The translations under genes were made by a program, and so were the position numbers. A model generated the notes under the pieces. That model saw only the letters and a program-made list of their open reading frames with translations. It did not search any database and was not told the origin of the DNA. This document shows positions 1-64,000 of a stretch of DNA of 64,000 nt, piece after piece. This DNA comes from Micromonospora sp. (lineage in GTDB: Bacteria > Actinomycetota > Actinomycetes > Mycobacteriales > Micromonosporaceae). Every line of letters starts with the position of its first letter. Positions within the stretch are counted from its first letter, which is position 1. The stretch is taken from positions 9,898 through 73,897 of the forward strand of contig DATCMA010000056.1 of the NCBI GenBank assembly GCA_036563645.1, read 5' to 3'.

Positions 1-2
1 AG

Positions 3-122
3 AAGGCGCTGTCGTCTAGTTCCTCGTGCGCGGTCGGCCAGCCATGGCAGGTCTGGGTCGACTGGCTGGATCGCCGCCTCGTCTTCGCCCAAATGATGAT
101 CGGCGATAGCGCGTACTTCTGA
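3..122 (+). CDS. 3' end of an unidentified CDS entering from the window edge (partial)
   Basis: Frame open from base 3 to TGA at 120-122 (..GQPWQVWVDWLDRRLVFAQMMIGDSAYF*). Third positions are mostly G/C. No family recognised. Confidence 0.3.
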   Translation, partial: KALSSSSSCAVGQPWQVWVDWLDRRLVFAQMMIGDSAYF

Positions 123-146
123 GCGGGCGTTCGCTCCTAACGGCCC

Positions 147-1323
147 TCACCTGGTGTCACGCCAGGCGACGTGGTCGGCTGAGCCAAGCCAGTATTGGTG
201 TTCGCCGGTCGCGGTGACGGTGAGACCTATCCGCTCCCTCGGCGGACAACCCGCCGCCATCCACTGGGTCCACACTCGTTCGAGCTCATCCCACAGCGGA
301 CGCCCACGCTGCGTGACCTCATTCGTGTCGACATCGCGGCACGCCCAGGAGCCATCGGCGGCCAGCAACCAATCCTGCTCGGCCCCACCGTCGGAAGGCA
401 TGAAGCGCACCCGCACCACGTCCCGCAGCCGCAGCGCCACGACCAGGCCCGCGTGCTGGTCGTCGAACACCTCAACGGGCACGGAGGTCGTCCGCGGGGG
501 ATGATCTGGGTCCGTACGCATCGCTGTCTGAAGCAGGGGCCCGGCGGCGGGAGCGGTGCCGTGACCGCGGGCGGGCATGAACCCACCCGGACCGGAAAGG
601 CAACAGCCAGAGGCCTGCCCAGCCTCCACGGTAAGCCGCACGAGAGGACCACCGCCGAGCGGACGATGGAGGCTGGCCAGGATGATGCCGCCGTCGCGGA
701 CCTGCTCACACCACGCCATCGGTACGCGGTCCACCGAACACGTGGCGATGAGCCGATCGTTAGGGAGCACCCGCAGGATCGCCCGCGAGACCATCACCAA
801 CGACGACGCGCGGTGCATACCCGATGTCTCCCAAGCGTTGACGGGCGGTCGCGGCGAGCCCGGGATCGACCTCAACCGTGGTGACGTTCTCCGCGCCTAA
901 CCGATGGCAGAGCAGCGCCGCCTGATAGCCCGTACCGGTGCCGATCTCCACCACCCGATGCCCATCGCGGATGTCCAACGCCTCCAGCATCGTGGCCATG
1001 AGAGAGGGCTGACTGCTTGACGAGGTCGGCTCCCCGGTCACCGGCTCCGTGAGCGCACGCTGCCAAAGCTGGTCATCGCCGTTAATCTGCGTGATCAGCA
1101 CGTCGTCGCGGTAGATCGCGTCGAGCCAGCCCGGATCGGAGGGCGGGACTGCAACGAACCGGCCGTAATCCCCCTCGCTAACAGGACGATAGATGCGAGG
1201 CGTGAACACGTGCCGAGGCACGATGTGAAACGCCTCAATCCAGGCGGGATCTCGCAGGTACCCACCATGAATGAGAACTGCGACGTACCTTTCCCGTAAG
1301 GCCTTGTCAGAATTCGTTTTCAT
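147..1323 (-). pseudogene. PIMT-like O-methyltransferase of an ATP-grasp (graspetide) RiPP system, interrupted by a 1-nt frameshift
   Basis: ORFs 760..1323 and 147..875 are two halves of one protein. The N-part has SAM motif VVEIGTGTGYQAALL and ends ..GDGLAGDPAGAP*; the C-part continues NDRLIATCSVDRVPMAWCEQVRDGGIILASL. Removing one T of the TT at 760-761 turns minus-strand cccTAAcgatcgg into ccc-tac-gat-cgg (P-Y-D-R), restoring the canonical PIMT PYDRI motif. The start overlaps the upstream ATP-grasp stop as ATGA. Confidence 0.75.
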
Positions 1324-1862
1324 TCCGGATCCCGAAGCAACGCATCCGCGATCGCAGCAGTAATCGGGAGTCCGGTCGCGTCTTCAATCCATGCCCACTG
1401 TCCATTTGGATTCGCTTCCAAAAACCACACTTGTCCGCACGTGTCCACGACCAGGTCTATAGCGGCAAACCGAAGCCGGAGCTTAGCCACAAGCCTGCGC
1501 AATTTGTCCGCGACATCATCGGGCAGAGTAATCGAGGAATATCGCACTCCGTCCGGATCCGATCGCCAATCCACCTTTGCTGCAGGTGTTATTGCGTCTA
1601 TCCTCGCAGCAAGCACGGTACTGTCAACAACGGTCACGCGTACCTCGTACTCTTTTTCGATCTTGCTCTGGAAAAGATGAGCAGTATACGCGACCGAAGG
1701 ATCCAGATTGTCGTCAGTGATCGGAGTCGTATAGAGAACACGCCCACCTGATATCGGCGCCGTTGTGAGCGGCTTGTATATCACCGGACCCCGTACGGTG
1801 CCGGACCGTCCTGCGATGGCAGGATCGATGACCTTCCGAAGCGTGTACCGAGCGGAAATGTG
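1320..1862 (-). pseudogene. ATP-grasp ribosomal peptide maturase (microviridin/graspetide type), 5'-truncated remnant
   Basis: C-terminal half of a RimK-like ATP-grasp: ..VIYKPLTT.. and ..RFAAIDLVVDTCGQVWFLEANPNGQWAWIEDATGLPITAAIADALL. The frame is closed by an in-frame TGA at 1863-1865. Upstream DNA becomes AT-rich and unrelated, so the N-terminal pre-ATP-grasp region is absent. Confidence 0.7.
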
Positions 1863-2053
1863 TCACGAGCAGGGGAAGTGAGCATGCCTCCTCCACGTCA
1901 CTCGTAGGTTGGAGTGCATTGAGCATAGATACATCAATTTCTTGAGCACTACTCGCAGCAGATCATCTTCGTATTATGAAAGTTAATCAAGGAAGATTGC
2001 TATATGTAAGTCCATATTTGATCATCTCATCACCAGCTATCAAGAAAACTTTT

Positions 2054-2245
2054 TCAGGTCGCGACACAGCCGTTCAGCGCGGTGATGAGCGCGGCGATCG
2101 CGCCGATGAGCGAAGCGAGCGCGTAGAGCGTCGTGTTTCCGTTGTGCCACCAGCTGGAACCAGCCGGCTCGGGCCTGTCCATGGCGCCCACATCCCTTCG
2201 GTCGTTCTCCCCTGGGGTGACTGCAGTGGGGGCACCGGCGGACAC
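2054..2245 (-). CDS. small hypothetical membrane protein (63 aa from GTG 2245, or 42 aa from ATG 2182)
   Basis: GC-rich ORF embedded in AT-rich flanks. C-terminal hydrophobic helix LYALASLIGAIAALITALNG. GAAGGGA lies about 11 nt before ATG 2182. No family recognised. Confidence 0.4.
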   Translation of the reverse strand: MSAGAPTAVTPGENDRRDVGAMDRPEPAGSSWWHNGNTTLYALASLIGAIAALITALNGCVAT

Positions 2246-2272
2246 AACACCCCGTCTATCCGTTAAATGTCG

Positions 2273-2284
2273 ATTAGTACTAAT
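2273..2284. promoter_or_regulatory. perfect 12-bp palindrome ATTAGTACTAAT upstream of the small ORF
   Basis: Read directly from the sequence. Lies in an AT-rich stretch about 30 nt upstream of GTG 2245 on the minus strand. Confidence 0.25.
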
Positions 2285-2504
2285 ACGTCGGTAAGCTCAG
2301 TGTATGTTCACTAAACATCGGCTTCTAGATACGCTCCGTATAGATCACATTCAGACATTCGCCCCAGAGGAGCCGGCGCGGGCCGCATCAGCCTGTCACC
2401 TGCTCAAGCCCGTCTCATCCCCCGTAAACGCTGCCAACGGAAAGGAAATTGGCAAACGATCGCTATTCGGCAGGAATCAGAGAGAACCACCCGCGCACAG
2501 CAGC

Positions 2505-2530
2505 AGGGCCGCCCGTCTCCGGGCGGCCCT
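2505..2530 (-). terminator. GC-rich hairpin downstream of the MCP gene
   Basis: agggccgcccg-tctc-cgggcggccct, an 11-bp perfect stem about 100 nt past the MCP stop. No T-tract, so an I-shaped terminator at best. Confidence 0.4.
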
Positions 2531-2633
2531 CCCCATGACCGCGCGTGGCCTAAACCGGTTCACCATCAGCGCGTCCTCGCCAGCCTGCGGTCACGCGAGC
2601 CATAGCCCCGTCACCGGCTGAGCGTCTGCCGTC

Positions 2634-4244
2634 CTATCCGACGAGGGCGGGGGCTGCTGTCTGGGCGTCGTGCTCGGGATGCGCGCTGGCATCCTCCTGC
2701 CCTCCCCGCAGGTGGTTCAGGAGGACGCTGAACTCATTGCGCAGTCGGTCAGCCGCGGCGGACAGGTCGTGGGACAGCTGCTGGATGCGCTCCGCGACCT
2801 GCCCCGTGGCCTCCGCCGCGCTGCGCACACTCCCGCCGCTCGCGTCCCCTTCCCGGCCAGCGATCGCGAACGCCACCTCCTGGGTGCTGTCGCCGAGGCG
2901 TTTGACCGTCCCCGCCATCCGGTCGATGACCCGCGCCGCCTCCTGGGAGGTCGTTTGAATCGACTCGATCTCGCGCGCGATGTCGTCCGTCGCCCGGGAG
3001 CTCTGCTGCGCGAGCTGCTTGACCTCGTCGGCGACGACCGCGAAACCCTTGCCGAGCTCGCCGGCGCGCGCCGCCTCGATCGTGGCGTTGAGCGCGAGCA
3101 AGTTCGTCTGCTCGGCGACCTTCCGAATGACCTCGACGACCCCGCCGATGGTCTCCGCGGCGGTGGTGAGGCCGTTGACGGTGCCGCTGGCGTCGCTCGC
3201 TTCCGCGGCGGCCCGCCCGGCCACCTCCGTCGACTCCTCGGCCTGTGCGGAGATCTCGCGGACCGCGTCCACCAGGTGGTTGGTGGTCACGCTGAGCTCT
3301 TCCGCGCCCCGCTGCATCGCGTCCACCGCCTCGTCGAGCCGGCGCGCCACCGCGGTGACGGTCACCTCCAACCGATCGGCGATCTCGTTGGCGGCGCGCT
3401 TGCGCTCGGCCTCCGCCTGGGCGCGCATCCGGTCGCGGTCCTTGGCGAGCGCCTCCCGCTCCACCATGCCGTCGCGCAGCACGCTGAGCGCCTCACACAT
3501 CTGGCCGATCGCGTCCCGGCCAGCGGTCGGCAAGCTGACGTTGACATCGCCGTCGGCGAGTCTCCGCGTCGCCTGAGTGATCATGCGGATCGGACGGGTG
3601 ATGCTCAACCCGACGACCACCAGCACCACCGCGACACCCGCGATGATGGCGCTGATCTGTAGGAGGAGCTCCCGTTGCTTGTCGGCGATCGCCGCATGCA
3701 TGTCGTCGATGTAGATGCCGGTGCCGATCACCCAACCCCAGGGCTGGAACCCGGCGACGTAGGTCAGCTTGTCGACCGGTTCGCGATGCCCGGGCTTGGG
3801 CCACTGGTAGTCGACGTATCCCGCCCCATTCTTCGAGACCGTCTTGACGAACTCGACAAAGAGCAACTTGCCGTTGGGGTCGGCGTAGTCGCTCAAGTCT
3901 TGCCCGTCGAGCTCCGGCATCATCGGATGCATGACCATCCGTGGATGCATGTCATTGACGAAGAAGTAGTCGTTGTCGCCGTACCGCATCGACCGCAGCG
4001 CCTCGAGCGCCCGGGTCTGAGCCTCCTCCATCGACATGACGCCGGCTTGCGCGTCCTGGTGGAAGGCCGATACTGCGGTGACCGCACTCTCGACGAGGGC
4101 GCGGATTTTGGCTTTCCTGCTGTCGAGCTCCGCCGGTGCCACGGCAGCGACTTGGGCAATCCCCATCCCGACCAAACCGACTATCGCGACGCCCGCTAAG
4201 ACCCCGAGCTTGACGAAAATGCCCACGTTCCTCCAGCGGAGCAT
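2634..4244 (-). CDS. methyl-accepting chemotaxis protein with periplasmic single-Cache sensor, HAMP and MCP signalling domains
   Basis: Cache-like block ..[47 protein letters not shown].. Signalling hairpin ..[40 protein letters not shown].. Start ATG 4244 ([10 protein letters not shown]..) follows GAGGAGG 9 nt upstream. Confidence 0.9.
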
Positions 4245-4362
4245 TCGCAACAACCTCCTCCAGACAGCTCGTTCCTTGCGTCGGCACGATGACGGCCGAT
4301 GTGAGGACAAACACCAAAAACGCCGAAGGAATATGCGTGACAAAACCGGGTAAACCGGCATC

Positions 4363-4911
4363 ATGACGGGCAATCACGGTCTTCTTCGTGCCGGTGTGGT
4401 GGGCGGCGCGCTGGTGCTCGCCCTCGGCCTACCGGGCGCCGCGTCGGCGACGGTCGCCCACGTTCCGGAACGCGACCGGCTGTTCCTGCACAGCGCCCAT
4501 CAGATGCACCTGACCGCGATGACGGCAGGCAAGATCGCGGAACACAAGTCGATCAGCATGCCGGTCCGCGACTACGGCATCCGCCTCGCCATCGACCACA
4601 AAGAGCTGGATGAGGCGGTCCAGAAAGCGGCTTCGAAACTCCGGGTGCCGCTGCCGGATGAGCCCAACGAGACGCAACAGGCGACGCTCGAGCATCTCCA
4701 GGCCGCCGACGGCACCGAGTTCGCGGTGGCGTTCGTGTTGAGTCAGCAGGAGCTGCACCTGCGGGCCCGGCAAGCGGCCGAGCAGGAGGTGGCGAGCCGT
4801 CGCTCCGACTCTCGCGCCAAGCGGGTGGCGAAGGAGAGCCTGCCGGTACTCCAGGCGCACGAGGAGACCCTGCGCGACCTCGCGAAGGGTTTGGGCTTGT
4901 CGACGCGGTGA
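4363..4911 (+). CDS. secreted DUF4142-like protein
   Basis: Signal peptide ..[10 protein letters not shown]. Repeats typical of DUF4142: [43 protein letters not shown].. Confidence 0.7.
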
Positions 4912-4990
4912 GCCGGTGGTCATTTCGGCCGGAGGCCGACCGGTCCCCCGGCCCGGCCGGCTGCGGCACCCCTTGGGCGGGGTTGCGCGC

Positions 4991-5668
4991 TTACCCGATG
5001 GTCAACCGCAGATCGGTGAGGCACACGCTCCACCACGGGCGGCGCCCGGCCAGGAACCCCAGTGGCCCGTCAGGCTGCACGTCCCAGTCGACGGCGCACA
5101 ACCGCACCCGCGCGCTGCCCCGGGCCGCGGTCAGCCGCACGGAGGGCGAGGCGTCCGCGGGAGCCGAAGGGCCGACCGGCGCGTCGGCGACCGGGTACGC
5201 CTGGGCGACGGTGACCCGGAACGGCCACCGCCCCGGAAGCGGCCGTCCGAGGCGGAGCCGGGCCGCGGCGAGGGGGACGCCGCGGGCTGCGGCACAGCGC
5301 GGCGCGGCCGCCACCGGCGCGTCGACGCGCACCCGCGCCAGCTCCTTCGGGATCCCCCACTGGGCGCGGGCGCCGGCACGGGAGTGCGGGTCATCGACCC
5401 AGATGCCCGCGAGGGTCACCGCCGGTCGCCGGCCTATCCGCGCCGCCACGGCGGTGAGCAGTTCGCGGTACGCCAGCACCCCGCCGGGGGCGTACCGCGC
5501 CCACGCGACGGCGACCACCGCCCGGCCGGCGACCCGGATCGGTCGCACCGGCCCCGCCCGGGTGACCGGGAGGTCGGGCAGGTGCTCCGGCGGCACGCCC
5601 CACAGCGACAGGTACATCCAGCCGCGCAGCCGCCACGGGGTCGGCGGGTAGGTCGCCACGGCCGACAC
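4991..5668 (-). CDS. acetoacetate decarboxylase (ADC)-family protein
   Basis: N-terminus ..YPPTPWRLRGWMYLSLWGVP.. resembles the ADC-family opening. Size about 225 aa. Assigned by motif recall only. Confidence 0.55.
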   Translation of the reverse strand: MSAVATYPPTPWRLRGWMYLSLWGVPPEHLPDLPVTRAGPVRPIRVAGRAVVAVAWARYAPGGVLAYRELLTAVAARIGRRPAVTLAGIWVDDPHSRAGARAQWGIPKELARVRVDAPVAAAPRCAAARGVPLAAARLRLGRPLPGRWPFRVTVAQAYPVADAPVGPSAPADASPSVRLTAARGSARVRLCAVDWDVQPDGPLGFLAGRRPWWSVCLTDLRLTIG

Positions 5669-5693
5669 GCTACGGGGCGCGCCGGCGGGTGTC

Positions 5694-7325
5694 TCAGTTT
5701 TCGAGCTCCCGGTAGGCGGCGTAGTCGAAGTCGGCGTACACCCCGTCGGCGCCGATGTCCTGCACCCACAGCCCGACCATCGCCCCGGTGAAGCCCCACA
5801 GCTCGGGCTCCCCGGGCACGATCCGCGCCGCGTGCTCGTCGGAGAGGATCGTCGCGTCCAGCTCCAGCGGCAGCTCGCGCCACCCGTCCCCCAGGTAGTA
5901 GCCGAAGCGCAGCTGCGGCCCGTCGAAGGTCACCCGCAGGCCGACGCGCTCCACGTGGCTGACGTCGACCTCGACCTCGGGGTACGGCCGCCGCTGCCCC
6001 TGGTCGCAGGAGAGCACCGACAGCACGCGGCGACCGTCATCGGCGCGGGTGACGTACAGGAAGTGCCAGTTGTTGACGTTGTAGTAACCGGTGACGCCGG
6101 CGAGCTGGCGGAAGCTGGTGGGCCGGAACTCCATGACGGTCTCCAGCACGCAGCGGGGCGCGCTGACCCGGCGCGCCACCAGGCTGGGCCGCTGCCGTCC
6201 GACCGGCGACTGGCCGCCGTAGATGCGCAGGTGCGACGGGCGTTCGGTGAGGGTGGCCCAATCCGGTGTCACCGGACGGCGCAGGGATGACCACTCCGGC
6301 CGCAGCTCCGTCCCCTCGAAGTCGTCGACCTCGGGCGGGGTAGGCCAGGGGTGCAGCGGCAGGTCCGGGGCGGGCACCTCCTCGGCGGGGATCCCGCCGG
6401 CCACCCGCGGCCAGCCGTCCGGGCTCCAGGTGACCGCCTGGATCGCGGTCTCCCGCCCGAGGACGCACTTGCCGAACGGGGTGTAGGGCCGGCCGACGAG
6501 GTGGGCGACGTACCACTGCCCGGTCTGGGTGCACACCAGGCTGCCGTGGCCGGCCTTCTGCAAGGTGAGCTCCGGGTGTCCGACGCTGGTAAGCATCGGC
6601 CCGTTGGGATCCGGCTCGTACGGCCCGAACAGCGAGCGCGACCGCGCCACGGTGATCTGGTGGTTCCAGCTTGTCCCGCCTTCGGCGGTCATGAGGTAGT
6701 ACCAGCCGTTGTGGCGGTAGATGTGCGGGGCCTCGGTGTAGCCGGCCTCGGTTCCGGTGAAGATGACGACCGGGTCACCGACGAGTTGGCGACGCTCGCG
6801 GTCGAAGCGTTGGATCTCGATTCCCCCGAATCGGTTGCGGCCCGGACGCCAGTCGGCGCTCATGGACAGCAACCAGGAGCTGCCGTCGTCGTCGTGGAAG
6901 AGCGAGGCGTCGAAGCCGTGCGCGTGCAGCGGCACCGGGTCCGACCACGGTCCCGTGATGTCGGGCGCGGTGATCAGGTAGTTCTGGGGGTCCCAGTAGC
7001 CGTTACTGAAACTCGACACATCACTGTAGACGAGGTAGAAAAGCCCATCTACATACGACAAATCGGGCGCCCAGACACCGCAGGAATCGGTACTTCCCCG
7101 CAAGTCAAGCAAACGTCGTTCATTGAGCAATCCGCCTAGGGGTCGCCAATGCACCAGATCGCGCGAATGGTGCACGGTGACGCCTGGGTACCACTCAAAG
7201 GTCGAAGTTGCGAGATAGTAGTCCTCACCCACCCGGAGAATCGACGGGTCGGGATAAAAGCCGCGGAGCACCGGGTTCCGGATGGTCGCGGCTCCCGTCG
7301 CGGCTTGGGTGATCTCGGTCGACAT
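5694..7325 (-). CDS. glycoside hydrolase family 43 (beta-xylosidase/alpha-L-arabinofuranosidase type)
   Basis: ..IRNPVLRGFYPDPSILRVGEDYYLATSTFEWYPGVTVHHSRDLVHWRPLG.. plus a C-terminal beta-sandwich. Start ATG 7325 (MSTEITQ) preceded by GGAAGGGA. The longer track ORF upstream is not coding-like. Confidence 0.9.
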   Translation of the reverse strand: MSTEITQAATGAATIRNPVLRGFYPDPSILRVGEDYYLATSTFEWYPGVTVHHSRDLVHWRPLGGLLNERRLLDLRGSTDSCGVWAPDLSYVDGLFYLVYSDVSSFSNGYWDPQNYLITAPDITGPWSDPVPLHAHGFDASLFHDDDGSSWLLSMSADWRPGRNRFGGIEIQRFDRERRQLVGDPVVIFTGTEAGYTEAPHIYRHNGWYYLMTAEGGTSWNHQITVARSRSLFGPYEPDPNGPMLTSVGHPELTLQKAGHGSLVCTQTGQWYVAHLVGRPYTPFGKCVLGRETAIQAVTWSPDGWPRVAGGIPAEEVPAPDLPLHPWPTPPEVDDFEGTELRPEWSSLRRPVTPDWATLTERPSHLRIYGGQSPVGRQRPSLVARRVSAPRCVLETVMEFRPTSFRQLAGVTGYYNVNNWHFLYVTRADDGRRVLSVLSCDQGQRRPYPEVEVDVSHVERVGLRVTFDGPQLRFGYYLGDGWRELPLELDATILSDEHAARIVPGEPELWGFTGAMVGLWVQDIGADGVYADFDYAAYRELEN

Positions 7326-7618
7326 GGGGTTCCCTTCCTGCCGGCCGTGACGATGCGTCGCGCTTCTGGTTACGGCGCGCGGCGGATTCGCTCGTCGTGG
7401 ATTCTTTCGGTAGCTTTCCGGAAGTCTGCCGTTGAAGCAAGCCGGTCGGGATCGGAAGATAACGCTTGGACCACGCCTTGTGGCAGGCCTTGACCAGAGC
7501 TCGACACGGTCGTAGCGTCGCGGCAGCACCGCAGGATCTTTCCGGTAGATAGCCGAATGTTTCAATCGGGGCACGGCCATACGGCCGATCGCATCCGCCC
7601 TCTGGGGAAGGGAATCCG

Positions 7619-8914
7619 ATGACCACGTCACTCTCGCGCAGATCGCTGCTGGGGCTGGCAGGAGCCGCTGCCGGGACCGTGTTCCTGGTTGGATGCGGCA
7701 ACGATGACGACAAATCCGGCAACTCGGGTGGCAGCTCCACGATCGAGTGGTGGCACATCTCGAACACCGACCCGCTGCTCAGCATCTGGCAGAAGGCAGC
7801 TGACGACTTCATGGCCCAGAACAGCGGGGTGAGCATCAAGATCACTCCACTGGCGAACGAGGCCTTCAAGTCCAAGCTGACGACGGTCACCCAGGCCGGA
7901 AACGCCCCGAGCCTGTTCCAGTCCTGGGGTGGGGGCGTGCTCAAGCAGCAGGTTGAGGCGGGCCTGCTCAAGGACATCACGGCCGAGATTTCGTCGTTCG
8001 TCGGCAACCTCACGCCCGCGCCGTTGAAGTACTACCAAGTGGACGGCAAGTACTACGGGCTGCCGTTCGACAACGGCATGGTGGGCTTCTGGTACAACAA
8101 GGAACTTTTCGAAAAGGCCGGCATCAAGGACACGCCCAAGACCTGGGGTGAGCTGCTGGAGGCGATCCGCAAGCTCAAGGCCGCCGGCATCACGCCGATC
8201 GCCCTCGGCGGCAAGGACAAGTGGCCGGGGCACTTCTACTGGTCGTACCTGGCGATGCGGGTCGCCGGCGGCGAGGCGCTCGAGGCCGCGATGAGCGAGA
8301 AGAACTTCGAGACGCCGGACCTGCTGGAGGCCACGAAGAAGCTCAAGGACCTCGTCGACCTGCAGCCGTTCCAGAAGGGCTTCCTGGCCGCCACGTACGA
8401 CGGTCCGGACGGCCAGGCCGCGCTCGTCGGCAACGGCCAGGCGGCGATGGAGCTCAACGGCCAGTTCGCCCCGTCCAACCAGGCCGCGTTCTCCAAGTCG
8501 AAGGAAGGGCTCGGCGACAAGCTCGGCTTCTTCCCGTTCCCGGAGGTCGAAGGCGGCAAGGGGAAGATCACTGACGTCTTCGGCGGCGGCAACGGGTTCG
8601 TCGTGGGCAAGGACGCTCCGCCGGAGACGGTGGAGTTCCTCAAGTTCCTGCTGAGCCCCGACGTCCAGCGCAAGGCCGCGGAAGCCGGCGCGATCCTGCC
8701 CACCAACAAGGAGGCGAGCGACGGCGTCAAGGACCCCAACCAGCAGATCGTCGCCAAGACGGTCGCCGAGGCGACCACGTTCCAGCTCTACCTGGACCAG
8801 GCGTGGGAGCCGAAGGTGGGTCAGCAGGTCAACGACAGCGTCGCGGAGCTGATGGCCGGCAAGGCCAGCCCCGAGCAGGTTCTGAAGTCGATCACCGATG
8901 CCGCAAAGCGCTAG
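7619..8914 (+). CDS. sugar ABC transporter substrate-binding lipoprotein (family 1)
   Basis: Tat/lipobox leader MTTSLSRRSLLGLAGAAAGTVFLVGCG. Typical SBP_bac_1 body. RBS GGGAAGGGA. Confidence 0.9.
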   Translation: MTTSLSRRSLLGLAGAAAGTVFLVGCGNDDDKSGNSGGSSTIEWWHISNTDPLLSIWQKAADDFMAQNSGVSIKITPLANEAFKSKLTTVTQAGNAPSLFQSWGGGVLKQQVEAGLLKDITAEISSFVGNLTPAPLKYYQVDGKYYGLPFDNGMVGFWYNKELFEKAGIKDTPKTWGELLEAIRKLKAAGITPIALGGKDKWPGHFYWSYLAMRVAGGEALEAAMSEKNFETPDLLEATKKLKDLVDLQPFQKGFLAATYDGPDGQAALVGNGQAAMELNGQFAPSNQAAFSKSKEGLGDKLGFFPFPEVEGGKGKITDVFGGGNGFVVGKDAPPETVEFLKFLLSPDVQRKAAEAGAILPTNKEASDGVKDPNQQIVAKTVAEATTFQLYLDQAWEPKVGQQVNDSVAELMAGKASPEQVLKSITDAAKR

Positions 8915-9929
8915 TGGATCGCTCGGAGCGGCGCGCGGGACTGGGGACACCCGTCCCGCGCGCCCTCCGGCGCCCGACACAGCCCCGTCAACAACCCGCG
9001 CACCCCGGCCACGAGTCACGCGGAGGGACATCGGCCGCTGGGCGACGATCGCGACGTTCCTCACCCCGGCGCTGCTGCTCTTCGGCGTGCTCGTGCTCGT
9101 GCCGATTGGATTGGCCGCCTACACCAGTTTCTTTGACTGGAACGGTTTTCCGGGGACCGAAAAGTTCATCGGACTGGAGAACTTCCGCCGTCTGGTGAAC
9201 GACGAGGTCTTCCGGGGCGACCTGTGGCGCGGGTTCGTCCTGATTGTCCTGTCCGTCACTGTCCAGCTGCCGTTCGCGCTCGCTCTGGCGCTCCTGCTCA
9301 ACCAGCCACTGCGCGGTCGGGCCATCTACCGGGTGATGTTCTTCGCGCCGTACGTGCTCTCCGAAGTCATCACCGCGGTGCTGTTCTCGATGGTGCTCTC
9401 CCCGAACGTGGGGCTCGCCAACCAGGTGCTCCGGTACGTCGGGCTGGAAGAGCTGGCGGCGGAGTGGCTCGCCGATACCTCCACGGTGCTCTACGCCGTC
9501 TTCGTGGTGATCACCTGGAAGTACTTCGGCTTCTACATGATCCTCTTCCTCGCCGCGCGGCAGAGCATCCCCGCGGAGATCATCGAAGCGGCTGCGGTGG
9601 ATGGCGCCAACGCCTGGAAGACCTTCTGGCACGTCACCCTGCCCTTGCTCGGGCCGACGATCCGGATCGCCGTCTTCCTCTCGATCATCGGGACCATCCA
9701 GCTCTTCGACGCCGTCTGGGTGCTCACCGGCGGTGGCCCGGTACACGCGTCGGAGACGATGGCGATCACCATGTACCGGTACGGCTTCCAGAGCTACGAG
9801 GTCGGCTACGCCAGCGCGATCAGCATCGCGATGTTCATGATCAGCCTCGTGTTCGCGTTGCTGTACCAGCGGTTTGTGCTGCGCCGCGACACGGAGGGGG
9901 CGGTCACCGTGATCGGAGGCAAGCGATGA
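8898..9929 (+). CDS. carbohydrate ABC transporter permease (MalF-like)
   Basis: Six-TM permease with EAA-type loop ..IIEAAAVDGANAWKTFWHVTLPLLGP.. Only ATG 8898 is available in frame, overlapping the SBP stop. Confidence 0.85.
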   Translation: MPQSASGSLGAARGTGDTRPARPPAPDTAPSTTRAPRPRVTRRDIGRWATIATFLTPALLLFGVLVLVPIGLAAYTSFFDWNGFPGTEKFIGLENFRRLVNDEVFRGDLWRGFVLIVLSVTVQLPFALALALLLNQPLRGRAIYRVMFFAPYVLSEVITAVLFSMVLSPNVGLANQVLRYVGLEELAAEWLADTSTVLYAVFVVITWKYFGFYMILFLAARQSIPAEIIEAAAVDGANAWKTFWHVTLPLLGPTIRIAVFLSIIGTIQLFDAVWVLTGGGPVHASETMAITMYRYGFQSYEVGYASAISIAMFMISLVFALLYQRFVLRRDTEGAVTVIGGKR

Positions 9930-10771
9930 GCCGCACCAAGACGAAACGGCGCGGCACACGGGCCGCACCGCTCCTGCACCTCATAGCGATCAGTATCGGC
10001 GCCTTCATCGTCGTTCCCATCATCTATGGGGTGCTCGGGGGGTTCAAGGACAACGCCCAGCTCGCGCAGAACCCGATCGCGTGGCCTGATCCGTGGCGGC
10101 CGAGCAACTACACCGAGATCCTCACGTCGTCGTCGTTCTGGCGGCAGGCCTGGAACAGCCTGTTCATCGCCGTGTCGACGACGGTGCTCGTGGTGGGCGT
10201 GGCGGCGATGGCGGCGTTCATCTTCGCCCGCTACGCGTTCCGCGGCCGGGAGTTCTTCTTCACGCTCTTCGCGATGGGGCTGATGTTCCCGTTCGCGGTC
10301 GCGATCCTGCCGCTGTTCGTCCTGCTGCGCTCGATGGGGTTGCTCGACAACCCGCTCGGTGTGATCCTCCCGCAGGCCGCCTTCGGCTTGCCGATCACGA
10401 TCATCATCCTGCGCGGCTTCTTCCGCGAGATCCCAGCGGAGATCGAGGAGGCAGCGACCCTCGACGGCTGCTCGCCGTTCACGTTCTTCGTGCGGATCTT
10501 GCTGCCGATGGCCCGCCCGGCGCTCGCCACCGTCTCGGTGTTGGCGATCGTCTCCAGCTGGAACAACTTCATGCTGCCGCTGGTCGTCTTCAGCGACCAG
10601 ACCTGGTGGACCCTGCCGCTGGGCGTGCAGCAGTTCCAGGGGCAATACACCAGCGACACCGCTCGTGTCCTGGCGTATGTCGTGATGGCGATGCTCCCCG
10701 CGTTGGCGTTCTACTCCGTGGCGGAGCGTCAACTCATCGGCGGGCTCACCGCCGGGGCGACCAAGGGGTGA
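9926..10771 (+). CDS. carbohydrate ABC transporter permease (MalG-like)
   Basis: MSRTKTKRRG.. with EAA loop ..IEEAATLDGCSPFTFFVRILLPMARP.. ATGA overlap with the previous permease. GGAGG at 9915-9919. Confidence 0.9.
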   Translation: MSRTKTKRRGTRAAPLLHLIAISIGAFIVVPIIYGVLGGFKDNAQLAQNPIAWPDPWRPSNYTEILTSSSFWRQAWNSLFIAVSTTVLVVGVAAMAAFIFARYAFRGREFFFTLFAMGLMFPFAVAILPLFVLLRSMGLLDNPLGVILPQAAFGLPITIIILRGFFREIPAEIEEAATLDGCSPFTFFVRILLPMARPALATVSVLAIVSSWNNFMLPLVVFSDQTWWTLPLGVQQFQGQYTSDTARVLAYVVMAMLPALAFYSVAERQLIGGLTAGATKG

Positions 10772-10786
10772 CGATTCGACACCTCG

Positions 10787-10824
10787 GAGCGCGGAAGGTG
10801 GGTCGTGCCGCTCACCTTCCGCGC
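10787..10824 (+). terminator. hairpin after the sugar ABC operon
   Basis: gagcgcggaaggtg / caccttccgcgc, about a 12-bp stem starting 16 nt after the stop. No T-tract. Confidence 0.4.
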
Positions 10825-11005
10825 CCGATCGCTCCCCTAGTCAGACGTCGTCCGGTCGAGGGGCGTGGCGGAACCCACCGGGCGGCGCGACGCCACGGGT
10901 CGACCATCCTCACCGGCGAGGAGGCCGGTCCGACCGCCACCGGGAGCTGAGGTCAGCCGGGGGCTGGGGTCAGCGAGGAGACACGAGAGAGACGAGAGCC
11001 ACATC

Positions 11006-11020
11006 GTGACGAAATTCACA
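11006..11020. promoter_or_regulatory. CRP/FNR-type inverted repeat GTGA-N6-TCACA
   Basis: cGTGAcgaaatTCACa read directly. Matches 9 of 10 positions of the generic TGTGA-N6-TCACA consensus. Confidence 0.25.
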
Positions 11021-11209
11021 TAGACGAGCCGCGTTGGATGACATCGTCTGTCATCATCGTCTACGAGGTGGGCTGCTCCCCTGGCCTGTGCCGCGCCGAA
11101 CCCCCCAGAAATGTTGTTTCATCGCGGTTTCGCGTGCCTGCCCCCGCCGGCCGTGGGCAGGCCGACAACCGGGGACGGCGGCACGGACCGGGCGCGGCGA
11201 CAGCGCCAT

Positions 11210-11246
11210 ATTGGGCAGGTCACGGTAGGAACATTGGGCGGGTCAC
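11210..11246 (+). promoter_or_regulatory. two 14-nt direct repeats ATTGGGC(A/G)GGTCAC, 23 bp start-to-start
   Basis: Copies at 11210-11223 and 11233-11246, 13 of 14 identical, about 70-110 nt upstream of ATG 11319. Confidence 0.3.
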
Positions 11247-11318
11247 TGGCATGAGCAGGTGAGATGAACAGATAGTTACCTGGAGCGACCTGTTGTCGAG
11301 CTGCGAGAGGTGGCCCTG

Positions 11319-11660
11319 ATGGACGAGCCGATACCCGACGAGAACGTGCCGCCGGACGTCACGGACATCATGCTCTGGCGCCTGGCTTCCCAGGTCGCCG
11401 AAAGCCACCGCCCTGACCCGAATGACCCGACGCGGTGCTCCAACCTGCGGTGCGCGCGCGAGACGTACCCGTGCGAGGCGGCACGCTCCGCGGAGTACGC
11501 GCTGCGCGCGAGTCGTGCTCGGCCCCAGGCGCCGGAGGCGGAACCCGCACCGGCTGGTGAAGCCCCGACGCCAATGGCGACGACCTCCCAGCCACGCGTC
11601 GACCTGGACGCGACCTCGGGGTGGTCCGCAGGACGGCGCCGCTCGCGCTCCGCGGCTTGA
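11319..11660 (+). CDS. hypothetical protein (113 aa, three Cys: CSNLRCARETYPC)
   Basis: ATG 11319 preceded by GAGAGGTGG. High GC3 through the first two thirds. No family recognised. Confidence 0.45.
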   Translation: MDEPIPDENVPPDVTDIMLWRLASQVAESHRPDPNDPTRCSNLRCARETYPCEAARSAEYALRASRARPQAPEAEPAPAGEAPTPMATTSQPRVDLDATSGWSAGRRRSRSAA

Positions 11661-12168
11661 TCGCTCGACCGCCGGTCCTCAGCTCACTCGTCGTCTCACT
11701 CGTCCCGGAACGCCAGATCCTGTCGACGACAGGCGGTCGGTGTCCGCCGAGCGCGGCGTGCTCCAGGGCGGGCCGCCCAGATCGTGCCACCGGACCGACC
11801 GGTGCCCGTGCACCGCGGTCCTCGCGACCACTGCTTCCGCTGCGGCGTCCAGCGGCTCGTCGACAACGACGTCACCACGTCGGCGGTGAGCCCAGCGCGC
11901 GGAGCTGGGTGATCGCCGCGTCGACGGCCGCGCGGGCGGTATCGCGCGCGTGGTCGTATGACTGGTGGGCCCGCTCGGTCACCGCTCCTGCCTGCGACGC
12001 CCGCGCCACACCAGGGCCAGGCTGATCTCGACAACGACCGATCCTCCGTCGGCGCCTGTCCAGGCTGCCCTAGGCCATCGGGTTGTCGGCCGGACAAGAC
12101 AAGCCTGGACAGCGATCGGTCAGGCGCGATTGTGGGCGTGCCCGCTCCGATGACTCCCGAGGCCAGGG

Positions 12169-12921
12169 TCACTGGCCGACCAACACCGGTGGTGCGACCC
12201 GCGCGCGATGGGCTTCCGCGCACCGTTGGGAGAGGGCGTATCGAACGAGGACGACGTCCTCGATCTGCCGAACCTCCAGCACGGTGGCGCGATTTCCCGG
12301 ATGCCAGGGGAACCGCCCATCGCCGACGAATCGGGGCGCGCGCCGGTCGCCGATGAAGAATGGGGCGACCACCAGGTGCAGCTCGTCGGCGAGCCCGGCG
12401 GTGAGGAACTGCGAATGCATCGACTCACCGCCCTCCACCAGCAGCCGGCGCACACCGCGGAGCGCAAGATCAGCGAGGACGCGCTCCGGGCGTACCGGAT
12501 CCCCACCGTCGACGACGGTCGCCACGCCGCCGAGCGCTTCGCGTGTCTTGGCCCAGACCCGCGTGGCGCAGTACACCACCTTCTCCACGTTGCCCTGGGT
12601 GAAGAACCGAGAACTCGGGTCGAGGTCGCCGCTGGCGGTGACGGTGACCTTCATCGGCGACGGCGACAATCCTCGCCGCACCCGCCACGCGCGCCGGGAC
12701 GGCGAGCGCACGAGCAAGCGGGGATTGTCGGCTCGGACGGTGCCGGCGCCGACCAGGATCGCGTCGCACTCGGCGCGCACCGCGTCGACCCGATCCAAGT
12801 CGGCCGCGTTGGACAGCAACAGCCGCTGACCGCTGGCGTCGTCGATATACCCGTCGATCGACATCGCGCAGCTCAGCAGGACGTACGGACGCTCAACCAT
12901 GGGCCACGGACGGTCAGTCAT
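12169..12921 (-). CDS. RibD C-terminal-type reductase / dihydrofolate-reductase-family protein (no deaminase domain)
   Basis: ..YVLLSCAMSIDGYIDDASG..DRVDAVRAECDAILVGAGTVRADNPRL..RRLLVEGGESMHSQFLTAGLADELHLVVAPFFIG.. Start 12921 overlaps the ribA stop. Alternative ATG at 12900. Confidence 0.8.
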   Translation of the reverse strand: MTDRPWPMVERPYVLLSCAMSIDGYIDDASGQRLLLSNAADLDRVDAVRAECDAILVGAGTVRADNPRLLVRSPSRRAWRVRRGLSPSPMKVTVTASGDLDPSSRFFTQGNVEKVVYCATRVWAKTREALGGVATVVDGGDPVRPERVLADLALRGVRRLLVEGGESMHSQFLTAGLADELHLVVAPFFIGDRRAPRFVGDGRFPWHPGNRATVLEVRQIEDVVLVRYALSQRCAEAHRARVAPPVLVGQ

Positions 12922-13570
12922 GGACCAGCGGCATCTCGAGGGCGTGTCCTCCGCGGCTGGCCTTCGCGGCCAGGTAGTTCGCGTTGGACGGGGACAGGTG
13001 GACCCCGGTCGACACGCGCTCGGTGATCGTCACACCGAGCCGATCCAGCTGCGCAACCTTGTCGGGGTTGTTCGTCAACAAGGCCACTCGCCGAATGCCC
13101 AAGGCGAACAGCATCTGCGCGGCCACCGTGTAGTCCCGTTCGTCCTCCCGATGACCCAACGCGACATTCGCCTCGTAGGTGTCGAGCCCGGCGTCCTGTA
13201 GCGCGTAGGCGTCGAGCTTGGCGTACAGTCCCACCCCGCGCCCCTCCTGCCGGAGGTACAGCACGAGGCCACCGACGGCGGCGATGCGTTCGACCGCCTC
13301 GCGTAACTGGGGACCACAGTCGCAGCGCTCACTGCCGAACACGTCACCGGTCAGACACTCGCTGTGCGGGCGGACCAGGGGGACGTTGGGAGACACACTC
13401 CGCCCGTGCCACGGCTGCGCCCACTCCCCGAGCCCGATGGCGAGGTGTTCCCGACCGTCGACCAGCCCGTGGAACGAGAACACCCGAGCCATCGTGGTGT
13501 AGCCGTCGGGGAAGCGCAGCGGCACCGCCACCTGCGTCCGGACTCTTGCTCCACCCAGTGCTTCGTCCAT
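12914..13570 (-). CDS. ribA: stand-alone GTP cyclohydrolase II
   Basis: ..VRPHSECLTGDVFGSERCDCGPQL..GLVLYLRQEGRGVGLYAKLDAYALQDAGLDTYEANVALGHREDERDY..LLTNNPDKV.. Start ATG 13570 after AAGGGAG. No DHBP-synthase (RibB) domain is fused. Confidence 0.9.
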   Translation of the reverse strand: MDEALGGARVRTQVAVPLRFPDGYTTMARVFSFHGLVDGREHLAIGLGEWAQPWHGRSVSPNVPLVRPHSECLTGDVFGSERCDCGPQLREAVERIAAVGGLVLYLRQEGRGVGLYAKLDAYALQDAGLDTYEANVALGHREDERDYTVAAQMLFALGIRRVALLTNNPDKVAQLDRLGVTITERVSTGVHLSPSNANYLAAKASRGGHALEMPLVHD

Positions 13571-13581
13571 TGGACTCCCTT

Positions 13582-14547
13582 TCAGACACCGCCGGACGCG
13601 CCGGCGGCTACCGGCACCCGGATCCGGCGGGCGATCACGAAGGCAGCGCCGGGAAGGCTCGCCACCATCACCAGCGCCCCGTAGACCATGGCGGTGGAGA
13701 GCCCTTGGGCCGCGGAGAGCCCCGCCTCCGCGAACGCCCACGCGGCCACGCCCTCCCGCGGGCCGAAGCCAGCCAGGTTCATCGGCACCGCCATGGCGAG
13801 CAACGCCAGCAGCGTCAACGGCACCAAATGGGACAGTGGCGCGGTCGCGCCGGCCGTCCGCGCGGCGATCAGGAATGTCGCCACGTGCCCGGCGACCGCC
13901 ACCGTCGACGCCAGCAGGACGCCGAGCCACGTGCCTCGGGCGAGCAGACCGTGGCGGAGATCGGCACCGGCGGCGCGTACCGCCCGCGCCCACCGTGACG
14001 CCGGGCCGCGCCGCACCGCCCACGCCAGCACGGCGACGCCGACTCCCCCAGCGAGCGCCAGCGCGGCGGCCACCGGGAGGTACGGGCGCACCGGCGACGG
14101 CAACACGCTGAGGACGACGACCGCGATCGCGATCTGCACGACCTGGCCCGCGGTCCGCTCCCACACCACGGCGCGAATGCCCCGACCGAGATCACCAACG
14201 TCGCGGCCGTGCCGTACCGCCCGCTCCACGTCGCCCACGACGCCACCGGGGAGCGTCGCGTTGAGGAACACGGCCCGATAGCAGTGGGCGATTGCCCGGC
14301 CCAACGGCAGCCGGACGCCGAGGCCGCCCGCCACCAGCTGCCAGCGCCAGGCGCAGCACACCGTCGTGACCAGACCGATCGCCACGGCGGCCCCCACCGC
14401 CCAGCCGTCGATTGCGCGCAGTCCATCCAGGAACGGTCCGGTGCCCAACCGCCACAGCAACACCGCGAGGATCGCGGCCCCGCCCACAGTGCGCACCACT
14501 GCCCACCACCGGCGCGCCGGAGCTGGGCTACCCGTGCTGGTGTGCAC
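13582..14547 (-). CDS. flippase-like / lysyl-phosphatidylglycerol-synthase-TM-type (UPF0104) membrane protein
   Basis: Polytopic protein with ..WRWQLV..LPLGRAIAHCYRAVFLNATLPGGVVGDVERA.. and ..NLAGFGPREGVAAWAF.. Start GTG 14547 after GAAGGGAG. Upstream track sequence is Arg-rich shadow. Confidence 0.8.
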   Translation of the reverse strand: MHTSTGSPAPARRWWAVVRTVGGAAILAVLLWRLGTGPFLDGLRAIDGWAVGAAVAIGLVTTVCCAWRWQLVAGGLGVRLPLGRAIAHCYRAVFLNATLPGGVVGDVERAVRHGRDVGDLGRGIRAVVWERTAGQVVQIAIAVVVLSVLPSPVRPYLPVAAALALAGGVGVAVLAWAVRRGPASRWARAVRAAGADLRHGLLARGTWLGVLLASTVAVAGHVATFLIAARTAGATAPLSHLVPLTLLALLAMAVPMNLAGFGPREGVAAWAFAEAGLSAAQGLSTAMVYGALVMVASLPGAAFVIARRIRVPVAAGASGGV

Positions 14548-14606
14548 GCGACTCCCTTCTCTATCGAGCGTCCTGGTTGCCTCTACGCACCCCAGGGCGC
14601 GCTGGT

Positions 14607-15416
14607 TCAGCTCACGCCAGCGAGCAGGTCGCTGTGGTGGACGACCACGCGTAGCCGGCCGGCGGCGGCGTCGGCCAGCCGCTGGCGGGCGTACGCCTGG
14701 GTTCGCTCCACCAGCTCCGGCCGCTGTTCGCAGGCGGCGCCCCACCACCCGGTGAACCACTCCGCGATCAGCTCCGCTTGCTGCGGCCCGAGCCGCCACG
14801 GGCTCGGCCGCACCACGACGTCCACACCGCGGCGGCCAAACGCCGCCACGCAGGCATCGACGGCGTCCGGTCCCAACAGGGCTCGTCCGTCGACGGTCCG
14901 GCGCTGGTGCGCGTTGAACGCCTCCGCGATCTCCTGGTCGAGGGGATCGGCCGGGGTGAGCTCAACCCGACCGACCACCGAGATCATGAAGAGCGCCGAG
15001 CAACCGGCCGCGACACACGCCTCGACGATCCGCTCGAGTTCGTCGGCGGTGAGCATGTCGAGCAACGCGGAGGCGGTGACGACCGCGGCGCCGGAGAGGT
15101 CGGCGGCGGTCAGGCGGGTGATGTCGCGGAGCCGGGTCTCCACGGTGACCGGTGCGCCGTTCGCGGCCCGGTCCCCCAGGCGCACGCGCGCCAGAAGGGA
15201 CGGATCCCGGTCGTACAGGATCCAGTGCTGGGGCCCGGGCAGTTGCGGGGCGAGCCACCGGCCCAGGGAGCCGGTGCCGGAGCCGAGGTCGTGGATGACC
15301 ACCGGGGACGCGCCGGCCACGCGCCGCCGCAGGAGCGCCACGAGCTCAGTCGATCGCGCCGCGGCGTCCGCCGGTTCCCGCAGGCGCAGCCAATCGGGGA
15401 AAGACAGCGTCGTCAT
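14607..15416 (-). CDS. class I SAM-dependent methyltransferase
   Basis: Motif I VVIHDLGSGTGSLGRWL. ATGA overlap with the GT4 stop. Confidence 0.8.
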   Translation of the reverse strand: MTTLSFPDWLRLREPADAAARSTELVALLRRRVAGASPVVIHDLGSGTGSLGRWLAPQLPGPQHWILYDRDPSLLARVRLGDRAANGAPVTVETRLRDITRLTAADLSGAAVVTASALLDMLTADELERIVEACVAAGCSALFMISVVGRVELTPADPLDQEIAEAFNAHQRRTVDGRALLGPDAVDACVAAFGRRGVDVVVRPSPWRLGPQQAELIAEWFTGWWGAACEQRPELVERTQAYARQRLADAAAGRLRVVVHHSDLLAGVS

Positions 15417-16525
15417 ACCGCCACCGCCTCCGTGAGGACCTGTGCGAGTCGGGCTGTGGTGACGTCCCAGCCGGTGAGCTGGGCGCGACGGGCGCGCGCC
15501 GCGCGCCGGAGCCGCTCGCGCAGCGCGGGATCCCCCAGCCACCGGCGCAGCGCGTCGGCGAGGGCCCCGGGGTCGTCCCGCGCCACCAGCACCCCGGGCC
15601 GGTCGCCGTCCGGCGTCTCGCCCATCGCCTCCGGCACACCGCCGACCGCGGTCGCCACCACCGGGATCCCGCGGGCCAGCGCTTCGGTGACCACCATTCC
15701 GTACGTCTCGGCGCGCGAGGCGAGCACGAGCAGGTCCGCCGCCGCGTACGCTGCGGCGAGGTCCGCCCCGGTCCGTGGGCCCACCAGCGGCATGCGGTCG
15801 GTGAGTCCGTCGGCGTCGAGCTGGGCGCGCAGCGCCGCGACGAACCGGGGATCTCGGGTTACCGACCCCACGCAGACGCAGCGCCACGGCAGCTCCGCGA
15901 CGCGCGCCAGCGCCTGGGCGAGGAGGTCGTGGCCTTTTCCGGGGGTGACGGCCGCGACGCACAGCAGCCGCGACCCGCTCGGCGATCCGGGTGTCAGCGG
16001 CGCGGGATCCACCCCGGGGTGCACGACGTGGACCCGGTCGACGGGGAGGGGATAGCGCGCCAGCAGGGTTTGCCGGGTCCACTCGCTGGTCGTGACGATG
16101 CGGGTCGCCGCGGCCAGCGCCCTCCCTTCGCCGTCGTCGAGCAGGGGCATGTGGATGAGTGGCACGAGGCGCAGCCGGTGGGCCTGCGCGCAAAGCGCGT
16201 CCGGCGCCGCGGATCCCACCAGACCATCGATGAGGACCAGGGCGCCGTCGGGCAGCGCGGCGAGCTGGCGCGCGAGCCTCGTCTGCTCCTGCGCGGTGGG
16301 CTGGGGCCACGCCCCGGGCACCGCGTGCTCGTGGACGGCCCAGCCCGTCGCGGCCAAACCGTCACAGACGCGCCGGTCGTAGGTGTTGCCGCCGCTGGGG
16401 GTCGCGGGATCGTCGATGTCGTTGGGCAGGATGACGTGCACGTCCCGCGGCCCACGGCCGCAGCGCGGCGGCGGCCCGGTGCCGTGGAGGCGGGTCTCAC
16501 CCGAGGCGCGCATCGTCGCCCTCAC
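15413..16525 (-). CDS. glycosyltransferase family 4 (GT-B, GT1/GT4 type)
   Basis: ..[35 protein letters not shown].. (EX7E region). GTGA overlap with the PTPS-like stop. Alternative starts at 16513 and 16441. Confidence 0.85.
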
Positions 16526-16926
16526 AGGGATCGCTCGTAGCTGGCCCAGGCGATGTGCGACTCGCGCAAGGTGACCGTGATGCCGGTCAGGCCACGCGCC
16601 CCGTCGCCGAGGGCGCCGGCGTGGACCCGCTCAGCCAGCCGGTCGGCGATGTGCCGCGCGAGCACCTCGGTGGTGGTGTTCACCCCCGCGAAGGCGGGAT
16701 CGTCGTCGAGGTTGCGGTAGTTGAGGTCACTGAGGATCTCGCGCAAGACCGCGCTGGCGCGTCCAATGTCGACGACCACACCGTCGGCGTCGAGGTCCGG
16801 GCGGCGAAACGTGGCGTCGACGACGTACGTGGCGCCGTGGAGTCGCTGCGCGGGGCCGAAGACCTCGCCACGAAAACTGTGCGCGATCATCATGTGATCG
16901 CGGACGGTCACGCTGAACACGATCAC
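16522..16926 (-). CDS. 6-pyruvoyl-tetrahydropterin synthase/QueD-family (T-fold) homologue, non-canonical active site
   Basis: ..[52 protein letters not shown].. The canonical Cys-x4-HGH is replaced by [13 protein letters not shown] overlap with the upstream dehydrogenase. Confidence 0.85.
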
Positions 16927-17984
16927 TCTCCGTCGTAGGTGATGAGGTGGCACAGCGCGGGGAGCTCCCCGGCTGCTAGGCGGGGCATGACGTCGGGGAG
17001 GTCGGCGAATCGGGACCTTCCGGTGAGCAGGGAGTCGAAGGCGGGATCGGCGAGGAGCTCCACGGCCAACGCCAGCCGGTCGGCGGCGCTCCGCCGGCCC
17101 TGGCGGGCGGGCGAGAGCGTCCCCACTTGGCTGCTGCGGATGGCGAGCCGCCGCGAGTGGAACACCCCGCCGAGCGCGAGGCTGATCGGGCGATCGCCGT
17201 ACCAGCTCAGCTCGACGACCGTGCCGTCGGGCACGAGGAGCTCGAGGGCCCGCTGTAGCCCGGCGGCGGTGGCGCTGGTGTGGATGACGAGGTCACGGCC
17301 GCCGGAGGCCTCCTCGGGCAGGGCGAACGCCACACCGAGGGCCGCGGCCACCGCGGCCCGCGCGGGATTGACGTCGACCAGCTCGACGTGGACCCCGGGG
17401 AAGCGAGCCAGCAGAGCCGCCACGCAGCACCCCACCATGCCGGCCCCGATGACGGTGACTCGGTCGCCGATGAGGGGCGCGGCGTCCCACAGGGCGTTGA
17501 CCGCGGTCTCCACGGTCCCGGTCAGCACCGCTCGTGCGGCGGGGACCCCGTCGGGAACGGGGACGACGGCCTCCACCGGCACCACGTACGCGGTCTGGTG
17601 TGGATAGAGGCAGAAGACCGTGCGGCCCCGCAGCTCCGGGGGCCCGACCTCCACCAGCCCCACGTTGAGGTAGCCGTACTTGACCGGCCCGGGGAAGTCG
17701 CCCTCTTGGAATGGCGCCCGCATCGCCGCGTACTGGTCCGTGGGAACCCGACCGGTGAAGACCAGCGTCTCGGTGCCGCGACTGACGCCGGAGTAGCGGG
17801 TGCGCACGAGCACCTCGCCAGGGCCGGGATCCCGCAGCGGCACGGATCGGATCTCGCCGTGCCCGGGGCTCCGGATCCAAAACGCGCGGGCCTCGCTGGC
17901 CATCGAGTGTGTCGTCACCGTCATCTCCCCACCGAACCAAACGGCCGCGGCGCCCGTGTCCCCAGGCAGCGGCTCGTCGATCAC
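16923..17984 (-). CDS. MDR-superfamily zinc-type alcohol dehydrogenase-like protein
   Basis: ..[48 protein letters not shown].. (Rossmann GxGxxG). Start uncertain: 17984, 17924 or 17903. Confidence 0.8.
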
Positions 17985-18000
17985 TAGTCACGGAGGCACG

Positions 18001-18780
18001 GTGCGCAGAGTTCAATCCGGTCCCACGATCGGGATGACCATCCAATTTGTCCTGTTGGCGGCCCTAGACCAGATCGTTGGGCTCAGCCTGGTCGGCTGGA
18101 TGGCGGGTGCCGGCTACGCCGCGGTGGTCTGCGCGACGCTCACCCGCGGCTTGCGCCGCGCCGGCGCCGCCGGCCTCGGCCCGGCTGACCGGGTGACCCT
18201 CGCCAGGGCGATCCTCGTCGGCGGCGTGACCGCGCTGACGGTGGACTCAGTCACCCGTCCGGCCCCCGTCGGTCTCCTGGTCGCGCTCACGGCGGTGGCT
18301 CTGGCGCTCGACGCCGTCGACGGATACGTCGCGCGCCGCACGGGGACGGCGAGCCCGCTCGGCGCCCGGTTCGATATGGAGATCGACGCTTTCCTCCTCC
18401 TCGTGCTCTCCGTCCTCGTCGCCCCATGGGCCGGTGGCTGGGTCGTCGCCATCGGCGCGATGCGCTACGCCTTCGTCGCCGCTGGCTGGCTCCTCCCGTG
18501 GCTGCGCGCGCCCCTGCCGCCGCGCTATTGGCGAAAGGTGGTGGCCGCGACACAGGGCGTGGTGTTGGCGGTCGCGGTGTCGGACCTCCTCCCCCGCCCC
18601 ATCACGATCAGCGCGCTGGTGGTGGCGCTCGCAATGCTCGTCGAATCCTTCGGGCACGACGTGGCATGGCTGTGGCGGCACCGCCCCACCCGGACCGCCG
18701 TCCCCGCGCCGGCGGGCGGCCCCACCGAGACCGCGCTGCCCGAGGCGGCGCCTCAGTTGGCGGCTCCGCTGTCAGTGTGA
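18001..18780 (+). CDS. CDP-alcohol phosphatidyltransferase family protein
   Basis: Complete signature DG-x2-AR-x8-G-x3-D-x3-D seen in ALDAVDGYVARRTGTASPLGARFDMEIDAFLL. Multi-TM. GTG 18001 follows GGAGG. Alternative ATG at 18034. Confidence 0.85.
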   Translation: MRRVQSGPTIGMTIQFVLLAALDQIVGLSLVGWMAGAGYAAVVCATLTRGLRRAGAAGLGPADRVTLARAILVGGVTALTVDSVTRPAPVGLLVALTAVALALDAVDGYVARRTGTASPLGARFDMEIDAFLLLVLSVLVAPWAGGWVVAIGAMRYAFVAAGWLLPWLRAPLPPRYWRKVVAATQGVVLAVAVSDLLPRPITISALVVALAMLVESFGHDVAWLWRHRPTRTAVPAPAGGPTETALPEAAPQLAAPLSV

Positions 18781-18889
18781 GCCGGCGAGTTAGAGCGGTC
18801 ACGTCGGTCGCGGCCGGCGCGTGGCGCGGACCGCGACCGGTCCGATGACATGACTCCGCGCTCAGGTAACCGAGAAAGGGCGTATCACC

Positions 18890-20620
18890 GTGGTGCTCTC
18901 CACTCGGCCGCGGCGACCAACTGACCTCGGCCCGGCCACAGGGGACGACCGGACGACGGGGCGTCCCCGCCATCCGTCCACCAGCGACAAATCCTCCGTA
19001 GAGGATCTCCCGACGCGGCGGCGCGGGAGAAGCAAGCTCGCCACGGCACTGGCCGCAGGGCTGGTCGTGGCCGCCGCCCTCACCCCCCATCAGCTCGACC
19101 AGCTCACCCCCGCCGCGATGCTGCGGATTCCGTTGGAAGGCCTCCTCGCCGTCGCCGTCCTGCTCGCGCTCCCGCCGCGGGCGCGGCGGGTGGCGGCGGT
19201 CGCGCTCGGCGCGCTCCTCAGTCTCCTGGTCGTCGTGAAGCTCGCCGACCTCGGCTTCGCCACGGCGCTCGGGCGGCCGTTCCACGTGCTCTTTGACTGG
19301 GTCCTCCTCGACGACGCCGTGGGCTTCGTCGCCACCTCCTTCGGCCGCACCGCCGCGATCGTCGCGGTCGGGGTCACCGTGCTCCTCCTGCTCACCCTGC
19401 CCGTGGCGCTCATCGCCGCGGTGCTGCGGCTGTCCCGCGTGGTCGCCCAGCGCCGCGCCGCGGCGACCAGAGCGGTGGCGGCGCTGACGGCCCTGTGGGT
19501 CGTCTGCGCGGCGTTCGACGTCCGCATCGTCCCGGCGGTGCCGATCGCCGACACCCACGCCACCGACCTCGCCGCCGCGCACCTGCGTCAGGTGCCCGAG
19601 GGTTTGCGGGACCGGGACCGGTTCGCCACCGAACTCGTCAACGATCCGTTCCGATACACCCCGGGCGAGGAGCTCCTCACCGCGCTGCGCGGCAAGGACG
19701 TCCTGTTCGTCTTCATCGAAAGCTACGGACGGAACGCGGTCGAGGCTCCCGAGTTCGCCCCCGCGATCGGCGCTGTCCTCGACGAGGGGTATCGCCGGCT
19801 CCAGGCCGCCGGATACACCGCCCGAAGCGCCTTCCTCACCTCGTCGACCATCGGAGGGGCGAGCTGGCTCGCCCACGACACGCTGTTCTCCGGGCTGTGG
19901 ATCGACAGCGAGCAGCGCCACCGCGCGCTCCTCGCCAGCGACCGGCTGACACTACACAAGGCGTTTCGGCGCGCGAACTGGGAGACCGTCGGGGTGATGC
20001 CCGCGGTCACGCACGACTGGCCCGAGGGCAAGTTCTTCGGCTACCAGCGGTTCTACGACAGCCGCCGGCTCGGCTACCGCGGGCCGACCTTCGCCTACGC
20101 CCCCGTCCCCGACCAGTTCACGCTCGCCGCGTTCCACCGCCTGGAGCGCGCCCGGCGCGACCGCGGCCCCCTGATGGCCGAGATCGACCTCGTCTCCAGC
20201 CACTCGCCGTGGACCGTGCTTCCCCGCATGCTGGAGTGGTCGGAGGTCGGGGACGGTGCGGTGTACCACCAGTCCCGGGTCGTCACTCAGCGGGACAAGC
20301 GGGGGGAGACCGCGCGGCAGGCGCGTGACGCCTACCGCCAGACCATCGAGTACTCCCTCCGCTGTCTGATCTCCTATGTGGAGACGTACGGGGACGACAA
20401 CCTCGTGGTCGTGTTCCTCGGCGACCACCAACCCTCGCCGCTCATCACCGGACCGAACCCCAGCCGGGACGTGCCGATCGCGATCCTGGCGCGGGACCCG
20501 GCGGTGATTGACCGGATCGCCGACTGGGGGTGGCAGGACGGGCTGCGGCCCGGGCCCCACGCGCCGGTGTGGCGCATGGACGCCTTCCGCGACCGGTTCC
20601 TCACCGCCTTCAGCTCCTAG
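18890..20620 (+). CDS. membrane-anchored alkaline-phosphatase-superfamily (sulfatase / LtaS-EptA-like) protein
   Basis: N-terminal multi-TM region, then an extracytoplasmic domain ..VLFVFIESYGR..TSSTIGGASWLAHDTLFSG..VVFLGDHQP.. Assigned by architecture and motif recall. Confidence 0.65.
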   Translation: MVLSTRPRRPTDLGPATGDDRTTGRPRHPSTSDKSSVEDLPTRRRGRSKLATALAAGLVVAAALTPHQLDQLTPAAMLRIPLEGLLAVAVLLALPPRARRVAAVALGALLSLLVVVKLADLGFATALGRPFHVLFDWVLLDDAVGFVATSFGRTAAIVAVGVTVLLLLTLPVALIAAVLRLSRVVAQRRAAATRAVAALTALWVVCAAFDVRIVPAVPIADTHATDLAAAHLRQVPEGLRDRDRFATELVNDPFRYTPGEELLTALRGKDVLFVFIESYGRNAVEAPEFAPAIGAVLDEGYRRLQAAGYTARSAFLTSSTIGGASWLAHDTLFSGLWIDSEQRHRALLASDRLTLHKAFRRANWETVGVMPAVTHDWPEGKFFGYQRFYDSRRLGYRGPTFAYAPVPDQFTLAAFHRLERARRDRGPLMAEIDLVSSHSPWTVLPRMLEWSEVGDGAVYHQSRVVTQRDKRGETARQARDAYRQTIEYSLRCLISYVETYGDDNLVVVFLGDHQPSPLITGPNPSRDVPIAILARDPAVIDRIADWGWQDGLRPGPHAPVWRMDAFRDRFLTAFSS

Positions 20621-20676
20621 CGAGCATCGAAGCGGCGACCGAGCGGGGCGAGGCGGCGGACCCGGGCGCGGTGGGA

Positions 20677-21462
20677 TCAGCGGCCGACGAGGGTCGTCCC
20701 GATGACGGCGAGCAGCGCCACGCTGTTGACGATCTCGATGAGCCCTATCTGGACCGGGGCGAGGCGGCGGCGCGGCAGCAACCAGGCGCGCAGCGCGGTC
20801 CAGGCGAAGAACGCCGCTGCCGCGGGCCCGAGCGGGAGGCTCGCGACGAGCGCCGCCGCGTGGTAGCCGAGCGACCAGCGGTGGAACGTCCGGTTGTCGC
20901 GCTCGCGGATCATCGTCTTGACGAAGAAGGCGGTGCCCGCGAAGTACAGCGCGCAGGCGGCGAACGCCCCGGCCCCGGCCCACGGGTCCGCGCCGGCCAC
21001 GGTGACCACGACCGCAACCATGAGGCAGCTCTGCGCCACCGCGGCGAGGTCGTTGAGGAGGGTCCGTTCCCGGCGCCGCCAGGCGCTCACCGCGTTGATC
21101 CCGAGGAGGACGGCGAACACGGGGGCGTACCACAGCACGGCCGGGCGCAGCGCCAGCACCAGCAGCGCCGCGGGCAGCGTCACCGCCCCGTAGACGAGGA
21201 GTTGGGCGCGGAACCGACGGGGCCGACGGCTCTTGAGCGCCTGAAAGACGTAGTAGGACCACAGGTAGCCGCCGATCCACGCGACGAGCAGCGGCGCGTG
21301 CAGCCAGCGCGCCCCGACGACGAGCAGCCCGGCGAGGTACGGCACGAGCAGCATCGCCCACGCGCCGTGCTGCGGGGGAATGAACTGTCGGCGGCGTGCC
21401 CCGGCCGAGCTCCGCCGCGCCGGCGCCGCCTGCTCCACCCTCGAGGGGGTTTCGGTGCTCAT
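20677..21462 (-). CDS. YwiC-like membrane protein
   Basis: ..FIPPQHGAWAMLLVPYLAGL.. opening and polytopic body. ATGA overlap with the upstream regulator stop. Confidence 0.65.
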   Translation of the reverse strand: MSTETPSRVEQAAPARRSSAGARRRQFIPPQHGAWAMLLVPYLAGLLVVGARWLHAPLLVAWIGGYLWSYYVFQALKSRRPRRFRAQLLVYGAVTLPAALLVLALRPAVLWYAPVFAVLLGINAVSAWRRRERTLLNDLAAVAQSCLMVAVVVTVAGADPWAGAGAFAACALYFAGTAFFVKTMIRERDNRTFHRWSLGYHAAALVASLPLGPAAAAFFAWTALRAWLLPRRRLAPVQIGLIEIVNSVALLAVIGTTLVGR

Positions 21463-22193
21463 TCCTGCGCGCCTCCTCGCATCGCAACGGGATCGCCGAC
21501 CGGATCGGTGGGCGGCGTCAGTCGGACGATGCACGCGGTCGACGCGCCGAACGGGGTGAGCGTCACCGTCGGAGCCGCCCCACCCGAGGTGCCCACGGCA
21601 CCCCGAATGATTCCTAAGTGGATTCCGCAGATCACGTCCGCGCTCGCGTCGACGAGGTCCCGGAATGGACAGTTCCGCAGGTGAATCTCGACGGGCTCCG
21701 CGCCCTGGCGGCGGGTGACGGTGGGGTCGAACCCGAGCTGGTTCACCACGGTGACGACCCGCTCCCCCGGGCTGCCCGCGTCGAGCCCTGCCGCGAGGCG
21801 CCGCCCCCAGCCGCGCCCCGCCGCGATGCCGGCGCGCCACGGGTCGTCGGCGGTGGCCGCGAGGTACTCCGCCAGCGCCATCGCCATCTCGCGATAAGGG
21901 CCGACCGCTGGATCGACCCCGGCGCGATACCGCCAAGCCGGACGTCCCGGAACCCCAGTGGGAACGCGGTCGCGCCGCAGCAGCCCGGCGGCGGTGAGCT
22001 GGTCGAGGTGCTCCCGCACCGTGCTCAGGCGGCGGCCCACGCCCTCGGCGACCTCCGCGGCGGTCACACCCTCCGGCGCGGCGCGCACGAACCGCAGGAT
22101 CGCTACCCGGATCGGGGAGGCCAAGGCGCGATGCCGGGACGGATCGACCCCTATGGCCGAAGGCCCGGCCCTACCGTTTTCCACGAACAGCAA
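21459..22193 (-). CDS. winged-helix (ArsR-like) transcriptional regulator with C-terminal extension
   Basis: ..HRALASPIRVAILRFVRAAPEGVTAAEVAEGVGRRLSTVREHLDQLTAAGLLRR.. TTG/GTG start uncertain. Confidence 0.7.
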   Translation of the reverse strand: MLFVENGRAGPSAIGVDPSRHRALASPIRVAILRFVRAAPEGVTAAEVAEGVGRRLSTVREHLDQLTAAGLLRRDRVPTGVPGRPAWRYRAGVDPAVGPYREMAMALAEYLAATADDPWRAGIAAGRGWGRRLAAGLDAGSPGERVVTVVNQLGFDPTVTRRQGAEPVEIHLRNCPFRDLVDASADVICGIHLGIIRGAVGTSGGAAPTVTLTPFGASTACIVRLTPPTDPVGDPVAMRGGAQE

Positions 22194-22257
22194 CGTTACA
22201 ACGGAAATCCCCGGTGTAATTCGCCGGGGTGCCGCTCCCTCGCGCAGGGCGGGCGCG

Positions 22258-23307
22258 TCACCGAGCGAGCACGACCTTGAGCGCCCCCGTCTCCCCGGGG
22301 CGGGCGAAGACGTCGTACGCCGCCACGGCCTCCGCCAGGGGGAACCGGTGAGTGATCATCTGCTCCGTCGGGAGGTGTCCGGCCGCGAGCATCCGCAACA
22401 GCGTGGGGATGGTGACGGTGTCCACCAGACCCGTGGTCAGCGTGATGTTCCGGTTCCACAGCTCCTCGAGGTGCAGGGTGACCGGCTTGCCGTGCACGCC
22501 GATGTTGGCGACGCGCCCACCGGGGCGCACCATTTTCAGGCACAGCTCGAACGTCACCGGAAGCCCCACCGCTTCCATGACCACGTCCGCGCCGAGCCCA
22601 TCGGTGAGGGCGCGCACGTGCTCGACCGGGTCGTCCTCGGGGGACAGCGCGACGTCGGCTCCGAACCGCTGAGCCGCGTCCCGGCGGCTCTCCGCGGTGT
22701 CGATCGCGATGACCTGTGCGGGCGAGAGCATCCGGGCGGTGAGGATCGCGGCCAGGCCGATCGGCCCCGCGCCAACGATCACCACGACGTCGCCGGGCCG
22801 AACCTGACCGTTGAGAACCCCCACTTCGTACGAGGTGGGCAGGATGTCGGCGAGGAGGACCGCCGATTCGTCACTGACCTCCGCCGGCAGCGGGTAGGTG
22901 GACAGGTCCGCGAACGGCACCCGCACGTACTCCGCCTGCACCCCATCGATCGTGTGCCCGAGGACCCACCCTCCCCCGCCGGTGCATTGGCTGTAGCGGT
23001 GGCTGCGGCAGAAGCGGCAGCGGCCGCAGGCGGAGATGCACGAGAGGAGGACACGGTCGCCGGGACGGATCGTGCTGACCGCAGCCCCCACCTCCTGGAC
23101 GGTGCCGACGGCCTCGTGGCCGAGCACCCGCCCCGGCCTCGCGGTCGGCACGTCGCCGTGGAGGATGTGCAGGTCCGTCCCGCAGATCGTGGCGGTGTCG
23201 ACGCGGACGATCGCATCGGTGGGCTCGACGATCGTGGGGTCGGGCACGTCGGTCCACGCCGGATCACCGGGGCCGCGGTAGACAAGCGCTTTCACCGATC
23301 CCCCCAT
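22258..23307 (-). CDS. zinc-dependent alcohol dehydrogenase
   Basis: ..ICGTDLHILHGD..GHEAVGTVQEVG..CGRCRFCRSHRYSQC..VVIVGAGPIGLAA.. Start 23307 or GTG 23295. Confidence 0.9.
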   Translation of the reverse strand: MGGSVKALVYRGPGDPAWTDVPDPTIVEPTDAIVRVDTATICGTDLHILHGDVPTARPGRVLGHEAVGTVQEVGAAVSTIRPGDRVLLSCISACGRCRFCRSHRYSQCTGGGGWVLGHTIDGVQAEYVRVPFADLSTYPLPAEVSDESAVLLADILPTSYEVGVLNGQVRPGDVVVIVGAGPIGLAAILTARMLSPAQVIAIDTAESRRDAAQRFGADVALSPEDDPVEHVRALTDGLGADVVMEAVGLPVTFELCLKMVRPGGRVANIGVHGKPVTLHLEELWNRNITLTTGLVDTVTIPTLLRMLAAGHLPTEQMITHRFPLAEAVAAYDVFARPGETGALKVVLAR

Positions 23308-23414
23308 CGCTCCCCGCTATCGATGGCGGCCCTCGCCGCGACTCCCCCACCACGGGGCCCGCCGATGGCCACCCCAGCCGCCACGCTACGGCAGGCGCGG
23401 CACGCCGGACGACA

Positions 23415-23460
23415 CATCGACAGAGACTGTGACGGCGCATCGACAGAGACGGGGACGGCC
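23415..23460. repeat. tandem direct repeat, 2 x 23 bp (CATCGACAGAGAC-N-G-N-GACGGC)
   Basis: catcgacagagacTgTgacggc and catcgacagagacGgGgacggc. The 13-nt cores are identical, at 23415-23427 and 23438-23450. Located in the divergent ADH/USP intergenic region. Confidence 0.6.
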
Positions 23461-23541
23461 GGTCAGAAGGACATCACTCGTGACCTAGCTCGGCATACGT
23501 GCTCAACGCCGGGATGGGCGGTAGGTTCGACCGGGAAAGGG

Positions 23542-23553
23542 CGTGACGTCACG
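23542..23553. promoter_or_regulatory. perfect 12-bp palindrome CGTGACGTCACG
   Basis: Read directly. About 43 nt upstream of the USP ATG. Confidence 0.3.
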
Positions 23554-23595
23554 AACCGCCGGAGCATCCGGACCGGCGCGAACAGGAGGTTGATC

Positions 23596-24498
23596 ATGAC
23601 GGCTGCCGCCCCGCGTCCGGTCGTGATCGGAGTGGATGGCTCGGCGTCGGCATCCGCCGCCGTGCGGCTCGCCGCCCACGAGGCCGCCCGGCGCGGCTGC
23701 CCGCTGCGGGTCGTGCACGCGTTCATCTGGCCCTTGCTGCGGGTGCCGCTCGGCCCTTCCCCTCTCGGGCCGCCGGAGGGAGGTCTCCGCGCGCAAGCGG
23801 ACCGCATCGTCGCCGACGCGATAACCGACGCCCACGCGGCCGCCCCCGATGTGCCAGTCACCGGCGAGGTCGTGGAGGGCGCCCCGGCGGCGGTGCTGCT
23901 CCGCGAGTCGCGGCGGGCTGAGCTCGTGGTAATCGGCAGCCGCGGGCTCGGCGGGTTCGCCGGGTTGGTGCTCGGGTCCGTCGCCACCCAGGTCGCCGAG
24001 TACGCCCACTGCCCGGTGCTGGTGGCCCGGGGTGAGGAACACGCCGGAGGACCCGTAGTCGTCGGCGTCGACGGGTCTGAGCACGCCACGCTCGCGCTTG
24101 ACTTCGCGTGGGAGCAGGCCGCGCGGCGCGCCACCGACCTGGTCGTCGTGCACGCCTGGCGCTCGCCGGGCTTGCGCGTGCGGGCGACCGCGCCGCCACC
24201 GAGCCCCGACCGCACCGCGGAGGCGGAGGGCGAGAAGCTGCTCGCCACGCTGGTGGCCGACGCGCGCCGTCGCCACCCCGAGATACCCGTCACCGAGCGG
24301 CTCCTGCCGGGCCCGCCGGCCAAGGCCCTGCTCGCCGCCGCGGAGACGGCGCAGCTCATCGTGGTCGGAGCCCGAGGCCTCGGTGGGTTCGCCGGGATGC
24401 TCCTCGGCTCCGTCAGTCAGGCGGTGGTGCGCCACGCCCCGTGCCCGGTGGCGATCGTCCGGCCCCGCGCCACCGCGAGCGAGCCGGCAGAATCCTGA
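23596..24498 (+). CDS. tandem universal stress protein (two UspA domains)
   Basis: ..VVIGVDGSASASAAV..LVVIGSRGLGGFAGLVLGSVATQVAEYAHCPVLV.. repeated in the second half. AGGAGG 7 nt before ATG 23596. Confidence 0.9.
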   Translation: MTAAAPRPVVIGVDGSASASAAVRLAAHEAARRGCPLRVVHAFIWPLLRVPLGPSPLGPPEGGLRAQADRIVADAITDAHAAAPDVPVTGEVVEGAPAAVLLRESRRAELVVIGSRGLGGFAGLVLGSVATQVAEYAHCPVLVARGEEHAGGPVVVGVDGSEHATLALDFAWEQAARRATDLVVVHAWRSPGLRVRATAPPPSPDRTAEAEGEKLLATLVADARRRHPEIPVTERLLPGPPAKALLAAAETAQLIVVGARGLGGFAGMLLGSVSQAVVRHAPCPVAIVRPRATASEPAES

Positions 24499-24544
24499 TT
24501 CGATTCCCTCACGATCCCGTCCTATCGGCCTCTACCGTCGCGCG

Positions 24545-26320
24545 ATGTCCACCACCACCCCCCGCATCGAACCGAACGATGACCCGCGAGACCACCCCTC
24601 GCTCGGGCTGAGCCCGCTGTCCCGGGTGCGCCTGGACGAGTTGCTCCAGGAGATGCTCGACCGGGTCAGTGAGGTCATCGACAGCCGAGAGCGGCTACGG
24701 GCGCTGCTGGACGCGGTTGTCGGGATCAGCACAGATCTCGACCTGCGCAGCACGCTGCAGCGGATCGTGCAGGCCGCCTGCCAGCTCGCCAACGCCAAGT
24801 ACGGCGCGCTGGGCGTGGTGGGCAAGGATCGGACGCTGCAGGAATTCGTCACGCACGGGCTCAGCCGACAGCACGAGGCGTACCTGAACGATCCGCCGCA
24901 CGGCCGGGGGATCCTCGGTCTGCTCCTTGAGGAGCCTCGTCCGCTGCGCCTCACGGACCTCACCACGCACCCCAAGGCGTACGGGTTCCCGCCCAACCAT
25001 CCCCCGATGCGCAGCTTCTTGGGGGTGCCGATCCTCGTCCGCGACCGCGTCTTCGGCAACTTGTACCTCGCGGACAAGAAGAGCGGCGGAGAGTTCACTG
25101 AGGACGATGAGGAGATCGTGACGGCGTTGGCAGCCGCCGCGGGGGTGGCGATCGAGAACGCCCAACTCTACGAGGTGACGCAGCGGCGGGAACGGTGGAT
25201 GGCCGCCAGCCTAGAGATCACCAAGGCGCTCCTGGGCGACGTCCGCCGCACCGACGCGCTGAGCCTGGTCGCCCGGCACGCCCGCGAGGTCGCCAACGCC
25301 GACCTGGTGCTCGTCCTGCTCTACGACGACGGCACCGGCCAGTTCATCGTCGACGTGGTGCAGGCCACCGAGGGCGTCGTCGCCCCACCCGTGGGGAGCA
25401 CGGTCGCCGCGGCGGAGACCACCTTCGCCGATGTCGTCACCACCCGGCGACAGACGGTGATCGACAATTTGGCGACCGCCGCGCCGTGGCCGGTGTCGAT
25501 GCCGCCCACCTCGGCCGTCGTCTCCCCGCTCGCCGCTGGCGACACCTTACACGGGTTGCTGGTCGTGGCCGGGAGCCAGCGGGGTGAGGATGAGGCGCGG
25601 TTGCTGGCCACGTTCGCGGGGCAGGCCGCGCTGGCGATGGAGCGGGCCCGGGCTCAGGAGGAACGCGCGCTGCTCGCGGTCCTCGAGGACCGGGAGCGCA
25701 TCGCCCGGGACCTGCACGACGTGGTGATCCAGCGGCTGTTCGCCACGGGCCTGCAACTCCAGAGCACCGTGCCGCTGATCGGGCGGGCGGACGTGGGACA
25801 GCGCATCAACGACGCCGTCGACGAGTTGGACTCGACGATTCGCGACATCCGACGCACGATCTTCGAGCTGCGCACCCCCATGACCGCCGCGCTGCGCACG
25901 GAGATCCGCAAAGAGGTGGACGCGGCCGCGGCGTCCCTGGGGTTTCGCCCCACGCTCCACCTGAACGGGCCGATCGACAGCGCGGTTCCGGACGAGATCC
26001 GTCCGGATATACTCGCCGTGCTCCGCGAAGCACTGTCCAATGTGGTACGTCACGCGCACGCCAGCCGGCTCGCGGTGACCGTGGCGGTAGACGAGGGTCG
26101 CCTCACCCTCACCGTGGCCGACGACGGCGTCGGGACGAACCCGGACGCGGCCCGCGGCGGGCTGGTCACCATGCGGGAACGCGCCGCCACGCACGGGGGC
26201 GAGTTCGCGATCATGCCGAACGACCCCTCCGGCACCGTGCTGCGCTGGAGCGTGCCGCTCCACGGCGCAGACGCCGCGGCGGATCCCCCGGTCAGAGCCG
26301 AGGCCCGAGGAGCCGAGTAG
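24545..26320 (+). CDS. GAF-GAF sensor histidine kinase (DevS/DosT-like, HisKA_3 + HATPase)
   Basis: Two GAF-like blocks (..LQRIVQAACQLANAKYGALGVV..SFLGVPILVRDRVFGNLYLADK..). H-box ERERIARDLHDVVIQRLF. ATPase region ..VADDGVG..GGLVTMRERA.. Confidence 0.9.
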   Translation: MSTTTPRIEPNDDPRDHPSLGLSPLSRVRLDELLQEMLDRVSEVIDSRERLRALLDAVVGISTDLDLRSTLQRIVQAACQLANAKYGALGVVGKDRTLQEFVTHGLSRQHEAYLNDPPHGRGILGLLLEEPRPLRLTDLTTHPKAYGFPPNHPPMRSFLGVPILVRDRVFGNLYLADKKSGGEFTEDDEEIVTALAAAAGVAIENAQLYEVTQRRERWMAASLEITKALLGDVRRTDALSLVARHAREVANADLVLVLLYDDGTGQFIVDVVQATEGVVAPPVGSTVAAAETTFADVVTTRRQTVIDNLATAAPWPVSMPPTSAVVSPLAAGDTLHGLLVVAGSQRGEDEARLLATFAGQAALAMERARAQEERALLAVLEDRERIARDLHDVVIQRLFATGLQLQSTVPLIGRADVGQRINDAVDELDSTIRDIRRTIFELRTPMTAALRTEIRKEVDAAAASLGFRPTLHLNGPIDSAVPDEIRPDILAVLREALSNVVRHAHASRLAVTVAVDEGRLTLTVADDGVGTNPDAARGGLVTMRERAATHGGEFAIMPNDPSGTVLRWSVPLHGADAAADPPVRAEARGAE

Positions 26321-26930
26321 CGAGCACCGCCGCCTGTGTCCGCCGTTCGAGCCCCAGCTTCGCCAGCAGGCTAGAGACGTAGTTCTTCACGGTCTTCTCC
26401 GCGAGGTACATCCGCGCCGCGATCTCGCGGTTGGTCAGCCCTTCGGCGATGTACTCCAGAATGCGCCGCTCCTGCTCGGTCAGGGCCCGCAGCTCCCGGG
26501 GCTCCTCGACACCGGACCGAATCCGCTCGAGCACCCGCTGGGTGACGGCCGGATCCAGCAGCGACTGCCCGTTGGCCACGCGGCGTACCGCGTCCACCAG
26601 GTCGGTGCCCCGGATCTGCTTGAGCACATACCCCACGGCACCCGCCATGATCGCGGCGAACAGGGCCTCGTCATCCTCGTACGAGGTGAGGATGAGGCCC
26701 TTGATCGACGGGTCCACCGCCCGGATCTCCCGGCAGACGTCGATACCGTTGCCGTCGGGCAGCCGGGCATCGAGAATGGCGACATCGGGCCGCAGCGCGG
26801 GGATCCGGCGCACCGCTTCCTGAGCCGAGCCCGACTCCCCGACCACCTCGATATCCCCGGCGCTGTGCAAGAGGTCGATCAGACCACGGCGCACAACCTC
26901 GTGGTCGTCGAGCAGGAACACACGGATCAC
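26292..26930 (-). CDS. NarL/LuxR-family response regulator (DevR/DosR-like)
   Basis: Receiver MIRVFLLDDHEVVRRGL..PDVAILDARLPDGNG.. and LuxR HTH ..LTEQERRILEYIAEGLTNREIAARMYLAEKTVKNYVSSLLAKLG.. Its 3' end overlaps the kinase 3' end by 29 bp (convergent). Confidence 0.9.
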   Translation of the reverse strand: MIRVFLLDDHEVVRRGLIDLLHSAGDIEVVGESGSAQEAVRRIPALRPDVAILDARLPDGNGIDVCREIRAVDPSIKGLILTSYEDDEALFAAIMAGAVGYVLKQIRGTDLVDAVRRVANGQSLLDPAVTQRVLERIRSGVEEPRELRALTEQERRILEYIAEGLTNREIAARMYLAEKTVKNYVSSLLAKLGLERRTQAAVLATRLLGPRL

Positions 26931-27056
26931 TAGCCCTTTCTAGGCCACGGACTCCAGTCGGCGACAGAGTCGAAGGTCCCGGATTGTCCACCCGGATCGC
27001 GACGGTCGCGACAGATACGTCCCGGATGCCCAGTGCGGGCACGTCTACCTGACACA

Positions 27057-27073
27057 TTCGGGACTTGCGGCCC
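27057..27073. promoter_or_regulatory. candidate DevR/DosR-type half-box TTCGGGACTTGCGGCCC
   Basis: The first 10 nt match TTSGGGACTW of the mycobacterial 20-bp consensus. The second half is only partial (G..CCC). Lies about 110 nt upstream of the nitroreductase ATG. Confidence 0.3.
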
Positions 27074-27180
27074 TGCCCCCGAGCGGCACCACACCCGCAC
27101 TCTGGGGAAAAGACCGAGCCGTGGCCGCGCCGCAGAGCGGCGCGGGCGAGGAACGGTCGAGCGCGGCGGAGAGGCAGGGC

Positions 27181-28137
27181 ATGGCGAAGGCGTACACCGA
27201 GGAGGAGTTGCGCACCGCGGTGGCGGCCGCGATTCGCGCGCCCTCGCCGCTCAACAGCCAACCCTGGCGCTTTCGGCTGCGGGACGGCGGCATCGAGGTG
27301 CTCATCGACCCGCAGCGGACACTGCCGGTCACCGACCCCAGCGGGTGGGGCGCCCGGGTGGCCTGTGGGGCGGCGATATTCAACCTGCGACTCGCCCTCG
27401 CCGTCGCCGGCGTGCCCGCCGCCACGCGGCTGCGCCCCTACCCGGACCAACCGCTAGTGGTCGCGCGGCTGACCCCGACGACTCCCCGTCCGCCGACCCC
27501 GGTGGAGCGGTGCCTGCACGCGGCGATCCCGCACCGGCGGAGCCACCGGGCGCCGTTCTGGCCGACCCCGGTGCCGGCCGAGGCCCGCTGGCGGCTGGTG
27601 ACCGCCGCGCGGGACGAGGGCGCCACGCTCCAGCTCGTCATCGGCATGAGCGCGGTCGGGGCGGTGGCGGAGATCGCCCGGAGCGCGAACCGCGTCCTCG
27701 ACCGGAATCCGGAGTATCGGGCCGAGGTCGCCCGATGGACGCGGGACGGCGACGCCCCCGACGGGGTGCCGATCGCCGTCGGCGGCCCCGCCCCCGAGCC
27801 CCAGGACCTCCTGCCGGCGCGACCGTTCGCCCGGCAGGCGCGGGCCCCGGGCCGCGATTTCGAGCCAGAGCCCCTCGTGGCGGTCCTCATGACCACCGGG
27901 GACACCCCAACGGATCAGCTCATCGCCGGGCAAGCGCTGCAACGCGTGCTGCTCACCCTCACCGACGCCGGGCTGGCCGCATCCATGCTGTCGCAGCCCA
28001 TTGAGGTGCGGGCCGCGCGCGAGCAGCTTCGTCGGGCGCTGGGCCACTCGGGCATCCCGCAGATGGTGATGCGGATCGGGTACGGCGAGCCCGGCACGGC
28101 GACCTCCCGGCGCAGCGTCGACGAGGTGATCGACTGA
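27181..28137 (+). CDS. Acg-family nitroreductase-like FMN protein
   Basis: ..AAIRAPSPLNSQPWRFRL.. and ..AIPHRRSHRAPF.. with a double nitroreductase-fold layout. GGAGAGG before ATG 27181. Confidence 0.85.
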   Translation: MAKAYTEEELRTAVAAAIRAPSPLNSQPWRFRLRDGGIEVLIDPQRTLPVTDPSGWGARVACGAAIFNLRLALAVAGVPAATRLRPYPDQPLVVARLTPTTPRPPTPVERCLHAAIPHRRSHRAPFWPTPVPAEARWRLVTAARDEGATLQLVIGMSAVGAVAEIARSANRVLDRNPEYRAEVARWTRDGDAPDGVPIAVGGPAPEPQDLLPARPFARQARAPGRDFEPEPLVAVLMTTGDTPTDQLIAGQALQRVLLTLTDAGLAASMLSQPIEVRAAREQLRRALGHSGIPQMVMRIGYGEPGTATSRRSVDEVID

Positions 28138-28187
28138 TTCCCCCAGGGCGCGCCCGGCGCGGCGGGCCCGACGCCGCCCCGGCCTGA

Positions 28188-29381
28188 TCAGGCGTACACG
28201 GGCGCTTTCGCCGGCATGTGCAGCGCGAACCCCTCGGGGATCACGAGGTCCTCGGGGCTCAACTCCTTAATCGAGCGGTGCCCGAGCCCGATGAGCGCCT
28301 CATCGATGCCGCTGCGGAGGATCTCCAGCACCTGCCGGACCCCCTGCTCTCCTCCGGCGGCCAGCCCCCACAGCCAGGCACGGCCGATGAGCACCGCGCG
28401 CGCCCCGAGCGCGAGTGCCTTGACCACGTCGCTGCCCCGTCGGATCCCCCCGTCGAAGAGGACCTCGACCTGGTCACCGACGGCCTCGACGATCGCCGGC
28501 AGGGCGCGCAGCGACGCGGGTGTGCCGTCGAGGTTGTTGCCGCCGTGGTTGGACACGGAGATCGCGTCCGCGCCGGCGTCGACGGCGCGGCGGGCGTCGT
28601 CCGGATGGAAGACCCCTTTGACGACGAACGGCCCTTTCCACTGCTCCCGCAGCCACTCGACGTCGCGCCAGGTGGGCAGCGGGGTCTGGGCCCACTCCAG
28701 GTACGCCTGTTTGAAGGTGGGGACGCCCTTGCGGGAGGTGGCGAGGTTCGGCGCGCGCAGATCCGGGATGCCGCCGAGGAGGAACTGCAGGGCCCAGCCC
28801 GGGCGGGACATCGCCATCGGGAGGAACTTCACCAGGGTCGGCAGGGTCACCTTCTCGGGCATCTCCGGGGTGCCCCAGTCCCGGCGGCTGGCGAAGGCCC
28901 AGTCCAGGGTGAGGATCAGCGCTTTGGCGCCGCACTTGCGGGCGTTCTCCACGCGCTCGGCGATGTCGTCGCGACTGCCCACCCAGTACGTCTGGTAGAA
29001 CGCCTTGGGGTTGGCGGCGACGACCGCCTCAAAGGGCATGCTCGCGAAGGAGCTGAGCCCGATCGCCGTGCCCGCCGCCGCGGCCGCCCGAGCGGCCCCC
29101 ACTTCGCCGTCCGGATGGACGGCCTGGGCCCCCGCCGGCGAGATGATCACCGGCATGGAGAGCTCCTGGCCCAACACCGTGGTCCGCAGATCGCGGACGT
29201 GGGGCACGTCCCGGGCGATCCGGGGTCGAAAGCTCACGAGGTCGAACGCCCGGACGTTGTCGGTGAGGGTGATGCCTTTCTCCGTGCCGGCGATCAGCGC
29301 ACTGTAGACCGCCTTCGGGAGGCGTTTCTTCGCTCGCCGTTGGGCCTCGGCCACCGTTTCCAGGGGTGCACGACCAAACAC
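28188..29381 (-). CDS. FMN-dependent alpha-hydroxy-acid oxidase/dehydrogenase (L-lactate dehydrogenase LldD-like)
   Basis: ..ISPAGAQ..ALILTLDWAFASRRDWG..GADAISVSNHGGNNLDG..DGGIRRGSDVVKALALGARAVLIGRA.. Confidence 0.9.
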   Translation of the reverse strand: MFGRAPLETVAEAQRRAKKRLPKAVYSALIAGTEKGITLTDNVRAFDLVSFRPRIARDVPHVRDLRTTVLGQELSMPVIISPAGAQAVHPDGEVGAARAAAAAGTAIGLSSFASMPFEAVVAANPKAFYQTYWVGSRDDIAERVENARKCGAKALILTLDWAFASRRDWGTPEMPEKVTLPTLVKFLPMAMSRPGWALQFLLGGIPDLRAPNLATSRKGVPTFKQAYLEWAQTPLPTWRDVEWLREQWKGPFVVKGVFHPDDARRAVDAGADAISVSNHGGNNLDGTPASLRALPAIVEAVGDQVEVLFDGGIRRGSDVVKALALGARAVLIGRAWLWGLAAGGEQGVRQVLEILRSGIDEALIGLGHRSIKELSPEDLVIPEGFALHMPAKAPVYA

Positions 29382-29634
29382 GGCACACCTCGCTTCAGAT
29401 AAGGAGGGATACTCCCCACGCCTCGGACAGCCCCGCCATGACCGGACGCGCGCCGGCGGCCGGTGCGCCGGCCGGGGTGATGCACGCCGCCACCCTAACC
29501 GTGGCGATCCACCCTAAAGGCCTGATTCGCTGGATTAGTCCGTTCGCGGACGCCCCCCGGAGTGCCACCCCACGGCCGAGTCGACCGATCTCAACTCCGT
29601 GATCAAGACCTCGCGTGATCACCAACAGTCGTTA

Positions 29635-29651
29635 TTGCAAATTCTTTGCAA
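29635..29651. promoter_or_regulatory. inverted repeat TTGCAAA-TTC-TTTGCAA
   Basis: Perfect 7-nt arms, about 90 nt upstream of the family-5 SBP ATG, in a locally AT-richer stretch. Confidence 0.25.
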
Positions 29652-29740
29652 CTACTGCATGGTGTCAAAAGGAGGACAGTGTCGTCAGCCCTGTGCCGTC
29701 ACGTCGCGACCTCGCATCGCGTCAGACAGAGGAGTTGCCC

Positions 29741-31408
29741 ATGCACGAGCGGGACCCCGCAATCGGGACACGCGACCGCGGGCGCCGGCGGCGCGGCCCT
29801 GAGGCCGGACGCCGAGGGCGCGGCGGCCTCCGATCCCTCACCGCGATCGCCGTGATCGCGGCAAGCCTAGCCGCCACCGCGGCCTGCGCCTCCAGTGGGC
29901 AACAGGCGGCGGCGCGAGCCGACACCCTGGTCATCGGCGTCGACAGCGAGCCGGACACGCTCAACCCGGTGCTCAACTACGGCGCTGACGGCGCGTCGCT
30001 GATCTTCGACGGGCTGGTGAGCCGCGACGAGAACAATCAGCTCGTCCCGGGGTTGGCCACGGAGCTGCCGACGGTATCGGACGACGGGCGCACCGTGACC
30101 GCGACGCTGCGCGACGGGGTGGTCTTCCACGACGGAACGCCACTCACCGCAGAGGACGTGGTCTTCACGTACCAAGCGGTACTCAACCCGAAGGTCGACT
30201 CCACGCTGCGCTCGGATCTCGAGATGCTCGAGGCGGTCGAGGCTCCGGATCCGAAGACCGTGGTCTTTCGCCTGAAGTACCCCTACGCGCCGTTCCTCCA
30301 GCGACTCACCCTCGGCATCGTGCCCGCGGCGGCGCTGCGTGACCAGGACATCAACAAGGCCGAGTTCAACCGCAAGCCCATCGGCACCGGGCCGTACAAG
30401 GTCGAGTCGTGGACGCCCGGCGACCGACTGGTCCTCGTCGCGAACGACCGCTACTTCGGCGGCCGACCCGCTACCGACCGGGTCGTCGTGGCCTTCGTCC
30501 CCGACGACAACGTCCGCGCCCAGCGGACCCGGGCCGGGGAGTTCGACGCGGTCGAGCTCGCGCCGAAGCTCGCCGCCGGATTCGCCGACACCCCCGGCTA
30601 CCGCGTCCACGCCGTGCCGACCGCGGACTACCGCGGGGTCATGCTGCCGATGGAGCACCCGGTCACCGGGGACCGCGCCATCCGCCGGGCCCTCACCCTC
30701 GCCGTCAACCGGGCCGCGATGATCGAAGGGGTGCTCGGCGGGGCGGGCGAACCGGCCTTCGGCCCCGTGCCCCCGACCTCGGAGTTCTTCGAGCCATCGA
30801 TCGTCGGCCCGGCCAGCGGCGATCCCCAGGCGGCCCAAGCCCTCCTCGACGCGGCGGGCTGGCGGCCCGGCCCGGACGGCATTCGCGTCAAGAACGGCCA
30901 ACGGGCGGCGTTCACGCTGATGTACCCGGCCAGCGACAGCGTCCGCAAGGAGCTCGCCCTGGCGGTGACCGCCGACGCGAAGAAGATCGGGATTGAGATC
31001 ACCCCCGAAGGGCTGACCTGGGATGCGATTACCCCGCGGATGCGGCGCGACGCGCTGATCATGGGGTACGGCACGCCGTACGACCCGGACTTCGTCTCCT
31101 ACAAGCTGTTCGGCTCACGGTTCGCCGGTCAGGGCTTCTTCAACCCCGGCTTCTACCGCTCGGAGGTGGTCGACCGGGCGCTGGAGCAGGGCCGCAGCTC
31201 GGCGGATCCAGCTGCTCGCCGCACCGCCTACCGCACCTTCCAGCGCCAGTTGGCCGAGGACGTGCCGTGGGTCTTCTTGACCTACCTCAAGCACACCTAC
31301 GTCGTCCGCGACGACATCGAGGGGGTTACCCCCCGGGTCGAGGCGCACGAGCACGACGTCGCCAACAGCCTGTGGTGGAACATCGAGCGGTGGAGCCGGA
31401 AGCGGTGA
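29741..31408 (+). CDS. ABC transporter substrate-binding protein, family 5 (peptide/nickel/opine type)
   Basis: Leader ..LTAIAVIAASLAATAACASSG. Body ..DTLVIGVDSEPDTLNPV..PIGTGPYKV.. GAGGAG before ATG 29741. Confidence 0.9.
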   Translation: MHERDPAIGTRDRGRRRRGPEAGRRGRGGLRSLTAIAVIAASLAATAACASSGQQAAARADTLVIGVDSEPDTLNPVLNYGADGASLIFDGLVSRDENNQLVPGLATELPTVSDDGRTVTATLRDGVVFHDGTPLTAEDVVFTYQAVLNPKVDSTLRSDLEMLEAVEAPDPKTVVFRLKYPYAPFLQRLTLGIVPAAALRDQDINKAEFNRKPIGTGPYKVESWTPGDRLVLVANDRYFGGRPATDRVVVAFVPDDNVRAQRTRAGEFDAVELAPKLAAGFADTPGYRVHAVPTADYRGVMLPMEHPVTGDRAIRRALTLAVNRAAMIEGVLGGAGEPAFGPVPPTSEFFEPSIVGPASGDPQAAQALLDAAGWRPGPDGIRVKNGQRAAFTLMYPASDSVRKELALAVTADAKKIGIEITPEGLTWDAITPRMRRDALIMGYGTPYDPDFVSYKLFGSRFAGQGFFNPGFYRSEVVDRALEQGRSSADPAARRTAYRTFQRQLAEDVPWVFLTYLKHTYVVRDDIEGVTPRVEAHEHDVANSLWWNIERWSRKR

Positions 31409-32427
31409 GCGCGCCCGCCACCCCGCAGCGACCGGCGCGGCCTCGGCGATGGCGCGCCGGCGCCGGCGCGGTGATCCGGCGGCGCTTGATCGTCGCCGTC
31501 CCCGTGCTCATCGCCACGAGCATCGGGATGTTCCTCCTCGGCGCGGCGTCGCCGATCGACCCGGCGATGCAGTACGCGGGCGCGGCCGCCTTCACCGCGA
31601 CCGAGGAGAACCTCGCGCAACTGCGCGCCAACTGGGGTGTGGACGATCCCGTGCCGGTGCAGTACCTGCGCTGGATCGGCAACCTGCTGCGTGGCGACCT
31701 GGGGTGGTCGACCAGCCGGCATGAACCGGTGAGCGCAGTATTGGCCGCGCACGCGGGATGGACGCTCCTGCTCGTCGGCGCCGCTCTCCTGGTGGCGTTG
31801 CTCATCAGCCTGGTGCTCGGCACCATCGCGGCGTACCGGCGCAACGGCCTCCTCGACCGAGCGGTCCGGGCCGTGGCGTACGCGCTGCAGTCAATGCCCG
31901 TGTTCTGGCTCGGCATCGCCGCCATCGCGGTGTTCGCCCTCGCCCTCGGCTGGCTGCCCGCCGGGGGGTTGACCAGCGCCGCGCAGCTGGGGACGTCCTG
32001 GTGGGACATCGCCCACCACCTCATCCTCCCCGTCGGGGTGCTCGCGGTCGCCCAACTCCCCTGGTTCGTGCTCTTCGTCCGCGACGCCGTCGTAGACAGC
32101 CTGCGCGAGGACCACGTGCTGTTCGCCCGCGCCCGCGGCCTGCGCCCGCGGACCGTCCTGTTCGGACACGCGTTGCGCACCGCGCTGCTGCCGTTCCTCA
32201 CGCTCATCGGCACTCACCTGCCGGAGCTGGTCGGCGGCGCGGTGCTGGTCGAGACCGTGTTCTCCCTCCCCGGCCTCGGCGCGGTGACCGTGCAGGCGGC
32301 CATGGGCAGCGACTTCCCTCTCCTCGCCGCCACCACCTTGATCACCACAGTCGTGGTCCTGGCCGCGAATCTCGCCGCCGACCTCGCCTACCTCGCCGCT
32401 GATCCCCGGGTCCGCTTCGATGACTGA
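31405..32427 (+). CDS. ABC permease (DppB/OppB-like)
   Basis: GTGA overlap with the SBP stop. ..IRRRLIVAVPVLIATSIGMFLL.. and a BPD_transp_1 core. Confidence 0.9.
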   Translation: MSAPATPQRPARPRRWRAGAGAVIRRRLIVAVPVLIATSIGMFLLGAASPIDPAMQYAGAAAFTATEENLAQLRANWGVDDPVPVQYLRWIGNLLRGDLGWSTSRHEPVSAVLAAHAGWTLLLVGAALLVALLISLVLGTIAAYRRNGLLDRAVRAVAYALQSMPVFWLGIAAIAVFALALGWLPAGGLTSAAQLGTSWWDIAHHLILPVGVLAVAQLPWFVLFVRDAVVDSLREDHVLFARARGLRPRTVLFGHALRTALLPFLTLIGTHLPELVGGAVLVETVFSLPGLGAVTVQAAMGSDFPLLAATTLITTVVVLAANLAADLAYLAADPRVRFDD

Positions 32428-33295
32428 GCTCACTGTTCCGCGCGCGCTGGGCCGCCGACGCCTCCCCTGGCGACCCGGCCAGCTCGGCTTCACGGTCGCC
32501 ACCGTCGTCCTCGTCACGGCGGTCGCGGCCTGTCTCCTCGCGCCGCTGCTCTGGCCACTGGACCAGACCGCGGTCCACCTCGACCGCACCCGTCTCGCGC
32601 CGTCGTGGGCGCACCCCGCCGGCACCGACGACATGGGGCGCGACGTGTTGCACCGCAGCCTCTACGGCCTGCGCGTCTCCCTGCTCGTGGGCGCCGTCGC
32701 CGCGCTCGTCGCCACGGTCATCGGGGGCGTGGTCGGCACGATCGCCGGGACGCTTGGCGGCACCGTGGACCGGATTCTCATGCGCGCGGTGGACACCGTC
32801 GCGGCGCTGCCGCACCTGCTGCTGGGCATCTTCATCGTCGCCATGCTGCGCCCCAGTCTCGGCGCGGTGATCGCTTCGATCGGGCTGACGCACTGGCTCA
32901 CGACGGCCCGGATCGTCCGATCCGAGCTGCTGAGTCTGCGGACGCGACCGTTCATCGACGCCGCGATCAACGGCGGGGCGAGCCGCTGGCAGGTCATGGT
33001 CCGACACCTGCTGCCGCACGTCCTGCCCCGCATGGCGCTCGCGACCACCCTGATGGTGCCGCACGCGGTGTGGCACGAGACCTCGCTGTCCTTCCTCGGC
33101 CTCGGCCTCCCCCCGCACATGGCCTCCCTCGGCAACATGATCAACGACGGGCAGCGCTCCCTCCTCGCCGGCGCCTGGTGGGCCAGCCTCGTCCCCGGCG
33201 CCGTGATGATCATCGTCACGCTCGCGCTGGCCGCGGTCGCCGCCCGCTGGCGTGAGCACCTCAACCCTCGGCTGCGATCGGAGCTGGACCTGTGA
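32420..33295 (+). CDS. ABC permease (DppC/OppC-like)
   Basis: Overlaps the previous stop. ..GTDDMGRDVLHRSLYGLRVSL.. typical DppC N-region. Confidence 0.9.
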   Translation: MTELTVPRALGRRRLPWRPGQLGFTVATVVLVTAVAACLLAPLLWPLDQTAVHLDRTRLAPSWAHPAGTDDMGRDVLHRSLYGLRVSLLVGAVAALVATVIGGVVGTIAGTLGGTVDRILMRAVDTVAALPHLLLGIFIVAMLRPSLGAVIASIGLTHWLTTARIVRSELLSLRTRPFIDAAINGGASRWQVMVRHLLPHVLPRMALATTLMVPHAVWHETSLSFLGLGLPPHMASLGNMINDGQRSLLAGAWWASLVPGAVMIIVTLALAAVAARWREHLNPRLRSELDL

Positions 33296-34296
33296 TCGGA
33301 GAGACCGCCACCGCCACCGTGACCGCCAGCACGGACCGCGCGAGCGTCCTGCGCGTGGACGGCCTCACGGTCCGCTTCCGGATCCGCGACGGAATCGTCC
33401 ACGCGGTGACGGACCTCAGCCTGACCCTCCATCGGGGCGAACTGCTCGCCGTCGTCGGCGAGTCCGGCTGCGGGAAGTCGGTGCTCGCGCACACGCTGCT
33501 CGGTCTGCTGCCGGCGAACGCCGCCGTGTCCGGACACGCCTACCTCCAGGTGTCGCCCGACACCGCCCCCATCGACGTGATCCACTGCGGGGAGCGACGC
33601 CTTGCCCGAGACATCCGGGGTCGCCAGCTCGGTCTCGTCCCCCAAAGCCCGGCCACCGCGCTCACGCCGGTCCGCACCGGCCGACGGCTGCTCGAGGAGA
33701 CCTTGCGCGCCCACGGTTCTCCCCGGCACGAGGCCGCTCACCAGGCGGAGCGGCTGGCCCGCGAGGTCGGCCTCGACCCCGCCGATCTCGATCGGTATCC
33801 GTTCGAACTCTCCGGCGGCATGGCCCAGCGCCTCGCCACCGCGCTCGCCCTCGCCCCCGATCCCGCGGTGCTGATCGCCGACGAACCGACCACCGGCCTC
33901 GACCGCCCGCTCGTCGACCACACCCTCGACGTGCTGCGGCGGCGCTGTGACGCCGGCTACGCGGTCCTGCTGATCACCCACGATCTCCGCGCCGCCCGCC
34001 GGGTCGCCGACACCGTCGCCGTCATGTACGCCAGTCGGATCGTCGAACGTCAACCGGTGGACCGCTTCTTCACCGCCCCCGCCCACCCCTACAGCGCCGC
34101 CCTCCTCGACGCGCTCCCCGAGCGCACCTTCCGTCCCATCCCTGGTCACCCACCGATGCTGACCGCGCTGCCGGACGGCTGCGCCTACGCGCCGCGCTGC
34201 CCGCGGGCAACGGCGCGCTGCGCACGCCAGCCGGAGGTCACCACCACCGAGTCGGGCGCGGTCGCCTGTCACCGTCCCCGAGAGGAGGCCGCGTGA
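33292..34296 (+). CDS. ABC transporter ATP-binding protein (DppD/OppD-like)
   Basis: Walker A GESGCGKS, signature LSGGMAQR, Walker B VLIADEPTTGLD. C-terminal oligopeptide-type extension with Cys cluster. Confidence 0.9.
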   Translation: MIGETATATVTASTDRASVLRVDGLTVRFRIRDGIVHAVTDLSLTLHRGELLAVVGESGCGKSVLAHTLLGLLPANAAVSGHAYLQVSPDTAPIDVIHCGERRLARDIRGRQLGLVPQSPATALTPVRTGRRLLEETLRAHGSPRHEAAHQAERLAREVGLDPADLDRYPFELSGGMAQRLATALALAPDPAVLIADEPTTGLDRPLVDHTLDVLRRRCDAGYAVLLITHDLRAARRVADTVAVMYASRIVERQPVDRFFTAPAHPYSAALLDALPERTFRPIPGHPPMLTALPDGCAYAPRCPRATARCARQPEVTTTESGAVACHRPREEAA

Positions 34297-34982
34297 GCGA
34301 CGTCCGCGGCTTGGCGGCCGAACACGTCACGGTGTCGTTCGACGGCACACCCGTGCTGACCGACGTGACGCTGCGCATCGCGCGCGGCGAGACCGTTGGG
34401 CTGCGCGGCGCCTCCGGGAGCGGGAAATCCACGTTGGCGCGGGTCCTCGCCTTCCTGCACTCACCGGATCGTGGTCACGTCAGCCTCGACGGCACCCCGA
34501 TCATCGGCGCGCGCTTCCGCGTGCCCCCGCAGATCCGCACCCGCGTCGCGTTGCTGTTCCAAAGCCCTCGCGCCGCCGCCGACCCCCGCCTGCGCCTCGT
34601 CGACCTCATCGCCGAGCCCGTGCGCGCCACCGGCGCGGCGCGCCAGGAGGCCCGACACCGGGCACGCGACCTCGCCGACCGGGTCGGGCTCACCCCCGAC
34701 CTCCTCGACCGGCGTCCGCATGAGGTCAGCGACGGCCAACTCCAGCGCGCCTGTCTCGCCCGGGCACTCGCCCAGCAGCCTGACTACCTCCTGTGCGACG
34801 AGGCCACCGCCATGCTGGACGCCTCCACACAGGCCCAGCTCGCCTCGGTCATCATCGACTACCAACGGCACCGCGACGCCGGCGTGCTGCTCATCTCCCA
34901 CGACCCCGCCTTGCTGGCGCGGTGGGCGGATCGGGTCGTCGACATCGCCGACGGTCGACTCCTCGCCCCGGCGCCGCGGTAG
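34293..34982 (+). CDS. ABC transporter ATP-binding protein (DppF/OppF-like)
   Basis: Walker A GASGSGKS, signature VSDGQLQR, Walker B YLLCDEATAMLD. Overlaps the previous stop. Confidence 0.9.
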   Translation: MSDVRGLAAEHVTVSFDGTPVLTDVTLRIARGETVGLRGASGSGKSTLARVLAFLHSPDRGHVSLDGTPIIGARFRVPPQIRTRVALLFQSPRAAADPRLRLVDLIAEPVRATGAARQEARHRARDLADRVGLTPDLLDRRPHEVSDGQLQRACLARALAQQPDYLLCDEATAMLDASTQAQLASVIIDYQRHRDAGVLLISHDPALLARWADRVVDIADGRLLAPAPR

Positions 34983-35112
34983 GGAGCCGGGCGCGCGGGC
35001 CGCGCTATTCTGGCGGCGTTCCGCTTCTCCATCCACGTCGACCGACGCAGGCGATTAACGGAATACCGCAATTGATTCACGAGGTGAACGGCGCCACGTT
35101 ATCGGGGATCGA

Positions 35113-35130
35113 CCATTTCCCAAGAAATGG
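35113..35130. promoter_or_regulatory. inverted repeat CCATTTC-CCAA-GAAATGG upstream of the copper operon
   Basis: Perfect 7-nt arms in the lower-GC spacer, about 85-120 nt before the PCuAC start. Confidence 0.3.
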
Positions 35131-35213
35131 ACGAGAAGAATTCTCCGTGAGATCGACCACATATCGGCATTCCCAGGGAACCAGCTGCGAATAGCCGGCG
35201 ACTAACTCGGCGG

Positions 35214-35846
35214 ATGCACGCAACAAACCCGCGAGCCTTCGGAGCGTTCATGCGTAAGCGAATGACGCGTCCCGCACGCCGGACGCCTCAGCCCTGCACG
35301 ATCACCCTGGCGGCGAGCGCCGCGGCGGCCCTGCTCCTGCTCGGCGTACCGGGGTGCAGTGCGGGGGACTCGGGGGCCGCCTCCCCGACCCCGACCCCCT
35401 CGGCCACGTCGAGCAGCAGCTTCGCCATCGAGGATCCCTGGGTCAAAGCGGCTGACGAGGGCATGACCGCCGCCTTCGGCACGCTGGTCAACCGCGGTGA
35501 CCGCGATGTCCGCGTGGTGGGCGCGACGTGTGACGTGGCGCGCGTCGAGATGCACACGATGGCGATGCAAGGCGGCACGATGGTCATGAAGAACGAGCCC
35601 AACGGCTTCACGGTCAAGGCCGGTGGGACGCACCGTCTGGAGCCAGGCGGCGACCACCTCATGCTCATCGACATCACCAAGCCGATCCGCGCCGGCGACA
35701 CCATCGCGTGCACGCTCACCCTCGACGACGACCGAACCGTCGACTTCACCGCGGTGGCCAAGCCCTTCACCGGCGCCGAAGAGCAGTACGACCCGGACGC
35801 GCCCGACTCCGAGCACGACGCGAACACGCACAATGGCGGACACTGA
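35214..35846 (+). CDS. copper chaperone PCu(A)C (ECuC-like) lipoprotein
   Basis: Lipobox LLGVPGCSAG. Cu(I) motif region ..VEMHTMAMQGGTMVM..GGDHLMLIDI.. (H/M ligands, HxM). Alternative start ATG 35250. Confidence 0.85.
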   Translation: MHATNPRAFGAFMRKRMTRPARRTPQPCTITLAASAAAALLLLGVPGCSAGDSGAASPTPTPSATSSSSFAIEDPWVKAADEGMTAAFGTLVNRGDRDVRVVGATCDVARVEMHTMAMQGGTMVMKNEPNGFTVKAGGTHRLEPGGDHLMLIDITKPIRAGDTIACTLTLDDDRTVDFTAVAKPFTGAEEQYDPDAPDSEHDANTHNGGH

Positions 35847-37080
35847 CCCGACAACCGACTCCGCGGCCCAGCGGCCCACGATGAGCCGCCGCCGGTTGCT
35901 CACCGGTGGCGCGCTCGCCGCCGGTGGCGCCCTCGCCGGGGCAGGGCTCACCTGGGGCGTGGCGGATCGCGAGCCGCCAGCGGGCACCGCTGACCCGGTC
36001 TCCTTCGGCGAGCAGGTGGAGCCGTTCTACGGTCCGCACCAAGCCGGCATCGCCACGCCGGCGCAGGCCCACGCGTCGTTCGTCGCCTTCGACCTCCTGC
36101 CGACCGTCGACCGCGCCGCGCTGGGCCGGCTGATGCGGCTGTGGACCGACGACGCGGCCCGGCTCACCCAAGGGCAACCGCCGTTGGCCGACACCGAGCC
36201 GGAACTCGCCCTCCTGCCCGCCCGGCTGACGATCACCTTTGGCTTCGGCCCGGGCCTGTTGCGGGCCGCGGGGCGCAGCGACCAGTGGCCGGAGGCGATC
36301 GGCTCCCTCCCCTCGTTCTCCGTCGACCGGCTCCAGCCGAATTGGTCCGGCGGTGACCTGCTCATTCAAATCTGCGCGGACGATCCGGTCACGGTCAGCC
36401 ACGCGCAGCGGATGATGATCAAGGACGCTCGCCCGTTCGCGACGGTCCGCTGGATTCAACAGGGTTTCCTCCACGGTCGCGGGGTCCGGGGCGACGGGCA
36501 GACGCCTCGCAACCTGCTCGGCCAGCTCGACGGCACGACCAACCCCAAACCCGGAACACCCGAGTTCGACGCGGCGGTCTGGGTGTCGGACGGGCCGGAG
36601 TGGCTGCGCGGCGGCTCGGCGCTGGTGCTGCGCCGGATCCGGCTCGACCTCGACGACTGGGATCGGCTCGGACGGGCGGAGCGGGAGTACGTCCTCGGCC
36701 GGCGACTCGACACCGGGGCTCCGCTGACCGGCCAGCGGGAGGACGATCCGCCGGACTTCACCGCCACCGACGAGTCGGGCCTCTACGTGATCCCTGAGTT
36801 CTCGCACATTCGGCGGGCGCACGTCGCGGACCCGCGGCTGCGCATGCTGCGCCGGTTCTACAACTACGAGCTAGCCCCGGCCACCGGCGGCCCTCCGGAG
36901 GCTGGCATGATTTTCGCGGCGTACCAGGCGAACGTGCAGCGCCAGTTCGTGCCAGTCCAACGGAAGCTCGCCGAGGCGGATCTCTTGAACAAATGGACGA
37001 TTCCTATCGGGTCGGCGGTGTTCGCCATCCCGCCAGGCTGCGAACCCGGCGGGTGGATTGGGGAGCGACTGTTGGCATGA
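35833..37080 (+). CDS. Tat-exported Dyp-type peroxidase (EfeB/DtpA-like)
   Basis: Twin-arginine leader MSRRRLLTGGALAAGGALAGAG. ..FYGPHQAGIATP.. and ..RNLLGQLDGTTNP..HIRRAH.. 14-nt overlap with the PCuAC stop. Confidence 0.9.
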   Translation: MADTDPTTDSAAQRPTMSRRRLLTGGALAAGGALAGAGLTWGVADREPPAGTADPVSFGEQVEPFYGPHQAGIATPAQAHASFVAFDLLPTVDRAALGRLMRLWTDDAARLTQGQPPLADTEPELALLPARLTITFGFGPGLLRAAGRSDQWPEAIGSLPSFSVDRLQPNWSGGDLLIQICADDPVTVSHAQRMMIKDARPFATVRWIQQGFLHGRGVRGDGQTPRNLLGQLDGTTNPKPGTPEFDAAVWVSDGPEWLRGGSALVLRRIRLDLDDWDRLGRAEREYVLGRRLDTGAPLTGQREDDPPDFTATDESGLYVIPEFSHIRRAHVADPRLRMLRRFYNYELAPATGGPPEAGMIFAAYQANVQRQFVPVQRKLAEADLLNKWTIPIGSAVFAIPPGCEPGGWIGERLLA

Positions 37081-37673
37081 GCGTGACTGACCGTCGACGG
37101 CGTCCCCGACACCCGTGGCGCCTGCTCGCCACCGCTCTCGCGGCGACCGTGCTCGCCGTGCTCGTCCCCACGGCACCGGCCGCCGCGCACAACCAGCTCA
37201 TCGACACCGCCCCGGCCAAGGACGCCGTCCTCGACGAGCCCCCGGCCGAGGTGGCGCTGGAGTTCGTCGAGCGGCTGGACCCGACGTACACCACCATCGT
37301 GGTGACCGACGCGCAGCGGCGGACCGTCGCCACGAGCGCGCCGGAGATCTCGGGCGCGCGGGGCGTCGTGCGGTTCACCGAACCACTGGCCCCGGGCACG
37401 TACACGGTCGCCTACCGGGTGGTGTCCCTCGACGGGCACCCCGTGCAAGGCTCCTTCCGCTTCACCGTGGCCGGGGACGCGCCAGCGGCGACCACCGCGC
37501 CCGTCGCCACGCCGACCACGCCCGATCCGACCGCGACGCCCGCCACCGCGGCCGAGGAGCGAGAGGCGAGCCGGGGTGTGGCGATCGCCGTGGCCGTGGG
37601 CGTCGGGGTGGTGGCGCTCGCCGCCCTGGCCGGCGTGCTCGCGCGGCGGCGGAGTGGGAACGGTCAGCGATGA
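37077..37673 (+). CDS. copC: CopC-domain copper-binding protein with C-terminal membrane anchor
   Basis: Signal ..PTAPAAA|HNQLIDTAPA puts His at mature position 1. ..YRVVSLDGHPVQGSFRFTV.. Pro/Thr linker and a TM helix. ATGA overlap with the DyP stop. Confidence 0.9.
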   Translation: MSVTDRRRRPRHPWRLLATALAATVLAVLVPTAPAAAHNQLIDTAPAKDAVLDEPPAEVALEFVERLDPTYTTIVVTDAQRRTVATSAPEISGARGVVRFTEPLAPGTYTVAYRVVSLDGHPVQGSFRFTVAGDAPAATTAPVATPTTPDPTATPATAAEEREASRGVAIAVAVGVGVVALAALAGVLARRRSGNGQR

Positions 37674-39703
37674 ATCGCCCCGCGCCGACCGGCCGGCGGT
37701 GGCCAGTCGCCGTCACCGGACTCGCCGTCGCCGCAGCCGCGTTGGCCGCCATGTTGTGGTACGGCGGGGCGGTCCGGCAGGAGGCGCTGCCGGGTCTGCC
37801 CTACCCCGGCACGGGCACCCTCTGGGCGCTGCCGGTGGCGCGGCTCGGGGTACACGTCTTCGCCATCGCCACCGTCGGCTTCCTGCTCGCCGCGGTCGTG
37901 CTCTCGCCACGGGACGGCGGCGGGCTGTCGGCGGTGGGATTCCGACGGCTGCGGGCGGCGAGCTGGACGGCCCTCGGGTGGTCGCTGTCCGCCGTGGCCA
38001 CCCTCTGCTACACGCTGTCTGACCTCGCCGGCGCGCCGGTGCCCGACGTGCTGTCGGTCGCCGCCCTGGTGAACTTCATCGAGCTGGTCAACGTCGGGAA
38101 GTCCTTCGCGCTGACCGCCGTCACGGCGCTCGCGGTCTTCGTGATCTGCCGGGTGAGCTTGCGTCCGCTCGGCGCCACCATCGCGTTGGCCGTCGCGGTC
38201 GCGGCCCTCGTCCCACCGATCTTCACGGGTCACGCGGCATCCGCCGGCGACCACCAGATCGCGGTCTCCGGGATGCTCCTCCACGCCATCCCGGTGACGC
38301 TGTGGGCGGGCGGACTGCTGGCGCTGCTGCTGACCAGCCGGGCGCAACCCGCGCACCTCGCCGTCGCCGTGCGCCGGTTCTCCCCGCTGGCGACGGTCTG
38401 CCTCGCGCTCGTCGCCGGCGCCGGTGTGGTCTCCGCGAGCGTGCGGTTGCCCACCCTCCACGACGTCCTGACCCACCCGTACGGGCACGTCACCCTCGTC
38501 AAGGTCGCGATCTTGCTCGCCATCGCGGCGGTCGGGCTGTGGCAGCGGCGCGCGGCGCTGCCGGCGCTGGAGCGCGGTGAGCGACGGGTCTTTCTCCGGG
38601 TGGCCTGGATAGAGGTGCTTCTCTTCGCCGCGGCGCTCGGCACGGCCGTCGCGCTGGCCCGCACCGCCGCCCCGGCCGGCAAGACCGAGAGCGACGACCT
38701 GGCCACGGCGATGCTCGGCTTCCCGATGCCGCCGCCGTTGACCGCCGCCACCCTGGTGTGGGGGTGGCTGCCCGATCCCCTGCTGCTCCTCGCGCCGATC
38801 GCAGCGGCCGGGTGTTATCTGGCGGGGGTACGGCGTCTGGCGCGCCGAGGCATCGCGTGGCCGGTGGCGCGCACGGCCTGTTTCCTCGTCGGCTGTCTGG
38901 TGACCCTGGTGGCCACGGTCAGCGGCATGGCGCGATACGGCCCGGTGCTGTTCTCCGTTCACATGACGCAGCACCTGCTGCTCGCCATGATCGCGCCGAT
39001 CTTCCTCGTCCTGGCCTCCCCGGTCACGCTCGCCCTGCGGGTGCTGCGGAAGTCCGCCGACCCGGCCTGGCCCGGCCCGCGGGAGTGGCTGCTGGCGCTC
39101 CTCCACTCCCGCTACGCCAAGCTCATCACGCATCCCGTGGTGGCGTTGGCCCTCTACGGCCTGAGCATGTACGCGGTCTACTTCACCCGCTTCTTTGAGA
39201 TCGCGCTACGCTCGCACGCCGCCCACCTTTTCATGACCGTGCATTTCCTCGCGGCTGGCTATCTGTTCTTCTGGCTCGTCCTGGGCAGTGATCCCGGGCC
39301 GCGCCCGACGCTGTCGCCGCCGTTGCGGATTCTCCTGCTGCTCATCAGCATGGCGCTCCACGCCTTCCTCGGCGTGGCGATCATGCAATCGCACACCCTG
39401 CTCGCCCCCGACTGGTTCACCACGCTGCCCCGCGACTGGGGCCCCAGCCCATTAGAGGACCAGCGAATTGCGGGCGGAATCGCGTGGTCGTTCGGCGAAA
39501 TCCCCTCCATATTCATCATGATCATGCTGGTTCGGGAATGGATCGCTGCCGACAAGCGCGAGCAGCAGCGACTCGACCGCGCCGCGGAACGCGCCGAAAC
39601 CGAGGGAATCGAAGACGCCCACGCGGCGTACAACCGGATGTTGGCGCAGCTCGCGGAGCAGGAACGGCGGCTTCGGGACAATCCCCCCACGCCCCGCTCG
39701 TGA
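37670..39703 (+). CDS. copD: CopD / cytochrome c oxidase assembly factor CtaG (Caa3_CtaG) fusion membrane protein
   Basis: ATGA overlap with copC. About 16 TM segments. C-half ..FSVHMTQHLLLAMIAPIFLVL..HAFLGVAIM.. typical of the CtaG-like domain. Confidence 0.9.
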   Translation: MNRPAPTGRRWPVAVTGLAVAAAALAAMLWYGGAVRQEALPGLPYPGTGTLWALPVARLGVHVFAIATVGFLLAAVVLSPRDGGGLSAVGFRRLRAASWTALGWSLSAVATLCYTLSDLAGAPVPDVLSVAALVNFIELVNVGKSFALTAVTALAVFVICRVSLRPLGATIALAVAVAALVPPIFTGHAASAGDHQIAVSGMLLHAIPVTLWAGGLLALLLTSRAQPAHLAVAVRRFSPLATVCLALVAGAGVVSASVRLPTLHDVLTHPYGHVTLVKVAILLAIAAVGLWQRRAALPALERGERRVFLRVAWIEVLLFAAALGTAVALARTAAPAGKTESDDLATAMLGFPMPPPLTAATLVWGWLPDPLLLLAPIAAAGCYLAGVRRLARRGIAWPVARTACFLVGCLVTLVATVSGMARYGPVLFSVHMTQHLLLAMIAPIFLVLASPVTLALRVLRKSADPAWPGPREWLLALLHSRYAKLITHPVVALALYGLSMYAVYFTRFFEIALRSHAAHLFMTVHFLAAGYLFFWLVLGSDPGPRPTLSPPLRILLLLISMALHAFLGVAIMQSHTLLAPDWFTTLPRDWGPSPLEDQRIAGGIAWSFGEIPSIFIMIMLVREWIAADKREQQRLDRAAERAETEGIEDAHAAYNRMLAQLAEQERRLRDNPPTPRS

Positions 39704-39856
39704 CGGACGCTGGCTCCCACCCCGGTGGCGCGTGACGTCGACGCGCACTACGACGAAGGTCGTATTTATGGGAGTTCATTAGTCGTAATGACAGCCAAAT
39801 CCGCGGGTACTCCTCCCTATCCTCAGTGCGGTGGCCATCGATAGGGAGGACAGCCG

Positions 39857-40810
39857 ATGAAATACCTTCCGTTGAACGACGGGTCAGGCACCCGAGTAAG
39901 CAGCATCTGCCTCGGGGCTATGCCATTCGGCACCACCGTCGACGAAAAGACGTCCTTCGCGATCCTGGACCGCTTTGTCGACGCCGGCGGCACCACCATC
40001 GACACCGCGAACTGCTATTCGTTCTGGGTGCCCGGCGGCAAGGGCGGAGAGAGTGAGACGGTGCTCGGCCGGTGGCTGGCGAGCCGTGGGGGCCGCGACC
40101 GACTGGTGCTCGCCTCCAAGGTCGGCTCAGGGCTCGACGCGAACGGCCGCCCGGAAGGGCTGTCCGCGCCGGTCATCCGGGAGCAGTTGGCGGGCTCGCT
40201 GCGCCGGTTGGGCACCGACTACCTCGACATCTACTACGCCCACCGAGAGGACCGCACCACCCCTGACGAGGAGACGCTCGCAGCCTTCCACGAGGCGGTG
40301 CAGGCCGGCACCGTGCGGTCGCTCGGCGCCAGCAACCACGCTTCGTGGCGGCTCGCGGAGACGCGCGCGCTTGCGGCGGCCAAGGGGTGGACGCCGTACA
40401 GCGTGGTCCAACAGCGCTACTCGTACCTGCTGCCTCGCCCCGCCACCACGCTGCCCGAAGGCGGGCACGTCCACGCCACGGACGAGCTGCTCGACTACGT
40501 CCGCACCCACAAGCTGACGCTCTTCGCCTACAGCACCCTGCTGTGGGGCACCTACTCCCGGCCGGACAAGCCGCTGCCTGAGCACTACGACCACCCCGGC
40601 ACCCACCGGCGGCTGCGGATCCTGGAGGAGGTCGCCAAGGAGCTCGGTGCGACCGTCATCCAGGTGGTGTTGGCCTGGCTGATCGGCGGGGACCCGCCGA
40701 TCGTGCCGATCGTCGGGGTGAGCTCGGTCGCCCAGCTCGACGAGGTGCTCGGCGCGGTCGACCTGGAGCTGCCGAGCGACCTGCGCAAGCGGCTCGACGA
40801 GACGGCCTGA
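39857..40810 (+). CDS. aldo/keto reductase
   Basis: ..SSICLGAMPFG..DAGGTTIDTANCY..LDIYYAHRED..LGASNH.. GGGAGGA before the ATG. Confidence 0.9.
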   Translation: MKYLPLNDGSGTRVSSICLGAMPFGTTVDEKTSFAILDRFVDAGGTTIDTANCYSFWVPGGKGGESETVLGRWLASRGGRDRLVLASKVGSGLDANGRPEGLSAPVIREQLAGSLRRLGTDYLDIYYAHREDRTTPDEETLAAFHEAVQAGTVRSLGASNHASWRLAETRALAAAKGWTPYSVVQQRYSYLLPRPATTLPEGGHVHATDELLDYVRTHKLTLFAYSTLLWGTYSRPDKPLPEHYDHPGTHRRLRILEEVAKELGATVIQVVLAWLIGGDPPIVPIVGVSSVAQLDEVLGAVDLELPSDLRKRLDETA

Positions 40811-40838
40811 CCTCCCACGCAGCGGCGACGCGAACGAC

Positions 40839-40869
40839 AGCGCGGCGGCATCCCCGATGCCGCCGCGCT
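40839..40869. terminator. bidirectional hairpin between convergent AKR and EEP genes
   Basis: agcgcggcggcatc-ccc-gatgccgccgcgct, a 14-bp perfect stem. Confidence 0.5.
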
Positions 40870-40910
40870 TCGTTGTCTCGCGCGCCGCGTCGACGCCCCG
40901 CGCGCTCCCG

Positions 40911-42053
40911 CTACGTCCGGTGTCCCGTGTCGGTGTCGGCCTGCGCCGACACCGACACGGCCACCACTTGCCCCCAGTGGTCCGAGAGCCCGTGGCTGGG
41001 GACCATGCGGTACTCGTGAACCCGCACGGGACCAGCGGTGAACGACCAATCCAGTCTCCACAGTGGATGGCTAGCCGGCCAGGAGGCGAGGTAGAGCTTC
41101 CCACTGGCGGGCAAGGCGTCTCGGAGGCGTGCGCCGAACTCGCGCAGCTCCCCCATCGCCGCGGTGGCGTTGAAATCGCCGGAGACCACCGTCGGTGCGG
41201 GGTTGCGAGCCAAGTCGGCGCGCAACGCGCGGTACAGGGCTTGTCGACGGTCCTCCTGAGATCGCATGAACTGGTAGAAGTCGGCCCGCCGCGGATCCAT
41301 CGTGATGTCCAGCTGCACCGGAACGTGCACGTTGTACACCGACAGCACCTGCCCACCGAGGTCGAGATCGGTCCGCAGGGCCTTGTAGCGGTAGTAGTCG
41401 GGGAAGTCGGTATCCGCGGGCGGACCGCCGACCGCCGGATCGGACAGGTAGGGCAGGTTGTCCACCGGGAGGCTGCGCACGACGGGGAACCGGGACATGG
41501 TGAGCAGCTCGCCGATGGCGACGACGTGGAAGTCGGGGAAGCGGCGGCGCAGCTCCTCCCGGTGGTCGACCGGTACCGGCCGGTGCCGGGCGAGGTCCCA
41601 CCCGACGTGCTCTTGCAGCAGGTAGACGTCCGCCCGCTGCTCGGCGAGGAACCGGTAGAAGCGCTCCAGATCGTCGCCGTCCGCCCAGTACTCGGTGTTC
41701 CAGGAGAAGATCCGGATGGCCCCGGGTGGGGCGGCGGTGGCCGCCCCACCCGACAGTGCCGCGAGGTTCAACCCCGACAGGTGGGCCCCGACCACCGCGC
41801 AGCCGAGCGCCGCGGCGGCGACACGGCCGCGCACCGGCCGGGCGAGCGGGGCGAGCGCCGCGAGGAGCGCCGGCACCGCCAGGAACACCAGCGGCGGTAC
41901 CAACTCCATCGGGCGCCACCACCAGTAGCGGCCGGTCAGCAGGAGGAACAGCGCCAGGGACACCGTCCACCCGGCGGCGAGGCCGACGAGGATCCGGGTA
42001 CGCACCGGCCAGCGCGCCCGACGTTCCCTAGTGGAGTGTGCCGTACCGCTCAT
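40911..42053 (-). CDS. membrane-anchored endonuclease/exonuclease/phosphatase (EEP) family protein
   Basis: N-terminal TM segments, then ..IRIFSWNTEYW..VYLLQEH.. ..GDFNAT.. ..LSDHWG.. ATGA overlap with the GT2 stop. Confidence 0.8.
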   Translation of the reverse strand: MSGTAHSTRERRARWPVRTRILVGLAAGWTVSLALFLLLTGRYWWWRPMELVPPLVFLAVPALLAALAPLARPVRGRVAAAALGCAVVGAHLSGLNLAALSGGAATAAPPGAIRIFSWNTEYWADGDDLERFYRFLAEQRADVYLLQEHVGWDLARHRPVPVDHREELRRRFPDFHVVAIGELLTMSRFPVVRSLPVDNLPYLSDPAVGGPPADTDFPDYYRYKALRTDLDLGGQVLSVYNVHVPVQLDITMDPRRADFYQFMRSQEDRRQALYRALRADLARNPAPTVVSGDFNATAAMGELREFGARLRDALPASGKLYLASWPASHPLWRLDWSFTAGPVRVHEYRMVPSHGLSDHWGQVVAVSVSAQADTDTGHRT

Positions 42054-43090
42054 GCCGCCACCCGCTCCACGGTTCGGCCGGCCAGCACCGGCCCCTCATA
42101 CGGCTCGTACAGCCGGCGGAAGCTCGGCGAGACCAGCCACTGCAGGGCACCCACCGCGGCACCGGCGGCGATCGCCACATTGGTGAGGAAGGCGAAGCCG
42201 GTGAACAGCGCCAGGAAGGCCGGTCCCTTCTTCCGCAGGACGTACCGGTACATCGCGGGATCACCGGTCAACGACAGCCCGAACAGCGCCACGGGCAGCG
42301 CGATCCAGGCCGGGTGCAGTGCGACCAGGGGTGTTGTGAGGAGGGCCGCGAGCGCCGCGGCCGCCGCCGACGAGCGGGTGCCGGTCTCAAACCCCTTGGC
42401 GAAGCGGCGTCGCTGAGCGAACAGCGGTACGCGCAGCCGAGCCCGCCGGAACAGCTTGCGCAGCAAGGGACCGAGTCGGTCGTCGTCATCGTGTCGCCCC
42501 CGCACCGCCGCGGTGACCATGATCGGGTAGCGGGCGGACATCCGCTCGCCGTAGTCCACCTCCTCGGTCTGCCTCAGCCTCGGGTTGAACGGCCCGACCG
42601 TGTCGAAGACGTGCCGGGGAATGGCGGTCAACGAGGAGAACAAGAAGCTGACCTCGCCGAGGGAGTCCATCCGCCAGCAGTACGCCTGAAGCACCCGGCA
42701 CTCCTCCACGACGCTGTCGCGGTAGAGCGGCTCATCCTCGTAGATGCCACACACCGCCCCGTACTCCGGGTGAGCGCGGAGCTGCTCGACCGCCTTCTCC
42801 ACCGCGTCCGGGTTGAGCGCCACGTCGGAGTCGACGAAGAACAAGATCTCCCCGCGGGCGGCCGCGGCGCCGATGTTGCGCGCCACCGCCACACCACTGT
42901 TCCGCGGTGTCTGCAGCACGCGCACATTGCGCTGTCGCGCGATCTCCACGGAGTTGTCGGTGCTGTGGTCGTCGACGACGATGACCTCCAGCGGCTGGTA
43001 GGTCTGCGCGAGCGCGGCGTCGATGCACGCCCCGAGGGACGCGCCGTAGTTGTAGTTGGGGATGATCACTGAGACGAGCGGGTTGGTCAT
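42050..43090 (-). CDS. glycosyltransferase family 2 with C-terminal TM region
   Basis: VSVIIPNYNYGASLGACIDAALAQTYQPLEVIVVDDHSTDNS..FFVDSDV.. (DxD). RBS GGAAAGGA. Confidence 0.9.
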   Translation of the reverse strand: MTNPLVSVIIPNYNYGASLGACIDAALAQTYQPLEVIVVDDHSTDNSVEIARQRNVRVLQTPRNSGVAVARNIGAAAARGEILFFVDSDVALNPDAVEKAVEQLRAHPEYGAVCGIYEDEPLYRDSVVEECRVLQAYCWRMDSLGEVSFLFSSLTAIPRHVFDTVGPFNPRLRQTEEVDYGERMSARYPIMVTAAVRGRHDDDDRLGPLLRKLFRRARLRVPLFAQRRRFAKGFETGTRSSAAAAALAALLTTPLVALHPAWIALPVALFGLSLTGDPAMYRYVLRKKGPAFLALFTGFAFLTNVAIAAGAAVGALQWLVSPSFRRLYEPYEGPVLAGRTVERVAA

Positions 43091-43123
43091 GGCGAAGTCC
43101 TTTCCACGGGGAACGCGAGCGCG

Positions 43124-44080
43124 TTAGCTGAGGATCAGCGGGAGCTGGGTGGCCGCGAGCGTGCCGGCCAGCAAGGCGCCCCACAGCAGGGAGTTGACCC
43201 GCAGCGCGGGGTCGTGCAGCAGCAGGCGCGTGGGGTCGCCGCCGTCCCCGTCGACGAGCAGCACCTGGAGGTAGCGGGCGAGCGCGAAGAGCGCGAAGGG
43301 CGCGGAGCCGAGCAGCGCCAGGGTCAGGTATGGGCCGTCGAGCCGCTGCTGGAGGTGGAGGAAGAAGGACACCACGGCGAGCACCGCGCACAGCACGGCC
43401 AGGTGGTCGAGGTACTGGGTGGAGTAGCCGCGCAGCGAGGGGCGGTGCGCGGCACCCCCGACGGTCACCTCGTGCCGCCGCTTGCCGAGCAGGAACAGCA
43501 GGCACACCGCCAACACGGCGATCAGCAACCACGGGCCGACCGGAGCGTCGACCACGAGGTAGCCCTGCACCACCCGGAGCACGAAGCCGAAGGCGACGAC
43601 GAACACGTCCACCAGGGGCAGGTGCTTGAGCCGGCGGCTGTAGACGAGGTTCAGCGCGAGGTAGACGGCGACCGGCCAGCACACCGCCGCCGGCACCGGG
43701 CCGAGGACCGCGGCCGCCACCAGCAGGGTGACCAGCAGCGCGGCGATGGCGGACGCCACCGGCACGCTGATGCGTCCCGCGGCGATCGGGCGGTGTCGTT
43801 TGGTGGGATGATTCCGGTCGCGGTGCCGGTCGGCGATGTCGTTGCAGACATAGACCACAGTCGAGGCAAGGGTGAAGAGCAGCACCGCCCACGCCAGTCG
43901 CACCGCGAGCCCCGGCGCGATGACCGAGACGTCGAGGAGCGCGAGCGGAACGACGAGCAGGTTCTTCACCCACTGGTGCGGTCGGATCAAGGCGATGACG
44001 TCCCGCCACACGCGGCGGGGCCGCGCCGGCGCGAGCGGCGGCGCGCTCGCCGCGACGCGGGTTTCCGCAGTGATAGTCAC
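43124..44080 (-). CDS. UbiA-family prenyl-phosphate phosphoribosyltransferase (decaprenyl-phosphate 5-phosphoribosyltransferase-like)
   Basis: ..IRPHQWVKNLLVVPLAL.. and ..YVCNDIADRHRDRNHPTKRHRPIAAGRIS.. (NDxxDxxxD plus KRxRP). GTG 44080 follows GGAGG at 6 nt. The track start 44137 is TTG. Confidence 0.85.
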   Translation of the reverse strand: MTITAETRVAASAPPLAPARPRRVWRDVIALIRPHQWVKNLLVVPLALLDVSVIAPGLAVRLAWAVLLFTLASTVVYVCNDIADRHRDRNHPTKRHRPIAAGRISVPVASAIAALLVTLLVAAAVLGPVPAAVCWPVAVYLALNLVYSRRLKHLPLVDVFVVAFGFVLRVVQGYLVVDAPVGPWLLIAVLAVCLLFLLGKRRHEVTVGGAAHRPSLRGYSTQYLDHLAVLCAVLAVVSFFLHLQQRLDGPYLTLALLGSAPFALFALARYLQVLLVDGDGGDPTRLLLHDPALRVNSLLWGALLAGTLAATQLPLILS

Positions 44081-44133
44081 GAGATACCTCCGGAAGGATG
44101 GGGTGCCGCACCGCGCACGCGGTGCGGCACCGG

Positions 44134-45171
44134 TCAAAACACGGCCTTGGCGAGGGCGAGCACGCCCTGTTTCCAGGGCTCACGGCTGGTCCGCCCCGTC
44201 GACGCGGCACTGGTCACCCGGTGGTGCCGCCACCACTCGTAGGTGCGCAGGATGGCGTCCCGGTTGGTGTAGCGCGGGGTCCACCCCAAGACGTCGCGTG
44301 CCTTGTCGGTGCTGACGTAGGAGTCAGCGAGCAGCTTGTGCAGCAGCCGTCCGTACACAGGGGACAGACGCAGCCGGCGGAGCAGGTCGAGGATGGCGAC
44401 CGCGGGCCGCGCGGGGATGGAGACGACGCGTTTGCCGTGCCCGGCCGCGTCGAGCACCGCTTGGAAGTCCTCGCGGAGGGTGCCGAACTCGGCGGCGGCG
44501 ATGTTGAACGTGTCGTTGGCCCGCTCGGCGGGAGCAGTGAGTACGACCTGCACCGCCGCGACCAGGTCCTCCACCGCGAGCCACTGGATACGGACGTCAC
44601 CGCGGCCGAGCACGGGGAAGTTGCGCCCTTCCTCCGCCCATTCGAAGAGCATCGCGAACAAGCCCATGCGCCCTGGGCCGAGGAACGTCTTCGGTCGCAG
44701 GATCGGCACGCACATCCCTCGGCCGCGGAATTCCTCCGCGATCTCCTCGGCGCTGGCCTTCGCGCGGCTGTACGGATCCACCGGCCGACGCGGGTAGTCC
44801 TCGGTGGTGGGCACCACGTCGGGCAGCCCGTACACGGCGGTGGAGGAGATGTGCACCAGCCGCGGTACGCCGCAGCGCGCGGCCGCCTGGAACACCGTGC
44901 GGGTGCCCCCGACGATGATCGACCGGATCTCGTCCTCGGGATAGCTCGGCAGGGCGGCCGCGGTGTGCACCACCGCGGCGCAGCCGGCGAGGGCGGATTG
45001 GACACGTCGCTCGTCGCGGACGTCGGTGCTGATGTACTCCACCCCGGCGATCGGCTCCTCCGGCGGGCGGATATCGAGGCTGCGCACCTGCCACCCGTCG
45101 GCGGCCAACGCGCGCACCAGGTTCCCGCCGAGCATGCCGCTGCCGCCGGTGACGGCTACCGTCCTCACCAC
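44134..45171 (-). CDS. NAD-dependent epimerase/dehydratase (extended SDR)
   Basis: VAVTGGSGMLGGNLV (GxxGxxG), catalytic YSRAK. GTG start overlaps the aminotransferase stop. Confidence 0.9.
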   Translation of the reverse strand: MVRTVAVTGGSGMLGGNLVRALAADGWQVRSLDIRPPEEPIAGVEYISTDVRDERRVQSALAGCAAVVHTAAALPSYPEDEIRSIIVGGTRTVFQAAARCGVPRLVHISSTAVYGLPDVVPTTEDYPRRPVDPYSRAKASAEEIAEEFRGRGMCVPILRPKTFLGPGRMGLFAMLFEWAEEGRNFPVLGRGDVRIQWLAVEDLVAAVQVVLTAPAERANDTFNIAAAEFGTLREDFQAVLDAAGHGKRVVSIPARPAVAILDLLRRLRLSPVYGRLLHKLLADSYVSTDKARDVLGWTPRYTNRDAILRTYEWWRHHRVTSAASTGRTSREPWKQGVLALAKAVF

Positions 45172-46593
45172 AGCGAGCTCACCTTCTCCCGCACGAACCG
45201 CGTCACCAGCCGCGGCAGGCCCTGGGCGAGGGTGGCGTCCAGCGCGTCGAGGAAACGCTCGACCTCGGGTGGGCCGGCCACCAGCGGCGGACCCACCACC
45301 AGCGGGTTCTTGCCGTTGAGCGTGTAGTAGGTGTAGATGTCGTGGTCGCGGTAGAGGGCGTTGACCACCGCGCAGGTCACCAGCTTGATGCCGAAGTTCG
45401 GGTCACGGGTGAGCCCGGCGGGGACGAGCTTGGCGAGCAGGTCCAGCACGGGTGAGCTGGTGAGGAAGACACCCCAGAGGGCGCCCGCGCCGCGCACGTC
45501 GGTGACGAGGTCGGAGTGCTCCTTGGCGATCCGGGCGAGCCCGGGGGCGAGCACCCGCTCGATATCCCGCGCCCGGGCCGGGAAGTCCTCCTCGATCGCC
45601 ACGTTGATCGCCTCGATGGCGGTCGCGGTCTCCTCGCCGAAGCCGTAGTAGGTGGTGCTGGTGCTCTGGAGAAGCGCGTCGGTGAGGTTGTCGTAGGCCT
45701 TCGTGAAGATCGGCCGACGGGCGATGTACGCCGAGATGGAGCTCTTGCCACCACCGAACGACTTGGAGGTGGTGAGCACGTCGGGGACGAGCCCGGGATA
45801 GCGCATGAAATAGAAGAGGGTGCCGGTCTTCCCCCACCCGGTGTAGATCTCGTCGAAGATGAGGACGATGTCCTCTTTGGTGCACAGCTCCCGTAGACCG
45901 CGGAGGAACTCCTCGGAGCACCAGCGCATGGTGGACGCGCTGAACGGCTCCACCAAAATGGCGTAGACGTCGCAGCGGCCCTTCCGATCCCGCGCCGCCT
46001 CCACCTTGGCGCGCAGGTCATCGAGGTCGTCATACCGGTAGCGGACCACGCCCGGGATGCCGGGGAACTTGAACTGGTGCTGCGCGCTCGCGGTCAGGCT
46101 GCCGGAGCCGAGGAGCTTGCCGTGGAAGCTGATGTCGCTGTGCAGAATCGTGTTGCGCCGGCCGCCGTGGTACTTGTACGCCAGCTTGACCGCGCCCTCG
46201 ACCGCTTCGGAGCCGGAGTTGGGGAAGAACGACATGTCGAGGTCGCCGGGGAGCACCGCGGCGAGGTTGTGGGAGAGCGCCGCGAGGTACGGCGAGAAGT
46301 AGGGTCTTGTGCACCTCCATCCGGCGCCGTTCGGCGAATCGACGCCGGGCGGCCAAGATCCGCGGGTGGTTGTGCCCGTGGTTGAGGACGCCGACGCCAC
46401 CGGTGAAGTCGAGGATCTTCCGTCCGTCCTTGGTGTAGATGTAGGCGCCTTCGGCGTGGTCGACGAGGTCGTGACCGAAGCCGAAAGAGGTCATGAGGTT
46501 GACCTGGCTCTTGTTGATGTACTTCCGGTACAGGTCGTGCACCTGCTCGACGGTGAGCTGCTCGGCTTCCTCGAGGGTGATGAGCGAGGACAT
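45165..46593 (-). pseudogene. class-III (PLP) aminotransferase, interrupted by an apparent +1 nt indel near 46302-46305
   Basis: N-part from ATG 46593 (GGGAGG RBS): MSSLITLEE..GGVGVLNHGHNHPRILAARRRFAERRRMEVHKT. Then another frame: YFSPYLAALSHNLAAVLPGDLDMSFFPNSGSEAVEGAVKLA..FDEIYTGWGKTG..TSKSFGGG.. Dropping one G of GGG 46302-46304 joins ..HKT-YFSPY.. Confidence 0.8.
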
Positions 46594-46654
46594 TGAGGTA
46601 CCTCCCTGACTGTCTGCTGTGGATTTCCGATTCGGACGTACGGTTGGGGGCGCG

Positions 46655-47604
46655 TCACGCGGCCACGGCCGCTTCGCGCGGTCGCCGCAGGGGCGAGAAG
46701 CGGTTTGCGGTGAGGAGCAGGACGCCCACTGACCAGAGCACCTCAGCGAGCGTGCTGACAATCCGGCTGGCGATGGCGGTGGCACCGCCGCTGGCCACGG
46801 CAGCACCACGGTGAGGGCCGCGAGGAGCACCAGCTCCCGTACGCCGGCCCCATCCGGCACGACGATCGCCAGCGTGCCGGCGGCGGCCGCCAAGGCGTAG
46901 CCCCCGACCGCAGCCGGCCCCGCGGCCAGGGGATCCGCGCCGAGGAGCACCGCGATGACCCACACGTGCGCGCCGGAGAGCACCCAGGACACCGTCTGCA
47001 GGACGATCGACCGGCGCAGCGCGGCCGGATCGGCCAGGGGTTCGGGGTCTGGGCGGCGAGTCAACCGCGCCGCGGCCCGGGCGAGTCGGTTGACCAGGTG
47101 GGGCCGCGCCACCAGGAGCGCCACGACGAGGAGCGACGGCGCGACCCATATCGGGGTCGGTCCCGGCAGGACCGGCGCCACCAGCAGGCCGACCGCGCCG
47201 GCGGTGACGAAGACGACCACGAGGTTGAGCACGTAGGTCCCGAGCATCCGCGCGCGCGGCACGCCCAGCCGCTGCCCCATCGCGATCTGGGCCACCAACC
47301 CCCACAGGCGCCCGGGGACGAACTTGCCGAGGAACCCGACGACGAACATCCGCGCCCCCGCGCGCCGGGGAACCGGTGACCCGAGGGCGGCCAGGGTGAA
47401 GGTCCACGACCGCATGCCACAGCGCAGACCGATCGCGGTGACGCCTACGGCGACGAGCAGGGCCGGCAGCGTGCTGAGGCGGAGCATGCGGGCCAGTGCG
47501 TGCCAGTCCTGGTCGCCCATCGCCGCGGCGATCCCCGCGATCACCGCGACGCCGAAGACGGTGGCCGCGACGCGGACCGCCCACCCCCGCCACTGTGGAC
47601 TCAT
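46655..47604 (-). pseudogene. flippase-like / LPG-synthase-TM-type membrane protein, apparent -1 nt indel near 46798-46803
   Basis: N-part MSPQWRGW..PDGAGVRELVLLAALTVVLP in one frame. Family-like C-terminus VASGGATAIASRIVSTLAEVLWSVGVLLLTANRF..* in another, with stop at 46655. The span is not divisible by 3. The C-end parallels paralog 13582..14547. ATGA overlap with the GT2 stop. Confidence 0.75.
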
Positions 47605-48605
47605 CGGGTACCTACCGGTCGGCTCAGCGGACGGACCGAGACCTGCCGCAGGCGGCGGACCGCGCCCACGGCCACCCCGGCGGCCGTGGCGAGCTGGGTC
47701 ACCAGGTGCGCCACGAAGAAGGCCGGGAGGAAGGACCAGCCCCGTTCCCGGCGGACGAAGGAGAACAGCCCGGGATCGGCGACCGCGAAGAGCGCCACGA
47801 ACGCGAGGGGGACGACGGCCAGCGCGGGCCCGACGGCGATGAGAGGCAGGGTCGCGACTGCGGCGGTGCCGCCGATGAGCCCAGCGGCGGGGTTGACCAC
47901 GACCCCTCCGTCCGCCAGCCGGTGTCGTCCGGCGAACCCGGCGAGCGGAAGCGAGCGCCGGTACTGCTCCCGCACCATGGCGATGAAGCCGGCGCAGTCG
48001 TCGTGCCGGCCGACGACGGTGTCCGTCAGCCGGATCGTCGTCACCCGCGCGAGCCGGTCGCTGTATTCGACGTCCTCGGCGTCCCGCAGGGCCTCGTTGA
48101 ACGGACCCGCGGCGAAGAACACCGACCGGCGGATCGCCGCCAGGGCGAAGATGGCGGTGCGGACCCGGCCGACGCTGCGCCGCCGCCACCAGTGCGCGTG
48201 CAGGACCTTGTAGTGCTCAACCCAGCCGTCGTCGAACAGCGGACGGGTGTCGTAGGTGCCGTGGACGCACCCGCAGGAGGGGTCGTCGCGGAGAATGCGC
48301 ACGGCGTTGGCGATCGCGTCGGGACGCAGCGCCACGTCCGAGTCGACGAAGAACAGCACCTCTCCCCGGGCCTCCCGGGCGCCGCGGTTGCGCGCCGCGG
48401 AGACACCTCGGTTGCCGCCAGTCGTGATGAGGCGGCACGGATAGCGGGCGGCGATCTTTCGCGATTCGTCGGTGGACCCATCATCGACCACGATCACCTC
48501 ATACGGCGCGTATGTCTGCGCGAAGATGGCGTCCAGGCACGCGCCGAGGGTTTTCGCGTAGTTGTAGTTGGGAACGATCACCGACACCGTCGGTTCATGG
48601 CCCAT
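47601..48605 (-). CDS. glycosyltransferase family 2 (paralog of 42050..43090)
   Basis: VSVIVPNYNYAKTLGACLDAIFAQTYAPYEVIVVDDGSTDES..FFVDSDV.. ATG 48605 after AAGGGAGAAGG. Confidence 0.9.
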   Translation of the reverse strand: MGHEPTVSVIVPNYNYAKTLGACLDAIFAQTYAPYEVIVVDDGSTDESRKIAARYPCRLITTGGNRGVSAARNRGAREARGEVLFFVDSDVALRPDAIANAVRILRDDPSCGCVHGTYDTRPLFDDGWVEHYKVLHAHWWRRRSVGRVRTAIFALAAIRRSVFFAAGPFNEALRDAEDVEYSDRLARVTTIRLTDTVVGRHDDCAGFIAMVREQYRRSLPLAGFAGRHRLADGGVVVNPAAGLIGGTAAVATLPLIAVGPALAVVPLAFVALFAVADPGLFSFVRRERGWSFLPAFFVAHLVTQLATAAGVAVGAVRRLRQVSVRPLSRPVGTR

Positions 48606-48849
48606 CCGGCCTTCTCCCTTCGCTGACATCTCGACGTCCCCGAGAGCGCGTTCTTTTGCGGGACATCGACTCGGGCTTGTCGGTGAGCGACGTTAGGGGC
48701 CGCGGGGAGAAGGGCCAAGGTGGCGACCGCGGAAAGGCGAACGGGTTGTCGGCCAAGGTCGCATTCTCCGCTACGACTATCGGCGCACCCCGGGTGCCCT
48801 TGGGTGACGATTCCTACGCCCATCGCCGCACGTCAGGCGTGGGACAGCC

Positions 48850-48892
48850 AAAAAACGAAAACTCCCCGGCCCGTGCGGTACCGGGGAGTTTT
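48850..48892 (-). terminator. rho-independent terminator (minus strand)
   Basis: aaaactccccgg / ccggggagtttt, a 12-bp perfect stem at 48858-48892. On the minus strand it is followed by cgTTTTTT. Lies 12 nt after the stop of ORF 48904..49089. Confidence 0.7.
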
Positions 48893-48903
48893 CGTGAGAT
48901 CTG

Positions 48904-49089
48904 CTATGTGAGTCGCATCAGGGGAATGAGCATCGGGGGATAGTTGTCCGCGATTCCCGTAACCAGTCGGTCGAACGCGGTTCCCGGCGGCTTTCCACCA
49001 CCCCTTCGGTGCCGTCGCTCCTCACGACCCCGTCCCCTATCCGGGATCGTCGCCAATTGACTTTCGGCGACCGCGTTGCTTTTCTGCAT
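48904..49089 (-). CDS. small hypothetical protein, 61 aa (or a leadered small RNA)
   Basis: AGGAG 6 nt before ATG 49089 and a strong terminator just after the stop. Third-position G/C is only about two thirds by my hand count, far below neighbouring genes. Arg/Gly-rich middle. No family recognised. Confidence 0.4.
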   Translation of the reverse strand: MQKSNAVAESQLATIPDRGRGREERRHRRGGGKPPGTAFDRLVTGIADNYPPMLIPLMRLT

Positions 49090-49223
49090 TATTCACTCCT
49101 TTCGTACGAAGGAATAGCCCAACGTCGGGATCGACGAATCGCCCGGCCGATGTGGGTAGGACGGGCTCGGCGACACGCGGGATCCGAAATGAGCGACCTG
49201 AGGAGAGAATTCGCACGAAGCGG

Positions 49224-49946
49224 CTACACGTCGGCCATGCGCAATTCGGCGAGGTCGCTCCATCGGCCGGCCTGCGCGGCCAGGCCGAGTTTGCGGTACG
49301 CCTCCACGAGCTCCTCACACGCGAACCAGTCGTAGGGGTCGATCTCGAGCGCCCGCTCTGACCACTCGATGACCGCCCACGGGTCGCCGGCGGCGCGCGC
49401 CCGCTCGATCAAGAACTGCACGGCGCGCAGCGCCGCGCTGCGTAACCGCTCCCGGTGCTCGAGGATCCACGGCGCGTCCTCGGCGGGCAGCAGGGTGCCC
49501 CCGTAGTGGTGAAGTGCCCGCCGATAGTGCGCGCCGGCGGCGTCCAGATCCCGGGCGCCGCGCGCCGCGTCGCCGGCACGCATCGCGTGCAGGAAGTCGT
49601 CGACGTCGGTGCGAAGGCCGTCCCCGGTCAACACGTACCCGTCGCGGGTACAGCGCAACTCGACCGGCGCCCCCGCGTCCACGAGGGGGCGCAGCACCCG
49701 TCGCACCCCGTGGACCGCGGCCTTGACCGATGTCGCTCCTGCCGGCGGTACCAGGTGTGGCCACAGCTCAGCCCGCAGGCGGTCGCGATGCACCGGGCGA
49801 TCGCGGTGCAACACGAGGTATTGGAAGAGTGCCCGGGACCTGCCCGCCCGCCACGCGGTGACCGGTCGGCCCTGCACCGTTAACCGGAAGCCGCCCAACA
49901 GGACGGCGTACGCCGACACGTTGTCGCGGAAAACGACGGGGTTCAC
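49224..49946 (-). CDS. small SARP-family regulator (OmpR-type winged helix + BTAD)
   Basis: ..YAVLLGGFRLTVQGRPVTAWRAGRSRALFQYLVLHRDRPVHRDRLRAELWP.. then BTAD ..DVDDFLHAMRAGD..YRRALHHYGGTLLP.. Confidence 0.85.
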   Translation of the reverse strand: MNPVVFRDNVSAYAVLLGGFRLTVQGRPVTAWRAGRSRALFQYLVLHRDRPVHRDRLRAELWPHLVPPAGATSVKAAVHGVRRVLRPLVDAGAPVELRCTRDGYVLTGDGLRTDVDDFLHAMRAGDAARGARDLDAAGAHYRRALHHYGGTLLPAEDAPWILEHRERLRSAALRAVQFLIERARAAGDPWAVIEWSERALEIDPYDWFACEELVEAYRKLGLAAQAGRWSDLAELRMADV

Positions 49947-49948
49947 GT

Positions 49949-50058
49949 CCGTCGTAGCCGAGTATCACCAATCCCCAGGCGGCGATCCCGAAACCCACGA
50001 GCGGGATAACCCAGTGCTCGGCGAGGTACGAGATATAGACGGTGATCCCTTGTATCAC
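49949..50058 (-). CDS. tiny hydrophobic protein (about 37 codons look coding; end uncertain)
   Basis: GTGA-coupled to the upstream gene. MIQGITVYISYLAEHWVIPLVGFGIAAWGLVILGYDG has high GC3. The rest of track ORF 49768..50058 runs through the SARP gene with poor codon usage. Confidence 0.3.
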
Positions 50059-50411
50059 GTGCGCTCCGGGGAACAGGACATGCGCGCGGTTCCGTCAAAC
50101 CAGGGGTAGACCCGAGTTCCGGTGACGTGGAGGGCGCGCTGCCTGGGTGCGGGTGGCACCTGAACGTACCGTCTCTCCGCAGACTCTGGCGAAATCACGC
50201 ATTGGGGCTCGTCCGTCCTGCTGGAGCTGGTGAGGCAAATCGGTCCCGCCTCACTCTTCCAGGTGTGCCCGTCCGCGCTCGGTGCCCACAGGGTGGAGAA
50301 CACGAACAGCACACATGCACCAGCGAGAGTGGCGCCGAACACGACCAGGATGCGGCCGAGAATCGTGGCACGCCGCGAGCGGGCTGTCGACATCGTGCTT
50401 CCACTCATCAT
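50055..50411 (-). CDS. hypothetical single-pass membrane protein (118 aa)
   Basis: ATGA-coupled to the upstream gene. TM helix ILGRILVVFGATLAGACVLFVFSTLW. Three Cys in the ectodomain. Confidence 0.5.
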   Translation of the reverse strand: MMSGSTMSTARSRRATILGRILVVFGATLAGACVLFVFSTLWAPSADGHTWKSEAGPICLTSSSRTDEPQCVISPESAERRYVQVPPAPRQRALHVTGTRVYPWFDGTARMSCSPERT

Positions 50412-51042
50412 TGCCGAGTGTGGGGGTAAGACGCGGTCTCGCCACGTCTTCCCAATAAGCCAGAAGTGGCCTGGGCAGCCCTGGCGATGACCTCATCACG
50501 TTTCGGGTCACCGGTGAGGTGGCCGGTGTGGGCCAACGCAGCGGTGCAATCCGCAATGGAGTGAACGTCAAGGCATTCAACAGCGGCAAGAGCCCGGGCG
50601 AAGTAGTCGCGGTATACGGGTTGGCTGAGCAGCGCGCGCGGAGGCTCGCCCCCCATCTCGGTCAACGCCATTCCGATGTTGTGGAACACATCCGCACACC
50701 CGCGCACCCCTGCCCAATCGCCCGTCAGTGGCTTGACAATGGCTTCGTATGGGTCGTATGGCCGGTCACAGACGCCCAGCTCGGTAGCCAACACGGTCTC
50801 TTCCGAGAGGTCGACCTGCCCACCGCGGAGCGTGGCATCGAGCCTGGCAGCCGTCTGCCTGTCAGTCGATTCGTAATAGCTGATGGCCTGGCGCACGGCG
50901 TCGCTTGTCCGGGCGACGTATTTCGTGATGGACTCGAGGAAGAAACGCAGATAATCGGTAGGGCTCTGGCGTCCTCCCAGTGCCGGTCGAGCAGCCGAGG
51001 CAAGCCTTGCAGGCCCGCAGGGTCAACCCGAAAACCCGTCAC
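50408..51042 (-). pseudogene. hypothetical helical protein (about 211 aa) with an apparent -1 nt indel near 50954-50960
   Basis: GTG 51042 after GGGAGAGAG: MTGFRVDPAGLQGLPRLLDRHWEDARALP. It continues in another frame: DYLRFFLESITKYVARTSDAVRQAISYYESTDRQTAARLDATL..PLTGDWAGVRG.. Weak resemblance to ESX/T7SS-associated helical proteins only. Confidence 0.5.
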
Positions 51043-51396
51043 GCCACTCTCTCCCGCACGCGATTCTCCCTAGGCGCGCACGCTACCGCAGCTGAGCAAC
51101 CTTTGCATGTTTGGATTTCACGAGATCCGTGATCATACGGTCTGCTCCGCAGCGGCATCCGGGCGTTCCTCCGCGCTGGCCCTCTGCCGGACCGCGGTCA
51201 ATCGATTCACGACGGACGAACCGATGTGCGGTCCACCCAATCCACAGATTGCTCGGGGCTCGGAGGAGCAGGAGACCACGTCCCGCATACGGGGCCGGTC
51301 TCATTGGCAGGCGGACGGCTCCCTCGGTATGCCGACTCGCTCAGGGAGCGTCACTCCGGCACGTTCTCACCCGAGCGCGATGACCGATAGCGGCGC

Positions 51397-51435
51397 ACAT
51401 GCGAACGGGGCCTCCGCGGAGGCCCCGTTCGCATG
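51397..51435 (-). terminator. long perfect palindrome abutting the tRNA 3' end
   Basis: acatgcgaacggggcctccg|cggaggccccgttcgcatg, arms of about 19 bp. Confidence 0.55.
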
Positions 51436-51522
51436 TGGTGTCCGAGGGGGGACTTGAACCCCCACGCCCTATACGGGCACTAGCACCTCAAGCTAGCGCG
51501 TCTGCCATTCCGCCACCCGGAC
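51436..51522 (-). tRNA. tRNA-Leu (anticodon GAG), type II with long variable arm, CCA encoded
   Basis: Folded by hand. Acceptor GTCCGGG/CTCGGAC, anticodon stem CTAGC/GCTAG with loop TTGAGGT, variable arm TGCCCGTATAGGGCGT, T-arm GGGGG-TTCAAGT-CCCCC, then A-CCA. Confidence 0.9.
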
Positions 51523-51929
51523 ATGGACGACTACCACCAGGCTAGATGATGTAGCGCCACGACGCCATCATCTCTCGGCCGCCTGGCGGGCCGCACGGAC
51601 CACAACTGTACACCGCATCGCCGAGTTCCGCACATCCACCCCACGCGTGTGGCACATGTCAGTCACAAACTACGCATTTCGGCATGAATTTCCACGAGGA
51701 GTGGGTGCCGCGCCCGGCACCCGCGGCCGGACCGCCGTCTTCCCCTAGCCGATCGGCGGCCCACGATGGCCACAGCCCGGCTGGCCGGGGTGTGCCGATA
51801 GGCTCACAATTCCAGAGGAGCGCCGTCGCTCAGGCGGGCTGTATCGACTGATATGCGTCGCGTGAGCGATGCTCATCATGTCCCCTCACGGACTGGCGAA
51901 GCACGTCCTCGATATCGGAGCATGACCCC

Positions 51930-53300
51930 GTGTCCCAGCAGTCCTCGCTAACGGCCGTACAGCGCCACGCTCAGGCATTGCGCGATTCCGGGAACCTGCC
52001 CGCGGCCCGTGCCTACCTCGAGCGCGCACTCGAATCCGCCCGGCCCGCCTTCGGTGAGGATCACCCGGAGGTACTCGCCGCCGCGCACCAGTTGGCGAAG
52101 CTGCATCGGGAAGCTGACGATCTCATGGCGGCCCGCCGCACCCTCGAACAGGCGATCGCCGCCGGTGAGCGCCGCCGGGGTTTCTCCGACCCCCTGATGG
52201 TGTCGCTCTGCTACGAACTGGGCGCGGTCGCTGAGGAGCTCGGCAACCGGCACGAGGCCCGCAAGAACTTCACGCGGGTGACCACCTACGGCCCCGCCGT
52301 CCTCGGCGACGACCACTGGCAGGTCCGAGCGGCGCGGGAATACCTCGGTGAGGCGCGGACTGAGGCCGCCCCACGGCCGTCGACGCCGCCGGAGACGGCG
52401 CAGTCCGGAACGTCGGTGGCCCCGCCGCCGGTGAGCTCGACGTCCGCGCTGGAGGAGCCCACCACCGTCCTGCCGATCGCGTCACCCGTGGCCACCCCAC
52501 CCGCCGATGACACGACGCCCGCCCGCGACGCGGCGCCCACGGTTCCCCTCCAGCGGGAGGCCAGCCCGGCCACCGAGTCGACCGCGGCTGCTCCCCAGAC
52601 CGCCCCGACGACAACGCCGACGGTCGCCCCGCACGCCCCGGCTGATCAGGGCGCTGCGCAGCGGGGGCCCGAGGTCACGCAGGCCGCCTCCCACCACGCC
52701 CCATCGCCGGCGCCGATGGAGGGCGAATCCCACCCGCAGGTGGGCGTGGAGCCGGTGTCGCCGCGGCTCACGTACCCGGTGAGCACCGACACGGCGGAGC
52801 CGGCCCCCTACCCGAGCTTCCAGTACCCCGTCGTCGCGCCGCAGCCGGCGCCGCCGACCCCACCGGCTCCGCCCGCGTCCCGCGGGCGCGGGCTGACCAT
52901 CGCCGTGGCGGTCGTCGCGGGTATCGCCGCGGTGGCCGCGACGTTCGCCGGGATCGCGGTGCTCCTCAAGGACGGGGACGAGGCGCCACCGAGCCCTCCC
53001 GGGCCCGTGTTGGCTGGGGATCCCCCCACCGACCTCCAGCTCCGCGATGACGGATCCACGATCACGCTGACCTGGAAGGACCCCTCCCCCGGCACCGTGC
53101 CGTTCATCGTGGCCGGCGGCCGGGCAGGGCAGTCCTTGAGCGCGATGGCCACCGTCAACGCGGGTGAGACCAGCTACACCATCAACGGGCTCAGTCCGCG
53201 GCTGGACTACTGCTTCACCGTGCTCGCCGTGTACTCCGCGGACCGCTATGCGACATCTGGTCAGGTGTGCACCAATCGGTCGGCTCGTAACCCCGACTGA
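51930..53300 (+). CDS. TPR - Pro-rich linker - TM - fibronectin type III domain protein
   Basis: N-terminal TPR-like helices (..ARAYLERALESARPAFGEDHPEVLAAAHQLAKLH..). TM LTIAVAVVAGIAAVAATFAGIAVLL. C-terminal FN3 (..LTWKDPSPG..YTINGLSPRLDYCFTV..). Confidence 0.8.
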   Translation: MSQQSSLTAVQRHAQALRDSGNLPAARAYLERALESARPAFGEDHPEVLAAAHQLAKLHREADDLMAARRTLEQAIAAGERRRGFSDPLMVSLCYELGAVAEELGNRHEARKNFTRVTTYGPAVLGDDHWQVRAAREYLGEARTEAAPRPSTPPETAQSGTSVAPPPVSSTSALEEPTTVLPIASPVATPPADDTTPARDAAPTVPLQREASPATESTAAAPQTAPTTTPTVAPHAPADQGAAQRGPEVTQAASHHAPSPAPMEGESHPQVGVEPVSPRLTYPVSTDTAEPAPYPSFQYPVVAPQPAPPTPPAPPASRGRGLTIAVAVVAGIAAVAATFAGIAVLLKDGDEAPPSPPGPVLAGDPPTDLQLRDDGSTITLTWKDPSPGTVPFIVAGGRAGQSLSAMATVNAGETSYTINGLSPRLDYCFTVLAVYSADRYATSGQVCTNRSARNPD

Positions 53301-53472
53301 GGACGAAATTCGTATCCCTATATCCCTTTCCAACACCGTCCACTAAGAGGTCAATTTCGACACAGAGTCGTCCATAGGTCGCGGTTGTCGCTGTCCACAC
53401 TCGCCCTGGCCACCCCGGCCCGTTGAAGGCAGGCCATATCATGGCTCCCGGTTTTTCGGCCGGGTACCGGCC

Positions 53473-56133
53473 ATGCCCAACAATCGCAGTCCCGAGATGG
53501 GTGGGAGGCGGCCGGCTGTGGTCAACCCAGGCAACGGCACCACAACCAGCACGACCAACGGCCAGGGCAAGCGGCGGCTCCGCAAGCGCGGCTGGCTCGT
53601 GACCGGTGGCACGGTCACCGCCCTGGTCGCCGCGATGGGATTGACTGTTCTCGGACTTGGCGCCACCGATAACGCCGTAGCCAGCTTTGACGCGAGCTCC
53701 TGGCTGTGGAGCGCGGTGAAGAGTGAGATGGCCCGGGTCAATGGCGTCACCGCCCGGGTCGACACCCGGCTGCGCGTGCCCAACGCCCACGGGCACGCCA
53801 TGCAGGTGAGCCAGACCGACCGGTTCCTCATCCTGCGCGATCTGTCCACCGGGCGGATCAGCTCGCTCGACCTCGCCACCCTGCAATTCACCGCCACGAT
53901 GCAGAGCACCGCGGGGCTCGGCGTCACGGTCGCTCTCCACGATGACGCGGCGTTCATCGTCGACGCGGTCCAGGGCGTTGTACGGCAGCTCGATCCGCGC
54001 ACGCTCAATCCGGTCGGAGAAGCCCTGCGGTTCCCACCCGGTATCACGGGCGGATTCTTCGACGGCACGGGCAAGCTCTGGGTGGCGGTGCCGAGTGAGG
54101 GCACGGTCACCGCGATCGCGCCGGCGTCGACCTCCTCGGAGAACACCGGGAGCCCGACGTCGGTTCGCACGGTCACGGTCGCTCCCCCTAGCAACGACCT
54201 CGTGCTGTCCGCATTGGACGACGGTGTCGCCGTGCTCAACCGCACATCGAACGCGCTCACCATCGTCCGCGATGAGGACCAACGCGACGTCCCCCTGTCC
54301 ATGGCGGGCCCCGGCGTCCTGCCGCCGCGGACCAACGGGGACCGCATCCCCGTCACCGTGCCCGACAACCGGGAGATCCTCGTCGTCGACGACAGCACGG
54401 TGCAGGAGCTGTCGGTACCCGGGGAAGGGACGCAGCTCAGCGCTGCCGTGGCCTGGGCGGGGCGCATCTACTGCGCTGACGACGCGACGGGCACCGTGTA
54501 CGCCTTCGACGAGACCGGCGCGCTGGTCGCGACGATCACCGTCCCGGGCGCCAACGGCCCGCTGGAGCTGGAGGTCCGCGAAAACCGCCTGTTCATCAAC
54601 GCGCCGAACTCGTCCACCGCACGCGTGATCGACGACCAGCACACGGTGCGGTCGGTCGACAAGTACGCCAACGACGTCCTCGGCGGGGAGACACCGCAGA
54701 CGCCTCCGCCACCGCCTCCGCCGAAGGAGCCTCCGGCCGACAAGCCGGGTGCACCCAGCAGCGTCACCGCCTCGGCCGGCGATGCGCGCGCCCGGGTGAG
54801 CTGGGGGCCGGCCCCGGCGAACGGCGCGCCGATTCTCCGGTACGTCATCCAGGGCGCGGGGAAGACCTTCGAGGTTGGCGCGAATCAACGCTCGCTGGAG
54901 ATCACTGGGCTGACCAACGGCGAGACCTACCGCTTCTCGGTCCACGCGGTCAACGCCAAGGGCGCGGGCCCGGCCCGGTGGAGCAACCCGGTGGTGCCCA
55001 CGGCTGAGGTGCCGGATCCGCCGGAGCGCGTGACGGCGACGGCACGCCCGGACGGCTCGGTGCAGGTGACGTGGCCGGCCGCGAACGGCCAGGGCAACCA
55101 CATCGTCAAGTACGCCGTGACCGCGGTCTCGGCCAAGGGGACCACGCCGGTGGGCGAGACGCCCAGCACGGAGCTGGTGATCAGCCCGGGAACGGTGGAG
55201 TACGGCAGGCAGTACGCCTTCACGGTCGTCTCCATCACCGACAAAGGCGCCGGCTCCAAGGAGTCCCCGCTGAGCAACACGGTGGTGCCGTTCACGGTCC
55301 CGAGCGCACCGCGCCAGCTGCGCGCCACCACCGTGGCCTCCGAACCGGGCGCGATCCGGGTGACGTGGGCGGCGGCGGCCGACAATGGACGGCCGATCCT
55401 CCGGTACGTGGTTGAGGCGGCCGGCCGGCGCGTCGAGGTCACCGACGATACCCGCGTCACGCTCACCGGCCTCGGCGACGGTAAAACGGTGACGGTCCGG
55501 GTCCACGCGGTCAACGAGGCGGGAGACGGCCCCGTCGCCACCGCCACCGCGCGGACCGTGGCGAAGCCGCAGGTCACCATCACCGGGGTCACGAGCACCT
55601 ACGGATCGGTGACGGTGAGCTTCACCGTGGACTCTGGTGGTGGCCAGGCCGAGTGCAGCGCCTCGATCTCCGGCGCGACGACGGCGAAGGGCAACTGCTC
55701 CAAGCTGACCGTCAGCGGCCTCAAGGCCAGCAGCAGTTACACGATCACGGTCAGCGCCACGAACGCCGCGGGCACGGCGACCGCCTCGCGCAAGGTGAGC
55801 ACGAGCACGTTGGTCGGGGTCGCGACCTGCGTCAACGGCTCCTCCGGCGACACGGCCACGTACTGCGACGCGGACGTGGATGGCCGCAACGGCAACGAGA
55901 TCTTCTCCGTGCCTCGGCAGGACAACAGCAAGCAGGTCGGATGGGCACGGCCTGGCACGAAGCTGACGGCCTACTGCAAGATCCGGGGCGAGGAGATCTA
56001 CGCCTACATCTACAACAACCACAAGCGCAGCACGTGGTGGCTGGAAGTGGAGTGGACGACGAAGCCCGCTTACATCCCGTGGGCGTGGCTCAACTTCGAC
56101 CCCGACGACATTGACGTCGTGCCCACCTGCTGA
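53473..56133 (+). CDS. membrane-anchored multi-FN3 protein with N-terminal beta-rich (propeller-like) region and Cys-containing C-terminal domain
   Basis: TM WLVTGGTVTALVAAMGLTVLGL. At least four FN3 repeats (..RVSWGPAPANGAPILRYVI..GETYRFSVHAVNAKGAG.. and similar). Poly-Pro hinge. Confidence 0.85.
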   Translation: MPNNRSPEMGGRRPAVVNPGNGTTTSTTNGQGKRRLRKRGWLVTGGTVTALVAAMGLTVLGLGATDNAVASFDASSWLWSAVKSEMARVNGVTARVDTRLRVPNAHGHAMQVSQTDRFLILRDLSTGRISSLDLATLQFTATMQSTAGLGVTVALHDDAAFIVDAVQGVVRQLDPRTLNPVGEALRFPPGITGGFFDGTGKLWVAVPSEGTVTAIAPASTSSENTGSPTSVRTVTVAPPSNDLVLSALDDGVAVLNRTSNALTIVRDEDQRDVPLSMAGPGVLPPRTNGDRIPVTVPDNREILVVDDSTVQELSVPGEGTQLSAAVAWAGRIYCADDATGTVYAFDETGALVATITVPGANGPLELEVRENRLFINAPNSSTARVIDDQHTVRSVDKYANDVLGGETPQTPPPPPPPKEPPADKPGAPSSVTASAGDARARVSWGPAPANGAPILRYVIQGAGKTFEVGANQRSLEITGLTNGETYRFSVHAVNAKGAGPARWSNPVVPTAEVPDPPERVTATARPDGSVQVTWPAANGQGNHIVKYAVTAVSAKGTTPVGETPSTELVISPGTVEYGRQYAFTVVSITDKGAGSKESPLSNTVVPFTVPSAPRQLRATTVASEPGAIRVTWAAAADNGRPILRYVVEAAGRRVEVTDDTRVTLTGLGDGKTVTVRVHAVNEAGDGPVATATARTVAKPQVTITGVTSTYGSVTVSFTVDSGGGQAECSASISGATTAKGNCSKLTVSGLKASSSYTITVSATNAAGTATASRKVSTSTLVGVATCVNGSSGDTATYCDADVDGRNGNEIFSVPRQDNSKQVGWARPGTKLTAYCKIRGEEIYAYIYNNHKRSTWWLEVEWTTKPAYIPWAWLNFDPDDIDVVPTC

Positions 56134-56159
56134 CCGCACGACCGCCGAGGAGCGTGACC

Positions 56160-57155
56160 GTGAATCGCCAAGCGCCCCTCACCCCACAACAGGTGCAGGG
56201 ATTCGCCGCGCTCGCGGGGCGGCTTGCCGACACCATCTCCACGGTGGTGCTCGGCAAGCCGCACGTCGTGCGGCTGGCGTTGACCGCGCTCTTCGCGCAG
56301 GGGCACGTCCTGCTCGAGGACGTGCCCGGCGTCGGCAAGACCACGCTCGCGCGCGCGATCGCCACGACCGTCCGGGGGCAGTGCCGGCGCATTCAGTTCA
56401 CCCCCGACCTGCTGCCCAGTGACGTCTCCGGGGTGACGATCTTCAATCAGGCCACCCGTGCCTTCGAGTTCCACCCGGGGCCGGTCTTCGCCAACATCGT
56501 CATCGCTGACGAGATCAACCGCGCGTCGCCGAAGACGCAGGCCGCGCTGCTGGAGGTCATGGAGGAACGGCACGTCACCGTGGACGGCGTGCGCCACCCG
56601 GTGCCGCAGCCGTTCCTCGTGGTGGCGACGCAGAACCCGGTCGAGATGGACGGCACCTACCGGCTTCCTGAGGCCCAGCTCGACCGTTTCCTCGTCCGGC
56701 TGTCGATGGGCTACCCCGACGAGCACGCCGAGATCGAGGTGCTGCGCGGCGCGACCGTGCGCTCTCCGGAGGCGCTGCCCGTGGTCACGGATACCGCGAC
56801 GATCGGAGAGATGGTGCGCATGGCCCAGCGGGTGCACATCGCCGATCCGCTGTATGCGTACATGGTCCGCCTCGCCGCCGCCACCCGTCACCACCCGCAT
56901 GTCCGCGTCGGAGTCAGCCCGCGCGGGGTGATCGCGTTGACGCGGGCGGCCTGCGCGTACGCCCTGATGCACGGGCGCGGCTACGTCCTCCCCGAAGACA
57001 TCAAGGAGCTCGTGGAGCCGGTCTTCGCGCACCGGGTGCTGCTCTCCCCCGACGCCCAACTCCGCGGGATCAGCGCCGCGGACGTGGTGCGGGAGGCGGT
57101 CCAGTCGGTGCCGGTGCCGCTGCCTACCGGGCAATCCGCCCCGGTGGGTGCGTAA
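56160..57155 (+). CDS. moxR: MoxR-family AAA+ ATPase
   Basis: Walker A EDVPGVGKTTLA, Walker B IVIADEINRASPKTQAALLEVMEE. GTG 56160 is 7 nt after GAGGAG. The track start 56154 is too close to the SD. Confidence 0.95.
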   Translation: MNRQAPLTPQQVQGFAALAGRLADTISTVVLGKPHVVRLALTALFAQGHVLLEDVPGVGKTTLARAIATTVRGQCRRIQFTPDLLPSDVSGVTIFNQATRAFEFHPGPVFANIVIADEINRASPKTQAALLEVMEERHVTVDGVRHPVPQPFLVVATQNPVEMDGTYRLPEAQLDRFLVRLSMGYPDEHAEIEVLRGATVRSPEALPVVTDTATIGEMVRMAQRVHIADPLYAYMVRLAAATRHHPHVRVGVSPRGVIALTRAACAYALMHGRGYVLPEDIKELVEPVFAHRVLLSPDAQLRGISAADVVREAVQSVPVPLPTGQSAPVGA

Positions 57156-57166
57156 CCGCGACGACC

Positions 57167-58333
57167 ATGATCCTCACGTCACGCGGTTGTGGGGTGCTCA
57201 TCGGCGGTGCCGCGCTGCTCGCGGCCGGTTTCGCCGGTGGCTACCCCGAGCTGTCGGTCCTTGGCGCGGTCGGGGTGGTCGCGCTGCTGTGCGCTGGCGT
57301 CTACGCGGCGTGGTGGCCGCGCCTCGAGGTGTCGCGCCGGGTGGATCCGGACCGGGTCGAGCGGGGCGAGGACGCCACGATGGAGCTGACCGTTCGGGCA
57401 CGGGGCCGGTTCCGCCCCGCCACCCTGATCGCCAAGGACCGCTGTGGCGATCGCGAGCTGTCCGTACCGCTGCTGCGCGTGCGGTCAGGCCGGGTCACCG
57501 AGGTGACGTACCCGGTGCCGACTCAGCGGCGCGGCGTCGTGCCGATCGGTCCCCTGCGGATCACCCGCCGGGACGCGCTCGGCCTCATCACCCTCACTCG
57601 CCGCTACGGGCCGACCGCGCAGGTCCGGGTGCACCCGCGCGTTCACCCGCTCGTGGCGGTCCCCGCCGGGGTGGCCCGGAGCCTGGACGGGCGGTTCGAC
57701 CGCGTCCCCCACGGGACGATCACGTTCGACACGTTGCGCGAGTACGTCATCGGCGACGAGCTGCGCAAGGTCCACTGGCGGACCAGCGCCCGCATCGGGG
57801 AATTGATGGTCCGCGAGGACGTCGACACGAGCCTGCCGCGCCTCGTGGTGCTCCTCGACAACCGCGCGAGCGCCTACCCGGACCGCGTCGACGGCGTGGC
57901 GGAGACGTTCGAATCGGCGTGTGAGGCGGCGGCGTCGATCGTCGTGGCCGCGGTCCGCGAGGACCTTCCCGTGGCCTTGATGATCGTCGACGACGATCCT
58001 CCGATCGACGGCGACCACCTGGACCGGCTCACCGAGGTGCGGCTCCGTGACCGCCCCGGGGTCGATCCCCAGGAGCCGCTGCGTACCGCGGCGATGCGGC
58101 TGCGCCAGCAGCGCGCCGGCGACACCCTGATCTTCCTCACCGGGCCGGGCGCGCGCGACGACCTCGGCCACATTGGCGCGCTCCGCGGGCCGTACGCGAC
58201 GGTGCTGGTCGGGGTGCTGCACGGCGACGCCGCTGAGGCGGCCCACGCCCGCACGGTCGACCCGATGTTGATCATCAACGCCCGAGACGGCGCGGACTTC
58301 GCCGCCGAGTGGAATGGGGTGCCGGCGTGGTGA
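57167..58333 (+). CDS. DUF58 domain protein (MoxR partner, vWA-like)
   Basis: ..FDTLREYVIGDELRKVHWRTSARIGELMVRE.. then ..LVVLLDNR.. Confidence 0.9.
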   Translation: MILTSRGCGVLIGGAALLAAGFAGGYPELSVLGAVGVVALLCAGVYAAWWPRLEVSRRVDPDRVERGEDATMELTVRARGRFRPATLIAKDRCGDRELSVPLLRVRSGRVTEVTYPVPTQRRGVVPIGPLRITRRDALGLITLTRRYGPTAQVRVHPRVHPLVAVPAGVARSLDGRFDRVPHGTITFDTLREYVIGDELRKVHWRTSARIGELMVREDVDTSLPRLVVLLDNRASAYPDRVDGVAETFESACEAAASIVVAAVREDLPVALMIVDDDPPIDGDHLDRLTEVRLRDRPGVDPQEPLRTAAMRLRQQRAGDTLIFLTGPGARDDLGHIGALRGPYATVLVGVLHGDAAEAAHARTVDPMLIINARDGADFAAEWNGVPAW

Positions 58334-60600
58334 GGCGCGTCCTGCTCATCCCACTGATCCTGAGCGGCATGATCGCGCTGGTCGGGGTGTCGCTCGGACA
58401 GATCTACGCGGGCCCGCTGCTCACCCAGCTCGTCGCCGGCGCCGCGCTCGGCTCGGTCGGCCTCAGCGTCGTGGCCCGGCGGCTGCCCAACTGGCTGGTG
58501 GCGCCCGTGTCGGCGGCCGCGCTCGTCGGCTACACGACGGTCGCGATGGACGTGGCGGCGCGGCGGGCGGAGATGCCGGGCCCGATCACTCAGGTGTTCC
58601 TCGACGCCGCCCGCAACGGGATCCCCCGGCTGCTCACCGCCATGATCCCGGTCGAGCCGTTGCCGGACACGGTGGTAGTCCCCGTCGCCGCGACCTGGTT
58701 GGCTGGCTTCGCCGCGGCCGAGGTGGCGCTGCGCGCCGGCCGGCTGTTGCTCGGCTACGTTCCGCCGACCCTGCTCTACGCCGGCGCGCTGTACGTGATG
58801 GGTCCGAACGCGGAGACGACCCTGTGGATTCCGCTGGCGTTCGCCGCCCTGGCCATCGCCGGGCTGGCGCTCACCGCCCGGCCACCGGCTCGGTCCGCTG
58901 ACGTCGAGGAGCCGCTCCGTGGGGCGCTGCGCGTTCGGATCGTCACCGGCCACCTCATCGGCCTCACCGTGGTGATCGCCCTGGCGGCCGGACTCGCGCC
59001 CATGGTCAGCGCTCGGGTCGAGGTGGAGCCCGTCGATCCCCGTCGCTACGTGCAGCCACCTCAGGTCGACAGCCTCGACGAGAGTCCACTCATTCGGATC
59101 TCCGGATGGGCGCTGAACCCCGAGCAGAAGCTACTCGACATCACCACCGAGGTCGTCTCCGAGACCTCCGATGAACCGCAGGATGGTGCCGCGCTGCCGG
59201 ATGAGGCGGCGGACTCCGGTGAGGCCCCGAGCGTGGGCGCGGGGATCCGGATTCGGTTGGCCGTCCTCCACGACTACGACGGGGTGACCTGGAGGGTCGG
59301 CGGCACCTACCGCAACGCGGGTCGGGTCCTCCCGTCGGTCACGCCCCATCCCGACGCCACCGTGGACACCGTTCGCCAGGAGATCACCATAGGCGAGTTG
59401 ACCGGTCGGCTGCTGCCGGCGGTGGCCACCCCGCAGCGCATCGAGGGCGCCCGCGTGGCGTATGACCCGGACAGCGGCACGTTGATCCGCCCGGAAGGGC
59501 TGACCCCTGGCTTGCGGTACGCGGTGACCTCGGTGCGGGAGCGTCCGGACTACACCCAGTTGACCGCGGCCAACGTGCCCGCCGGGGACGAGGTGGCGCG
59601 GGTGCTCCACGTGGCGGATGGGGTGCCCGAGCAGATGCGACGCCTCGCCGACAAAATCTCCACGGAGAACGGCTCCCCGTACCAGCGCGCGTTGGCGATC
59701 GAGCAGTTCTTGTCGGAGCACTACCGCTTCGACGCCGACTCGCCGAGCGGCCACGCGTATCCCAACCTCGCGTTCTTCCTCTTTGGGCCACGCCACGCCG
59801 GTGGCCAGCGGGGCACCTCGGAGCAGTTCGCCGCGGCGTTCGCGGTGCTCGGGCGGCTCGTCGGGCTGCCCACCCGCGTCGTCGTCGGCTTTCGCCCCGC
59901 CCGGGGCACCGGCCCGGTGGTGGCCGGGGACGCCGTGGCCTGGCCTGAGGTGCTCTTCGCTGGACTCGGATGGGTGCCGTTCGATCCTCTCCCCAAGCCG
60001 AACAGCGAGCCCCGGCCGGTCGAGGAGGAATTCAAGCCCTCGCCGGAGCCGACCACGCCACCACCCAGCCCGGAACCGACCCCCACGATCGACCCCACCG
60101 CGTCCTCAGGTCCGGAGTTGGTCCTCGCCCCATCGGGGAATGGCCCCACGGGCGCCGTCCTCGCCGGGGTGGGCGTCGGCACGCTGATCGTGCTCCTCGC
60201 CGCAGCGCTTGTCACGGTGCTCGTGTTGCGCCGGTCGCTGCGGCGGCGTCGGCTCACGACCGGGCCGCCAGCGGCGCGGGTCGTCGGCGCGTGGCTCGAG
60301 GTCATGGACGCCTTGCGGCTGGCGGGGCACCCGGCCGCGGCCCACCTGTCCGCGAGCGAGGTAGCCGCCCACGCCCGCCAGGCCCCCGCGCCAGGGGTCC
60401 GTCCCGCGGTGCCGCCGATCGACGAGCTCGCCGAGCTGGTCAACCGCATCACGTTCGGGTCAGGGGCCGCCGAGGAGAGCCAGGCGCGCGCGGCGGTCGC
60501 CCAGGCTCAGGAGTTCACGGAGCGCTTACGCGCCGCGCGACCGTGGTGGCGTCGTCTGCTGTGGGCGGTGCACCTCGGCCCGCTCCGCTGGCACCGGTAG
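58309..60600 (+). CDS. TgpA-like polytopic transglutaminase-fold protein with substituted catalytic Cys and His
   Basis: N-terminal multi-TM (DUF3488-like) region. Core ..GQRGTSEQFAAAFAVLGRLVGLPTRVVVGF..GDAVAWPEVLFAGLGWVPFDP.. Start ATG 58309 or GTG 58327/58330 (GTGA overlap). Confidence 0.9.
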   Translation: MEWGAGVVRRVLLIPLILSGMIALVGVSLGQIYAGPLLTQLVAGAALGSVGLSVVARRLPNWLVAPVSAAALVGYTTVAMDVAARRAEMPGPITQVFLDAARNGIPRLLTAMIPVEPLPDTVVVPVAATWLAGFAAAEVALRAGRLLLGYVPPTLLYAGALYVMGPNAETTLWIPLAFAALAIAGLALTARPPARSADVEEPLRGALRVRIVTGHLIGLTVVIALAAGLAPMVSARVEVEPVDPRRYVQPPQVDSLDESPLIRISGWALNPEQKLLDITTEVVSETSDEPQDGAALPDEAADSGEAPSVGAGIRIRLAVLHDYDGVTWRVGGTYRNAGRVLPSVTPHPDATVDTVRQEITIGELTGRLLPAVATPQRIEGARVAYDPDSGTLIRPEGLTPGLRYAVTSVRERPDYTQLTAANVPAGDEVARVLHVADGVPEQMRRLADKISTENGSPYQRALAIEQFLSEHYRFDADSPSGHAYPNLAFFLFGPRHAGGQRGTSEQFAAAFAVLGRLVGLPTRVVVGFRPARGTGPVVAGDAVAWPEVLFAGLGWVPFDPLPKPNSEPRPVEEEFKPSPEPTTPPPSPEPTPTIDPTASSGPELVLAPSGNGPTGAVLAGVGVGTLIVLLAAALVTVLVLRRSLRRRRLTTGPPAARVVGAWLEVMDALRLAGHPAAAHLSASEVAAHARQAPAPGVRPAVPPIDELAELVNRITFGSGAAEESQARAAVAQAQEFTERLRAARPWWRRLLWAVHLGPLRWHR

Positions 60601-60757
60601 CGCCTGGGGGTCGATTGCGCGCCGATCTGGGGATGTGCCCCAGGACTACCCGAGAGTAATCTCGCGAACGGACCCAGGATGTGATCACCGAGGACGCCTC
60701 GGTGATGACGTCCGGTGCGCGTCCTCGGGACGGGGCGGCACAGCGTGGAGGCAGCAC

Positions 60758-61468
60758 ATGACCTCGAATCGCGAGCGCGCGGAGTCGCTCAGCGACATGC
60801 TCGGAGGTCGGCGTGGTGCGATCGACGCGACGCTCCCCGCGGTCGCGTTCGGTGCCGGCTGGTGGGCGAGCGGCCACTCCATCATGGGTGGTGGCATCGC
60901 CGCGGTCCTCGTCGCCGCCGGGGTCGCCGGGTGGCGCCTGCGTCGGGGCGACCGCCCGGGCTCGGTGCTGATTGGGCTCCTCGTCGTCTGTCTCGGTGTG
61001 CTCATCGCGCTGCGCACGGGCCGAGCCAGCGACTTCTTCCTCCTCCAGCTCGCGGCGAACATGACCAGCGCGCTGGCCTGGTTGGTCAGCATCGTGATTC
61101 GATGGCCGCTACTCGGCGTCGTCGTCGGGCTCGTGCTGGGTCAAGGCCGCCGGTGGCGGCGTGATCCCGCGCTGCTGCGCGCCTATGGGCGGGCGAGCTG
61201 GGTGTGGGTCGCACAATACCTCATCCGACTCGCCGTCTTCATCCCGCTCTATCTCGCCGATCACGTCGTCGGCCTGACCATCGCGCGCGCGGCGCTCACC
61301 TGGCCACTGGTCGCCACCTGCATCGCGGTGAGCTGGTGGGTCCTCCAACGCAGCCTGCCCGCGGGACATCCTGGCCTCCGCTCGCCCGTGACCACCCCAC
61401 CCACAGCCGCGGCGTCTTCATCGACCACTGAGGGCAGTGACTCCCCACACCCCACGGATGGCAGGTAA
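60758..61468 (+). CDS. DUF3159 membrane protein
   Basis: ..LGGRRGAIDATLPAVAFGAGW..RASDFFLLQLAANMTSALAWLVSIVIRWPLLGVV.. GGAGG 7 nt before ATG 60758. Confidence 0.8.
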   Translation: MTSNRERAESLSDMLGGRRGAIDATLPAVAFGAGWWASGHSIMGGGIAAVLVAAGVAGWRLRRGDRPGSVLIGLLVVCLGVLIALRTGRASDFFLLQLAANMTSALAWLVSIVIRWPLLGVVVGLVLGQGRRWRRDPALLRAYGRASWVWVAQYLIRLAVFIPLYLADHVVGLTIARAALTWPLVATCIAVSWWVLQRSLPAGHPGLRSPVTTPPTAAASSSTTEGSDSPHPTDGR

Positions 61469-61476
61469 TCTATATA

Positions 61477-61517
61477 GAGGAGGGGCCGCTTCCCCCGTGG
61501 CGGCCTCTCCCCTTTTC
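61477..61517 (+). terminator. rho-independent terminator after the DUF3159 gene
   Basis: gaggaggggccgc / gcggcctctcc stem (one G-U pair) followed by cccTTTTcg. Confidence 0.6.
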
Positions 61518-61737
61518 GTGTTGCGCGGTGAGTTCGGCTGGAATGTGGCTGGTCGCGCACGCGTTCCCACCACGTCCCCGCACACCGTCACCGACTGATT
61601 GACCGCCGACACGCTGTGTTTTCCGGTTCGCGGAGACAGATTTGCGGGCGTGAGATCTGTTATGGCGGTCGGCACTACCCAGTGATTACAGTGGCGACGC
61701 TATCCGCATCCGGTGCAGGTTGAGGAGGGCAGCGTTC

Positions 61738-63003
61738 GTGGCCGAGCACGATGAGCCCGACGTGCCCAACGCGCGCGCGCATGCCACGGCTGAACCGTCT
61801 GACAACCAGGCATCCTCCACACACCACATTCCTCACCCGCGGCCGCCCGCGGCCGAGCCGTCCGCGCCACGGGACGGCGGGCCAAATGGGGCGGGGCAGG
61901 CCAGGGCCGCTGATCCCGCCGAGGGCCGCCCGGCCGACGATCCCTCGCCCTACGCGGACCTGACGGTACGGTCCGCGCTGGAATCGGCCACGATGGAGTT
62001 GCCGTTCCTCGTGGAGTCACTGGCGGCGGCCACCCGACGGGCCCGGGCGGCGATGGAATCCGGCGCCGACGGCGAAGCCGGGATCCTCGCGGACATCGGC
62101 GGGCTCGCCACGCCTCCTGCCGAGACTCCACCGACGAGCGCGAGCCACACCGACACCGCGACGCACTCGGCTCCCTCCACCGGGGAGATATCGTTCCGTG
62201 GTACGGCGGCGGTGCCCGGCACGGCGGCGCCCACCGCCGCGGCGTCCGACACCGCGACGACTACCCGCTCCGAGCCGGCGCGCGAGGGGTCACCCGGCGT
62301 CTCGGAACCGGCGACGACGGTGATGGGGGACGCGCAGACTGGGCCAGAGGGCTCCCGGTTTCGGCGTCTGGTACGCCGCTACGGCTGGCTCGTCGCCGTT
62401 CTGGTCGTTGTCGCGGTGGCGATCGCCGGCTTCCTCGCCCTCTCCTCGCCCTCCTCGGACGGGGACGCCGGAGCACACCCGCCCCCATCGTCGTCACCCG
62501 TGGCCGCCCAGCCCAGCGCGTCCGCCCCGGCGGAGGACGCCACTCCCCACCTGCCGCCGAGCGACGAGGCGGTTCCGAGCCCGGGGGCGAGCCCGAACAC
62601 CGGTGGCGGAGCGCCCTCCCCCGCCTCGATGGGGTCCGCCCCCGCCCAGAAGCCTGCGCCACCGGAGACCCCAGCGGCCCCGGCAGCCGGCCCGCCACCA
62701 CCCGCCACCCCCGCGCCGCCCTCCGACAACGCCGGCCCCAAGCCCGCCCCACCGCCACGGCCACGGCGGCCCCTCGGCCCTCCAATCGGGCCGTGGAACG
62801 CGGACGATCGGAGAGCCACTCTCGACGCCTATTGCGAGGCGGTCAAACCTTCCGCACACGCGGATGATGTCTCGCGATTGACCTGCAAAGACAGCACCGG
62901 AAAAGTCTTCAGTGTCAACCTCGACGACGTGTGCGCCCACCGATTCGGCACCGCGTATGGGAGCTTCGTACCCGGGGGCGACTGGTATTGCTTCCGCGGC
63001 TGA
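61738..63003 (+). CDS. Pro/Ala/Thr-rich single-pass membrane protein with small 4-Cys C-terminal domain
   Basis: GTG 61738 lies 8 nt after GAGGAGGG. TM WLVAVLVVVAVAIAGFLAL. C-end ..LDAYCEAV..LTCKDSTGKVFSVNLDDVCAHRFG..DWYCFRG. Confidence 0.6.
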   Translation: MAEHDEPDVPNARAHATAEPSDNQASSTHHIPHPRPPAAEPSAPRDGGPNGAGQARAADPAEGRPADDPSPYADLTVRSALESATMELPFLVESLAAATRRARAAMESGADGEAGILADIGGLATPPAETPPTSASHTDTATHSAPSTGEISFRGTAAVPGTAAPTAAASDTATTTRSEPAREGSPGVSEPATTVMGDAQTGPEGSRFRRLVRRYGWLVAVLVVVAVAIAGFLALSSPSSDGDAGAHPPPSSSPVAAQPSASAPAEDATPHLPPSDEAVPSPGASPNTGGGAPSPASMGSAPAQKPAPPETPAAPAAGPPPPATPAPPSDNAGPKPAPPPRPRRPLGPPIGPWNADDRRATLDAYCEAVKPSAHADDVSRLTCKDSTGKVFSVNLDDVCAHRFGTAYGSFVPGGDWYCFRG

Positions 63004-63440
63004 CGAGGCGACACGTCCCGCCGGCACTGGCCGCGAGAACGCCTTCAGCGCTCCCATGTGGAGCGCCGTGCGAAAGCCACGGCGGGTGAGACGACCCAAC
63101 CCGCTCGACATCACTCAGTCAGTAGGCCGCGGCGCGGCTCGGCACCCACGCGCGGGTGACGAGATGCCGGACGCGGCGCCATCCCATCCGGCTGCGCAGC
63201 GCCTGTGGTGACAGTGGACTCACCGAGTCCTTGTACGAAGGTCCATCCCGGCGATGGATCGTCACTGAGGAGCGCCTGCCCATCTCCGTGTCGCATCCGA
63301 GCGTCACCGACGCGTCGCGGGTACCCGTCGCCGGTCCGGTGGCGTGGGTATCGCCGGGGAAAGGCAGGAGTCGCGGCGCCGACTATCGCCCCGCCCCAGC
63401 AGGAACCTGCTTTGGGAAAAGGAGACAGGAAAGAAAGAGA

Positions 63441-63472
63441 GCCGGTCGTGGCCCAGCTGGGCCACGACCGGC
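63441..63472 (-). terminator. rho-independent terminator (minus strand)
   Basis: gccggtcgtggccc-agct-gggccacgaccggc, a 14-bp perfect stem. On the minus strand it is followed by tctctttctttcctgtctccttttccc. Confidence 0.55.
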
Positions 63473-63675
63473 GGGACCGGTAACCCGGGTGCGTGCTCCC
63501 GGGGGGTGGCGGAGCGACCAGGCCGCTGCGTTGACCAGCCTGGCCGCCCGGACCACCCGGCCTGACCGTGGGCATCAGGCCTTACTGCCGCGCTCCCCGC
63601 TGGTGGCCGACGGGGGTTCCTGCGCGGCGGTGAGGCGATCCGGGTGGGCGGGCAGGCCGCCCACCCGGATCGGAC

Positions 63676-64000
63676 TCAGCCGTTAGGGAAGAGGTGACCG
63701 TAGTCGGCGAAGGCCATCGCGATGTCCGCCTGCGCCCAGAACCGGTGGTAGTAGAAGACCGGAGCCGGGCCGCCGTTCAGGTACCGCTCGACCTTCGGCC
63801 AGTCCGGGTCCTGCTTGTAGAAGGACCGGATGTCGACGAAGCTCTTGCCCGGGGCGATCTCGTCGCCGTTCGGCATCCGCCCACGCCAGCCCTGCGGGAT
63901 GTAGAGGCCCTGGCCGGTCGAGGAGTCGTAGACGTCGTCGAACCGCCGGTAGTCCTCACGGGTCTCCGGAGTGGAGATGCCCTTCTCCTCCGCGTGGGCG
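63676..64000 (-). CDS. 3' part of an unidentified CDS (partial, continues beyond the window)
   Basis: Frame open from the window edge: ..AHAEEKGISTPETREDYRRFDDVYDSSTGQGLYIPQGWRGRMPNGDEIAPGKSFVDIRSFYKQDPDWPKVERYLNGGPAPVFYYHRFWAQADIAMAFADYGHLFPNG*. High GC3. Family not recognised. Confidence 0.6.
   Translation of the reverse strand, partial: AHAEEKGISTPETREDYRRFDDVYDSSTGQGLYIPQGWRGRMPNGDEIAPGKSFVDIRSFYKQDPDWPKVERYLNGGPAPVFYYHRFWAQADIAMAFADYGHLFPNG

Follow-up and report, generated by a model that had tools for sequence, protein, structure and literature searches.

A degraded graspimiditide cluster in Micromonospora sp. with a probably selectively retained orphan methyltransferase

The beginning of the 64,000-nucleotide stretch of Micromonospora sp. 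DNA analyzed here (contig DATCMA010000056.1 of assembly GCA_036563645.1, positions 9,898 to 73,897; this whole stretch is referred to as the window) encodes on its minus strand, head to tail, a remnant of an ATP-grasp peptide maturase and a methyltransferase, the latter in two frames as the window is written. In our judgment, this locus is probably a degraded graspimiditide cluster with a selectively retained orphan methyltransferase and not a wholly dead one. A preliminary description of the same DNA had seen in it a snapshot of RiPP cluster loss, with the maturase gene decapitated, the methyltransferase gene frameshifted, and the precursor gene gone. Its reading of the letters was correct, as all the items it listed are found in the window, including the TT at 760-761; its picture of a wholly dead locus is not borne out, as the methyltransferase gene is whole in other assemblies and appears to be under purifying selection. 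Decay of a cluster is, as such, ordinary. What is notable in this case is that the apparent frameshift is an artifact and that the methyltransferase is a recurrent, selected survivor. A literature search found no paper on graspetides and pseudogenes. The features discussed below are as follows.

1..122, plus strand: 3' end of a convergent 239-aa hypothetical gene, within the low-divergence block; no Pfam or NCBIfam match
147..1323, minus strand: gene for a graspimiditide-type aspartyl/isoaspartyl O-methyltransferase, 391 aa when read without base 760 (TIGR04188; protein P0028)
760..760: extra T (A on the coding strand), left out in the contigs of runs X1, X7, X10, and X17 and absent from contigs L111, L112, and L113
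1320..1826, minus strand: 3' remnant of the ATP-grasp peptide maturase gene (TIGR04187 positions 157-311; tblastn; alignment to L108, L018, L019, and L067)
1330..1789: part of the remnant for which the sister lineage has a 17-nt filler (joint 1329->1790 in runs X17 and X7; alignment of L098, L120, L121, and L125)
1827..1865, minus strand: 12 nonhomologous codons and an in-frame TGA at 1865..1863 (tblastn and alignment; junction also in the sister lineage)
1827..2053: AT-rich noncoding spacer, 43.6% GC, single copy, with no repeats, promoter-like sites, or Rfam match
2054..2182, minus strand: 42-aa hydrophobic open reading frame (ORF) at the precursor position (gene call on independent contigs; conserved between the two lineages)

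The maturase remnant and the missing precursor gene

The open frame at 1862..1320 (minus strand, 180 codons) matches positions 157 to 311 of the 312-position model TIGR04187 (ATP-grasp ribosomal peptide maturase; E value, 1.3e-55). Its score of 188.8 bits is below the 350 bits by which a full-length maturase was recognized, model positions 1 to 156, which correspond to the N-terminal and central regions of the ATP-grasp fold, are lacking, and no Pfam model scores over threshold in this frame. Searches by tblastn with the intact maturases of Salinispora (L018), Actinoplanes (L019), and a groundwater metagenome-assembled genome (L067) recover C-terminal halves only and stop at 1826, and the 12 codons between this point and the upstream in-frame TGA have no homology to the intact genes. 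On this alignment with the intact loci of relatives, the deletion breakpoint is placed at 1826/1827. Neither the N-terminal half of the maturase (by tblastn) nor a second TIGR04187 match was found elsewhere in the 2.84-Mb, 89.65%-complete assembly, in agreement with the earlier statement that only the C-terminal half survives. The sole start codon in the remnant is a GTG at 1784, with a weak GGGG upstream.

The maturase and methyltransferase genes follow each other on one strand in tight coupling, the stop codon of the former and the start codon of the latter overlapping in the ATGA at 1323..1320; the same gene order is found in L018, L019, L067, and L108. Both this ATGA and the TGA at 1863-1865 are present as previously described. 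The family searches assign the fragment to TIGR04187 and the methyltransferase to TIGR04188, and these profile matches confirm the proposed relationship to the SAV_5884/fuscimiditide-type graspetide systems with their PIMT-type methyltransferase. The locus thus derives from the graspimiditide kind, although two of the defining features, the precursor and a full-length maturase, are missing.

The precursor gene was sought in three ways. The best TIGR04186 match in the whole assembly (E value, 0.26) falls within a 935-aa open frame, tblastn with three precursors from intact loci gave nothing better than an E value of 0.3 in the assembly, and TIGR04186 matched neither the small ORFs of 1827-2640 nor the other ORFs of the window. 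The same model detected precursors beside the maturase gene in three of five intact loci of relatives, so its sensitivity is real but incomplete. In line with the preliminary description, which called the precursor gene gone, neither type of search found it in an assembly that is 90% complete. At the position where the precursor would be expected lies the 42-aa ORF, which has a C-terminal membrane-like hydrophobic helix and two Asn-Gly sites; the longer, 63-codon frame at 2054-2245 has a GC content at third codon positions (GC3) of 0.81. The 42-aa products of the two lineages introduced below are 100% identical, with two synonymous differences between the genes (the flanking genes have dS values of 0.4 to 0.9). 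This ORF matches neither TIGR04186 nor any other family and has no homologue elsewhere in the genome. We considered it as a degenerate precursor and rejected it: besides the lack of a TIGR04186 match, there is no homologue beside the methyltransferase gene in L108, L114, L018, L019, or L067.

The DNA beyond the TGA is indeed AT rich, with 43.6% GC in the approximately 230 nt of 1827-2053 versus 69.7% in the genome. A neighboring low-GC insertion had been proposed as the cause of the decay. We do not retain this proposal, given that the region 1827-2633 is single copy in the genome and also present in the sister lineage, with which the AT-rich stretch is shared at 82 to 95% identity. Notable flanking direct or inverted repeats, promoter-like sites, a convincing terminator, and Rfam families (best E value, 0.15) were all absent from 1827-2633, and no insertion sequence or integrase was seen in the AT-rich region.

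The apparent frameshift in the methyltransferase gene

As the window is written, the match to TIGR04188 (ATP-grasp peptide maturase system methyltransferase; cutoff, 380 bits) is split between positions 3-174 of the model in 1323..760 and positions 174-362 in 875..147 (233.6 and 142.2 bits), the extra base at 760 creating an apparent frameshift and a TAA at 762..760. When one T of the TT at 760-761 is dropped, the sequence APYDRLIATC and a single 391-codon frame are obtained.

The stretch 1-4000 is present, at 85 to 99% of the sampled words, in 16 public runs from six studies of metagenomes from manure, soil, and compost; in manure and compost samples, the organism has depths of 6 to 85. The Logan contigs of four of these runs, from four studies, were compared (X1, X7, X10, and X17), and all of them skip base 760 at full depth; in X1, the probable source run, this applies to a depth of 84.8 out of 84.8. 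The ENA contig L111 aligns with the contig of the window over 9,176 nt with no mismatches and a single gap, which is base 760, and the Logan contigs L112 and L113 also lack it. Protein P0028, encoded on L111 and L112, is 100% identical to the product of the window gene read without base 760. Base 760 was judged from contigs, which drop rare variants, and not from raw reads, so a frameshifted variant might exist as a minority. The extra T is either an assembly error or a private variant of this assembly, and the gene is intact in the population. Hence, the earlier statement that an extra T destroys the PYDRI motif is right for the window as written, whereas in the other assemblies PYDR is whole; the suggested verification of 760-761, done here on the contigs of four runs, found the extra T in none of them, and the methyltransferase gene can no longer be called frameshifted.

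These data bear directly on the possibility that the whole cluster is dead, with the methyltransferase gene frameshifted in the organism itself and all three genes decaying. The extra base and the TAA at 762..760 in the window would be expected on that account, but seven independent assemblies lack the base, including that of the probable source run at a depth of 84.8, the four alleles found on 22 contigs are all open, and dN/dS is below 1. We regard a wholly dead cluster as highly improbable.

The intact protein has the properties of a complete member of its family. P0028 scores 397.2 bits against TIGR04188, above the cutoff, and keeps all 68 invariant columns in an alignment (A1) with 16 cluster-associated homologues. 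The retained motifs include GTGTG, for S-adenosylmethionine (SAM), PYDR, and, as WMAAGCP, the WxxxGxP motif that is typical of RiPP-associated PIMT homologues according to a 2026 review (PMC13001092). Two shorter database proteins, P0018 and P0019 (369 and 357 aa), were considered as cases of N-terminal decay and dismissed: their DNA is identical to that of the 391-aa allele, so their lengths reflect the start choice of the gene caller. More generally, before gene decay is deduced from a frameshift of one base in a metagenome-assembled genome, other assemblies should be consulted.

Elsewhere in the same genome, two near-identical copies of a PIMT-like methyltransferase of an FxLD system (lanthipeptide type) are located at contig ends (L004, G000:C66:1-2199, and L005, G000:C29:78485-80212). 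The C66 copy is in two frames near nt 355-370 and is followed by a XerC/D-like tyrosine recombinase gene; the C29 copy reads through. The split could reflect either another indel of the assembly or a break induced by the repeat.

Sister lineage, relatives, and selection on the methyltransferase

Some metagenomes contain a sister lineage in which positions 1329 and 1790 are joined through 17 other letters. This form accounts for all of the depth in X17 and for a depth of 11 in X7, where the remnant-bearing form has 20.8. Contigs with the 17-nt joint encode P0001, a methyltransferase of 391 aa that is 95.7% identical to that of the window and is listed in 48 index blocks. Contig L120 was considered as a third stub-bearing lineage and dismissed, as it carries the 17-nt deletion junction. 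In the alignment of L098, L120, L121, and L125, the sister lineage has the same sequence across 1826/1827 and upstream, so the truncation is common to both lineages. The loss of 460 nt of the stub in the sister lineage, where the methyltransferase gene is open, is by this comparison a second-step deletion.

The 22 contigs covering the methyltransferase gene collapse into four alleles, none of which contains a stop codon. Comparison of the two lineages shows 17 nonsynonymous changes and 18 synonymous ones in this gene (dN/dS, 0.32; dS, 0.06), where neutrality predicts approximately 74% nonsynonymous changes (binomial P = 0.001). Since the breakpoint is common to both lineages, this dN/dS dates from after the truncation, and the substitution pattern indicates that the methyltransferase has been under purifying selection since then. 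The ratio is above the 0.18 of deep comparisons, and changes are seen at conserved positions (R240C and F241C in the window allele; P187S, L297P, and D323G in the sister allele), so that the constraint is perhaps relaxing, though not absent.

The time that this comparison samples is short. Between the lineages, dS is 0.86 for the DUF4142 gene and 0.49 for the chemoreceptor gene on one side and 0.39 for the DUF4352 gene on the other, as opposed to 0.03 to 0.065 for the 42-aa ORF, the methyltransferase gene, and the convergent 239-aa gene. By sliding identity, the similar block is approximately 3.5 kb long, from about position 2780 to about 780 nt before the start of the window (G000:C7, ~9110-12680), and it looks like the result of a recent recombination between two species. 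The placement of the methyltransferase gene in a block of low dS (0.03 to 0.06) between flanks with dS values of 0.4 to 0.9 is the reason why little time since the truncation has been sampled.

Several further observations were made on this block and its surroundings. It comprises the 3' end of the chemoreceptor gene, the small ORF, the stub, the methyltransferase gene, and the 239-aa gene, with 93 to 100% identity versus 78 to 92% in the flanks; its AT-rich noncoding parts are the most diverged (82 to 88%). The 239-aa gene was rejected as a conserved partner of the methyltransferase, as it belongs to no family and the downstream gene is unrelated in the relatives with 70% identity. Just before the window (G000:C7, ~8560-9110) is a segment of about 550 nt, absent from the sister lineage, that includes a 135-aa ORF (weak CPP1-like Pfam match; E value, 6e-4). 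At 2949-3216, in the chemoreceptor signaling domain, contig depth rises three- to twentyfold in all four metagenome runs, and loose ends are numerous there; the rise reflects matches to this conserved domain in other organisms and is not a copy-number feature.

The short time also affects how the stub is to be read. It remains stop free through 180 codons at 55.6% GC in a genome of 70% GC, its GC3 is 0.55 versus 0.73 to 0.86 in the same columns of intact homologues and 0.72 to 0.78 in the adjacent methyltransferase gene, and its lineage-specific changes number 5, 3, and 17 at codon positions 1, 2, and 3, with 16 of the 17 third-position changes going from GC to AT. The dN relative to L108 (0.22) equals that of the methyltransferase gene. 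These substitutions fit a constrained protein whose synonymous sites have drifted to AT, unlike those of a long-neutral pseudogene. It could be argued from this pattern, and from the preserved ATGA overlap and the recurrence of 3' stubs in three other genomes, that the 154 to 180 codons have been retained for cause, either as a translated half-protein or as an upstream frame coupled through the ATGA to methyltransferase expression. We find this quite improbable. The sister lineage has removed 460 nt of the stub and its methyltransferase gene is still open, gene callers skip the stub on L111 to L113, model positions 1 to 156 are missing, and the only start is the GTG behind a weak GGGG. The open frame itself was rejected as a proof of selection: with a dS of only about 0.06 in the block, it is unsurprising and expected by chance in so short a time. 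Nor does the short form appear as a conserved functional gene in relatives, the finding that would have spoken against the preliminary description of the stub as a decayed maturase, as the sister lineage has deleted most of it.

Other relatives carry lesions of their own. The methyltransferase genes of the next relatives are approximately 70% identical to that of the window and 97% identical among themselves at the DNA level. In L108 to L110, a maturase of 305 aa (366 bits) is retained and the precursor gene and approximately the first 12 maturase codons are deleted. In L114, L117, and L118, the precursor gene is kept (in L114, 98 aa; TIGR04186 score of 36.1 bits versus a cutoff of 25; 58% identity to the Salinispora precursor), and an internal deletion of 642 nt puts the two ends of the maturase gene in different frames. 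L115 and L116 have the same 642-nt deletion, with pilus genes in place of the precursor gene. The broken-cyclase form is by far the commoner, with 124 index blocks versus 3 contigs. All of these relatives keep an open methyltransferase gene (390 to 402 aa). The relatives with the internally deleted cyclase also have a 735-nt insertion upstream of the precursor gene, whose opposite strand encodes a 159-aa fragment of a PCMT domain (L114:3615-4094, minus strand).

Among 40 related genomes of the same family and order, three have a 3' ATP-grasp stub beside a methyltransferase gene. In G019:C34 and G020:C2, maturase C-terminal ends of 43 and 83 aa, respectively, adjoin full-length methyltransferases, and in G033:C6 a stub of 72 aa adjoins a methyltransferase that is itself cut at the C terminus. 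Three more methyltransferase genes (in G015, 384.8 bits; G038; and G020:C1) have neither a stub nor a precursor gene within 2 kb, and a search upstream of the orphan methyltransferase genes of G015, G038, and G020 for imiditide-like precursors yielded nothing convincing. Judging from these sequences, related genomes have repeatedly and independently lost the cyclase or the precursor while the methyltransferase gene stayed open. In every stub it is the 3' end that is left, as would be expected if selection removes deletions that reach the methyltransferase gene or its translation start.

The main rival to a selected orphan is a methyltransferase gene that has simply not yet decayed, functionless and intact only for lack of time, with the dN/dS signal a residual or short-time effect. 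The divergence after the truncation is small (35 differences; dS, 0.06), the ratio is above its deep value with substitutions at conserved positions, and the known members of the family require a cyclized substrate (PMC13001092), all of which would fit such a gene; the C-terminally cut methyltransferase at the stub locus G033:C6 likewise speaks against retention. On the other hand, with its 1.2 kb the methyltransferase gene exceeds the other two in size, and yet the independent deletions seen in this clade have struck only the cyclase and precursor genes and left its frame open; full-length orphans and loci with a stub plus a methyltransferase gene recur in other genera; and the binomial tests reject neutrality (P = 0.001 and 3e-5). 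On balance, mere lack of time seems to us a rather unlikely explanation.

The methyltransferase might also act in trans for a second graspetide system, whose genes would lie in the tenth of the genome that is missing from the assembly. Completeness stands at 89.65%, and some relatives, e.g., G019, have two loci, but the 2.84 Mb at hand contain no other TIGR04187 match and no precursor gene, and characterized enzymes are highly specific for their own cyclized peptide (PMC13001092). This makes service in trans very doubtful indeed.

The history that we favor would start from a three-gene graspimiditide cluster, with genes for the precursor, for a cyclase of the ATP-grasp type, and for the PIMT-type Asp O-methyltransferase responsible for the aspartimide. 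A deletion with its breakpoint at 1826/1827, predating the split of the two sister lineages, would have taken the precursor gene together with the 5' half of the cyclase gene. The 3' half would then be a dead stub, kept in the lineage of the window and mostly replaced by 17 nt in the sister lineage; 3' cyclase stubs may persist because deletions reaching the translation start of the methyltransferase gene are counterselected. With the precursor and a working cyclase gone, no graspimiditide can come from this locus. The methyltransferase gene has stayed under purifying selection after the cyclase was lost, and we infer that the enzyme still methylates Asp or isoAsp residues of some substrate independent of this cyclase. 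Taken as a whole, this history with a selected orphan methyltransferase has, in our view, a good likelihood of being correct.

Comparison with graspimiditides, imiditides, and protein repair methyltransferases

Graspimiditides are the group 13 graspetides, which include fuscimiditide (ThfA/B/M of Thermobifida fusca), amycolimiditide, and albusimiditide (PMC13001092; bioRxiv 10.1101/2023.06.21.545981; 10.1101/2021.05.19.444834). In these systems, the ATP-grasp enzyme cyclizes the precursor through Thr-Asp esters, and one Asp of the loop is then methylated by the methyltransferase, which leads to the aspartimide; the characterized methyltransferases refuse linear precursors and require at least two ester cross-links (PMC13001092). 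The locus described here shares with them the two enzyme families (TIGR04187 and TIGR04188), the gene order, and the ATGA overlap, its methyltransferase contains a WxxxGxP motif and an additional C-terminal domain, and the relatives with 70% identity carry a typical precursor (a His, a Thr-rich stem, an Asp-Ser loop, and an Asp/Glu-rich stem). It differs from graspimiditide clusters in having no precursor and a cyclase without model positions 1 to 156; the methyltransferase alone is whole. Mining for graspimiditides starts from the methyltransferase and drops the matches that lack an ATP-grasp gene and a precursor, with only 1,083 of 5,000 homologues having passed in one study (bioRxiv 10.1101/2023.06.21.545981). 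As the present locus and its relatives demonstrate, some of the discarded matches are derived states of true clusters, in which the methyltransferase survives under selection.

Imiditides, or type I pamtides, consist of a precursor and a PIMT homologue only, as in NmaA/NmaM and SpaA/SpaM (PMC13001092, PMC10787088). The likeness is limited to the presence of a lone PIMT homologue with a C-terminal domain and no cyclase. Unlike in imiditides, the enzyme scores as a member of the graspetide-associated subfamily, and no linear precursor rich in Gly, Pro, Asp, and Lys was recognized beside its gene: the sole conserved small ORF (2054-2182) is hydrophobic and no other candidate was seen. As a speculation that we would put forward only tentatively and consider unlikely at present, cyclase-less methyltransferases of the graspimiditide type may have gained a cyclase-independent substrate, either a linear peptide or a cellular protein. 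The stub loci would then be snapshots of a route to a stand-alone, class-defining enzyme, as in imiditides, and the ~3.5-kb block would be spreading because it is useful. An orphan enzyme with its own substrate would bear on the purpose of aspartimidylation and on substrate choice, both named as questions in the 2026 review (PMC13001092).

With the canonical Pcm/PIMT enzymes (TIGR00080), the methyltransferase has in common the SAM-dependent catalytic domain (PF01135, with GxGxG). However, it scores only 85.1 bits against TIGR00080, for which the cutoff is 159, and whereas the canonical enzymes have about 210 aa and no C-terminal domain, it has 391 aa, is thus approximately 180 aa longer, and carries the C-terminal domain of the RiPP type.

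Follow-up and report, generated by a model that had tools for sequence, protein, structure and literature searches.

A widespread PTPS-IV gene set with a putative route from early riboflavin chemistry to the cell envelope

Proteins of the PTPS-IV subfamily carry the signature FGPAQ (PMC5445326), and their gene neighborhoods have been reported to be enriched in PF00925 and PF01872. The association of PTPS-IV with GTP cyclohydrolase II (GCH II) and RibD_C reductases is already known from the literature. A role for PTPS-IV in archaeal F420 synthesis has been claimed as unpublished work (PMC5041015). For Streptomyces coelicolor, a 2026 review describes the third RibA homolog as still lacking a pathway and terms the function of the paralog unrelated to flavin synthesis. 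A precedent comes from plants, where vicine biosynthesis is proposed to begin with the GCH II product and has a glucosylation among its steps. Within the literature searched, we found no paper assigning a product to the gene set studied here, no characterized pathway that matches it, and no description of its lipid link or of the gene fusions reported below.

Layout of the Micromonospora locus

We analyzed a 64,000-nucleotide stretch of Micromonospora sp. DNA (the window), in which nine genes occupy positions 12169-20620. Seven of them make up an operon on the minus strand, and the other two form a divergent unit on the plus strand. All nine open reading frames were confirmed at their coordinates, with GC3 values of 0.82-0.92 reflecting the codon bias of genuine high-GC genes. 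A Pfam search bore out the originally predicted family of every one of the nine proteins. In 5' to 3' order, the operon encodes a medium-chain dehydrogenase (MDR), a PTPS homolog, a GT4 glycosyltransferase, a SAM-dependent methyltransferase (MT), a PF03706 membrane protein, GCH II, and a RibD_C reductase. The plus-strand unit encodes a CDP-alcohol phosphatidyltransferase and an LtaS-like membrane protein.

The original prediction listed four start/stop overlaps within the operon, and all four are present in the sequence: GTGA at MDR/PTPS and at PTPS/GT4, ATGA at GT4/MT, and 8 nt at GCH II/RibD_C. The remaining two junctions are short gaps of 59 nt (MT/PF03706) and 11 nt (PF03706/GCH II). Alternative starts may alter two of these overlaps. 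A GTG at 16920 would shorten the PTPS homolog to the 132 aa of most homologs and replace the overlap with a 2-nt spacer, and an ATG at 12900 would remove the overlap between RibD_C and GCH II. The MDR starts at ATG 17924 with GGTGGGGAG just upstream, and the GCH II start is preceded by the ribosome-binding site AAGGGAG. For the CDP-alcohol transferase, the longest open reading frame begins at 17800; this start was rejected for GTG 18001, whose GGAGG ribosome-binding site is kept in 14 Micromonospora. The 76-nt region between the divergent units (17925-18000) presumably holds the promoters of both. Two blocks in it, GGCCGTTCGGTTCGG and TTTATGATCGAC (consensus on the operon strand), show conservation among 14 Micromonospora loci; the copy in the window differs from consensus at a few positions. 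Searches of this region for a sigma-70 consensus, a terminator, or an Rfam match found none.

Sequence features of the nine proteins

The first operon gene (16923-17924, minus strand; Pfam ADH_zinc_N) encodes a zinc-free, BchC-like MDR that is probably NAD-dependent. In NCBIfam it comes closest to BchC, but the 55 bits it scores are far under the cut-off. The sequence has a GxGxxG motif, Asp184, and the motif S48-R-G-T-E52 at what we take to be the Cys ligand site of classical zinc-dependent MDRs. The AlphaFold model (pLDDT 87) lies nearest to polyol and threonine dehydrogenases, with a TM-score of ~0.75 and identity of at most 20%.

The PTPS homolog (16522-16926, minus strand; Pfam PTPS, 89 bits) is a T-fold protein of the PTPS-IV subfamily. 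It contains FGPAQ and is 78% identical to PDB 3D7J, entitled "Uncharacterized protein SCO6650", of which it is the ortholog. Unlike true PTPS enzymes, it lacks the zinc site (HGH is replaced by HGA), the catalytic Cys, and the Asp-His pair, whereas the ring-anchoring Glu residues in TTE and ESH are retained. PTPS-IV probably serves as a module that binds a 2-amino-4-oxo-pyrimidine or pterin or acts on it by noncanonical catalysis. Since the known catalytic residues are missing, it may do nothing chemical.

The best NCBIfam match of the GT4 protein (15413-16525, minus strand; Pfam Glyco_trans_1_4, 99 bits, and Glycos_transf_1, 95 bits) is MshA, at 94 bits under its cut-off. The MT (14607-15416, minus strand; Pfam Methyltransf_25, 30 bits) gave no match in an NCBIfam search and belongs to an uncharacterized class I SAM subfamily with the N-terminal motif W-L-x-L-R-E-x-A-D. 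Residues W9, L10, R13, E14, D17, and D43-L-G-x-G-x-G are invariant in its alignment.

Two genes form the GTP front end. The stand-alone GCH II (12914-13570, minus strand) scored 255 bits against NCBIfam RibA (cut-off 148) and conserves the equivalents of the E. coli RibA zinc ligands Cys54, Cys65, and Cys67. Its Tyr122 corresponds to the switch residue Tyr105 of E. coli RibA, and by these residues the protein classifies as the canonical (Tyr) type. Of the S. coelicolor counterparts cited in the original prediction, SCO6650 was confirmed, but the retained Tyr switch sets the window GCH II apart from an SCO6655-like enzyme. A creatininase-family amidohydrolase neighbors 14 of 16 non-Tyr GCH II genes, compared with none of the 38 Tyr-type genes. 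The creatininase family includes ArfB (NCBIfam model NF033501, matched at 38 bits), the archaeal enzyme that deformylates the formylated product. This split hints that the same diaminopyrimidine is reached by two routes.

The RibD_C protein (12169-12921, minus strand; Pfam RibD_C, 145 bits) has no deaminase domain and is absent from many non-Tyr-type loci. It scored 127 bits against TIGR01508 (DARPP reductase), under the cut-off of 186. Its best PDB matches are the 5xux family and the DARPP reductase 6p8c, with eubacterial RibD/RibG ranking behind.

The remaining three proteins are tied to membranes and lipids. The PF03706 protein (13582-14547, minus strand; Pfam LPG_synthase_TM, 92 bits) is polytopic, with about seven hydrophobic segments, and belongs to the MprF flippase-domain family without the synthase domain. 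The CDP-alcohol phosphatidyltransferase (18001-18780, plus strand; Pfam CDP-OH_P_transf, 45 bits) represents an uncharacterized subfamily dedicated to this gene set. Its signature motif, D-x2-D-G-x2-A-R-x8-G-x3-D-x3-D, is complete, and D104, D107, G108, A111, R112, G121, D125, and D129 are invariant across 14 homologs. The profile matches PssA, CPT1/CEPT1, and PgsA solely through this signature; as users of CDP-DAG and of CDP-alcohols are matched equally, the donor cannot be read from sequence.

In the LtaS-like protein (18890-20620, plus strand), an Arg-rich N-terminus precedes a multi-helix anchor whose hydrophobic segments fall between residues 76 and 220; the C-terminal domain is of the alkaline-phosphatase superfamily. 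Scores were weak: Pfam Sulfatase gave 24.8 bits where the cut-off is 25, and the only PDB match, the Listeria LTA primase 4UOP, had E values of 1e-3 and 4e-3. The alignment nevertheless upholds the predicted LtaS-type assignment, as metal ligands and the Thr nucleophile are kept. ESYG, the Thr of S-T-I-G-G, SSHSPW, and GDH align with ESFQ, T, SSHMPF, and GDH of 4UOP. Among homologs, E277, H438, D512, and H513 do not vary, T320 is almost invariant, and the consensus PTFGG stands in place of S-T-I-G-G.

Distribution of the gene set and gene fusions

The gene set is widespread, and the Micromonospora locus carries it in intact form. A PTPS-anchored scan of species-representative genomes confirmed at least 579 loci (579 of the 600 pattern matches listed), and the syntenic block occurs in hundreds of species-level genomes of Actinomycetes, Thermoleophilia, and Gammaproteobacteria. 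Co-occurrence was counted in the 52 actinobacterial loci with full 10-kb flanks. These contained MDR (52), GT4 (50), PF03706 (50), MT (47), the CDP-alcohol transferase (43), RibD_C (41), GCH II (39), and the LtaS-like gene (30), with all nine genes together in 20. The CDP-alcohol transferase was divergent from and adjoined MDR in 31 of the 52.

The reverse scan used the CDP-alcohol transferase subfamily as anchor in metagenomes. The 32 loci of at least 6 kb contained MDR (31), PTPS (29), GT4 (29), MT (25), and the LtaS-like gene (22), and the anchor was usually divergent from MDR. The gene set recurs in Gammaproteobacteria. Among the named hosts of such loci are Chromatiaceae, Competibacteraceae, Steroidobacteraceae, Halovibrio, Vreelandella, and Salicola. 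A Thiodictyon plasmid and locus L083 carry MDR-PTPS-GT4-MT together with RibD_C, the CDP-alcohol transferase, and the LtaS-like gene, and their proteins are 30-63% identical to those of the window. Gene order differs between the two phyla, with adjacency of the CDP-alcohol transferase and the core kept. The set thus travels together in both Actinomycetota and Gammaproteobacteria.

As a nine-gene unit, the set held up in part: the MDR-PTPS-GT4-MT core is conserved, and the GTP front end and the membrane genes accompany it variably. PF03706 is a member in Actinomycetota (50 of 52 loci) but not beyond, with one occurrence in 32 proteobacterial-type loci. The core lacked a lipid gene within 10 kb in four of six MDR-anchored proteobacterial loci (L084, L085, L086, and L087), and eight of the 52 actinobacterial loci had neither lipid gene within that distance. 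No other gene family recurred in more than 18 of 83 loci. One core locus adjoins two photolyase/cryptochrome genes.

Core genes also occur fused. In one bacterium (L084), PTPS and GT4 form a single 502-aa protein. Haptophyte algae encode PTPSx3-MT-MDR fusions of 1180-1440 aa, with a region homologous to the window MT, an MDR of the same SxGTE type, and no lipid enzyme.

A proposed pathway and its alternatives

We give about even credence to a widespread pathway that branches off riboflavin synthesis at its first step(s) and leads to the cell envelope. GCH II is predicted, from its family assignment, zinc ligands, and Tyr switch, to convert GTP to 2,5-diamino-6-ribosylamino-4(3H)-pyrimidinone 5'-phosphate (DARPP). 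RibD_C would reduce DARPP to the ribityl form, as it is closest to reductases working before deamination. With the deaminase absent, the 2-amino-4-oxo-pyrimidine ring would be kept.

Family chemistry, gene fusions, and co-occurrence lead us to infer the subsequent steps. In no fixed order, PTPS-IV would bind the intermediate or possibly help ring closure to a pterin, the MDR would oxidize a secondary alcohol, the MT would methylate, and GT4 would attach a sugar. The dedicated CDP-alcohol transferase would then couple the product to a phosphatidyl group, most simply from CDP-diacylglycerol, as no cytidylyltransferase is encoded. PF03706 would carry the lipid to the outer leaflet, and the LtaS-like enzyme would pass the phospho-head group to an extracytoplasmic acceptor, by analogy with LtaS, which uses phosphatidylglycerol. 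The product would thus be a riboflavin-branch pyrimidine or pterin glycoside that becomes a phospholipid head group, is flipped, and is transferred outside the cell.

The core loci without lipid genes, together with the haptophyte fusions, suggest that the core product may instead act as a soluble molecule. The core and GCH II/RibD_C would then make a soluble pyrimidine or pterin glycoside that serves as a cofactor, a pigment, a redox buffer, or a chromophore related to light, with the membrane-lipid genes separate and only loosely coupled. The soluble biopterin-glucoside pathway and vicine follow a similar logic, and the photolyase/cryptochrome neighbors of one core locus also speak for this reading. 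We nonetheless consider it rather unlikely. The CDP-alcohol transferase adjoins the core in 31 of 32 long loci and 43 of 52 actinobacterial loci, across two phyla and differing gene orders; PF03706 sits within the operon, between MT and GCH II; and the photolyase adjacency was met only once.

Less likely still is a variant flavin or deazaflavin cofactor route (riboflavin, FO, F420), or salvage or repair of riboflavin intermediates. Riboflavin and FO synthesis begin with GCH II and a RibD-type reductase, and the reported PF00925/PF01872 enrichment and unpublished F420 link of PTPS-IV would fit. However, no deaminase, lumazine synthase, riboflavin synthase, DHBP synthase, FO synthase, or CofC/D/E-type gene was found in the cluster, its conserved neighbors, or the 64-kb window, and no further family recurs in more than 18 of 83 loci. 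GT4, MT, the CDP-alcohol transferase, and the LtaS-like enzyme have no role in such a route, and the 2026 review likewise sets the S. coelicolor paralog apart from flavin synthesis. Companion genes for riboflavin, folate, queuosine, and biopterin are absent from the cluster and the rest of the window, in line with the original exclusion of these four routes.

A strain-level secondary-metabolite cluster for an exported toxoflavin-like or nucleoside-type antibiotic is very unlikely. The toxoflavin pathway likewise opens with GCH II and a RibD-type enzyme, with a methyltransferase coming next, and GT4 tailoring is common in antibiotic clusters. However, the typical resistance, regulator, and transporter genes are absent from this cluster, and conservation across phyla and core fusion in haptophytes match what is expected of a housekeeping or physiological pathway rather than of a sporadic antibiotic cluster.

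Four-base overlaps are commonplace in high-GC operons such as those of actinomycetes and alone do not prove shared function. The feature beyond chance is conservation of the gene set across phyla. Mere adjacency or shared expression level, with no common pathway, is highly improbable given co-occurrence in both anchoring directions, conservation despite rearranged order, and the PTPS::GT4 and PTPS-MT-MDR fusions.

Layout and conservation of the gene set

Frame-specific GC3 and start-codon inspection placed seven genes in a single minus-strand operon. The first encodes a medium-chain dehydrogenase (MDR, 16923-17924), followed by a PTPS homologue (16522-16926), a GT4 glycosyltransferase (15413-16525), a methyltransferase (MT, 14607-15416), a membrane protein of PF03706, the MprF flippase-domain family (13582-14547), GTP cyclohydrolase II (GCH II, 12914-13570), and a RibD_C reductase (12169-12921). 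Divergent from the operon, on the plus strand, are a CDP-alcohol phosphatidyltransferase (18001-18780) and an LtaS-like membrane protein (18890-20620). The original prediction had named these nine protein families and described a chain of overlapping genes. Each family was supported by Pfam, the nine-gene observation stands, and the overlaps (GTGA, GTGA, ATGA, and 8 nt) were all found; at the remaining two operon junctions, the genes are separated by 59 and 11 nt. If PTPS instead started at GTG 16920 and RibD_C at ATG 12900, very short spacers would take the place of two of the overlaps. The window DNA is high in GC, and its closest PTPS homologue (99% identical) is from a Micromonospora metagenome-assembled genome.

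The 76 nt between MDR and the CDP-alcohol transferase (17925-18000) separate the divergent units and include the blocks GGCCGTTCGGTTCGG and TTTATGATCGAC, given as consensus in operon-strand reading, which are kept in 14 Micromonospora loci. The window's own copy deviates from this consensus at a few positions. These blocks are possible promoter or operator elements. An Rfam scan returned no riboswitch and no match to the blocks, and scanning for a sigma-70 consensus, a promoter, or a terminator gave nothing. At the other end of the operon, directly 3' of RibD_C, ~1.4 kb (~10800-12168) showed flat GC3 and an unclear coding signal. Its ORFs had no Pfam match, and other Micromonospora do not keep this stretch downstream of RibD_C.

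Several flanking genes (a sugar ABC transporter, a YwiC-like membrane protein, an ADH, and a GAF kinase with its response regulator) were rejected as cluster members because they are not conserved with the cluster. The YwiC-like gene (20677-21936, minus strand), downstream of the LtaS-like gene, accompanies the cluster in no other locus; its longest ORF has a long Arg/Gly-rich N-terminal extension, and its true start is probably internal. Another envelope-type run lies at 40911-48629 on the minus strand, encoding an Exo_endo_phos phosphatase, two GT2 enzymes, a UbiA-family prenyltransferase, an NAD-dependent epimerase/dehydratase, and a class-III aminotransferase. Its composition resembles that of a polyprenyl-phosphate aminosugar or arabinose-type pathway.

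Whether the set travels together was examined from two anchors, and the answer was positive from both. The first was the PTPS homologue, a member of PTPS-IV, with one genome per species; among the pattern matches listed, 579 of 600 were confirmed. The best 80 loci came from Micromonospora, Pseudonocardia, Amycolatopsis, Streptomyces, Actinomadura, Nocardiopsis, and Thermoleophilia, and genes were counted in the 52 of these with full 10-kb flanks. MDR was present in all 52, GT4 and PF03706 in 50 each, MT in 47, the CDP-alcohol transferase in 43, RibD_C in 41, GCH II in 39, and the LtaS-like gene in 30. All nine genes occurred together in 20 of the 52. The transferase was divergent from and adjoining MDR, as in the window, in 31. 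No further family recurred in more than 18 of 83 neighborhoods.

The reverse anchor was the CDP-alcohol transferase subfamily, examined in 32 metagenomic loci of at least 6 kb. These contained MDR (31 of 32), PTPS (29), GT4 (29), MT (25), and the LtaS-like gene (22). Exact-sequence look-ups identified hosts including Chromatiaceae, Competibacteraceae, Steroidobacteraceae, Halovibrio, Vreelandella (Halomonas), and Salicola. On a Thiodictyon plasmid and in one further locus (L083; L numbers denote homologous loci compared with the window), MDR-PTPS-GT4-MT is accompanied by RibD_C, the transferase, and the LtaS-like gene; the encoded proteins share 30-63% identity with their window counterparts. 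Other proteobacterial loci carry the core alone. Because of these co-occurrence counts and individual proteobacterial loci, we describe the system as a constant core (MDR, PTPS-IV, GT4, and MT) with a variable GTP front end and a variable, dedicated membrane back end. The operon is real, intact, and strongly conserved.

Two other neighbors were also observed. Chromatiaceae-type loci have a cytochrome b561-type gene (PF01292) in or next to the cluster (L001, 7303-7860; L083, 5783-6337; L094, ~8189). On L087, a metagenomic contig of gammaproteobacterial type, two photolyase/cryptochrome-family genes (7006-9670) are divergent from the core. This adjacency was rejected as general evidence of a light-related role, as it occurred in 1 of 167 loci.

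Core enzymes and their fusions

The window PTPS shares 78% identity with SCO6650 of Streptomyces coelicolor, whose region is an orthologous gene set and whose structure was deposited as "Uncharacterized protein" (PDB 3D7J). It bears the FGPAQ signature that defines PTPS-IV, a subfamily of COG0720 (PMC5445326). Relative to rat and human PTPS, HGA replaces HGH at the zinc motif, neither the catalytic Cys nor the Asp-His is retained, and NYRNLD stands where DHKNLD would be expected, so that the protein has none of the motifs (CxxxHGH, CxxxxxHGH, or ExxHGH, with three zinc-binding His) that mark catalytic PTPS-I/II/III. The QueD model scored 41 bits (cut-off 89). The glutamates of the TTE and ES(H) motifs are invariant. 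In T-fold enzymes, these residues hold the 2-amino-4-oxo-pyrimidine ring.

MDR lacks the zinc-binding Cys, with S-R-G-T-E in its place, and its GxGxxG motif followed by Asp184 suggests use of NAD. Its likeness to BchC is confined to the N-terminal SxGTE region (TIGR01202, 55 bits; cut-off 291). An AlphaFold model of MDR (pLDDT 87) matched polyol and threonine dehydrogenases at the fold level only, and this generic fold match gave no hint of substrate. The methyltransferase matched no curated family, and a profile search against the PDB was uninformative; its single-sequence AlphaFold model (pLDDT 43) was set aside. For the glycosyltransferase, the GT4-conflict Pfam match scored below generic GT4 models.

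Gene fusions point independently to joint action of the core proteins. In L084, PTPS-IV and GT4 form a single 502-aa protein. In addition, the haptophyte Prymnesium parvum and related metagenomic sequences encode fusion proteins of 1180-1440 aa, and because these exist the core extends beyond bacteria. Three PTPS-IV repeats with FG[PAT]AQ motifs are joined to an MT-like region and a C-terminal SxGTE-type MDR in P0398 (P. parvum), P0391-P0396, and P0400-P0404 (P numbers denote the haptophyte-type fusions). The MT-like region is homologous to the cluster MT (hhalign probability 71%, E 3.8e-5; blastp E 6e-6). The MDR region has 32-36% identity to the cluster MDR across ~270 residues, and the ordinary zinc ADH of the window is clearly more distant from it. 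One variant, P0399, instead has two PTPS repeats and, fused to them, a calcineurin-like phosphoesterase domain.

Two alternative GTP front ends

The window GCH II scored 255 bits against NCBIfam NF001591 (RibA; cut-off 148) and 183 bits against PF00925. Alignment to Escherichia coli RibA (PDB 2BZ0) showed that HSEC...RCDC is kept, corresponding to zinc ligands Cys54, Cys65, and Cys67, and that Tyr122 is equivalent to Tyr105. Family score, zinc ligands, and Tyr all agree with the stand-alone GTP cyclohydrolase II originally read here. No second GCH II copy was present within the 64-kb window. The S. coelicolor GCH II paralogue SCO6655, whose enzymology was reportedly described by Spoonamore and colleagues in Biochemistry in 2006, is said to have Met120 at this switch position and to stop at a formylated product. 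The window enzyme, having Tyr, is not of this type.

Identity at the switch position divided the cluster-linked GCH II proteins. Tyr was present in 38 loci, including the window, and none of these had a creatininase-family neighbor. Another 16 loci, from other genera than that of the window, had His (8), Met (6), Leu (1), or Ser (1), and 14 of these had a creatininase-family neighbor (PF02633, 211 bits). The 14, all with His, Met, or Leu, are L011, L027, L032, L044, L046, L051, L054, L058-L060, L063, L066, L067, and L071. Some non-Tyr loci have a longer RibD_C, and those of Amycolatopsis and Nocardiopsis have an extra inositol-monophosphatase-family gene.

Streptomyces exemplifies the alternative arrangement. 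Streptomyces L044 and L079 are organized like the window, with MDR-PTPS-GT4-MT-PF03706 and a divergent CDP-alcohol transferase. However, unlike the window, Streptomyces L044, Amycolatopsis, Actinomadura, and relatives have Met, His, or Leu at the switch together with the creatininase-family gene. RibD_C is short in Micromonospora, whereas in Streptomyces it is long or there is none nearby.

ArfB, the archaeal deformylase, is a creatininase-family protein. Its NCBIfam model matched the creatininase-family neighbor weakly (38 bits; cut-off 180), and the top match was MftE (134 bits, under its cut-off), so we rejected the neighbor as an ArfB equivalog. Genomic context nevertheless leads us to infer that it acts as a deformylase. 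The simplest reading of this context is that both front ends would converge on one diaminopyrimidine nucleotide, reached in a single step here and in two steps in Streptomyces and Amycolatopsis.

The reductase had been described as RibD-type without the deaminase half. Indeed, Pfam gave RibD_C only (PF01872, 145 bits over residues 12-219 of 250), a single domain with no fused deaminase. Against TIGR01508, the equivalog model for reductases of 2,5-diamino-6-ribosylamino-4(3H)-pyrimidinone 5'-phosphate (DARPP), it scored 127 bits, below the cut-off of 186. In PDB ranking, the 5xux family and 6p8c (named 2,5-diamino-6-ribosylamino-pyrimidinone 5'-phosphate reductase by its depositors) came before eubacterial RibD/RibG.

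Membrane back end, proposed pathway, and rivals

The full CDP-alcohol phosphatidyltransferase motif noted earlier proved complete: D-x2-D-G-x2-A-R-x8-G-x3-D-x3-D is intact in the window and invariant in 14 homologues, and the protein has several hydrophobic segments. It scored far under the cut-off of all equivalog models, such that no characterized subfamily fits. Its profile reaches PssA, CPT1/CEPT1, and PgsA across the motif only, and does not separate CDP-DAG users from CDP-alcohol users. The PF03706 protein (321 aa, PF03706 alone at 92 bits) scored 19 bits against the MprF model (cut-off 600) and has no fused aminoacyl-PG synthase domain.

The LtaS-like protein gave marginal scores (Pfam 24.8 vs 25; PDB E 1e-3 to 4e-3, LtaP 4UOP). 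In alignment with the Listeria LTA primase, its ESYG, Thr, SSHSPW, and GDH motifs fall on the metal ligands and the Thr-nucleophile region, and 14 homologues keep them with little or no variation; the Thr context is S-T-I-G-G in the window and PTFGG in the homologue consensus. Because an Arg-rich N-terminus is followed by hydrophobic segments until residue 220, the catalytic domain is predicted to lie outside the membrane. In the related core-only loci L084 (13460-14647) and L087 (13530-14756), a convergent PF01663 phosphodiesterase gene of the alkaline-phosphatase superfamily directly follows MT, at the lipid-gene position of other loci. An Acyl_transf_3 membrane acyltransferase is inserted in the cluster in Solirubrobacterales and other uncultured Actinomycetota MAGs (L028, L031, L040, L043, L045, L068, L074, and L082), which would fit O-acylation of a product bound to the membrane or envelope.

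The best explanation of these data, which we hold with about as much confidence as doubt, is a pathway to a GTP-derived head group. GCH II would form the diaminopyrimidine nucleotide, and RibD_C would reduce it to the ribityl form, with the 2-amino group retained because the cluster has no deaminase. The core would take up this intermediate through PTPS-IV, or possibly close it to a pterin, and would then oxidize, methylate, and glycosylate it. The dedicated CDP-alcohol transferase would turn the core product into a phosphatidyl head group, with CDP-diacylglycerol the likely donor because no cytidylyltransferase is encoded. The PF03706 protein would flip the lipid, and the LtaS-like enzyme would transfer the phospho-head group onto an extracytoplasmic acceptor. 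The substrates, the order of steps, and the lipid itself are all putative.

The main rival is a soluble glycoside, to which the membrane genes are unrelated. That the core product can exist by itself is shown by core-only loci and haptophyte fusions; this speaks against a lipid pathway, as do the weak LtaS-like scores and a transferase donor that is not readable from sequence. PTPS-IV may also be non-catalytic. Set against this are the co-occurrence counts from the CDP-alcohol transferase anchor, and we consider the soluble product unlikely.

A flavin- or F420-related role appears improbable. The association of PTPS-IV with PF00925 and PF01872 was published in 2017, so that the grouping of these individually familiar enzyme families is already partly known, and an F420 link for PTPS-IV was mentioned as unpublished in a 2016 paper (PMC5041015). 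However, a 2026 riboflavin review goes no further on the third RibA homologue of S. coelicolor than to ascribe to it a new function outside flavin synthesis. The original prediction also held that this is not a riboflavin operon, and ribB, ribH, ribE, and the deaminase were indeed absent among the 39 window ORFs scanned. An antibiotic cluster, given a gene set that recurs from Micromonospora to Chromatiaceae, is very improbable. Chance adjacency of genes is hardly credible beside MDR in 52 of 52 loci.

The head-group pathway resembles four known pathways in logic and departs from the defining features of each. With the archaeal/fungal-order early riboflavin pathway (RibA or ArfA/ArfB, with the Rib7/ArfC reductase acting before deamination), it shares the hallmark GCH II and DARPP-reductase-like RibD_C, and the creatininase-family partner in sister clusters mirrors ArfB. 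Unlike that pathway, the cluster has no deaminase, DHBP synthase, lumazine synthase, or riboflavin synthase, and its downstream enzymes are unrelated to flavin synthesis. The tetrahydrobiopterin-glycoside pathway of cyanobacteria and Chlorobium comprises GCH I, PTPS, sepiapterin reductase, and a pteridine glycosyltransferase. In logic, both combine a GTP cyclohydrolase with a T-fold protein, a side-chain oxidoreductase, and a glycosyltransferase. In contrast, the window has GCH II for GCH I, MDR for SDR, a T-fold protein without zinc site or catalytic residues, and extra methyltransferase and membrane genes.

In faba bean, DARPP is proposed to be diverted from riboflavin to the pyrimidine glycosides vicine and convicine (bioRxiv 10.1101/2020.02.26.966523), a plant parallel for a GCH II product diverted towards a glycoside. 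Unlike the window, that proposed route uses an N-glycosidase, deamination, and glucosylation, with no T-fold protein, MDR, methyltransferase, or lipid step. Finally, the CDP-alcohol-family, PF03706, and LtaS-like proteins would be putative counterparts in the PgsA/PI-phosphate synthase, MprF flippase, and LtaS/EptA logic. Unlike those systems, the transferase belongs to no characterized subfamily, PF03706 has no synthase, the LtaS-like protein is very distant from LtaS and LtaP, and the proposed head group is GTP-derived rather than glycerol, inositol, or ethanolamine.

In the literature searched for SCO6650, SCO6655, PTPS-IV, FGPAQ, and 3D7J, no product or pathway is assigned, even to the T-fold protein of solved structure. 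Nor did we find there any account of an LtaS-like protein paired with a dedicated CDP-alcohol transferase, of the split between Tyr and creatininase loci, or of the PTPS::GT4 and PTPSx3-MT-MDR fusions. Our analysis defines a conserved core, two alternative GTP front ends, and a dedicated CDP-alcohol transferase. We tentatively suggest that the cluster might represent a new class of membrane phospholipid or envelope phospho-modification, in at least two phyla, whose head group is a GTP-derived aminopyrimidine or pterin glycoside drawn off riboflavin synthesis. If so, SCO6650 and SCO6655 would gain a pathway product, and the soluble core (PTPS-IV, MDR, and MT) would be ancient enough to occur as a single-protein fusion in haptophyte algae. 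A lipid or envelope modification of this kind would mean new head-group chemistry and a new metabolic drain at the riboflavin branch point. Streptomyces, Micromonospora, Vreelandella, and Halovibrio offer cultured hosts for genetics.

Follow-up and report, generated by a model that had tools for sequence, protein, structure and literature searches.

The decaprenyl-phospho-arabinose pathway of Corynebacteriales comprises the DPPR synthase Rv3806c, the phosphatase Rv3807c and the pair DprE1/DprE2, which modifies lipid-linked ribose by redox via a keto intermediate. The Arn pathway (ArnA, B, C, D, E/F and T) starts from UDP-glucuronate and makes undecaprenyl-phospho-4-amino-4-deoxy-L-arabinose, and MprF joins a lysyl-phosphatidylglycerol synthase and an LPG_synthase_TM flippase in one protein. 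Three-component pentofuranose systems consist of a polyprenyl phosphoribose synthase, a MATE flippase and a GT136 GT-C glycosyltransferase, with an SDR epimerase as an optional addition (Kelly et al. 2024, PMC11127046); for Citrobacter ORF13, an SDR adjoining the polyprenyl phosphoribose synthase, the conversion of undP-Ribf to undP-Xylf has been shown genetically (PMC11127046).

Here, a seven-gene operon in a 64-kb stretch of Micromonospora sp. DNA (the window) is compared with these systems. It is read, with a probability of roughly 0.4, as a pathway that is primed by PRPP and assembles a lipid-linked glycan at the inner face of the membrane, in which the ribose is aminated by an SDR and an aminotransferase.

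Gene content and organisation

Matches to Pfam and NCBIfam models returned the seven minus-strand genes at 40911-48605 with the content and order given in the original prediction (Table 1), i.e. GT2a, a UPF0104 flippase-like gene, a class-III aminotransferase (AT), an extended SDR, a UbiA-family enzyme, GT2b and an EEP protein. Packing is tight, with overlaps of 4 nt (GT2a and flippase gene), 7 nt (SDR start and AT stop codon) and 4 nt (GT2b and EEP gene) in three gene pairs and gaps of 33-61 nt elsewhere. AT and SDR are translationally coupled, and the UbiA ORF stays open as far as 44137. The AKR gene is convergent with the operon. Upstream lies a SARP-type protein, a candidate regulator of the operon, which has homologues of 51-53% identity at the same position in eight Micromonosporaceae loci; an intrinsic terminator, located after a 61-aa ORF (48904-49089), sets this regulator unit apart from the seven genes. 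The absence of DprE1 and DprE2, noted earlier, was borne out: neither a DprE1-type (FAD_binding_4/ALO) nor a DprE2 gene was found among the scanned ORFs of the window, of which 34293-37673 was covered only via the gene calls of a near-identical contig.

Table 1. Positions of the operon genes and neighbouring features in the window.
Feature	Position	Strand	Evidence
GT2a, family-2 glycosyltransferase, 334 aa	47601..48605	-	Pfam Glycos_transf_2 1.9e-33
UPF0104 / LPG_synthase_TM flippase-like membrane protein, 316 aa if intact	46655..47604	-	Pfam PF03706
Class-III (omega-type) PLP aminotransferase, 475 aa if intact	45165..46593	-	Pfam Aminotran_3
Extended SDR, NAD-type, epimerase/oxidoreductase-like, 345 aa	44134..45171	-	Pfam Epimerase 1.2e-38
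UbiA-superfamily polyprenyl-phosphate phosphoribosyltransferase-like enzyme, 318 aa	43124..44080	-	NCBIfam NF008978
GT2b, second family-2 glycosyltransferase, 346 aa	42050..43090	-	Pfam Glycos_transf_2 1.7e-35
Membrane-anchored EEP (endonuclease/exonuclease/phosphatase-fold) enzyme, 380 aa	40911..42053	-	Pfam Exo_endo_phos 2.7e-14
Aldo-keto reductase (AKR), 317 aa	39857..40810	+	Pfam Aldo_ket_red 1.7e-59
SARP-type regulator (Trans_reg_C + BTAD)	49224..49946	-	Pfam BTAD 1.7e-11
Strong intrinsic terminator	48850..48895	-	RNA fold -31.5 kcal/mol, z -5.7, then U-run

Frameshifts in the window copy

Frameshifts, alluded to previously, are real features of the window sequence, as judged by comparison with intact contigs. 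Both indels show up against four contigs whose genes are all intact (GT2a in L003/L004): three from metagenomes, at 99.8% identity, and one from a MAG (L001, L003, L004 and L005). In the flippase gene, a 1-bp deletion at ~46782 (GTGACCACC to GTGCCACC) breaks the frame and replaces about the last 40 residues; PF03706 is matched on the frame of the ORF at 46030-48189, and the intact L003 copy matches it at 5.2e-18. In the AT gene, insertion of a C at 46302/3 (GACCTAC to GACCCTAC) cuts residues 1-97 off from the remainder and splits the Aminotran_3 match over two frames; after frame repair, the sequence is 100% identical to P0121.

The window copy is thus either inactivated or mis-sequenced and, barring sequencing errors at both sites, non-functional. 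There is close to an even chance that the operon in this genome is a recently inactivated pseudogene cluster devoid of any function: two independent 1-bp indels hit adjacent genes, a scan for frame by GC3 across the entire 64 kb detected no further break, and the A lost from GTGACCACC lies outside any homopolymer. However, the remaining five genes are intact, and just three substitutions separate the operon from the L003 copy, so that either the indels stem from faulty assembly or inactivation, if any, was very recent. The question bears on the window copy alone and not on the biology of the module.

Conservation of the module

The core is strongly conserved in about 300 species-representative actinomycete genomes from at least five families. 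Co-occurrence of the seven genes, which the original prediction had suggested surveying, was followed in 62 species loci found through AT and flanked by at least 8 kb on both sides. The module recurs together: the EEP gene and a glycosyltransferase of some type are present in 62/62 loci, SDR in 61/62, UbiA in 60/62 (two loci have no UbiA gene nearby) and the flippase-like gene in 57/62. The pairing of AT and SDR beside UbiA is likewise general, with SDR directly following AT in 58 loci and AT, SDR and UbiA contiguous, in that order, in 40. Recurrence of the gene set in dozens of species places this arrangement far beyond chance. AKR is a frequent accessory, adjoining the cluster in 43/62 loci and lying on the same strand as the operon in Streptomyces. 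No GT-C was found within 10 kb of AT in any of 80 species loci, nor was any other extracytoplasmic transferase found near the cluster in them.

The glycosyltransferase complement differs by lineage (GT2 in some, GT4 in others), and in other genera the genes beside the cluster encode AfsR-like or LuxR regulators and MMPL or MFS exporters. Together with a SARP-type regulator directly upstream, here and in related Micromonosporaceae, these features are consistent with a specialised-metabolite cluster that makes a secreted or membrane phosphoglycolipid under pathway-specific SARP/LuxR control, as opposed to a structural envelope component. Such a role is nevertheless improbable, because the breadth of core conservation, with AT at 73-84% identity in the best 80 loci, would be more usual for a physiological envelope function; its chemistry would be that of the favoured reading, the sole difference being the fate of the product.

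The UbiA-family enzyme

The UbiA protein aligns with Rv3806c (8j8j) at E 6e-36 and about 32-37% identity. It contains the motifs NDIADRHRD and HPTKRHRPIAAG quoted in the original prediction and keeps nearly all mutationally validated ligands for the PRPP pyrophosphate, Mg2+, the 5'-phosphate and the lipid phosphate: R22, K28, Y70, N73, D77, K87, R90, Y138, K143 and K191 are conserved, while Q135 is changed to N and Y157 to F. Three DPPR-synthase models score 140-200 bits (199.7 bits for NF008978, cut-off 207), with the protein just under every NCBIfam equivalog cut-off, and prenyltransferase families outside the DPPR-synthase/HAD-UbiA group score at most 50 bits. In line with the likeness proposed earlier, it groups with PRPP-dependent polyprenyl-phosphate phosphoribosyltransferases, in a clade of its own apart from Rv3806c. 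Homologues with 36-38% identity adjoin DprE1-like, DprE2-like and GT-C genes, or a PRPP synthetase. The model scores and this grouping set it apart from ordinary prenyltransferases, and by sequence the enzyme is a member of the PRPP-dependent phosphoribosyltransferase branch.

The operon resembles the arabinose pathway in its first enzyme, which has the UbiA fold and shares the ligands for PRPP, Mg2+ and lipid phosphate, in a separate membrane phosphatase candidate and, as we infer, in redox modification of lipid-linked ribose via a keto intermediate. It differs in the separate clade of its UbiA enzyme, in having an NAD-type extended SDR and a class-III AT but no DprE1 or DprE2, in the EEP rather than PAP2 fold of the phosphatase candidate, and in having no Emb/Aft-type GT-C nearby.

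Aminotransferase and SDR

The closest solved structures of AT are YgjG and PigE (E about 1e-48), the PLP lysine is kept in TTSKSFGGG, and the protein belongs to the omega-amine branch with these two enzymes. Its scores lie far under the NCBIfam cut-offs for YgjG and PigE, and its orthologues in the best 80 loci are without exception found inside such a cluster; on these grounds, a housekeeping amino-acid or polyamine enzyme was rejected. No protein of the module is better conserved than AT, whose 97% protein identity at ~90% DNA identity in a divergent strain indicates purifying selection.

In the SDR, the Rossmann motif is of the NAD type and an S-Y-K triad is present (TGGSGMLG, Asp33, S..YSRAK), with STAVYG where dehydratases have STDEVYG; the dehydratase D-E pair is missing. 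Its orthologue profile finds its best solved relatives among GDP- and UDP-sugar 4-epimerases, which makes an NDP-sugar substrate conceivable and counts against the favoured reading to that extent. The top NCBIfam ranks include the lipid-acting SDRs OleD (full length) and HpnA. Action of an SDR on a polyprenyl-P-pentofuranose has a published genetic precedent in ORF13; it is gene adjacency alone that points to the substrates of SDR and AT.

The same precedent and the epimerase-like active-site motif would suit a C2 or C3 epimerase like ORF13 that makes a neutral donor for wall polymers, polyprenyl-P-Xylf or -Araf, with AT and AKR serving some other purpose, for instance the synthesis of an amino-alcohol or polyamine substituent. 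Micromonosporaceae walls are classically reported with xylose and arabinose. We consider this quite unlikely, given that AT, the best-conserved protein, directly precedes SDR in nearly all loci, that no GT-C partner lies nearby, and that Streptomyces and Streptosporangiaceae, which are not known to have the xylose/arabinose wall chemotype, carry the cluster just as Micromonosporaceae do.

Glycosyltransferases, flippase-like protein and EEP protein

GT2a and GT2b share an N-terminal GT-A domain and two C-terminal TM helices. The best NCBIfam matches of GT2a are EpsD and MftF-type, all under cut-off, and the closest solved structures of GT2b are chondroitin and heparosan synthases, GalT1 and PglI; DPMS and ArnC reach 25-28 bits in the latter comparison, and ArnC and DPMS models give the two GT2s no more than 25-29 bits. 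Both enzymes resemble GT2s that extend glycans from NDP-sugars and are probably cytoplasmic extenders. The original prediction had them install the flipped donor, which does not fit a cytoplasmic, extender-type GT-A domain: they would be unable to act on a lipid-linked donor outside the cell, where a GT-C would be required. GT2a orthologues are fused to UPF0104 in four genomes (L060, L088, L042 and L036), and these fusions support a flipping step in which both function as one unit.

Such a synthase-plus-flippase unit would also fit an Arn-like split, in which SDR and AT convert a soluble nucleotide sugar into an NDP-amino-sugar, a GT2 moves the amino sugar to a lipid carrier or to lipid-linked ribose for flipping by UPF0104, and UbiA and EEP separately supply neutral polyprenyl-P-ribose, with the amine on a hexose or other sugar rather than on a PRPP-derived pentose. 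The SDR profile agrees with this arrangement, class-III aminotransferases that act on nucleotide keto-sugars are known (e.g. AcbV), and SDR, AT, a GT2 with two C-terminal TM helices and the flippase parallel ArnA, ArnB, ArnC and ArnEF. It is rather unlikely in view of the AT-SDR-UbiA contiguity and AT/SDR coupling, the SDR without a dehydratase D-E pair, the absence of a decarboxylase-type domain, the low GT2 scores on ArnC and DPMS models and the lipid-acting SDRs at the top of the NCBIfam ranking.

The EEP protein has three N-terminal TM helices, and its catalytic residues N119, E148, H243, D293, N295, D358 and H359 are invariant across 39 homologues. Its AF2 model (pLDDT 92.9) matches the fold of Tdp2, sphingomyelinases, Nocturnin and mannose-6-phosphatase, a family to which sugar-phosphate monoesterases like Bt3783 and Nocturnin belong. 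Based on the TM helices, the model and the charge distribution, the catalytic domain is predicted to face the outside of the cell. The proposed 5-phosphatase activity would consequently follow flipping and could not precede SDR and AT, so that the 5-phosphate would stay on the substrate through the cytoplasmic steps or a further phosphatase would be needed.

Proposed pathway and its relation to known systems

In the favoured PRPP-primed pathway, UbiA would move 5-phosphoribose from PRPP to polyprenyl (or another lipid) phosphate like Rv3806c, a step that is well supported. The NAD-dependent SDR may then oxidise a ribose hydroxyl (C2, C3 or C5) to a ketone or aldehyde, which AT may turn into an amine to give a lipid-P-aminopentose, the two enzymes filling the place of DprE1/DprE2; AKR is a candidate for reducing or epimerising a second position. 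On the cytoplasmic side, the GT2s, or GT4s depending on the lineage, would add at least one sugar from nucleotide sugars, and UPF0104, as a unit with GT2a, would carry the product to the outer leaflet, as the gene fusions suggest. The outward-facing EEP protein would strip the 5-phosphate or cut a phosphodiester. The end product would be complete as a surface glycolipid, or would serve as donor to a transferase whose gene lies elsewhere. We infer an aminated lipid-linked pentose as a coherent reading. In the literature searched, no aminopentose has been reported from the walls of these organisms.

As in the three-component systems, the pathway would begin from PRPP-derived polyprenyl-P-ribofuranose and employ a dedicated flippase and, presumably, an auxiliary cytoplasmic SDR acting on the lipid-linked pentose. 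Unlike those systems, the operon has a UPF0104/MprF-type rather than a MATE flippase candidate and a separate EEP protein as candidate phosphatase in place of a fused HAD domain, and it adds AT and one to three cytoplasmic glycosyltransferases, with no linked GT-C. With Arn it would share the logic of a lipid-linked cationic amino-pentose, built by SDR-type oxidation, transamination, a GT2 with C-terminal TM helices and a flippase. However, its sugar would derive from PRPP, its aminotransferase is of class III whereas ArnB is of the DegT family, its GT2s fall far under the ArnC-model cut-off, and it has neither a formyl cycle nor an ArnT. The flippase domain belongs to the same family as that of MprF (PF03706), whose cytoplasmic synthase is likewise coupled or fused to the flippase responsible for exporting the lipid it makes, in that case a cationic one; the partner here is a GT2 glycosyltransferase and not an aminoacyl-PG synthase.

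A literature search returned no publication describing the cluster; the original prediction likewise knew of no pathway of such composition. The seven-gene envelope cluster, apparently unstudied so far, is classed among the polyprenyl-phosphoribose pathways, and its product is probably a ribose-derived sugar on a membrane lipid carrier that is possibly aminated.

Organisation of the operon

The window has a G+C content of ~71% and appears to be of actinomycete origin. Pfam and NCBIfam matches delimited on its minus strand seven closely spaced genes whose first and last codons lie exactly where the original prediction had placed the ends of the cluster. Coding sequences overlap in three gene pairs (4, 7 and 4 nt); elsewhere, neighbouring genes are 33–61 nt apart.

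Features of the operon and its flanks in the window
Feature	Position	Strand	Remark
Aldo-keto reductase (AKR)	39857–40810		Convergent with operon
Membrane endonuclease/exonuclease/phosphatase-fold (EEP) protein	40911–42053	minus	Pfam/NCBIfam
Family-2 glycosyltransferase GT2b	42050–43090	minus	Pfam/NCBIfam
UbiA-family enzyme	43124–44080	minus	Pfam/NCBIfam
Extended SDR	44134–45171	minus	Pfam/NCBIfam
Class-III aminotransferase (AT)	45165–46593	minus	Pfam/NCBIfam
UPF0104/LPG_synthase_TM protein (flippase-like)	46655–47604	minus	Pfam/NCBIfam
Family-2 glycosyltransferase GT2a	47601–48605	minus	Pfam/NCBIfam
Intrinsic terminator	48850–48895		3' of 61-codon ORF; RNA folding, -31.5 kcal/mol, z -5.7
61-codon ORF	48904–49089	minus	Between SARP gene and operon
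SARP-type regulator	49224–49946		Upstream of operon

The terminator hairpin was missed by a consensus terminator scan and recovered by folding; as a strong terminator following the 61-codon ORF, it sets the seven genes apart as a transcription unit of their own. The SARP gene is located on the far side of this hairpin. A scheme in which the operon serves to make a specialised phosphoglycolipid under SARP or LuxR control is regarded as improbable.

The 61-codon ORF starts with MQKSNAVAESQLATIPDRGRGREERRHRRGGG, has a good ribosome-binding site and, judged by eye, A/T-rich first codons despite the 71% G+C content of the genome. It was present only in the near-identical metagenome contigs L003 and L004 and was not found in other genera. 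Contig L004 additionally carries 5.2 kb (positions 172–5376) that are absent from the window, directly upstream of the SARP gene (insertion point ~49926), encoding an AMP-binding/MbtH protein, a HisKA_3 two-component pair and a second, distantly related UbiA-family protein of 318 aa.

Frameshifts in the window copy

In the window, the Pfam matches of the flippase-like protein and the N-terminus of the aminotransferase share one reading frame, and the rest of the aminotransferase is found in another. The region was compared with the metagenome contigs L003, L004 and L005 (99.8% identical to the window) and the MAG contig L001 (QGUG01000222.1). Exactly two single-base indels separate the window from these contigs: the loss of an A at ~46782 in the flippase gene (GTGACCACC to GTGCCACC) and the gain of a C at 46302/3 in the aminotransferase gene (GACCTAC to GACCCTAC). 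In the compared contigs, all seven genes are intact, encoding proteins of 334, 316, 475, 345, 318, 346 and 380 aa in operon order. After repair, the aminotransferase is 100% identical to protein P0121, and the operon differs from that of L003 by three substitutions only.

Programmed frameshifting was ruled out, since each of these genes is a single intact ORF in near-identical strains. A GC3 frame scan of the full 64 kb revealed no other frame break, which argues against a generally high level of assembly noise without settling the matter. The indels reflect either inactivation by very recent mutation or errors of the assembly at these sites. They bear on this copy only, which may be inactive, and not on the module as such.

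Contig L001 was compared with window positions 42872–47364. From 42872 to ~45400 the two are essentially identical (2 mismatches), and across the 5' half of the aminotransferase gene and the flippase gene only ~90% identical. This sharp mosaic boundary within the operon suggests strain recombination or a chimeric MAG assembly. At position 35379, the window lacks 3 bp (GGG) that are present in L003; this in-frame deletion lies in a putative LpqE-like gene, which belongs to a copper-handling cluster (LpqE-like/Dyp/CopC/CopD, ~35.2–39.7 kb).

Conservation of the module

One genome per species was scanned for the aminotransferase, giving 314 loci, of which the best 80 were fetched. The genera represented include Micromonospora, Solwaraspora, Actinoplanes, Streptomyces (including the S. 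griseus group), Actinomadura, Actinoallomurus, Nonomuraea, Sphaerisporangium, Actinokineospora and Saccharothrix; Thermobispora also carries the module, as seen in a separate context look-up. Co-occurrence was counted in those 62 loci in which the aminotransferase gene is flanked by 8 kb or more on each side. The EEP gene and a glycosyltransferase gene (GT2 in 60 loci, GT4 in 25) were present in all of them, followed by the SDR gene (61, directly after the aminotransferase gene in 58), the UbiA gene (60), the UPF0104 gene (57) and the AKR gene (43). The survey bears out the conservation of the module, and the aminotransferase–SDR adjacency, together with the co-occurrence of UbiA, upholds the predicted coupling of these two enzymes to a PRPP-lipid start.

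In the 80 species loci, no GT-C was detected among the ORFs for large multi-TM proteins up to 10 kb from the aminotransferase gene; the large membrane proteins found there were GT2–UPF0104 fusions, MMPL, MFS, KdpA and CstA proteins. One recurrent protein of 640–680 aa with 12 TM helices and no Pfam match is encoded near the cluster in about eight Streptomyces loci. As originally noted, no gene for DprE1 (FAD_binding_4/ALO) or a DprE2-type enzyme, the epimerase pair of the arabinose pathway of Corynebacteriales, was found among the window ORFs scanned. A general screen of the 80 related loci, not specific for DprE1/DprE2, identified no unlabelled gene family recurring beside the cluster.

Several loci show variations of the module. 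The cluster is adjoined by an Acyl_transf_3–GT2 fusion gene in Phytohabitans and by genes for MMPL-family transporters in some Micromonosporaceae and Streptomyces; lineage-specific additions are located at L073 16481–18823, L060 1485–3647, L046 19335–21413 and L069 16614–18608 (loci of related genomes). The whole module is present twice in Solwaraspora sp. WMMB335 (L028, L048) and Streptomyces sp. ST2-7A (L018, L084), with different accessory glycosyltransferases.

The UbiA-family enzyme

The UbiA fold is recognised by Pfam (4e-21). Against the three NCBIfam models for DPPR synthase, the enzyme scored 199.7 (NF008978, cut-off 207), 184.1 (NF008977, cut-off 234) and 138.9 bits (NF008976, cut-off 474), thus reaching none of the curated equivalog cut-offs; a related HAD–UbiA fusion model gave 151.8 bits, and every ordinary prenyltransferase family 50 bits or less. 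The cryo-EM structure of the mycobacterial DPPR synthase Rv3806c aligns with an E-value of 6e-36. The NDxxDxxxD motif is present, with N99 and D103 corresponding to the Mg2+ ligands N73 and D77 of Rv3806c. Mutagenesis has assigned roles to the ligand residues of Rv3806c (PMC10994848); in a pairwise alignment (Rv3806c numbering), the pyrophosphate binders R22, K87, R90, K143 and Y138, the 5'-phosphate ligands K28 and Y70 and the lipid-phosphate ligands K28 and K191 (aligned with K58 and K219) are all kept, and the changes are Q135 to N and Y157 to F, the latter as in some mycobacteria.

A rough NJ tree groups the actinomycete proteins in a clade of their own, about equidistant from Rv3806c and environmental enzymes of other phyla. 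The homologues from other phyla (36–38% identity) adjoin genes for DprE1-like, DprE2-like and GT-C proteins, or for PRPP synthetase; the DprE1/DprE2 pair does occur among these distant relatives. Given the model scores, the kept ligands and the tree, the enzyme does not cluster with unrelated prenyltransferases and is Rv3806c-like, as had been proposed from its motifs. Its sequence places it, as a separate clade, within the predicted PRPP-dependent polyprenyl-phosphate phosphoribosyltransferases, and a phosphoribosyl-lipid start of the pathway holds as the predicted activity.

The aminotransferase and the SDR

The aminotransferase is a member of the Aminotran_3 family (PF00202), not of the DegT family, and retains the PLP lysine. 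The window ORF, truncated by the frameshift, scored 180.4 against the YgjG model (cut-off 612) and 185.8 against the PigE model (cut-off 850). Orthologues with 72–84% identity occur in very many actinomycetes and, in the loci examined, lie exclusively in this cluster. With scores far below both cut-offs and no other genomic context, the enzyme stands outside well-defined amino-acid or polyamine clades of unrelated context, in agreement with the original prediction, and it falls within the omega-amine branch. The protein remains 97% identical in a strain with ~10% DNA divergence over this stretch, which points to purifying selection.

The SDR contains a TGGSGMLG motif, ends its beta-2 strand with an Asp, as NAD-type enzymes do, and has an S..YxxxK triad. 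A 4,6-dehydratase was ruled out because the protein has STAVYG instead of STDEVYG. A hopanoid assignment (HpnA/B/I/O) was rejected, with scores far under the cut-offs and no hopanoid genes nearby.

GDP- and UDP-sugar 4-epimerases are the closest solved relatives of the SDR profile, and the lipid-acting SDRs OleD and HpnA also rank high among NCBIfam models. In an Arn-like scheme, SDR and aminotransferase would act on a nucleotide sugar. The module resembles the Arn (L-Ara4N) pathway in its amino-sugar logic; that pathway, however, employs the DegT-type aminotransferase ArnB and an ArnC-type GT2, neither of which the module has. We consider the Arn-like scheme unlikely.

Glycosyltransferases, flippase-like protein and EEP protein

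GT2a and GT2b both lack a signal sequence and consist of an N-terminal GT-A domain followed by two TM helices at the C-terminus; they resemble DPMS or ArnC far less than glycan extenders (chondroitin/heparosan synthases, PglI, EpsD). They are predicted to be cytoplasmic enzymes using NDP-sugars, a topology at odds with the earlier proposal that they install the exported sugar. A role as polyprenyl-phosphate-sugar synthases of the DPMS/GtrB/ArnC type, whose architecture is similar, is unsupported because the matches reach only 25–29 bits (24.5–28.9 bits for the ArnC model PRK10714, cut-off 529).

The MprF-type flippase domain PF03706 (gathering score 33.4) is matched with 66.0 bits by the intact orthologue and with 58.4 bits by the window frame. 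Since GT2 and UPF0104 are fused into one protein in four genomes and their genes share 4 nt in the window, GT2a and the flippase-like protein are predicted to work as a synthase–exporter unit, comparable to the coupling in MprF.

Another UPF0104/LPG_synthase_TM protein is encoded in a second unusual envelope-type cluster at 12169–20620. There, the minus strand also carries genes for RibD_C, GTP cyclohydrolase II, a methyltransferase, a GT4, 6-pyruvoyl-tetrahydropterin synthase and a Zn-ADH-like protein, facing plus-strand genes for a CDP-alcohol phosphatidyltransferase and a sulfatase/LtaS-like protein. The cluster is odd in mixing pterin/riboflavin-type with lipid head-group enzymes.

The catalytic and metal-binding positions of the EEP protein (N119, E148, H243, D293, N295, D358 and H359) show no variation across 39 homologues. 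Its AF2 model is confident (pLDDT 92.9) and matches EEP folds at a probability of 1.0; both phosphodiesterases (Tdp2, sphingomyelinases) and sugar-phosphate monoesterases (Nocturnin, Bacteroides mannose-6-phosphatase) are among the matches, so that the fold search does not discriminate between these activities. Three N-terminal helices are present, and across the 39 homologues the N-tail and the second loop are rich in Lys/Arg, whereas the stretch behind the third helix is poor in them. This distribution places the catalytic domain, as a topology prediction, outside the cell and departs from the cytoplasmic phosphatase envisaged before.

Proposed pathway and relation to known systems

At the cytoplasmic face, the UbiA enzyme would convert PRPP to lipid-P-ribose-5-P, a step well supported by its sequence. 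The SDR would then oxidise a ribose hydroxyl and the coupled aminotransferase aminate the product, as suggested by the adjacency of their genes, the replacement of DprE1/DprE2 and the precedent of a Citrobacter SDR epimerase acting on undP-Ribf (PMC11127046). The amine would sit at C2, C3 or C5. GT2 or GT4 enzymes may extend the lipid-linked sugar, and the GT2a–UPF0104 unit would export the product, as supported by the fusions. Finally, the outward-facing EEP protein could take off the 5-phosphate or cut a phosphodiester. All known phosphoribose-lipid systems have an obligatory phosphatase partner, each of a different fold family (PMC11127046), and the presence of the EEP gene in every locus counted fits this role.

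The first step of the module is like that of the decaprenyl-P-arabinose (DPA) pathway and of three-component pentofuranose glycosylation systems. However, the DPA pathway has a DprE1 (FAD)/DprE2 pair linked to the synthase, and no such pair was seen among the scanned window ORFs. The three-component systems encode a GT-C with synthase and flippase (PMC11127046), whereas no linked GT-C was found here. The candidate flippase of the module, a UPF0104 protein, is of another family than the MATE and SMR flippases of known systems. The module falls outside the DPA, three-component and Arn systems alike.

Known polyprenyl-phosphoribose pathways give neutral pentofuranoses (arabinose, ribose, xylose), and the mycobacterial one is a validated drug target. 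A plain epimerase scheme would likewise lead to neutral Xylf or Araf donors; we give it little credence. This scheme, the Arn-like one and the phosphoglycolipid one all keep the PRPP-lipid first step. An amino-pentose product is our tentative hypothesis, held at somewhat less than even odds. The full reading, to which we assign a probability of roughly 0.35, is a widespread actinomycete pathway (Streptomyces, Micromonosporaceae, Streptosporangiaceae, Pseudonocardiaceae, Thermomonosporaceae) from PRPP to a new lipid-linked amino-pentose, in which SDR and class-III aminotransferase replace DprE1/DprE2 and an MprF-type flippase coupled to a GT2 mediates export. Literature searches, which also covered actinomycete-wall aminopentoses and the Streptomyces cwg operon, turned up descriptions neither of this gene set nor of a lipid-linked aminopentose made from PRPP. 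As the module is clearly delimited and occurs in Streptomyces, which is amenable to genetics, the hypothesis lends itself to direct testing.

If a lipid-linked pentose is indeed aminated, bacterial glycobiology would gain an additional sugar and a novel enzyme logic, together with a new way of making a cationic envelope glycoconjugate whose role is analogous to that of L-Ara4N, GalN or lysyl-PG. Antibiotic-producing actinomycetes would then possess an unrecognised, possibly cationic surface component, with potential effects on how phages adsorb, on resistance to cationic antimicrobials and on cell-wall chemotaxonomy.
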